Assembly: GCA_035084275.1 (NCBI GenBank)
Contig: CM068775.1
Location: 744,001-808,000 of the forward strand
Source: Hydrolagus colliei
Taxonomy: Eukaryota
Direction of reading: 5' to 3'
Length of the DNA stretch: 64,000 nt
The stretch's first letter is position 1; every line of letters starts with the position of its first letter. Below are positions 1 through 64,000 of the stretch, piece after piece. The position numbers and the translations under genes were made by a program. The notes beneath the pieces are model-generated. The model searched no databases. It was not told where the DNA came from and worked only from the letters and a program-made list of their open reading frames with translations.

Positions 1-1001
1 ACAGGATAGATCAAGGGTTGTGCTTTTGTTTTAGCAGAATAATCAAGGTACACATTGCAGCACATTTCTGCACTAAGAATGTTATCAGGTTTCCCTCCCA
101 CTGTCCCTCCGCCTCGCCCCTCCCTGGCCTCCTTCAAGTCCCTCCTCAAGACTCCTCTTTGATGGTCACATTGGTAACTCATAATCCCCCCATTCACTCC
201 CCCACTCCTGTCCCCAGCTTGAGTCTGAAACAGTGACTGTCCAGCACCTCGGGACATCTTCCTATAAAAGTGCTATACAAGTTTACTTTTATTGTGTTCT
301 TGTTGTTCAACAACAACAACTTCAATTTATATAGCGCCACATCTAAATTGTTCATCATGTATCAAATAGAATTAGCTGCTTAGACATACAAAAGAGGGAA
401 CTTGGATGAACAAAGGGAACCTATATGGTATATTGGGAGAGAGATGGGATAATTTTATACGAGAGATGAATAAATACTCATTTGGAAAAAAACGACAGGC
501 AGCAACGGCCAAAAAAACGTGAAACCAAATGTGCTTCTGTGCAGGGACATTCTGTGTTACTGTGAAATGCTGACAAGTGAGGGCTGCTATATAAACACAA
601 CTTGTTGTTGTGTAAAACAGCAATGTACTGTGACATTTATAACTACAATCATGTGGTTTCAAATGATATTTCCTTGTTGCGCTCACTCTTTTACTTAAAT
701 CTGCACCATCCATCCTGCATTCAAGCATTTAGTGTGAAAACAGTAAAATAATTACACTTGGAAAACAAAAGCAGCTGCTGATCACTGGATCAGCAGCTAA
801 GACTACTAAGACACAACTCAAGCGGAAACATTGATGGCGTTCTCAGCAAAACCCTAACTGATGTTGGACAGTTCATTTCACAGCTTTTGTTTAATGCTGA
901 GCTTCTGTGTATCTGAACCATTTGGAAATCAGAAGCCAAGACACACTTGAGACAAAATTAACAGGAAAGAGAGGGAACAAACAGCTCACTAAGTTTGATC
1001 A

Positions 1002-1007
1002 TTTATT
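1002..1007 (-). terminator. Candidate polyadenylation signal for membrane IgM mRNA
   Basis: AATAAA on minus strand about 400 nt downstream of the TM2 stop. Confidence 0.45.
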
Positions 1008-1403
1008 GATAATTCAGGCAAACAAGCATACAGTGTCTGTAGGCACTATGATACAGGAGCAGAATACAATATGTACAGCTTCAGATTGAAATCAAAGGAC
1101 AGAGTATAACAGCCTCTGTCTTTCTGTATCATTACACCTCACACATGGTAAACAGCAAATAAAGAATATCAGATAGGTGTGATGTTAAATGAAATCCCAA
1201 CATGATTTGTTATTCCCAAAAGCCCACTGTAATATGAACCAACAATAAGAAAAGTCACTAAAATTCATGGAGCTGCACAATACTATGTTTAATTCCTGTG
1301 ATTTTGTAAAATGTGTGAAACAAAACATCACATAATCCGTCACAAGACATTGGTGATAAACATAAACACACGAGGCACATCTGTGACGTTAAGGTTAAGA
1401 AAC

Positions 1404-1412
1404 TCATTTTAC
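1404..1412 (-). CDS. IGHM: IgM TM2 exon (Val-Lys-stop)
   Basis: Minus strand cttctattttccag|GTA AAA TGA; phase 0 matches the TM1 donor, giving the canonical KVK cytoplasmic tail. Confidence 0.85.
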   Translation of the reverse strand, partial: VK

Positions 1413-1512
1413 CTGGAAAATAGAAGTAAACATAGGATCAATAATTTCAGCCTTTGTGGCAAGATGGTATTTAAGTTTGTTTTTATTGATGTATAATAAT
1501 CCACAGATAGAT

Positions 1513-2148
1513 GCACACACACATACAACTGATAAGAATAAGAATAATCCTTGCATTTGATATAGCGCTTTTCACTTCTTGTATCTGTTTCAAAATATAT
1601 CACAGAATATACCATAAAATCAATTGACTCTATAATTGTGGGTGAAACGTGGCAGCCAATTGCACACAGCATTTTCCCACAAACGGTCGTGGATTGAAAT
1701 GACCAATTTTTATTATTGCTTTTTTGAAGGGATTATTATTAGGCATGTTGAGTAAGGACATTTTCCCAAGGTTTAGCACTGACTTGACTGGATTTGAACA
1801 CATGTCTCACACAGCTTGTAAGGCAAATGCTCTAACCATTGAGCTGCAGGACTGAGCTACATTAATAATAATAATAATAATTATAATCCTTGCATTTGAT
1901 ATAGCGCTTTCCACATCTTATCAACGTCCCAAAGCGCTTCACAGAATATACTGTAAGGTGAATTGACTGTATATATTTGTGGGCAATTGCGTACAGCAGT
2001 GTCCCACACACAGTCGTGGATTGAAATGACCAATTTTATTATTGTGTTTTTTTGAAGGGATTAATATTAGGCGTGTGGAGTAAGGAAACTTGCCCAAGGT
2101 TTCGCCCTGACCTGCCTGGATTTGAACACAGGTCTCCCCAGCTTGCAA
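1513..2148 (-). mobile_element. Two head-to-tail tRNA-derived SINEs with Deu-type core and L2-like tail
   Basis: Each has a tRNA-like head, a GTGGG..GCTGTG..CAATTGGCTGCC core and a GCGCTATATCAAATGCAAGGATTATT tail. Confidence 0.8.
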
Positions 2149-2303
2149 GATATCAATCAATCAAAACTAACATTTATATAGTGCCTTTTACGTCAAGAGG
2201 ACGTCCCAAGGCACTGTACAGTTAGGTAGGGACAAGACCAGGGGGGGAGGGGTCAGAAATGAAGAAAGGTAGGAATGGTAGGAAAACTGAAGAAATGTTG
2301 AAG

Positions 2304-2611
2304 AAAAATGAAGAAAGTTAGGAAATATATTTGGCTGCAGCGTTTCACCCACAAATATGCTTTCGGCTTTCCTGCTCTCCTTCCTCCTACCCCGACCCAT
2401 CCCCTAGCCATCTTTCCCCACTTTTTCTCCCAATCCCACTTCAATGACTGTTTGTGGGAAAAATGAAGAAAGGTAGAAAATATATTTGGGTGCCACGTTT
2501 CACCCACAAATATACATTCGGCTTCCCTGCTCTCCTTCTGCCTACCCCGACCCATCCCCTTGCCATCTTTCCCCCCCTTTTCCCCTAATCCCACTTCAAT
2601 GACTGTTTGTG
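2304..2611. repeat. Two tandem ~155-bp composite units
   Basis: 2304-2458 resembles 2459-2611; related sequence at ~42780-42960. Confidence 0.8.
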
Positions 2612-2760
2612 ATCCCACACAATGATCCTGCCCTGTAAGGACAGATAGAGTTTCCCAGTGCAGTGGCTGTAATTAGAATCACTATTAGTGTTGCCATGCA
2701 CAAGTATTTAACAGTAGCTGTTATATCACCTCATGGTATCAATGAATTTACTCTCCTCAC

Positions 2761-2891
2761 CTTAATTAGAGTGATGGTGGCACTATAGAACATACTCAGG
2801 AAGAAGAGGATGATGAAGGTGGAAGCAGTAGGCCAGAGGTTGCCACTTTCATCAGGTGGGAAACCTTCCAGCATCATCTCAGTTGGGAAAT
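2761..2891 (-). CDS. IGHM: IgM TM1 exon (spacer plus transmembrane helix)
   Basis: tttatcctcacag|AT TTC ... ATT AAG|gtgagg; encodes DFPTEMMLEGFPPDESGNLWPTASTFIILFFLSMFYSATITLIK with the conserved antigen-receptor TM motif. Confidence 0.95.
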
Positions 2892-3881
2892 CTGTGAGGA
2901 TAAAGGATAAGAAATATATTCAGAGGAGATTGAAACCTGAGACTTTTCTTCTTTTCCCTGTTTGATTATTAATGTATATAAAGTTTCCTAGTTGTTCACG
3001 GGCTCCCTTCCCTCTATTGAACTACACAGAACCTCCTGCCAATTCTTCCAAGCTTTTAATATTAAGAGAAATAAAGAAGAGATTGATTTAATCATTTGTG
3101 TGTTTGTTCCCAACAAATTGTTGTATCCATTGCATTGGGAAAAGTGAATCTGTGGAATTACAGAGAACGGAAATCCTTCCATTGAGACTCTGCAGGTAGA
3201 GCAAGGACAGACCTGCTCCAATCCTCCAATTCCACCTTCTGCCTGTTCTTTCGCACATTTACATGGTGACTATTGATACCATTTGAAATTCCTTCACATT
3301 ATGATATTGTGATAAAGAATCCTATATTCTAAAAGATCTCTATATAAAAATCCACTCTGCCTTTAGTGACTTTCCTGTATGTTTTATCCCGTTTGTATGG
3401 ATACAATTGTCTTTCACTCTGTGAGTCTTTCAAAACCGTCATACATTTGAAAACTTGTGTTTGATTCTCTTCACTTGTTCTTTTTATGAGAACAGCCACA
3501 ATGTTTGCAGCTGATCTTCATCACTGGAAACGCCAATCACCAGGATCATCTTTGTGATCTTTGTGAAACTTCTCTAAACCCTCTCAGCGGCTCCTATGTC
3601 CTTGGTATAATAGTGTCCAGAACTGCACACAGTAACTCCCCTCACAATCCTGCTAACTTTATATGTCATTGGCTATCGATTACCAGTGTGAAACACACAT
3701 AATCCATCTTGATGGCCTTTTGGATACACACTTGTATCTACTTATACTGCAAGCTCTCTCCCATTTCACATTTAATACTATTATTTTGCTGTAATTCCTG
3801 TAGCAAATTTTTTTCGAACTGGTGTCTATATCAATATCTATGTCAAAATGTCTATATCAAATAGTTAACATGGTTGTAAAG

Positions 3882-4290
3882 CAACAACAACAACAATTTA
3901 CATTTATATAGCGCCTTTCACGTCGGGAGGACGTCCCAAGGCGCTAAACAAGAGGCGTTTGACCCGAGCTGGGATGGGAGTGTTTGGGAAGGGGTGAAAC
4001 ACGAAGGGGAGGTAAAAGAGTTCAGGGTGGAACAAAAGGCACGATCGAAGAGGAAAGTCTTCAAATCGGCCTTGAAAGAGGAAAGTGAAGAGGCGAAACG
4101 GAGGGATTGAGGGATGGCATTCCATAAGGTGGGAGCGGAGAAACTGAAGGCCCGGCCTCCGATGGTGGGGCGGTTCGGGCGGGGGGCTTGGAGCAGGCCA
4201 AGTCCTGTTGAACGGAGGGTCCGGGTGGTCGTGTAGGGGGAGAGTAGATCGGTTAGGTAGGATGGGGCAAGGCCGTGTAAGGCCTTGTAA
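3882..4290 (-). mobile_element. L2 LINE 3' fragment (young subfamily)
   Basis: Encodes YKALHGLAPSYLTDLLSPY...RPTIGGRAFSFSAPTLWN with a (TTG)n tail; highly similar to 15750-16160. Confidence 0.9.
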
Positions 4291-4619
4291 AGCAATAGAG
4301 GAACTGACACAAACATCTAGGGAAACAAACTAAAGGGATTGAGGATTAAGTGTAACAGGGTTCATCTTTGAGCGCTATTGATTAGCACCTTTGCTGCCTG
4401 TGGCCGGCCGTGTGAGGCTGATTGGGGAAGGGATCAGATACTGGCCCTCACTGTCAAGATGATGTTTCGTATCTTAAAGAACAATAACATGGACCATATT
4501 GTCAAACAACTGCAGATAGACTTCCAGTAAAATGAGTAATAGTAAAAGTAAGCTGTGTTTGTAACAGCAACGTATAAAAGGGGAGAAGTGAGTCTCCTGC
4601 CTGACCAAGAGCTGCAGCA

Positions 4620-5135
4620 ATGTGATCAGTTTAGTGTGAGTGTGTGTGAGGGCCTGGATGATACTGAGTCTGCGTGGGCCTAAGTGATTGTGTGAGTTGG
4701 GGTGGGGGGGGAGGGGGTATGTATCTGGGTGATTGTGATGGCGTGTGAGCAATGGGTGATTGTGAATGTCTGTGAGTTTGTGTGTTTGCTTGTGGCCTGC
4801 ATGATTATGAGTGTGTGATAGGGGGTGCTGGGTGATTTTGAGTGTGTTTTAGTGAGTGGGCTTGGGTGAGTGTGAGTGTATGTGTGAGCCAGGTTGATTG
4901 TCAGTGCGTGTGTGGATCTGTGTTATTGCGAGTCTGTGCGAGTATGTGAACCTGCGTGAATGTGAGTGTATGTTAGTGTGTGTGGATCTGGATGAGTGTG
5001 AGTGTTTATGGGCATGGGTAGATGTGAATGTATATGTATGAGTGTGTGTGGGTCTGGGTGCGTGAGTGTGTATAGGTCTGGGTGGATGTGAATAAGTGTG
5101 TGTCTGTGTGTGTGTCTAAGTATGTGTGTGTTCAA
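4620..5135. repeat. Degenerate (TG)n/TGTGAG low-complexity tract
   Basis: Direct inspection; source of spurious H/T-rich ORFs. Confidence 0.85.
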
Positions 5136-5231
5136 GTGAATATGTTGCTGTTCCCAGATCTGTTTCTGGCTATGTAAGAAGTATTGGTTTTAACAGGAAA
5201 TATGGTCAAAAACATGCCAGAGTTTGCATCC

Positions 5232-5308
5232 CCCTTGTAAAAAAAAGTACCATGTTAATGGTGGTAGTAGCATGACAGTACCATTATCATGGTACTTTTT
5301 TACAAGGG
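5232..5308. mobile_element. 77-bp MITE-like palindromic element
   Basis: ~30-bp terminal inverted repeats CCCTTGTAAAAAA(AA)GTACCATG(T/A)TAATGGT, with CC on both flanks as a possible 2-bp TSD; copy at 54714-54790. Confidence 0.7.
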
Positions 5309-6050
5309 CCGAGATGTTGTCACGTGTGGAATGTGATGTTATTCAGTGAAAAAGAAAATATCCTGGAAGGGATCAGGTGTAGCTTTCCTGCACAATTCCA
5401 AAACACAATTCTGACTGAGATTGGATGGTAACTAGTGATGTAGAATGATTTGGGACAATTCTATTAACTTTTGTTTGGCCAGCTGGATGTCTTTCACATT
5501 TGGAAACCCATCCCCAGGCGTAAGGGAATCCAAACCAAACTGACTGTTCTATTAACTTGCTACTAACATTGCTTCAAACAAAAGATACAGGAACAACAAC
5601 AGCTTGCACTTATATACTGCCCTCCAAGCTGGTAAGCGTCTCAGAGCACTTAACAGTGGTGCAGTCTAACTATGAGCTTGAGGGGGATTGGGGGTAGGTG
5701 CCCATGAGCATCGACGAGGAGGAAGCATTTCAGGTGGGATATGAAAAGGTGGACAGATTCGGGCAAGGTGGAGAGAATGAGGAAGAGTGTTCCAGTGTTT
5801 GGGGGCCTAATGGTTGAAAGCGTGACCTCTGATGGTGAGACGGAGGGTGTGAGGGACAAGCAGGAGGCCAGTGCCAGTCGAGTGAGGCTCCGGGTGGTGG
5901 TTGGGGGTTGGGGGAGTGAGGAGATGGGGAAGGTGCCAGGGAGTGAGTGGATTCCAGAGGATCATTCCTCACTCTGGATATTGTGTGTATAATTAATGAT
6001 TCATTTTAAACCATCCCCTCTGTACCTGACTCATCAATACAATAATGATC

Positions 6051-6056
6051 TTTATT
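6051..6056 (-). terminator. Polyadenylation signal for secreted IgM mRNA
   Basis: AATAAA on minus strand about 90 nt after the secretory stop. Confidence 0.7.
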
Positions 6057-6145
6057 TCAGTTACTTTTTCATGACTCCAAACTGACAATGCAATGGTAGG
6101 GAGGTGAATGCACAAGAGAATAAGCGAAATGGTATTGAGGGAAGC

Positions 6146-6537
6146 TCATTGACAAGCATTCACTGTGTCCATCTGGACAAGGGAAATGTTTACAAAACTG
6201 GGTTTACCGCTGCATTTATTCACAGCTCTGGTCAGGGTCTTTAGTGGGAAAGATTCATGTCCGACCACACAGGAGTAGGTGTGTCCCCGGTCCCAGTCTT
6301 CGGCTGAGATGGTTAACATACTGTACATGGAGTAGTTGTGATCTGCACTGGCTGCCATCACCTCAGTGTTCATGTAGTTGCTGGCATCAATCACCTGGTC
6401 ATTAACAGCCCACTCCACAAAGATCTCTTTGGGAGTGAAGTCCTTCACCAGGCAGGTCAGGGTGACAGACTGATGAGTAGACAATTCTTCTGCCGAGGGG
6501 AGGAGCAGATACACTGAAGGTTGTTTCATGTGCAGAA
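6146..6537 (-). CDS. IGHM: IgM Cmu4 exon plus secretory tailpiece (internal donor after 6208 for membrane form)
   Basis: ttcccacag|TT CTG CAC ATG...; C1-set Ig domain; tail GKPSFVNISLVQMDTVNACQ* with N-glycan site and penultimate Cys typical of chondrichthyan IgM; AGC G|gtaaa donor. Confidence 0.97.
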
Positions 6538-7010
6538 CTGTGGGAAGAATACAATCAAATCAATACACTAATGGGGTCAATCAGAGGAAACCTTCAAGCA
6601 CAAGATACAGCAGAACAAGCTGAGAATGATATGTGTCTCTGTTCATTTTGTGCTCAGTGATTTGTAATTGTTGGTGTGACTGGGAACACTGGTGTGTATT
6701 GATATCTCCCAACAGTACTTTATTATTTGCATCCAGTGACCAGTGGATTAGATGTGGCTGCGTTTTCTCTGTGAAAACATGTTTAGATAATCTCCAGATA
6801 AAATGCTTAGATTATTTTAGATATTAATCACGTGAGTGAATGTAGTTATCACTTTATATAAGGGTGTATTTTCTGGTCTTTGTGGAGGGGACAAATCTAC
6901 TGACATACAGAAAAAATCCGACAGATTTTTTGATTGTTTTCACATTTGTCCAGACTCTGAAGTTACAGTAACCAAATAAATTATATATTTGCTGAAACCT
7001 GGCTCCTTAC

Positions 7011-7319
7011 CTTCCCTCTTAACTATCTTTTCTCTGATGGGAGTTGGCATATCTTCATGGCTGGCAATGCAGTTGAATTCTTTCCCACTAATCCAGTCGT
7101 GTGTAGAAATGTTTAATTCACTGATCACTTCCTGAGGCTCAGTGGCAGACTGTTTCCCATGTCCAGACTGTAAAGTTGTCTGTCCTTGTGTCCAATCCAC
7201 ATTGACGTCAAGTGGTGAATTAGTCACAATACAGGTCAGAATTACAGAGGATTCCATCAAAACCTGTTTCTGTGAAGGTGGCAAGAAAGAGACCTTGACA
7301 TCTCCGTGATCCACACATT
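7011..7319 (-). CDS. IGHM: IgM Cmu3 exon
   Basis: ccttttccag|AA TGT GTG ... GAA G|gtaagg; (E)CVDHGDVKVSFLPPS...LTC...W...FNCIASHED; phase 1/1. Confidence 0.96.
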
Positions 7320-7654
7320 CTGGAAAAGGAAAAAGAAGCAACAACAAAATTACACCTGTAATTTGTAAGGATGTGCCAAGGTGCTGGACAGTCAGGGGTC
7401 CAGATATGTCCATGGGGGAGGGGTTTGGACAGGGTTGGGTGATTGAGTGCGGAGAATCATGTGTGTGGCTGAGGGCATGGTCCAAATGGAATGTCTTCAG
7501 TCTGGCCTTGAAGGAGCCAAGGATAGGAGCATGGTGAAGGGATCATGGGATGGAGTTCACCTGGCTAGGGGCAGAGAGGCTGAAAGCCCGGTTGTCAGTG
7601 GTAGGGCTTGACAGGCGAGACACATGGAGAAGGCGGTGTCTGGTGAATAGAGGG

Positions 7655-8165
7655 AGCAGATATAGAATCATAGAATTTTATGGCACAAAAGGAAGCCATT
7701 CGGCCCATCTGGTCTGTGCCGGCTGTTTGAAAAGAGCAGCTCAATCCCACTGCCCCACTTTCTCCCCATAACCTAACAGACCTCTTCTCCCTAAATAGTG
7801 ATCTAATTCTCTTTTAAAAGCTGTTATCCAATTGGCCTCTACCACCTTTTCAGGTATTGCATTCCAGATTTGAACAACCTGCTGAGTGAAAACATTTCTC
7901 TTCAGCTCCCCTCTGCTTCGTTTTGAAACTATTTGAAATCTGTGCTCATGAGTTACAGATTCGCCCACCAGCGGAAACAGTTTTCCTGATTCACCCTGTC
8001 GAATCCCCTCATGATTTTATGAACCTCTATTAGGTCTCCTCTCAACCTTCTCTGTTCCAAAGATAAAAATCTAGCCTATTTAGCCTTTCCCCACAACTGA
8101 AGTCCCTCAATCCTGGTACCATTCTAGTAAACCTTCTTTGCACATGTTGAAAGCGAGTCAGCAGG
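7655..8165 (-). mobile_element. CR1 LINE 3' fragment nested in L2 remnants
   Basis: FQHVQRRFTRMVPGL and FTQQVVQIWNAIPEKVVEA...GYG motifs; TTCTATGA-type tail. Confidence 0.85.
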
Positions 8166-8526
8166 TCAGAGACGGAGGAGGGGGCAAGTCTGTGGATGGC
8201 TTTCAAAGTGAGGAGCAGGATTTTGAATTCTTTCCTCTGAAGGATGGGGAGCCAGTGGAGCCAGGCTAGGGTAGGTGCGAGTGTGGGATTGATGGGGTCA
8301 CAGGTTCTGGAGTGAAGTGTTGGGCAGGTTGACAAGGAGGGAGTTTCCATAGTGAAGCCTTGATGTGACAAATGCATGTACAAAGCTCACAAGCGCAATG
8401 TTCCCACTGAAATACACCAAAGGGACACAATACAAATGACCGTTAGAGCTCCCACAAGTGGACATTGGAAAGGAAACTGAGAGCCAGGTTGTTGCCATGT
8501 TTATCAGCTGGTGTAGCGCCACCTAC

Positions 8527-8856
8527 CTGAGGACTTGGTGATGTTCTTGACAATGATGGTCTGGGTGGGGACATGGGTCACCTGGCAAGTGTAAACCGCG
8601 TCGTTCCTCCAGTCTCTGGCGGGGACAGTCAGCCGGCTGCTGGTGCTGAATGTCCCATTGTCTTCTTTAACCGAGAGAGAGGTCACAACACCTGAGGTTA
8701 TGATCTGCCAGTCCTTCAGCCAGTCAACCCTGAGTTTGTCTGGACGGAAACTGGATATTAAGCAGACAGCAGTGGCCTGTTTGTTCAGTGTGATGTCTTC
8801 AGGGGAAGTCTGTGTGAGGATCACAACTGGAGGTGATGGATCCTGGAGTAACTCAA
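8527..8856 (-). CDS. IGHM: IgM Cmu2 exon
   Basis: tgtcttgcag|TT GAG TTA ... TCA G|gtaggt; (V)ELLQDPSPPVVILTQTSPEDI...AVCLI...WLK...YTCQVTH; phase 1/1. Confidence 0.95.
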
Positions 8857-9225
8857 CTGCAAGACATTATATAAGAGGTTATGTTGTGTCAGATGCAAAC
8901 ATTTTCGGTTCGATGCAATTGATATTAGTATTGAAGCATACATGGTGTGGACAGCTCTGCCTCATTGACTTGTCTGTGCTGGTCTTGTTAATGACTAAGA
9001 AAACTAGACACTATAATCTCCTCAATCATTGATTCTGATGTATTGCACTAAACTCTAAAATAAAACAGGGTTGAAGTTGGAAAAACCTCCATTCTCCCTT
9101 CCTGTCATTGAGCATTCCTTAATCCTTACTCTCCAAAGCCAGCTCGCTCTCCTTCTCTGACTTCCACCTTCCCTCTGTTGAGCGTGTAGTTTATCTGTAT
9201 TTTGTCTTGCTGCGGGTCCATCTTT

Positions 9226-9548
9226 CCCCTGGTCCTACTGTGACTCGTGGTCACAGATTTAAAATAGTTTCAAGGCGCAGTAGAGGGGAGCTGAGGAGAA
9301 ATGTTTTCACTCAGCGAGTTGTTCGAATCTGGAATGCATTGCCTGAAAAGGTGGTGGAGGCTGATTCGATAACAACTTTTAAAAGGGAATTAGATCTTTA
9401 TTTAGGGAGAACAGGTCTATTAGGCTATGGGGAGCGGGCAGTGCAGTGGGATTGAATCGCTCTTTTCAAAGAGCCGGCACAGACTAGATGGGCCGAATGG
9501 CCTCCTTTTGTGCCGTAAAATTCTATGTTTCTATGTTTCTATGTTTCT
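9226..9548 (+). mobile_element. CR1 LINE 3' end
   Basis: TRGHRFKI...FTQRVVRIWNALPEKVVEADS...GYG* and (TTTCTATG)n tail; near-identical to 25266-25650. Confidence 0.9.
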
Positions 9549-9786
9549 ACTGAACTGGTTGGAGTCCTTTCTGTCTGTTCATATCTGTCAATTATCTCCA
9601 GGTAAAGCAGCACTCGGGAAATGAGTGTAACATTCCCAGGCCATTAAAGATTCTCTGTGATGGGAGTGTTCAAATAACCTGGTGAAGAAAACTGACAGAC
9701 CCTTACCTTCAATGTCGAGTATTCTCACCTGAATGTTGTGGGAGTGACATGTCTGATTGTTCTGGACCTTGGAACACAAAACTAAC

Positions 9787-10089
9787 CTGGTAAAGGAATG
9801 TCCACATCTGGCCAGCTGCTGCTTTTAACCTTACAACGGATGTTGCTGTTGTCCATCTGGGATTCAGCGATTGTTAACTGGCTGCTAAGAGTGTAGAGAC
9901 CGTTCTTGTTGAGCACTGAGGGATATGTCTTGACTTGGTCAGTGATGGAACGTCCATTTGATGTCCAGCTAAAAGTGGCCGGCTCAGGGTTGTAGTTGGT
10001 GGCCAGACACCAGAAAGTCACTGAGCCTCTAGAAGTGGATGGTCCACAGGATGGCAGAAGAGCATAAAGACTGGGAGGAGTAGGGACAG
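9787..10089 (-). CDS. IGHM: IgM Cmu1 exon
   Basis: ttggtttccag|CT GTC CCT ... CCA G|gttag; (A)VPTPPSLYALLPSCGP...CLATNY...W...KTYPSVLNKNGLYTLSSQLTI...CKV. Confidence 0.96.
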
Positions 10090-10924
10090 CTGGAAACCAA
10101 GAGCAAAGTTGCATTCCAGTATCTTCAATTTGGTCAGACATACAGATAAACTGAAATAAACCTGTGACACAAATCAATGCAAGCTTGCCTTCATCACATT
10201 CAGGCTTGATTATACCAAGGCCATAATTGTCGGCATATCCAACTCCCATCTCCATAGTCTGTAGATCATCCAGAACTCTGTCTCACGTGTCTGCTACTGC
10301 TCCATGCTCCGTGACCCCATCTCCCCCATTCTCACAGGAGTTTATTTGCTGCCCAAAACCAGGGGATTCATTTCAATATCCTGATCCTCACAAGCCCTCT
10401 GTGGCCTTACTCCACCCTACATCTGTGACGTCCTAACTCTCTACCAACATTCCCGCTCCCTCCAATAAGTGACCTCCGGCCTACTCTATGTGCCCCGACC
10501 CACCATCGGCGTGTGAGCCTTTAGCCACTCTGGCCCTACCCTCTGGAATTCCTTCCCCCAGTCTCTCTGCCTCACCACCTCCCTAGCCTACTTCAAGTCC
10601 CACCTCAGGACCCTCATCTTCAACAGTCCCATCCGCTCCTTTCCCTCCACCCTCCCCAATTCCAACTCCTGCTTGGGTCCAAAATATTGACTGTAATTCC
10701 TTGGGTGTCCTCCCAATGTGAAAGGCGCTAAACAAATGTAACTTTGTTGTTGTTGATGTTGTATGGATGTGTGTGTTTATGTGTATACGTGTTTATGTAT
10801 GTATATATGTGTCTATGTATGTGTATTTATTTGTATACGTTCTGTGTTTATTTGTATATGTATTGTATATGTGTGTGTGCATATGTGTAACTTTTTGAGT
10901 GCGTTTATAGGTGTGTTTGTGAGT

Positions 10925-11235
10925 TTGTTTGTGAGTTTGTTGGATTCCTGTAGCTCAATTATTGGAGCACTGGCTTTACATGTGAGTTATCTGGGTTCAA
11001 TTCCTGGCAAGGTAAAACCTTGGACAAGTTTCCTTATTCCATGCACCTGATAATAATCCTCAAGTTAAAAAAATATAATAACATTGGTCAATTGAATCCA
11101 TGACTATTTGTGGGATACTGCTGCGCACAATTGGCCAGCTAATTTGCCCACAAATGTACCTTACAGTATATTCTGGGTAGCGCTTTGAGACATCTGGAAT
11201 ATGTGAGAAGTGCTATATCAAATCCATGGATTATT
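10925..11235 (+). mobile_element. Deu-type tRNA-SINE
   Basis: TCCTGTAGCTCAAT head, GTGGGATACTGCTGCGCACAATTGGC core, GTGCTATATCAAAT tail. Confidence 0.8.
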
Positions 11236-11589
11236 ATGATGATGTACATATGAATGTGTTTGTCTGCCTGTATGCGTGTAAGTATGTGTTGAGATATTAA
11301 ACCAAGGCCCAAGGCATTTAGTTGAATGTTAAAGAGCCCACGGAAATGTTCAAAAACAGAAGCTGGCTTCTCTCTCTCTCTCTCTACGTTTCTCTCTCTC
11401 CCTCTCACTCTCGCTCTCTCTCTCTCTCTCGCTCTTTCTCCGGTTGTCCTGGTCAACAATCATCTACATAAAATTTCACAATCACTTTAGGCCTGTTTGT
11501 GGGATATTGTTGTGCTCAACTGGCTTCTATGTTTAATCCACAAAATACCATCACTCCACTTTACATTACATTGACTGCCTCCTTGTCTC

Positions 11590-12092
11590 TGTGCTGGTGG
11601 ATCTCACTCTCAGATCCCTGAGTTATAGCGGGATTTATTCCTGCTCAATTGTGAATCTCTGTGTCACATTTCAATTGTGAAATGATTCACTAAAGGCAGA
11701 GATGTCTGTCCGGGAATCTGCATCGCCTGAGAAGCAGTTTAAAGTTACCACGTGACCAGTTTCAGTTTAGAAACACAGATTAAGACACTGTCTCTGTGAT
11801 TTTAATATAATTGTAAAATAAAATATTTACTGTTCTTACTCCGAGCAACAAAGTTTTAAAAATGTTAGGTCTCTGTGGCTGTTTGAAAAGCAGCTGAAAT
11901 TTAAATGTTGCTGAATTAATTTAATCTTAATTAAAATATTAATTAATTAAATGTTGTATTCAATTTGCCAATAGGTACTTGTTTCAAGATTACACAAACC
12001 TGCAGATAATCTTACACATTTATACAATTGCTTGAAAATTTAAAAGTTGAGACTTTCTGATTTACTGACATTTATTCAAACAATTAATTCTG
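11590..12092. promoter_or_regulatory. Candidate J-C intronic enhancer module, copy A
   Basis: GGTCACGTGG (muE3-like, 11748-11757 minus), CAGCTG E-box and an AT-rich tract; paralogous to 14600-15118. Confidence 0.4.
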
Positions 12093-12554
12093 TTTAGCTA
12101 GATTACAAAATCACCACAACCCATCAGACAGCCACTGTGTTGGCATTAAATTGGTATAATAAACAGTTATTTGACTAATTATGGATTATGGTCAATATTA
12201 ACTCTTTTATCAACCAAACTAGAGAAACCATACAATGCAATAACAACAACTTGCGCTAAAGCAGTCAGGATAGTGCCTCAGAGCACGTAACAGTGACAGA
12301 TCCTGACAGAGAATAACCTGTGTTGTGCCCAGGACAAGATTCTCACAAGGAATCCTGTCTGACTTGTGATTGTGATCAGTGGAACCTGCAGCAGCCGCTG
12401 CCCTAATGCTAAATAGAGACACAAATGTGTCCAGCACATCATGGACTATCTGTGTCACACATCAGCTGTGAAATGGTTAAAGACACTGGTCTGTGTCCGG
12501 AGGAGTTGATGTCATTGAAGCTGCTTTGATTGACTTTTACATTCATATTTGACA

Positions 12555-12925
12555 AAATAATAATAATTCTGGAATTTAATATATTGCCTTTATTGCATCT
12601 TCAAAAAATCTCAAATTATTTTGCAGAATACACTGTAAAGTGAATTAACCGTTTTTAAAATGAATCTGAGTAGCCAATTGTGCACAGCAGTGTCCCGCAA
12701 ACAGCCATGGATTGAGTGACCAAATTATTATTATTACTTTGATTGATTTATTAATTTTGGAAATATAATCCGCTAAAAGACAAACAAATGAGATCCTATT
12801 TACTGCTGGGTAAACAGTGTGTTTGTGTGTGTGTTTGTGGACTGAAGAAAATTGCCCAGTAGTTTGCCCTGATCAGCTCAGGAATCAAACCCAGGTCCTC
12901 TCATTTGGGATCACTGAGCACCATG
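12555..12925 (-). mobile_element. Deu-type tRNA-SINE
   Basis: Same head, core and tail as the other copies. Confidence 0.7.
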
Positions 12926-12927
12926 TG

Positions 12928-13578
12928 TAAGAACATAAGAACATAATAATTAGGAGCAGGAGAAGGCCATTCGGCCCTTCGAGCCTGCTCCACCATTCAA
13001 TAAGATCATGGCTGATCTTCTCACCTAACTCTAATTACCTGCCCTATCCCCATATCCCCTAATCCCTCTATTTTTCAAAAATCTATCAGTCTCAGCCTTG
13101 AAAATGTTCAAGGACTGAGCATCTACAGCCTTCTGGGGTAGTGAATTCCATAAATTCACTACCCTCTGAGTGAAGAAATATTTCCTCAACTCTGTTCTAA
13201 AAAGCTGACCCTTGATTTTACGACTGTGACCCCTGGTTATAGATTCTCCTACCAGGGGAAACAGTCCCTCAGTGTCTACTTTATCCAGCCCTTTAAGAAT
13301 GTTATATGTTTCAATAAGAACCCCCTAATTCTTCTGTACTCTAGAGAATACAGCCCTAAAATATTCAACCTATCCTCATAGGTCAGTCCCCTCATCCCAG
13401 GAATTAACCAAGTGAATCTACGCTGCACCCTCTCTCAGGTAAGTATGTCCTTTTTTAAATGAGGAGACCAAAACTGCCCACAATACTCTAGGTGCGGTCT
13501 CACCAAAGTCCTATACAGTTGCAGCAAGACTTCCCTACTCTTGTACTCGAAACCTTTTGAAATGTACGCTAGCATGCC
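12928..13578 (-). mobile_element. CR1 LINE 3' fragment (TTCTTATG-tail subfamily)
   Basis: GMLA..SK.FEYK...LYRTLVRPHLEYCGQFWSP motif and (TTCTTATG)n tail. Confidence 0.9.
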
Positions 13579-13847
13579 GAGACATGAAACCAAGGCCCAA
13601 TCTAAATTCAGTTAGATGTTAAAGATCCCACCGCACTTTCAAAAACAGAAGCTACTTTTTCTCTCTCTCTCCTGTTGTTCCGGTCAACAATCCTCTAAAT
13701 AAATTTCCCAATCACTCTCGGCCTGTTTTGTGGGACATTGTTGTGCTCAACTTGCTTCTGTGGTTAGTCCACAAAATACCATCACTCCACTTTATATTAT
13801 TTCCTGTGAAGCGCTTTGTGACGTCTCACCAAAGTGATAGGCACTGA

Positions 13848-14250
13848 ACAACAACAAAGTTGTCCTTATATAGTGCCTTTAACCTGGGGAGGACATCCCA
13901 CAGTGTCTGGTTGGGACCCGAGCGCGGGCGGAGGGTCGGGGGAAGGGGAAGGAGAGTTAGTGGGGCAGCCGAAGAGGAAGGTCTTGAGACCAGCCTTGAT
14001 GCAGGAAATGGAGGAAGCAAGGTGGGAGAAGCAAGGCGAAGGGGCGGAGGGATGGAGTATCCACAGTGAGGGAGCAGAGCGGCTGAAAGCCCGGCCACCG
14101 ATGGTTGGGCGGTTAGGGCAGTGGATGCAGAGCAGGCCTGATTTTGCTGAAAGGAGGGTGTGGGCAAGCTGATAGGGAGATAGTAGGTTAGAGAAATAGG
14201 CGGGGGCAAGGCCTTGAAAGTGAGGACGAGGATCTTGAATTCGATGTTAA
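13848..14250 (-). mobile_element. L2 LINE 3' fragment
   Basis: IEFKILVLTFKAL motif and (TTG)n tail. Confidence 0.85.
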
Positions 14251-14599
14251 TGTAATCCTGCAATGTAATGGAATCCTGAAGCTAATATAATGATTATTAT
14301 TGTATTTCTGTGTGATTGACTGTCTGCATACCTGCTAATGTAGGCTAGTTGGAGTTGTGTGTTGAGATATTTAAAATTTCTCCCAATGTTTACTGAAATT
14401 TTGATAACAATATTAGTATGAATTTGTATTTCCAGAAACAAACAGAGGGGTGGGGTGGGGGGAGCAGCAGCTGAATTGGCCCCAAGGTGACACAATTGTC
14501 TGTTTAAATGTAAATACAGTTTAAATATAAGATCATAATAATATTGGTTCAGCTGTGACTGTGTGAGAGAAAAACTGTTACTCTGCACGGCAATGCCTG

Positions 14600-15118
14600 T
14601 CCCTTTGCTGATGGATGTCACTCTCAGTTCCCTGAGCTGTAGCAGGATTTATTCCTCCTCAATTATGAATCTCTGTGTCACATTTCAGCTGTGAAATGGT
14701 TAAATAAAAGCAGAGATGTCTGTCCAGGAATCTGCACCGACTGAGAAGCATCTTAAAGTTACCACGTGACGAGTTTCAGTTTAGAAACACGGAGATTCAG
14801 ACCGTGTCTCTGTGATTATAATAGCATTAAAAATTATCCCAAGCTAGAATAGTTACTGTACCTCCTCCAAGTAACAAGGTTTAAACATGTACGGTCTCTG
14901 TGTCAAAAAGCAGCTGAAATTCAAATATTGCTTAATTCATTTAATCTCAAATGAAATGTTAATTAATTAATTGAGAAATGAAAAAAATGGTTTGCCAATA
15001 AATACTTAGTTCAAGATTACACAGATCTACAGATAAATTTACACATTTGTATGATTGTTTGAAAATGTCATAGTTGAAACTTTCAGATTTACTGACATTT
15101 ATAAAACAATTTATTCTG
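14600..15118. promoter_or_regulatory. Candidate J-C intronic enhancer module, copy B
   Basis: Paralogue of 11590-12092; retains CCACGTGAC (14762-14770) and CAGCTG. Confidence 0.4.
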
Positions 15119-15242
15119 CGACATTTAAACGTCCTGTTTTTTCATGTTGCAGTAAATTTGACCCAGGCTGACAGACAGATAGACAGACAGGCAGACAGGC
15201 AGCACAGGTGGTGTTAACAATGAACAACAAGTGACGCTAGTA

Positions 15243-16160
15243 TCTGTCCGACATCGAGTCCTGGACGAGGGACAACTTTTTGCAATTGAACGTGAGTAAG
15301 ACCGAGGCCCTCCTGATCGGCTCAAGCCAGCGCCTCCGCACATCGGGCACTGCCAGCCTCAACATCCAAGGCTGCACTCTCCACCTCACAAAGCCAATCA
15401 GGAACCTCGGCATCATGTTCGATCAAAAACTTTCCTTCCTCCCCCACATCCGCGCTTTGACTGGCACCGCTTATTTCCAACTGCGCAATATTGCCAGGCT
15501 CCGCAATTATCTAACCCCCAGCGCTGCCGAAACACTCGTGCATGCGTACATCACCTCACGGCTGGATTACGGAAACTCTCTCCTCGTCGGCCTCCCTGTT
15601 CCTCCATTCACAGGCTGCAGGCCATCCAAAACTCTGCAGCCCGTGTACTATCTCGCACCCGCCTCCGCGACCACATAACCCCCACCCTCGCCCGTCTCCA
15701 CTGGCTCCCCATCCTCCAGAGGATCGAGTTCAAGATCCTCGTCCTCACCTACAAGGCCTTACACGGCCTTGCCCCATCCTACCTAACCGATCTACTTTCC
15801 CCCTACAAGCCCACCAGGACCCTCCGTTCAACAAGACTTAGCCTGCTCCAAGCCCCCCGCCCGAACCGCCCCACCATCGGAGGCCGGGCCTTCAGTTTCT
15901 CCGCTCCCACCCTATGGAATGCCATCCCTCAATTCCTCTCTCTCGTTTCTTCCCTTTCCTCTTTCAAGGCCGGTTTGAAGACTTTCCTCTTCGACCGTGT
16001 CTTTTGTTCCACCCCGAATTTTTCTACCTCCCCTTCGTGTTTTACCCCTTCCCAAACACTCCCCTCTCAGCTCGGGTCACACGCCTCGTATGCAGCGCCT
16101 TGGGACGTCCTCCCGACGTGAAAGGCGCTCTATAAATGTCATGTGTTGTTGTCGTTGTTG
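15243..16160 (+). mobile_element. 5'-truncated L2 LINE (RT C-terminal region, one frameshift)
   Basis: LQLNVSKTE...RNLGIMFD...SRLDYGNSLL; 1-nt deletion near 15599; then QNSAAR...HWLPILQRIEFK and a (TTG)n tail. Confidence 0.92.
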
Positions 16161-18116
16161 TCTGCTTCCTGCCCCTTTGGCCACTGCCTTGTTACTTATA
16201 AATAAATGTAATAAACCATTGATAAAGCCAGAGACTAGCCGAACACTGGGAGCCCATTACATATCTTTACTTTAGAGATTTGCCTCCAATTAATAATAAC
16301 CTTCAAATTAATTTGAATTTAGAATCCGGTTATTCTGAAGAACTCGGGAGAAACGTAACGCACTGACCCCAGCTCCCAACAGCTCTGCACACACTGTCAG
16401 ATATCCCTGTTCAGCCATTAGCTATTACACTGCTCAATGCTGTTTAATCAGGTCTAACACACAATCACATACTGAACCCTGACATCTCAAACACAAACTG
16501 TTTCCATCCAATAATCCACAAATCACTCAATATTCTCTTTCTCTCAGCCCGAAGCTCTCTCTCTCTCTCTCTCAGTAACTGCCCAGCCAGCTCACACACT
16601 GTCCTTCCACATCACAACATGAAGCATTAAACCTGGTGCAGTGTAACTCACAGTCACAATTCCCTGCAGCACAAAGTTACACACGATAAGTAAACCATGG
16701 AATATGAAATAAATAATCCTTGCATTTGATATAATAATAATCCTTATATTTTTAAATAGCATTTTTCACGTCTTCTAGACTTTTCAAAGCGCTTCACAGA
16801 ATATACAGTAAAGTGAATAGACTGTAAATGTGTGGGTGAAACGTGGCAGCCAATTGTGCACAGCAGTGTCCCACAAACAGTCATGGATTAAATGACCAAT
16901 TTCTTATTTTAGATATTGCACTTTTCAAGTTTTTTAGGCATCTCAAAGCGCTTAACAGAATATACTGTAAAGTGAAATGACTGTATTTGTCGATTTACAA
17001 TGAAATGAGATATTGATGCCTTTCACCTTCAGCTCAGCCGTCTCTGAACATTGAGCTGATTAGCTCTGAAATCATTAGTTTGCTGCCAGCGACCAGTGTC
17101 ACTGTATGTTAAGCATCTAATTTCACCCACAAATGTACAGTCAAATCACTTTACAGTATATTCTGTGAAATGTTTTGAGTCGTCCAGAAGATGTGAAAAG
17201 CGCTATAGCTAATGTAAGGCTTATTATTATAAACAACTGGATCTCCTACACTGCAGCTGTGTTAGGTAGAGTTTACTATTTGTTTATTCAAATAAAATCT
17301 GTGTTTTTTGGCAGATCAGTTGGTGTAAAACAAGAAACTGATGATTATAAAGCAGCAGCGACCTCTTGTGTCTCTGTGCACTGTTAGGAAGCCTCATTCC
17401 ATTTGCTGTTAAAATCAATTGAAATGAAGTCTGAACTCTGACTGTCGCTGACTGAAATAGTGACTGGTGTGTGGGGAAGCTGAGGGAATGAGACTGTGAG
17501 CAACACATTAATGCCGATATCAATTAAAATAAAAACCTTCACTATTATTTCTATAATATCTGAGCAGATTGAGTGGCTGTATTTTCAATCAGATTCCCAA
17601 CAGTAAAAACCCACTTTACTTCAGACTCCCCCCCTCCCCCAGATCAGCCTCTTTAAACTGCAGCCACTTTGCTTATATTAAATAATGGATTGAAATACAT
17701 ATTGGAACCGATCAGATAACCTTCCAGTCGCTCATCCCACAACATTCAGGCCAAGATTCCCAACATGTGGGCAAAATTTCAAACACTTTTATTCAATTCC
17801 TGATCACATTATACCCCGAAAACAGCAGTCACCAGTCACTGTGATCAGACATTGCAGAAAGTCCATCAGTGTAACTTCAGCTGTACAGTCACTAACCACC
17901 ACAAATATCACCAGCAATGAACTAAACATGGACAGAATAATCCTTAAATCAACAGTGGCTGTTGAAAGCAATAGCAGTGAAATGAATTTAACTCGCACTA
18001 AACTCTGAGATAGGCCTGGCTACTCACAGGTCATTAAATTAAATAGCTGTTAAAGAGAATAAAATAAACATATAAATATAAACTCAGCATTGTGAGTGAG
18101 AGTGTCGGTTTCTTAC

Positions 18117-18503
18117 CGTCAGTCACTGTCACCATGGTGCCTTGTCCCCAGTAGTCAATGAGTACTCCAGTGTACACACTGTATACATTGTACCCTCTTG
18201 CACAGTAATAGATGGCGGTGTCTTGAACTGTCAGGCTGTTGATGGTCAGATCGCAGATGTGATCGGAATAATCTTTGATGACAGTGACACGGTTTCGGAT
18301 GCCGGGCGCATAAAGATTGTCGGAATGGGATCTCCTGTAATACCGGAGCAGCCATTCCAGCCCCTTCCCAGGAACCCGTCGGACCCAGAACATAAATTTG
18401 TTGCTGAGATCAAACCCGCTGGTTGTACAGGTGAGTCTCAGGGCCTGGCCAGGCTTCCCGGTTAGAGACGACGGCTGTGTCAGCACCACATCGGCCTGGA
18501 CAC
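18117..18503 (-). CDS. IGHV: Pre-joined (germline-joined) VH-D-JH exon
   Basis: tctttacag|GT GTC CAG GCC GAT GTG...YYCAR-GYNVYSVYTGVLIDY-WGQGTMVTVTD G|gtaaga; open frame; no RSS or spacer between V, D and J. Confidence 0.96.
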
Positions 18504-18616
18504 CTGTAAAGAACAAATGACCAAAGATTAATTATTGTGAGATATCCCGGCTCTGTGACATTGCAGAGAGAATCACACACACACACAGTCAGACTTGTCC
18601 CAATAATAGAACTCAC

Positions 18617-18662
18617 GGGAGAAGAGAGCCAGCAACAGACTGAGAGATATCAGGGACCTCAT
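18617..18662 (-). CDS. IGHV: IgH leader exon
   Basis: ATG AGG TCC...TTC TCC C|gtgagt encodes MRSLISLSLLLALFS(R)VQA; 113-nt intron, phase 1. Confidence 0.95.
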
Positions 18663-18756
18663 GTTTCTGGGCAATTGTCAGAACTGACCCTTGAGCCCAA
18701 TAACCGAGGGACAAAGATCTGCCGGATGGACAGATGGCCTCAGTCCCCAGTGACCG

Positions 18757-18830
18757 CTATTTAACAAGAGGCAGTGGGGCCAGGTGTTTGGAGAATGGAC
18801 CAATAGCTACAGGACTGAGGGGAGTCACGC
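18757..18830 (-). promoter_or_regulatory. Putative VH core promoter (TATA-like, E-box, CCAAT, TGACTC; no octamer)
   Basis: TTAAATAG 18757-18764 about 95 nt upstream of ATG; CAGGTG 18781-18786; CCAAT 18800-18804; no ATGCAAAT seen nearby. Confidence 0.4.
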
Positions 18831-20346
18831 CTCACATTCCCTTGGACCTGCACAGATCAATAATTGTGCCCTTTACATTCGGCATTGACCGCAAATTCAT
18901 ATTAATATAAGTGTCGATAGTATTAGCCCCATCACCGACCCTGAAGCCTCATGAATTGTTTCCTTTAATGTGTGTGTGTGTGTGTGAGTGGAGTAATTGG
19001 TAAGTTCAACACAAACCTACGTGAACCCTATTTCAGTGAGTGACTGTTAAAGTTAGGGAGACAGTGGCAGCAGAAAAATATAGAAGCCCTGGGTTACTTT
19101 TGAAAATAATATTTTGTGATACAGTATATTGTTGAGGACATGACAAGTATGTGTGACGGCCAGGATGGTGGAAGGCAATCCAAATGGACCATTGGCTTTT
19201 GTGCTGCAATTAGTATTTTCTTATGTTTATATAATCATCTTTTGGATCATAAACCTTGCATTCGACATAATGCCTTTTCATGTTATTGAAATGTCTAAAG
19301 GAACTTCACAAAATGCTCTTTAAATTGTAGTAACTGTTTATTTTATGTACAATAATTAACATTGTGCCTTAATTATTTCCTATGGTTTAGTGATGTTCTG
19401 ATCACCTGCAGATGATTATTTGCTGTTTCCTGCTCTTTCAATTCTGATTTCACATCACATATGGGCATGAAGGCGTGAATCCTCTTGTTACTTCAACTGG
19501 CATTTTGATGTGGATATATTGATACTGAAAAATCTTATGTTCCTTGCGGGAGGGAGTAGGGGGAGAGAGAGATGGCGGCGTGGGGGGAGAGAGGGATCTT
19601 TAATCTTTTTTTTCTATTTTATAAATTGTTGATGTGTCCTTACTCCTACTTTGCTCTCTGTTCTCTTACATTTGAGGAAGTCTATCTTATTGTCTGTTTC
19701 GATATCAAACGTAGCCACAATAATTATCTCTGGATTGGAAGATAATGGGAATGAATTCAGCCTTCAGTCCACTTACAATAATAATCCTCTCTGTTCTCAG
19801 TCCCTGCATTTACTGAAATCACAAGCTTGATTGGTTATGAAATAATGCAATGGTGGTGAACGGTTTGATGTGGCGGCTCATGATTTTAAGCCAGACATGA
19901 AATGTTCTCTTGGGGTGAGAAGCCAGGTGGGGAGGGCTGCTGGTTGAGTGGGAGCCCAGTGTAATGTCAGACCAGTCACACTCCTTCAGGACAAGAAGAA
20001 AACTGGGAAGAAATAATATGAAGCTTGAATCAGAAATGATTTAAGTAATTTATTACTGTTATAATATCTTGACCACTTATTATCAGAAGTGTGGTGTAAG
20101 GAAACTTGCCCAAGGCTTTGTCCTGCCAGGTATCAAACCCTAGTCTCTGGCTTGCGAGGTGAGTGCTCTAACCCCTGAGCTACAGGACTCAACTTTGAGA
20201 CATGTGGATCCACCGCTGAATCTTGAATTCTCCTTTGGGCACTGGATCTGGGAACTGTACAAGATCTACAAGGCCTCCCATCTTACAGCAAACCTGTGAG
20301 CACAACATCAATCCCACACATCAGGAAATGAATCATTACAGTGGAT

Positions 20347-20655
20347 TACTGTAGCTCAATGTTTGGAGCCCTCGACTTTCAAGCGTGAGACCTGTGTTTC
20401 GATTCCAGGCAGGGCGATGCTTTGGGCAAGTTTCCTTACTCCATGTGTTGAATAATAATGCATCCCAAAGAAACCTATAAAATATTGGTCATTTCAATCC
20501 AGGACTATTTTAGGACATCGCTTTGTGCAATTAGCTGCCGGGTTTTGCCAACAACTATAGAGTCAATCCACTTTACAGTATATTCTATGAAACGCTTTGA
20601 GACACAGTTTAGAAGATGTGAAAAGCGCTATATCAAATGCAAGTATTATTATTAC
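20347..20655 (+). mobile_element. Deu-type tRNA-SINE
   Basis: Full head, core and tail. Confidence 0.8.
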
Positions 20656-20957
20656 TCATGGCTCATAGACAACAAGACACAGAACAGCTCCATGGCCACC
20701 TCACAAAACACTCCGGCTTTGAAGAAATATGAAGCAAAATATCATTTAAAACTTGTTTTTAATCAATTTTATTAATGGGAGGACTCTGTGCTTCAAACAT
20801 ATAATTTTGTTGTTGTCACTGTTTAGGACGCCTGTGCAGGACGCCACAGCGCCACAGTCAGCGGGTGTGGCCACCAGGTGTAACTGCAGTGTGTGCCCAC
20901 AGTATGTGCTCTGTGATGCCCGGTGTCACAGACACACTTTTACTGGGCGGCCACCAC

Positions 20958-21460
20958 AACAACAAAGTGACATTATAGAGAACATTTCATATCGGGAGGA
21001 CGTCCCAAGGGGCTGAACAGTCAGGTCAGGACCTGAGCTGGGAAGAGGGACAATGTAGGGGGAAGGAGTGGAGAGAGTTCGGAGGGACAGGAGAGAGTTA
21101 AGACAGGAGGGAGAAAGTTAGGAGAGCAGTAGAAGGCACATTCAAAGAGGAGAATCTTGAGAATGGCCTTGATGGAGGCGAGGGAGGGAACGAGGTGAAG
21201 GGACTCTGGAATGGAGTTCCAGAGTGAGGGGAAAGAGAGGATTTAAGGCCAGCCACCAATGGTAGGGCATGTCGGTTGAGGGATATGGAGCAGGCTGGAG
21301 CCTGTAGGGGAGGGTAGGTTAATAGGGGGACAGTATGTAGGAAAGATAGTTGGGGGCAAGTCCATGAATGGCCTTGAAAGTGAGGACGAGGATCTTGAAT
21401 TCGATACTCTGCGAGTTGGGGAGCCAATGGAGCCAGGCACAGTGACAAGGTCGTGGAGCT
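20958..21460 (-). mobile_element. L2 LINE 3' fragment
   Basis: LHWLPNSQSIEFKILVLTFKAIHGLAP motif and tail. Confidence 0.85.
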
Positions 21461-23137
21461 TGGTGCGGGTGTAACTTCAGCAAAAAGTACCAAACATGAA
21501 CATAATAGCATAAGAAATAAGAGGAGGCATAGGCCATTCAGCACCTCGAGCCTGTCCTGCTACTTATTAAGATCATGGCTGATCTTTTAACCCAATTCCA
21601 TTTACCAATCCTATACCCGGTATCCCTAAATGCCTCTATCCTTTAGAAATCTATCAGTCTCAATCTTCAATATATACAAGGATTGAGCATCCACAGCCTC
21701 ATGGGGTAGACAAATCTATGTTCACATTCGAGCAGGACCCAAATCTTGATTGGAACCAGCTCCTGAAGCGGCTCACACCTGTGGCCAGGCTGACATGCGG
21801 ATTTGGCCACTTTATCGCCTTGGATTTCAACATCAAGGGACACAAGTCTCAACGTGAGGCCTGATGCCACGGAGATGACTGGCGCCTCACCCTTGGCTGG
21901 TCTGAAGCACCATCACCACAATCACTGACTCACCGAGGCCTCAACCGGCAGTCGTGTGATGTCATTCCGGCCACGTCATTTGAATTTCCCAGCCCTGAAC
22001 TCACCGAGAAAACAGCCGTTATGATCCACACCTGCCCAGAGAGCAAACCCTGCCTCACTGACCACCACCGCCCACCTCTCCCCCACTCTCCAATATGGTC
22101 TGATCCTAGTCATAGCACTGCATCCCCAAACTGCTCTTGTTCCTGTCCCCCACACTCCACTATTCCCAATGACCACTCATCTCCCTCCAACCGATTTGAT
22201 TCCTAGTCTTGCTTGACCTTTCCACAGCCTTCCACTGATCCAAACTTCAAATTCTCCATTGCGCACACCTAGGCAGATGCCGCCGACTGTCTGACTGCAG
22301 CCACTCTGACTCATCCATCCCACACTCTATACCTCCAGCTGTGCTCCCAATTCTCTGCCTCCTTTTGCCTCTATCCCACCCCTCCCCTGTGCTTGGTTCC
22401 CAAATGCTGACTGTTCAGTGCCTTGGGACATCCTTCCGTCATGAAAGGCGCTCTATCAATTTAATCTTGTTGTCATTGTTACTACATTTGGAAGGAAACA
22501 GTACATCATTGACGTCTGCTCATAATGTAAGCGTTAATTAGTCCTGTGATGCCCCTGGTGAAATACAGAATGACAAAAAACATGAATGTGAATTCAGATT
22601 CATAATATTTATAACTAAATTAGAAGTATACATCACAACAATGCTTCCATAAAGGCCAACAGCTCACAATGATTTAAGTTGACCAAACCAATGTTGCCAA
22701 AGAGATGGAGGAATAATGTCCAATTCATATTTAATTTAATGTCCACCAAAAGGTATTGAGGTATTCAGGCACAGCAGCCCTTTCAATCAGCAACTATGTA
22801 CTGTTACACAGTTTGAGAGCATTGGTAAAGGTGTTGACAGTTGTCTACGACTTAGTCTTGACTGTTTCTTCTTCAGAAGCTGCAATGCTGCAAGTTCCAC
22901 TATCTTCTTTTCTTTCTTCTTTGATCTTCAAATCAATCCCCCCTTTTATGTTCATTGGATGATCTTTTCACCCAGTTTCTTCTGCAAGAGGGTTCCTCTG
23001 CAAAACCAAATGTTGCTCAGCTGTCTCTCCACCTGCAGACCACCTCTCCATGGGAAACACACCAATAAGGCCAGGGAAACGGTTTGTCAACTTTAACCAG
23101 TTTGTTGTCTCTTCTGCAAAGCCGGTCACAACCAGCT

Positions 23138-23177
23138 CCCATCATTGTGAAGCCGGTCACGGCTTCACAATGATGGG
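23138..23177. repeat. Perfect 18-bp inverted repeat with 4-nt loop
   Basis: CCCATCATTGTGAAGCCG-gtca-CGGCTTCACAATGATGGG. Confidence 0.95.
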
Positions 23178-23371
23178 TCACAACAACAACCAAACTACAC
23201 TAGTACCAGCTGCCAATAGAAGCACCTGACCAATCACATATCTCAACTATCTATTGTTAATGTAATTGATACATTAATTTAATATATTAACTACAGATCT
23301 TACAGTAATGTTGGAAAGTTTCCCTGTTTGTGAAAATAATGAAGGTGAAGTTGAACTGCGTTTGTAGCCAA

Positions 23372-48190: not shown

Positions 48191-49166
48191 TAGGGACTGT
48201 CGATATGGAAATTTTCCAATTTAGATATATCGATGGGCTCATATCGAGATATACCGATGTATCGATATTTTCAGGGTTTTCGTACACCGCATTCGCGCGC
48301 GTCGCGAAGTGCGCGCGCATTCGGAGGTGCACGCGCATTCGGGGCCTATCTCCTCAGGAGGTAAATATCACTCTCTCTCTCTGTGTCTCTCACACTCACT
48401 CTCTCCATCTCTGTGTTTTTCTGTCTGTCTGTGTCTCTGTGTCTCTCTCCTCTCTCACATCCCCCCATCTCTATCTATCTGTATATTATCACATCACCCC
48501 CCATCTCTCCGCCGCTGTCCCTCTTTCCCCCCACCCCCCCACACCACTAACCCTCTCTCCCTCCACCTCCACTGCCGCCGTCCCTCTCTCCCCCCTCCCC
48601 CTCCTGCCACCGTCCCTCTCTCCCCCCCACCCTTCTGCCGCCATCCCTCTCTCCTCCTACACCCCCGCCTCCGTCCCTCTCTCCCCCCAACCCCATCGCC
48701 GCCATCCCTGTCTCCCACCCACCGCCACTGCCGTACCTCTCTCCACCCCCCGCCGCCGCCGTCCCTCTCTCCCTCTACCCCCACCACCACCGTCCCTGTC
48801 TCCCACCACCCCAACTGCTGTCCCTCTCTCCGCCCCCACCCGCCGCTGTCCCTCTCTCCCCACCCGCCATCTCTCTCCCCCACCCCCACCACCCCCGCTG
48901 TCTCTCTTCCCCCCACCCCACACCCCTTGTATACCTGTATATTGTATTCGAGGACTATGAATACAATATGGCAGCTTGCATCTCAGTCTGTGCATTGTGT
49001 GTAGAGATGAGCATTCTGAGTCTTGTAGTTCAGTGCACGCGCATTCTGTTTTTTTTGATATATCGACTTTTTCGCTATATCGATATATTGAAAATGTTTA
49101 TGTCGGCAGATCGATATGAAGATTGTATCAAATATAACCGATATATTGATATATAGCTGGAACCTA
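48191..49166. mobile_element. Non-autonomous hAT-like DNA element with C-rich internal minisatellite
   Basis: Starts TAGGG and ends CCTA; subterminal ATCGAT/ATCGA repeats at both ends; CpG-rich; no matching 8-bp TSD seen. Confidence 0.6.
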
Positions 49167-50870
49167 GCGAGCAGTAATTGTAAGGAATAGACTTCCCAGG
49201 GAGATGGTGGAAAGAAAATGTGTTGAATCTTTCAAAAGGAAATTGATAGATCTATTTTACGAAATAGGGGATACTGTATATAGTTTGGGACATGACGTGT
49301 GCATGTGACTGCCAGGATGATGGAAGGTGAACTGGATGGACCATAACCTTCTATCAACTAGCAATTGTTATGTTTGTATGTTATTCCTACGTTGACAAAC
49401 TGATGTGTTACAGTGGATTATCTCAGATTAAAAGGGATTATAACTAAGGATGTTAAACATACTGAACACAGGATAGATCAAGGGTTGTGCTTTTGTTTTA
49501 GCAGAATAATCAAGGTACACATTGCAGCACATTTCTGCACTAAGAATGTTATCAGGTTTCCCTCCCACTGTCCCTCCGCCTCGCCCCTCCCTGGCCTCCT
49601 TCAAGTCCCTCCTCAAGACTCCTCTTTGATGGTCACATTGGTAACTCATAATCCCCCCATTCACTCCCCCACTCCTGTCCCCAGCTTGAGTCTGAAACAG
49701 TGACTGTCCAGCACCTCGGGACATCTTCCTATAAAAGTGCTATACAAGTTTACTTTTATTGTGTTCTTGTTGTTCAACAACAACAACTTCAATTTATATA
49801 GCGCCACATCTAAATTGTTCATCATGTATCAAATAGAATTAGCTGCTTAGACATACAAAAGAGGGAACTTGGATGAACAAAGGGAACCTATATGGTATAT
49901 TGGGAGAGAGATGGGATAATTTTATACGAGAGATGAATAAATACTCATTTGGAAAAAAACGACAGGCAGCAACGGCCAAAAAAACGTGAAACCAAATGTG
50001 CTTCTGTGCAGGGACATTCTGTGTTACTGTGAAATGCTGACAAGTGAGGGCTGCTATATAAACACAACTTGTTGTTGTGTAAAACAGCAATGTACTGTGA
50101 CATTTATAACTACAATCATGTGGTTTCAAATGATATTTCCTTGTTGCGCTCACTCTTTTACTTAAATCTGCACCATCCATCCTGCATTCAAGCATTTAGT
50201 GTGAAAACAGTAAAATAATTACACTTGGAAAACAAAAGCAGCTGCTGATCACTGGATCAGCAGCTAAGACTACTAAGACACAACTCAAGCGGAAACATTG
50301 ATGGCGTTCTCAGCAAAACCCTAACTGATGTTGGACAGTTCATTTAACAGCTTTTGTTTAATGCTGAGCTTCTGTGTATCTGAACCATTTGGAAATCAGA
50401 AGCCAAGACACACTTGAGACAAAATTAACAGGAAAGAGAGGGAACAAACAGCTCACTAAGTTTGATCATTTATTGATAATTCAGGCAAACAAGCATACAG
50501 TGTCTGTAGGCACTATGATACAGGAGCAGAATACAATATGTACAGCTTCAGATTGAAATCAAAGGACAGAGTATAACAGCCTCTGTCTTTCTGTATCATT
50601 ACACCTCACACATGGTAAACAGCAAATAAAGAATATCAGATAGGTGTGATGTTAAATGAAATCCCAACATGATTTGTTATTCCCAAAAGCCCACTGTAAT
50701 ATGAACCAACAATAAGAAAAGTCACTAAAATTCATGGAGCTGCACAATACTATGTTTAATTCCTGTGATTTTGTAAAATGTGTGAAACAAAACATCACAT
50801 AATCCGTCACAAGACATTGGTGATAAACATAAACACACGAGGCACATCTGTGACGTTAAGGTTAAGAAAC

Positions 50871-50879
50871 TCATTTTAC
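50871..50879 (-). CDS. IGHM: IgM TM2 exon, copy 2
   Basis: Identical to 1404-1412. Confidence 0.85.
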   Translation of the reverse strand, partial: VK

Positions 50880-52241
50880 CTGGAAAATAGAAGTAAACAT
50901 AGGATCAATAATTTCAGCCTTTGTGGCAAGATGGTATTTAAGTTTGTTTTTATTGATGTATAATAATCCACAGATAGATGCACACACACATACAACTGAT
51001 AAGAATAAGAATAATCCTTGCATTTGATATAGCGCTTTTCACTTCTTGTATCTGTTTCAAAATATATCACAGAATATACCATAAAATCAATTGACTCTAT
51101 AATTGTGGGTGAAACGTGGCAGCCAATTGCACACAGCATTTTCCCACAAACGGTCGTGGATTGAAATGACCAATTTTTATTATTGCTTTTTTGAAGGGAT
51201 TATTATTAGGCATGTTGAGTAAGGACATTTTCCCAAGGTTTAGCACTGACTTGACTGGATTTGAACACATGTCTCACACAGCTTGTAAGGCAAATGCTCT
51301 AACCATTGAGCTGCAGGACTGAGCTACATTAATAATAATAATAATAATTATAATCCTTGCATTTGATATAGCGCTTTCCACATCTTATCAACGTCCCAAA
51401 GCGCTTCACAGAATATACTGTAAGGTGAATTGACTGTATATATTTGTGGGCAATTGCGTACAGCAGTGTCCCACACACAGTCGTGGATTGAAATGACCAA
51501 TTTTATTATTGTGTTTTTTTGAAGGGATTAATATTAGGCGTGTGGAGTAAGGAAACTTGCCCAAGGTTTCGCCCTGACCTGCCTGGATTTGAACACAGGT
51601 CTCCCCAGCTTGGTTTCCCCAGCTTGCAAGATATCAATCAATCAAAACTAACATTTATATAGTGCCTTTTACGTCAAGAGGACGTCCCAAGGCACTGTAC
51701 AGTTAGGTAGGGACAAGACCAGGGGGGGAGGGGTCAGAAATGAAGAAAGGTAGGAATGGTAGGAAAACTGAAGAAATGTTGAAGAAAAATGAAGAAAGTT
51801 AGGAAATATATTTGGCTGCAGTGTTTCACCCACAAATATACTTTCGGCTTTCCTGCTCTCCTTCCTCCTACCCCGACCCATCCCCTAGCCATCTTTCCCC
51901 ACTTTTTCTCCCAATCCCACTTCAATGACTGTTTGTGGGAAAAATGAAGAAAGGTAGAAAATATATTTGGGTGACACGTTTCACCCACAAATATACATTC
52001 GGCTTCCCTGCTCTCCTTCTGCCTACCCCGACCCATCCCCTTGCCATCTTTCCCCCCCTTTTCCCCTAATCCCACTTCAATGACTGTTTGTGATCCCACA
52101 CAATGATCCTGCCCTGTAAGGACAGATAGAGTTTCCCAGTGCAGTGGCTGTAATTAGAATCACTATTAGTGTTGCCATGCACAAGTATTTAACAGTAGCT
52201 GTTATATCACCTCATGGTATCAATGAATTTACTCTCCTCAC

Positions 52242-52372
52242 CTTAATTAGAGTGATGGTGGCACTATAGAACATACTCAGGAAGAAGAGGATGATGAAGG
52301 TGGAAGCAGTAGGCCAGAGGTTGCCACTTTCATCAGGTGGGAAACCTTCCAGCATCATCTCAGTTGGGAAAT
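52242..52372 (-). CDS. IGHM: IgM TM1 exon, copy 2
   Basis: Matches 2761-2891, splice sites intact. Confidence 0.95.
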
Positions 52373-54713
52373 CTGTGAGGATAAAGGATAAGAAATATAT
52401 TCAGAGGAGATTGAAACCTGAGACTTTTCTTCTTTTCCCTGTTTGATTATTAATGTATATAAAGTTTCCTAGTTGTTCACGGGCTCCCTTCCCTCTATTG
52501 AACTACACAGAACCTCCTGCCAATTCTTCCAAGCTTTTAATATTAAGAGAAATAAAGAAGAGATTGATTTAATCATTTGTGTGTTTGTTCCCAACAAATT
52601 GTTGTATCCATTGCATTGGGAAAAGTGAATCTGTGGAATTACAGAGAACGGAAATCCTTCCATTGAGACTCTGCAGGTAGAGCAAGGACAGACCTGCTCC
52701 AATCCTCCAATTCCACCTTCTGCCTGTTCTTTCGCACATTTACATGGTGACTATTGATACCATTTGAAATTCCTTCACATTATGATATTGTGATAAAGAA
52801 TCCTATATTCTAAAAGATCTCTATATAAAAATCCACTCTGCCTTTAGTGACTTTCCTGTATGTTTTATCCCGTTTGTATGGATACAATTGTCTTTCACTC
52901 TGTGAGTCTTTCAAAACCGTCATACATTTGAAAACTTGTGTTTGATTCTCTTCACTTGTTCTTTTTATGAGAACAGCCACAATGTTTGCAGCTGATCTTC
53001 ATCACTGGAAACGCCAATCACCAGGATCATCTTTGTGATCTTTGTGAAACTTCTCTAAACCCTCTCAGCGGCTCCTATGTCCTTGGTATAATAGTGTCCA
53101 GAACTGCACACAGTAACTCCCCTCACAATCCTGCTAACTTTATATGTCATTGGCTATCGATTACCAGTGTGAAACACACATAATCCATCTTGATGGCCTT
53201 TTGGATACACACTTGTATCTACTTATACTGCAAGCTCTCTCCCATTTCACATTTAATACTATTATTTTGCTGTAATTCCTGTAGCAAATTTTTTTCGAAC
53301 TGGTGTCTATATCAATATCTATGTCAAAATGTCTATATCAAATAGTTAACATGGTTGTAAAGCAACAACAACAACAATTTACATTTATATAGCGCCTTTC
53401 ACGTCGGGAGGACGTCCCAAGGCGCTAAACAAGAGGCGTTTGACCCGAGCTGGGATGGGAGTGTTTGGGAAGGGGTGAAACACGAAGGGGAGGTAAAAGA
53501 GTTCAGGGTGGAACAAAAGGCACGATCGAAGAGGAAAGTCTTCAAATCGGCCTTGAAAGAGGAAAGTGAAGAGGCGAAACGGAGGGATTGAGGGATGGCA
53601 TTCCATAAGGTGGGAGCGGAGAAACTGAAGGCCCGGCCTCCGATGGTGGGGCGGTTCGGGCGGGGGGCTTGGAGCAGGCCAAGTCCTGTTGAACGGAGGG
53701 TCCGGGTGGTCGTGTAGGGGGAGAGTAGATCGGTTAGGTAGGATGGGGCAAGGCCGTGTAAGGCCTTGTAAAGCAATAGAGGAACTGACACAAACATCTA
53801 GGGAAACAAACTAAAGGGATTGAGGATTAAGTGTAACAGGGTTCATCTTTGAGCGCTATTGATTAGCACCTTTGCTGCCTGTGGCCGGCCGTGTGAGGCT
53901 GATTGGGGAAGGGATCAGATACTGGCCCTCACTGTCAAGATGATGTTTCGTATCTTAAAGAACAATAACATGGACCATATTGTCAAACAACTGCAGATAG
54001 ACTTCCAGTAAAATGAGTAACAGTAAAAGTAAGCTGTGTTTGTAACAGCAACGTATAAAAGGGGAGAAGTGAGTCTCCTGCCTGACCAAGAGCTGCAGCA
54101 ATGTGATCAGTTTAGTGTGAGTGTGTGTGAGGGCCTGGATGATACTGAGTCTGCGTGGGCCTAAGTGATTGTGTGAGTTGGGGTGGGGGGGGAGGGGGGG
54201 ATGTATCTGGGTGATTGTGATGGTGTGTGAGCAATGGGTGATTGTGAATGTCTGTGAGTTTGTGTGTTTGCTTGTGGCCTGCATGATTATGAGTGTGTGA
54301 TAGGGGGTGCTGGGTGATTTTGAGTGTGTTTTAGTGAGTGGGCTTGGGTGAGTGTGAGTGTATGTGTGAGCCAGGTTGATTGTCAGTGCGTGTGTGGATC
54401 TGTGTTATTGCGAGTCTGTGCGAGTATGTGAACCTGCGTGAATGTGAGTGTATGTTAGTGTGTGTGGATCTGGATGAGTGTGAGTGTTTATGGGCATGGG
54501 TAGATGTGAATGTATATGTATGAGTGTGTGTGGGTCTGGGTGCGTGAGTGTGTTTAGGTCTGGGTGGATGTGAATAAGTGTGTGTCTGTGTGTGTGTCTA
54601 AGTATGTGTGTGTTCAAGTGAATATGTTGCTGTTCCCAGATCTGTTTCTGGCTATGTAAGAAGTATTGGTTTTAACAGGAAATATGGTCAAAAACATGCC
54701 AGAGTTTGCATCC

Positions 54714-54790
54714 CCCTTGTAAAAAAAAGTACCATGTTAATGGTGGTAGTAGCATGACAGTACCATTATCATGGTACTTTTTTACAAGGG
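54714..54790. mobile_element. 77-bp MITE-like element, copy 2
   Basis: Matches 5232-5308. Confidence 0.7.
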
Positions 54791-55627
54791 CCGAGATGTT
54801 GTCACGTGTGGAATGTGATGTTATTCAGTGAAAAAGAAAATATCCTGGAAGGGATCAGGTGTAGCTTTCCTGCACAATTCCAAAACACAATTCTGACTGA
54901 GATTGGATGGTAACTAGTGATGTAGAATGATTTGGGACAATTCTATTAACTTTTGTTTGGCCAGCTGGATGTCTTTCACATTTGGAAACCCATCCCCAGG
55001 CGTAAGGGAATCCAAACCAAACTGACTGTTCTATTAACTTGCTACTAACATTGCTTCAAACAAAAGATACAGGAACAACAACAGCTTGCACTTATATACT
55101 GCCCTCCAAGCTGGTAAGCGTCTCAGAGCACTTAACAGTGGTGCAGTCTAACTATGAGCTTGAGGGGGATTGGGGGTAGGTGCCCATGAGCATCGACGAG
55201 GAGGAAGCATTTCAGGTGGGATATGAAAAGGTGGACAGATTCGGGCAAGGTGGAGAGAATGAGGAAGAGTGTTCCAGTGTTTGGGGGCCTAATGGTTGAA
55301 AGCGTGACCTCTGATGGTGAGACGGAGGGTGTGAGGGACAAGCAGGAGGCCAGTGCCAGTCGAGTGAGGCTCCGGGTGGTGGTTGGGGGTTGGGGGAGTG
55401 AGGAGATGGGGAAGGTGCCAGGGAGTGAGTGGATTCCAGAGGATCATTCCTCACTCTGGATATTGTGTGTATAATTAATGATTCATTTTAAACCATCCCC
55501 TCTGTACCTGACTCATCAATACAATAATGATCTTTATTTCAGTTACTTTTTCATGACTCCAAACTGACAATGCAATGGTAGGGAGGTGAATGCACAAGAG
55601 AATAAGCAAAATGGTATTGAGGGAAGC

Positions 55628-56019
55628 TCATTGACAAGCATTCACTGTGTCCATCTGGACAAGGGAAATGTTTACAAAACTGGGTTTACCGCTGCATTTA
55701 TTCACAGCTCTGGTCAGGGTCTTTAGTGGGAAAGATTCATGTCCGACCACACAGGAGTAGGTGTGTCCCCGGTCCCAGTCTTCGGCTGAGATGGTTAACA
55801 TACTGTACATGGAGTAGTTGTGATCTGCACTGGCTGCCATCACCTCAGTGTTCATGTAGTTGCTGGCATCAATCACCTGGTCATTAACAGCCCACTCCAC
55901 AAAGATCTCTTTGGGAGTGAAGTCCTTCACCAGGCAGGTCAGGGTGACAGACTGATGAGTAGACAATTCTTCTGCCGAGGGGAGGAGCAGATACACTGAA
56001 GGTTGTTTCATGTGCAGAA
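55628..56019 (-). CDS. IGHM: IgM Cmu4 plus secretory tail, copy 2
   Basis: Same translation as copy 1. Confidence 0.97.
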
Positions 56020-56492
56020 CTGTGGGAAGAATACAATCAAATCAATACACTAATGGGGTCAATCAGAGGAAACCTTCAAGCACAAGATACAGCAGAACAA
56101 GCTGAGAATGATATGTGTCTCTGTTCATTTTGTGCTCAGTGATTTGTAATTGTTGGTGTGACTGGGAACACTGGTGTGTATTGATATCTCCCAACAGTAC
56201 TTTATTATTTGCATCCAGTGACCAGTGGATTAGATGTGGCTGCGTTTTCTCTGTGAAAACATGTTTAGATAATCTCCAGATAAAATGCTTAGATTATTTT
56301 AGATATTAATCACGTGAGTGAATGTAGTTATCACTTTATATAAGGGTGTATTTTCTGGTCTTTGTGGAGGGGACAAATCTACTGACATACAGAAAAAATC
56401 CGACAGATTTTTTGATTGTTTTCACATTTGTCCAGACTCTGAAGTTACAGTAACCAAATAAATTATATATTTGCTGAAACCTGGCTCCTTAC

Positions 56493-56801
56493 CTTCCCTC
56501 TTAACTATCTTTTCTCTGATGGGAGTTGGCATATCTTCATGGCTGGCAATGCAGTTGAATTCTTTCCCACTAATCCAGTCGTGTGTAGAAATGTTTAATT
56601 CACTGATCACTTCCTGAGGCTCAGTGGCAGACTGTTTCCCATGTCCAGACTGTAAAGTTGTCTGTCCTTGTGTCCAATCCACATTGACGTCAAGTGGTGA
56701 ATTAGTCACAATACAGGTCAGAATTACAGAGGATTCCATCAAAACCTGTTTCTGTGAAGGTGGCAAGAAAGAGACCTTGACATCTCCGTGATCCACACAT
56801 T
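56493..56801 (-). CDS. IGHM: IgM Cmu3 exon, copy 2
   Basis: Same translation as copy 1. Confidence 0.96.
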
Positions 56802-58008
56802 CTGGAAAAGGAAAAAGAAGCAACAACAAAATTACACCTGTAATTTGTAAGGATGTGCCAAGGTGCTGGACAGTCAGGGGTCCAGATATGTCCATGGGGG
56901 AGGGGTTTGGACAGGGTTGGGTGATTGAGTGCGGAGAATCATGTGTGTGGCTGAGGGCATGGTCCAAATGGAATGTCTTCAGTCTGGCCTTGAAGGAGCC
57001 AAGGATAGGAGCATGGTGAAGGGATCATGGGATGGAGTTCACCTGGCTAGGGGCAGAGAGGCTGAAAGCCCGGTTGTCAGTGGTAGGGCTTGACAGGCGA
57101 GACACATGGAGAAGGCGGTGTCTGGTGAATAGAGGGAGCAGATATAGAATCATAGAATTTTATGGCACAAAAGGAAGCCATTCGGCCCATCTGGTCTGTG
57201 CCGGCTGTTTGAAAAGAGCAGCTCAATCCCACTGCCCCACTTTCTCCCCATAACCTAACAGACCTCTTCTCCCTAAATAGTGATCTAATTCTCTTTTAAA
57301 AGCTGTTATCCAATTGGCCTCTACCACCTTTTCAGGTATTGCATTCCAGATTTGAACAACCTGCTGAGTGAAAACATTTCTCTTCAGCTCCCCTCTGCTT
57401 CGTTTTGAAACTATTTGAAATCTGTGCTCATGAGTTACAGATTCGCCCACCAGCGGAAACAGTTTTCCTGATTCACCCTGTCGAATCCCCTCATGATTTT
57501 ATGAACCTCTATTAGGTCTCCTCTCAACCTTCTCTGTTCCAAAGATAAAAATCTAGCCTATTTAGCCTTTCCCCACAACTGAAGTCCCTCAATCCTGGTA
57601 CCATTCTAGTAAACCTTCTTTGCACATGTTGAAAGCGAGTCAGCAGGTCAGAGACGGAGGAGGGGGCAAGTCTGTGGATGGCTTTCAAAGTGAGGAGCAG
57701 GATTTTGAATTCTTTCCTCTGAAGGATGGGGAGCCAGTGGAGCCAGGCTAGGGTAGGTGCGAGTGTGGGATTGATGGGGTCACAGGTTCTGGAGTGAAGT
57801 GTTGGGCAGGTTGACAAGGAGGGAGTTTCCATAGTGAAGCCTTGATGTGACAAATGCATGTACAAAGCTCACAAGCGCAATGTTCCCACTGAAATACACC
57901 AAAGGGACACAATACAAATGACCGTTAGAGCTCCCACAAGTGGACATTGGAAAGGAAACTGAGAGCCAGGTTGTTGCCATGTTTATCAGCTGGTGTAGCG
58001 CCACCTAC

Positions 58009-58338
58009 CTGAGGACTTGGTGATGTTCTTGACAATGATGGTCTGGGTGGGGACATGGGTCACCTGGCAAGTGTAAACCGCGTCGTTCCTCCAGTCTCTG
58101 GCGGGGACAGTCAGCCGGCTGCTGGTGCTGAATGTCCCATTGTCTTCTTTAACCGAGAGAGAGGTCACAACACCTGAGGTTATGATCTGCCAGTCCTTCA
58201 GCCAGTCAACCCTGAGTTTGTCTGGACGGAAACTGGATATTAAGCAGACAGCAGTGGCCTGTTTGTTCAGTGTGATGTCTTCAGGGGAAGTCTGTGTGAG
58301 GATCACAACTGGAGGTGATGGATCCTGGAGTAACTCAA
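58009..58338 (-). CDS. IGHM: IgM Cmu2 exon, copy 2
   Basis: Same translation as copy 1. Confidence 0.95.
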
Positions 58339-59268
58339 CTGCAAGACATTATATAAGAGGTTATGTTGTGTCAGATGCAAACATTTTCGGTTCGATGCAA
58401 TTGATATTAGTATTGAAGCATACATGGTGTGGACAGCTCTGCCTCATTGACTTGTCTGTGCTGGTCTTGTTAATGACTAAGAAAACTAGACACTATAATC
58501 TCCTCAATCATTGATTCTGATGTATTGCACTAAACTCTAAAATAAAACAGGGTTGAAGTTGGAAAAACCTCCATTCTCCCTTCCTGTCATTGAGCATTCC
58601 TTAATCCTTACTCTCCAAAGCCAGCTCGCTCTCCTTCTCTGACTTCCACCTTCCCTCTGTTGAGCGTGTAGTTTATCTGTATTTTGTCTTGCTGCGGGTC
58701 CATCTTTCCCCTGGTCCTACTGTGACTCGTGGTCACAGATTTAAAATAGTTTCAAGGCGCAGTAGAGGGGAGCTGAGGAGAAATGTTTTCACTCAGCGAG
58801 TTGTTCGAATCTGGAATGCATTGCCTGAAAAGGTGGTGGAGGCTGATTCGATAACAACTTTTAAAAGGGAATTAGATCTTTATTTAGGGAGAACAGGTCT
58901 ATTAGGCTATGGGGAGCGGGCAGTGCAGTGGGATTGAATCGCTCTTTTCAAAGAGCCGGCACAGACTAGATGGGCCGAATGGCCTCCTTTTGTGCCGTAA
59001 AATTCTATGTTTCTATGTTTCTATGTTTCTACTGAACTGGTTGGAGTCCTTTCTGTCTGTTCATATCTGTCAATTATCTCCAGGTAAAGCAGCACTCGGG
59101 AAATGAGTGTAACATTCCCAGGCCATTAAAGATTCTCTGTGATGGGAGTGTTCAAATAACCTGGTGAAGAAAACTGACAGACCCTTACCTTCAATGTCGA
59201 GTATTCTCACCTGAATGTTGTGGGAGTGACATGTCTGATTGTTCTGGACCTTGGAACACAAAACTAAC

Positions 59269-59571
59269 CTGGTAAAGGAATGTCCACATCTGGCCAGCTG
59301 CTGCTTTTAACCTTACAACGGATGTTGCTGTTGTCCATCTGGGATTCAGCGATTGTTAACTGGCTGCTAAGAGTGTAGAGACCGTTCTTGTTGAGCACTG
59401 AGGGATATGTCTTGACTTGGTCAGTGATGGAACGTCCATTTGATGTCCAGCTAAAAGTGGCCGGCTCAGGGTGGTAGTTGGTGGCCAGACACCAGAAAGT
59501 CACTGAGCCTCTAGAAGTGGATGGTCCACAGGATGGCAGCAGAGCATAAAGACTGGGAGGAGTAGGGACAG
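59269..59571 (-). CDS. IGHM: IgM Cmu1 exon, copy 2
   Basis: Differs from copy 1 by Asn>His (59473) and one silent change (59540). Confidence 0.96.
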
Positions 59572-62500
59572 CTGGAAACCAAGAGCAAAGTTGCATTCCA
59601 GTATCTTCAATTTGGTCAGACATACAGATAAACTGAAATAAACCTGTGACACAAATCAATGCAAGCTTGCCTTCATCACATTCAGGCTTGATTATACCAA
59701 GGCCATAATTGTCGGCATATCCAACTCCCATCTCCATAGTCTGTAGATCATCCAGAACTCTGTCTCACGTGTCTGCTACTGCTCCATGCTCCGTGACCCC
59801 ATCTCCCCCATTCTCACAGGAGTTTATTTGCTGCCCAAAACCAGGGGATTCATTTCAATATCCTGATCCTCACAAGCCCTCTGTGGCCTTACTCCACCCT
59901 ACTTCTGTGACGTCCTAACTCTCTACCAACATTCCCGCTCCCTCCAATAAGTGACCTCCGGCCTACTCTATGTGCCCCGACCCACCATCGGCGTGTGAGC
60001 CTTTAGCCACTCTGGCCCTACCCTCTGGAATTCCTTCCCCCAGTCTCTCTGCCTCACCACCTCCCTAGCCTACTTCAAGTCCCACCTCAGGACCCTCATC
60101 TTCAACAGTCCCATCCGCTCCTTTCCCTCCACCCTCCCCAATTCCAACTCCTGCTTGGGTCCAAAATATTGACTGTAATTCCTTGGGTGTCCTCCCAATG
60201 TGAAAGGCGCTAAACAAATGTAACTTTGTTGTTGTTGATGTTGTATGGATGTGTGTGTTTATGTGTATACGTGTTTATGTATGTATATATGTGTCTATGT
60301 ATGTGTATTTATTTGTATACGTTCTGTGTTTATTTGTATATGTATTGTATATGTGTGTGTGCATATGTGTAACTTTTTGAGTGCGTTTATAGGTGTGTTT
60401 GTGAGTTTGTTTGTGAGTTTGTTGGATTCCTGTAGCTCAATTATTGGAGCACTGGCTTTACATGTGAGTTATCTGGGTTCAATTCCTGGCAAGGTAAAAC
60501 CTTGGACAAGTTTCCTTATTCCATGCACCTGATAATAATCCTCAAGTTAAAAAAATATAATAACATTGGTCAATTGAATCCATGACTATTTGTGGGATAC
60601 TGCTGCGCACAATTGGCCAGCTAATTTGCCCACAAATGTACCTTACAGTATATTCTGGGTAGCGCTTTGAGACATCTGGAATATGTGAGAAGTGCTATAT
60701 CAAATCCATGGATTATTATGATGATGTACATATGAATGTGTTTGTCTGCCTGTATGCGTGTAAGTATGTGTTGAGATATTAAACCAAGGCCCAAGGCATT
60801 TAGTTGAATGTTAAAGAGCCCACGGAAATGTTCAAAAACAGAAGCTGGCTTCTCTCTCTCTCTCTCTACGTTTCTCTCTCTCCCTCTCACTCTCGCTCTC
60901 TCTCTCTCTCTCGCTCTTTCTCCGGTTGTCCTGGTCAACAATCATCTACATAAAATTTCACAATCACTTTAGGCCTGTTTGTGGGATATTGTTGTGCTCA
61001 ACTGGCTTCTATGTTTATTCCACAAAATACCATCACTCCACTTTACATTACATTGACTGCCTCCTTGTCTCTGTGCTGGTGGATCTCACTCTCAGATCCC
61101 TGAGTTATAGCGGGATTTATTCCTGCTCAATTGTGAATCTCTGTGTCACATTTCAATTGTGAAATGATTCACTAAAGGCAGAGATGTCTGTCCGGGAATC
61201 TGCATCGCCTGAGAAGCAGTTTAAAGTTACCACGTGACCAGTTTCAGTTTAGAAACACAGATTAAGACACTGTCTCTGTGATTTTAATATAATTGTAAAA
61301 TAAAATATTTACTGTTCTTACTCCGAGCAACAAAGTTTTAAAAATGTTAGGTCTCTGTGGCTGTTTGAAAAGCAGCTGAAATTTAAATGTTGCTGAATTA
61401 ATTTAATCTTAATTAAAATATTAATTAATTAAATGTTGTATTCAATTTGCCAATAGGTACTTGTTTCAAGATTACACAAACCTGCAGATAATCTTACACA
61501 TTTATACAATTGCTTGAAAATTTAAAAGTTGAGACTTTCTGATTTACTGACATTTATTCAAACAATTAATTCTGTTTAGCTAGATTACAAAATCACCACA
61601 ACCCATCAGACAGCCACTGTGTTGGCATTAAATTGGTATAATAAACAGTTATTTGACTAATTATGGATTATGGTCAATATTAACTCTTTTATCAACCAAA
61701 CTAGAGAAACCATACAATGCAATAACAACAACTTGCGCTAAAGCAGTCAGGATAGTGCCTCAGAGCACGTAACAGTGACAGATCCTGACAGAGAATAACC
61801 TGTGTTGTGCCCAGGACAAGATTCTCACAAGGAATCCTGTCTGACTTGTGATTGTGATCAGTGGAACCTGCAGCAGCCGCTGCCCCAATGCTAAATAGAG
61901 ACACAAATGTGTCCAGCACATCTTGGACTATCTGTGTCACACATCAGCTGTGAAATGGTTAAAGACACTGGTCTGTGTCCGGAGGAGTTGATGTCATTGA
62001 AGCTGCTTTGATTGACTTTTACATTCATATTTGACAAAATAATAATAATTCTGGAATTTAATATATTGCCTTTATTGCATCTTCAAAAAATCTCAAATTA
62101 TTTTGCAGAATACACTGTAAAGTGAATTAACCGTTTTTAAAATGAATCTGAGTAGCCAATTGTGCACAGCAGTGTCCCGCAAACAGCCATGGATTGAGTG
62201 ACCAAATTATTATTATTACTTTGATTGATTTATTAATTTTGGAAATATAATCCGCTAAAAGACAAACAAATGAGATCCTATTTACTGCTGGGTAAACAGT
62301 GTGTTTGTGTGTGTGTTTGTGGACTGAAGAAAATTGCCCAGTAGTTTGCCCTGATCAGCTCAGGAATCAAACCCAGGTCCTCTCATTTGGGATCACTGAG
62401 CACCATGTGTAAGAACATAAGAACATAATAATTAGGAGCAGGAGTAGGCCATTCGGCCCTTCGAGCCTGCTCCACCATTCAATAAGATCATGGCTGATCT

Positions 62501-64000
62501 TCTCACCTAACTCTAATTACCTGCCCTATCCCCATATCCCCTAATCCCTCTATTTTTCAAAAATCTATCAGTCTCAGCCTTGAAAATGTTCAAGGACTGA
62601 GCATCTACAGCCTTCTGGGGTAGTGAATTCCATAAATTCACTACCCTCTGAGTGAAGAAATATTTCCTCAACTCTGTTCTAAAAAGCTGACCCTTGATTT
62701 TACGACTGTGACCCCTGGTTATAGATTCTCCTACCAGGGGAAACAGTCCCTCAGTGTCTACTTTATCCAGCCCTTTAAGAATGTTATATGTTTCAATAAG
62801 AACCCCCTAATTCTTCTGTACTCTAGAGAATACAGCCCTAAAATATTCAACCTATCCTCATAGGTCAGTCCCCTCATCCCAGGAATTAACCAAGTGAATC
62901 TACGCTGCACCCTCTCTCAGGTAAGTATGTCCTTTTTTAAATGAGGAGACCAAAACTGCCCACAATACTCTAGGTGCGGTCTCACCAAAGTCCTATACAG
63001 TTGCAGCAAGACTTCCCTACTCTTGTACTCGAAACCTTTTGAAATGTACGCTAGCATGCCGAGACATGAAACCAAGGCCCAATCTAAATTCAGTTAGATG
63101 TTAAAGATCCCACCGCACTTTCAAAAACAGAAGCTACTTTTTCTCTCTCTCTCCTGTTGTTCCGGTCAACAATCCTCTAAATAAATTTCCCAATCACTCT
63201 CGGCCTGTTTTGTGGGACATTGTTGTGCTCAACTTGCTTCTGTGGTTAGTCCACAAAATACCATCACTCCACTTTATATTATTTCCTGTGAAGCGCTTTG
63301 TGACGTCTCACCAAAGTGATAGGCACTGAACAACAACAAAGTTGTCCTTATATAGTGCCTTTAACCTGGGGAGGACATCCCACAGTGTCTGGTTGGGACC
63401 CGAGCGCGGGCGGAGGGTCGGGGGAAGGGGAAGGAGAGTTAGTGGGGCAGCCGAAGAGGAAGGTCTTGAGACCAGCCTTGATGCAGGAAATGGAGGAAGC
63501 AAGGTGGGAGAAGCAAGGCGAAGGGGCGGAGGGATGGAGTTCCACAGTGAGGGAGCAGAGCGGCTGAAAGCCCGGCCACCGATGGTTGGGCGGTTAGGGC
63601 AGTGGATGCAGAGCAGGCCTGATTTTGCTGAAAGGAGGGTGTGGGCAAGCTGATAGGGAGATAGTAGGTTAGAGAAATAGGCGGGGGCAAGGCCTTGAAA
63701 GTGAGGACGAGGATCTTGAATTCGATGTTAATGTAATCCTGCAATGTAATGGAATCCTGAAGCTAATATAATGATTATTATTGTATTTCTGTGTGATTGA
63801 CTGTCTGCATACCTGCTAATGTAGGCTAGTTGGAGTTGTGTGTTGAGATATTTAAAATTTCTCCCAATGTTTACTGAAATTTTGATAACAATATTAGTAT
63901 GAATTTGTATTTCCAGAAACAAACAGAGGGGTGGGGTGGGGGGAGCAGCAGCTGAATTGGCCCCAAGGTGACACAATTGTCTGTTTAAATGTAAATACAG

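Follow-up and report, generated by a model that had tools for sequence, protein, structure and literature searches.

Does the immunoglobulin locus at this position of the Hydrolagus colliei genome represent an IgM heavy-chain gene whose V region was joined in the germline, and is such a gene expected to work? The window analyzed here is a stretch of 64,000 nt from assembly GCA_035084275.1 (contig CM068775.1, positions 744,001-808,000 of the forward strand). All coordinates below refer to this window.

Gene structure and predicted products

The locus is a real, intact IgM heavy-chain gene. Eight exons are encoded on the minus strand, namely leader, fused VDJ, CH1 to CH4, TM1 and TM2, and the gene spans 17.3 kb from leader to TM2. 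The exons and associated signals are listed in the order of transcription.

18617-18662, minus strand: leader exon, 46 nt, ATG at 18662, phase 1 donor GTGAGT
18504-18616, minus strand: leader intron, 113 nt, still present in the DNA
18117-18503, minus strand: V, D and J fused in frame in a single exon of 387 nt; donor GTAAGA directly 3' of it; Pfam V-set, E=6.5e-15
10090-18116, minus strand: J-CH1 intron, 8027 nt, rich in repeats
9787-10089, minus strand: CH1 exon, with precursor Cys159 at the usual light-chain-bonding position
8527-8856, minus strand: CH2 exon, intact and in phase
7011-7319, minus strand: CH3 exon, identified by the spliced model and Pfam
6146-6537, minus strand: CH4 exon, with the secretory tailpiece GKPSFVNISLVQMDTVNACQ and the stop codon at 6148-6146
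after 6208, minus strand: internal CH4 donor G/GTAAAC for the membrane form
6051-6056, minus strand: AATAAA, 90 nt 3' of the secretory stop codon
2761-2891, minus strand: TM1 exon, ending in ...NLWPTASTFIILFFLSMFYSATITLIK
1404-1412, minus strand: TM2 exon, GTAAAATGA, encoding Val-Lys-stop
1288-1293, minus strand: ATTAAA, 111 nt 3' of the membrane-form stop codon
1007-1002, minus strand: AATAAA, farther 3' of the membrane-form stop codon

Every intron of the gene has GT...AG borders. All immunoglobulin exons are in phase 1 and TM1/TM2 are in phase 0, and the stretch expected to be joined to CH1 in the spliced transcript is ...GTGACTGACG. The exons were spliced in silico, which yields open reading frames of 588 aa for the secreted heavy chain and 614 aa for the membrane form. 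A previous, sequence-only reading of the window had predicted precursors of exactly these lengths, with four Cmu domains and with agreement of all splice phases, and both points are reproduced by the spliced model. Pfam recognizes a V-set domain and four C1-set domains. The arrangement is that of a compact cluster in which a single V region is followed by the four C1-set domains, and no further V-like exon was found within the 64-kb window.

Mu-type features and nearest sequences

CH4 together with the tail aligns to human IgM mu chains over residues 3-128, tailpiece included. The secretory tailpiece is of the mu type and carries an N-glycosylation site as well as a Cys at the penultimate position. 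For the membrane form, splicing from the donor inside CH4 would add two TM exons that encode the conserved mu TM segment; TM1 is matched by the membrane segment of the human membrane-mu chains seen in BCR structures (E ~4e-8). CH4 is 83% identical to Callorhinchus IgH. Callorhinchus also provides the best named match of the V exon (71% identity) and of a GPCR gene located in the same window (75% identity). These values point to a holocephalan outside the genus Callorhinchus.

A CH1-less IgM type, reportedly described by Rast et al. in 1998, is found in holocephalans; in it, a second CH2 takes the place of CH1 and the VH interface carries nanobody-like changes. Assignment to this heavy-chain-only type was rejected, as CH1 with the light-chain Cys is present and the VH/VL interface residues Gly44-Leu45-Trp47 are kept (GKGLEWL).

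The fused V-D-J joint

V, D and J follow one another without interruption in a single reading frame, which reads YYCAR-GYNVYSVYTGVLIDY-WGQGTMVTVTD.

18151-18201, minus strand: CDR3, 17 codons, ARGYNVYSVYTGVLIDY

Positions 9001-20500 were scanned for RSSs on both strands. Only weak matches at chance level were obtained, with at least one heptamer and three nonamer mismatches. These chance-level matches include a weak heptamer/nonamer-like pair at 18557, inside the leader intron, which was rejected as an RSS. The contiguous exon, the 113-nt intron and the empty RSS scan bear out the earlier claim of an in-frame VDJ fusion with a kept leader intron and no RSS. An origin as a retrocopy was rejected, since the gene still has its leader intron and its J-CH1 intron of 8027 nt. 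Because these introns are retained, the gene is not a processed copy, and joining occurred at the DNA level.

Relation to known joined immunoglobulin genes

This type of gene is already known and was described in 1998. Rast, Amemiya, Litman, Strong and Litman (1998, Immunogenetics 47:234) reportedly presented a VDJ-joined IgH gene of Hydrolagus colliei. That gene and the locus studied here are both holocephalan IgM clusters with fused V, D and J, in the present case very probably in the germline. AAC12891 is one of the full-length named ratfish IgM records. In PMC12227049, the ratfish VDJ-joined IgH gene is cited as 'Hyco-gjH'. The locus in the window and the joined gene published for this species in 1998 are most probably one and the same. 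The context proposed in the sequence-only reading, that joined IgH clusters occur in cartilaginous fishes and include a low-copy joined class in ratfish, is consistent with the Callorhinchus-related sequence and with an exact match of the V exon in MetaClust.

The nurse shark gene IgM1gj, reportedly described by Rumfelt et al. in 2001, is similar in that a germline-joined VDJ is carried on an IgM-type heavy chain, with a predetermined binding site and no need for RAG. Reviews that cover joined clusters and IgM1gj are PMC4279169 and PMC5192425. With C-mu-2 missing, IgM1gj is left with three C domains, whereas the ratfish gene keeps all four (CH2 at 8856-8527 is intact). For IgM1gj, preferential neonatal expression, in the epigonal organ, and a joined light-chain partner are known. 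The joining events in the elasmobranch IgM1gj and in the holocephalan gene were presumably independent, given the different lineages.

In the horned shark, VH clusters that are joined or partly joined were reportedly described by Kokubu et al. in 1988. The horned-shark VH genes, the joined light-chain genes of the nurse shark (PMC2193156) and the ratfish gene are all of the cluster type, with RSSs gone and introns kept, and were recombined in germ cells, very probably so in the case of the ratfish gene. The joined light chains of the nurse shark consist of VJ only, unlike the VDJ of the ratfish gene. Evidence for RAG-type joining in germ cells is given in PMC2193156. Joined VDJ gene models are also found in other cartilaginous-fish assemblies. 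In the whale shark, the sequence P0008, annotated as 'Ig heavy chain V region', is a genomic V that continues through CDR3 and J (YYCARDWGGSLHYWGQETMVTVT), as in the ratfish gene. However, it shares just 50% identity with the ratfish V, has another CDR3 and is not orthologous.

Predicted function and upstream region

Very probably, the locus is an IgM cluster of a chimaeroid fish that is truly germline-joined, with V, D and J fused. It is most probably the published Hydrolagus colliei gene and would have been joined by RAG in a germ cell and function as an ordinary split gene. Its origin would lie in a past RAG recombination of V, D1, D2 and J in a germ cell, within an ordinary V-D-D-J-C-mu minilocus. 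This event would have removed all RSSs and left the leader and J-C introns. Transcribed from its own V promoter and spliced normally, the gene would then encode a mu chain of the conventional kind with four domains. The secreted, polymer-forming form is predicted to arise when the tailpiece and its poly(A) site are used, and the B-cell-receptor form when the CH4-internal donor is used together with TM1 and TM2. As no rearrangement is needed, every transcribing cell would carry the same V region with a predetermined specificity. Such a fixed specificity is probably useful early in life, judged by analogy. By analogy with nurse-shark IgM1gj (PMC4279169, PMC5192425), it is reasonable to propose that the product is an invariant, innate-like, RAG-independent antibody.

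Germline-joined antibody genes are evidence of past RAG action in germ cells and of the ability of a rearranging receptor gene to revert to a fixed inherited receptor; the latter bears on the origin of innate-like specificities and surrogate chains. The present locus is nothing new in principle but adds the full genomic context, including all exons, the secreted and membrane forms, and a cassette of ~49.5 kb with a GPR139-like gene and tRNA genes. The joined gene offers a clean target for studies of the time and place of expression of such a fixed antibody and of its ligands.

One putative promoter element is located upstream of the gene.

18757-18764, minus strand: TATA-like TTAAATAG, ~100 nt 5' of the ATG

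An Ig octamer, either perfect or with one mismatch, was not found within ~500 nt 5' of the ATG; the nearest one-mismatch octamer is at -523. In framework 3 of the V domain, one Cys is unpaired, and Arg replaces the usual Gln39 at the VH/VL interface position (WVRR). Because these two residues are odd, the gene could be weakly expressed or decaying. The missing canonical octamer and both residues would suit a gene that is germline-joined but a silent or decaying relic, and the joined heavy-chain genes of the horned shark, for which expression was not detected (PMC2193156), provide a precedent. Selection gives no signal here, since the near-identical copies of the locus are too alike for purifying selection to be shown (only 16 substitutions over 14.5 kb, of which 2 are exonic). 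Such a relic is nevertheless improbable: the eight exons, splice sites, both poly(A) signals, structural cysteines and tailpiece of the joined gene are all intact, as are the C and TM exons of the second copy, and the ratfish joined gene was reportedly found as cDNA by Rast et al. in 1998.

Tandem duplication of the locus

The joined gene belongs to a cassette of ~49.5 kb, which occurs in at least two tandem copies.

1-14519, no strand assigned: copy A of the duplicated segment
49468-64000, no strand assigned: copy B of the duplicated segment, truncated at the edge of the window
50871-59571, minus strand: C-region and TM exons of a second, near-identical IgM cluster, all intact, with the V exon beyond the window

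Copy B is 99.78% identical to copy A, with 16 substitutions and 3 indels and an offset of 49481 at the end. CH1 of the second cluster differs by one Asn-to-His and one silent change. Between the copies lie 35 kb of unique sequence with the GPCR gene, which encodes a GPR139-like receptor, and the tRNA genes. The second copy could be an assembly artefact in which two haplotypes were placed in tandem, leaving one joined gene per haploid genome, and the substitution divergence of just 0.11% is within the allelic range. We consider this quite improbable, as the window is without gaps (no N) and the separation of the copies by 35 kb of unique sequence with the GPCR and tRNA genes fits a real tandem unit of 49.5 kb. 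In the papers covered by this analysis, no description of a 49.5-kb tandem cassette with GPCR and tRNA genes was found.

Germline status of the joint

The protein sequence P0001 (127 aa, MetaClust) is contained without any difference in the genomic reading frame and spans the V exon and the entire CDR3. It includes the intron-encoded Gly after ...VTVTD and was therefore translated from genomic DNA and not from cDNA. MetaClust is the only source of P0001, and its sibling match P0004 has an early UniParc number, UPI0000118EAF. The GPCR of this assembly has no self-match in the database that holds P0001, and thus P0001 does not originate from the annotation of this assembly. Since an identical V exon exists in a separate database, a germline origin of the joint is supported; taken together, these sequence comparisons make it well supported, though indirectly. 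It is highly improbable that the joint instead arose somatically, by V(D)J rearrangement in a single B-cell clone, and was assembled from lymphocyte-containing tissue while the germline locus is split: the CDR3 does look like that of a normal productive joint and may contain P-type palindromes, but the identical genomic-type V exon is recorded in a database without this assembly's annotation, no sequence pairing this V with another CDR3 was found among the database sequences searched, and a single clone would rarely be expected to win the assembly consensus.

Palindromes in the CDR3

The CDR3 of the joined gene holds three perfect 8-nt palindromes at 18187-18180, 18177-18170 and 18167-18160 (TGTATACA, GTGTACAC and GAGTACTC), spaced by 2 nt. 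A tentative and rather unlikely explanation is that they are kept P-nucleotide tracts of 4 nt at the D1-3', D2-5' and D2-3' coding ends, in a joined gene that was later amplified as the 49.5-kb cassette. The palindromes would then be a fossil footprint of hairpin opening and would directly show that RAG-type recombination took place in the germ cell of a holocephalan and left the ends nearly untrimmed.

Structure of the joined IgM gene

The IgM gene lies on the minus strand (18662-1404), with V, D and J fused in genomic DNA. Its exons are listed in transcriptional order.

Exons of the joined IgM gene, with the source of each assignment in brackets
18662, minus strand: ATG of the leader exon (ORF list and sequence)
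Minus strand: leader intron, 113 nt (sequence)
Minus strand: fused VDJ exon, 387 nt in one frame, followed by a GTAAGA donor (ORF list and sequence)
10089-9787, minus strand: CH1 exon (ORF list and sequence)
8856-8527, minus strand: CH2 exon (ORF list and sequence)
7319-7011, minus strand: CH3 exon (ORF list and sequence)
6537-6146, minus strand: CH4 exon (ORF list and sequence)
2891-2761, minus strand: TM1 membrane exon (sequence)
1412-1404, minus strand: TM2 membrane exon (sequence)

As proposed in the sequence-only reading, V, D and J are fused in frame within a single exon, whose translation is continuous from V through D to J (…AIYYCAR GYNVYSVYTGVLIDY WGQGTMVTVTD), and the leader intron is kept. 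The splice phases agree as well: GT…AG borders are found at every intron, all Ig-domain exons and the donor within CH4 (G|GTAAAC after 6208) are in phase 1, and TM1/TM2 are in phase 0. Scripted exon joining yielded open frames of 588 aa for the secreted and 614 aa for the membrane form, exactly the lengths that had been predicted. AATAAA is located 90 nt 3' of the secretory stop and ATTAAA 111 nt 3' of the membrane stop. The reported loss of recombination signal sequences (RSSs) was borne out by a scan of both strands from 9001 to 20500, in which the best candidate had one heptamer and three nonamer mismatches. In a tblastn search of the window, the whole chain matched no further V-like exon. 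The stop-proximal signals, the RSS absence and the lack of a further V-like exon agree with a working gene.

Pfam assigns the VDJ exon to V-set and each of the four C exons to C1-set, in line with the four Cmu domains that had been read from the sequence. Residues 3-128 of CH4 plus tail align to human IgM mu in solved pentamer structures, including the tailpiece, and the TM1 segment (NLWPTASTFIILFFLSMFYSATITLIK) matches, at E ~4e-8, the membrane-spanning helix that human membrane mu has in structures of the B-cell receptor. The precursor contains both canonical V cysteines and the light-chain cysteine of CH1 (position 159). Cysteines are paired in each of the C domains, a further one stands where CH3 begins, and the tailpiece has its cysteine together with an NIS glycosylation site. 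The light-chain interface of VH is retained (GKGLEWL, WGQG). From these cysteines and the kept interface, the predicted product is a conventional four-domain mu chain; a CH1-less, heavy-chain-only type is ruled out by the presence of CH1 and the usual interface. Framework 3 has an unpaired cysteine (DHICDL; residue 99, ~18222-18224, minus strand) where Callorhinchus has Phe (NIFDL), and WVRR places Arg at the position that is usually Gln39 in VH. An extra cysteine precedes the tailpiece/TM splice point (NKCS, NKSS in Callorhinchus; residue 567, ~6220-6222, minus strand). The precursor cysteines total 15, an odd number.

Genomic context

Copy A (1-14519) and copy B (49468-64000) form a direct duplication with 99.78% identity (16 substitutions, 3 indels) and a period of ~49.47-49.48 kb (offset 49481 at the window end). 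Since both near-identical copies run into the window ends, which cut them, a tandem cassette of ~49.5 kb is the probable repeat unit. An assembly artefact, with two haplotypes of one locus represented here, is an unlikely alternative. Copy B repeats the C and TM exons, all of them intact, and its CH1 carries one silent and one Asn-to-His change; the copies are too similar for a selection signal to be read. Besides the joined IgM gene, the cassette contains three tRNA genes and, between the two IgM clusters, a GPR139-like receptor gene.

Further genes of the cassette
23372-24298, minus strand: rhodopsin-family GPCR, intact, single exon, 308 aa (Pfam 7tm_1, E=9e-22)
28446-28518, plus strand: tRNA Asn-GTT
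30801-30883, plus strand: tRNA Ser-AGA
32647-32718, plus strand: tRNA Glu-TTC

The GPCR belongs to a very large 'probable GPR139' expansion in cartilaginous fishes (>2000 matches at E<=1e-20). Interspersed repeat copies at 7741-7968 (minus), 9207-9455 (plus), 25354-25626 (minus) and 31664-32008 (plus), two of them within IgM introns, share an ORF fragment (…GHRFKIVSRRSRGELRRNVFTQRVV…GYGE…QWD). A second repeat family, with …APWDVLPT ORFs, has copies at 3918-4316, 15750-16157 and 53399-53797. Immediately before copy B, a G/C-skewed low-complexity tract (48200-49000) has long Pro/Ser/Leu-rich ORFs on both strands.

Probable germline state and origin of the joint

A protein search with the V exon retrieved P0001, a 127-aa protein found solely in MetaClust, at 100% identity. 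A scripted comparison placed it, residue for residue, within the genomic reading frame, with the CDR3 included in full and …VTVTDG at its end. This terminal Gly comes from the opening codon of the intron (GGT), where splicing would give …VTVTDA instead; P0001 was thus translated from genomic DNA. The intact GPCR of the window has no self-match in the same database, which therefore lacks the annotation of this assembly; the joint is thus recorded separately in P0001. A germline joint is thereby supported, if indirectly. The alternative, a somatic rearrangement captured in the assembly, is very improbable, as this separate record carries the identical joint from genomic DNA. No database entry combines the same V with another CDR3. 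A sibling match, P0004 (early UniParc number UPI0000118EAF), has a different V with identical leader and FR1.

The kept leader and J-C introns exclude an origin from a processed transcript. RAG-type recombination in germ cells may have produced the joint, since the RSSs are wholly lost and the CDR3 looks normal; such joining has been argued for nurse-shark light-chain genes (PMC2193156). The CDR3 contains three perfect 8-nt palindromes (TGTATACA, GTGTACAC, GAGTACTC) at 18187-18180, 18177-18170 and 18167-18160 (minus strand), spaced by 10 nt with 2-nt gaps. At least three such palindromes occurred in 238 of 300,000 composition-matched shuffles, and other clusters of this kind within the window are confined to simple repeats. 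The CDR3 palindromes could represent P-nucleotide tracts of 4 nt at the coding ends of D or, alternatively, palindromic D segments.

Putative expression and function

Transcription and alternative 3' processing alone would yield either secreted, polymeric IgM or the membrane-bound receptor, both with one fixed V region. By analogy with IgM1gj, the germline-joined IgM-type heavy chain of nurse shark (PMC4279169, PMC5192425), an early, innate-like antibody role may be inferred. A TATA-like TTAAATAG is located at -101 from the ATG. No octamer (ATGCAAAT/ATTTGCAT) with up to one mismatch was found within ~500 nt of the ATG (18663-19500, minus strand); the nearest one-mismatch octamer is at -523, and ATTTGCGG has two mismatches. 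Such a lack of the octamer is atypical of Ig V promoters. For joined heavy-chain genes of horned shark, expression was not found (PMC2193156). Given the octamer result, this precedent and the similarity of the copies, the functional reading should be taken with caution.

Relation to known joined genes

In cartilaginous fishes, Ig clusters that are joined fully or in part are textbook knowledge (PMC4279169, PMC5192425), and a joined IgM gene of this kind is already known. Because P0001 is an exact separate record, the gene is most probably the VDJ-joined IgH gene of Hydrolagus colliei (Rast et al. 1998) itself. The cassette context of ~49.5 kb in at least two copies may be the sole novelty. The closest named proteins are from Callorhinchus milii (V 71%, CH4 83%, neighbouring GPCR 75%); because these identities reach only 71-83%, the source is, judged by sequence, a holocephalan other than Callorhinchus. 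Unlike nurse shark IgM1gj, the gene retains C-mu-2, and unlike CH1-less holocephalan IgM, it has CH1 and the light-chain interface; the CH1-less ratfish IgM of the 1998 paper is mentioned in PMC3149040. In whale shark, a likewise joined VDJ model is annotated: P0008, an 'Ig heavy chain V region', spans CDR3 and J (…YYCARDWGGSLHYWGQETMVTVT…) and appears to be another germline-joined VDJ, from genome annotation.
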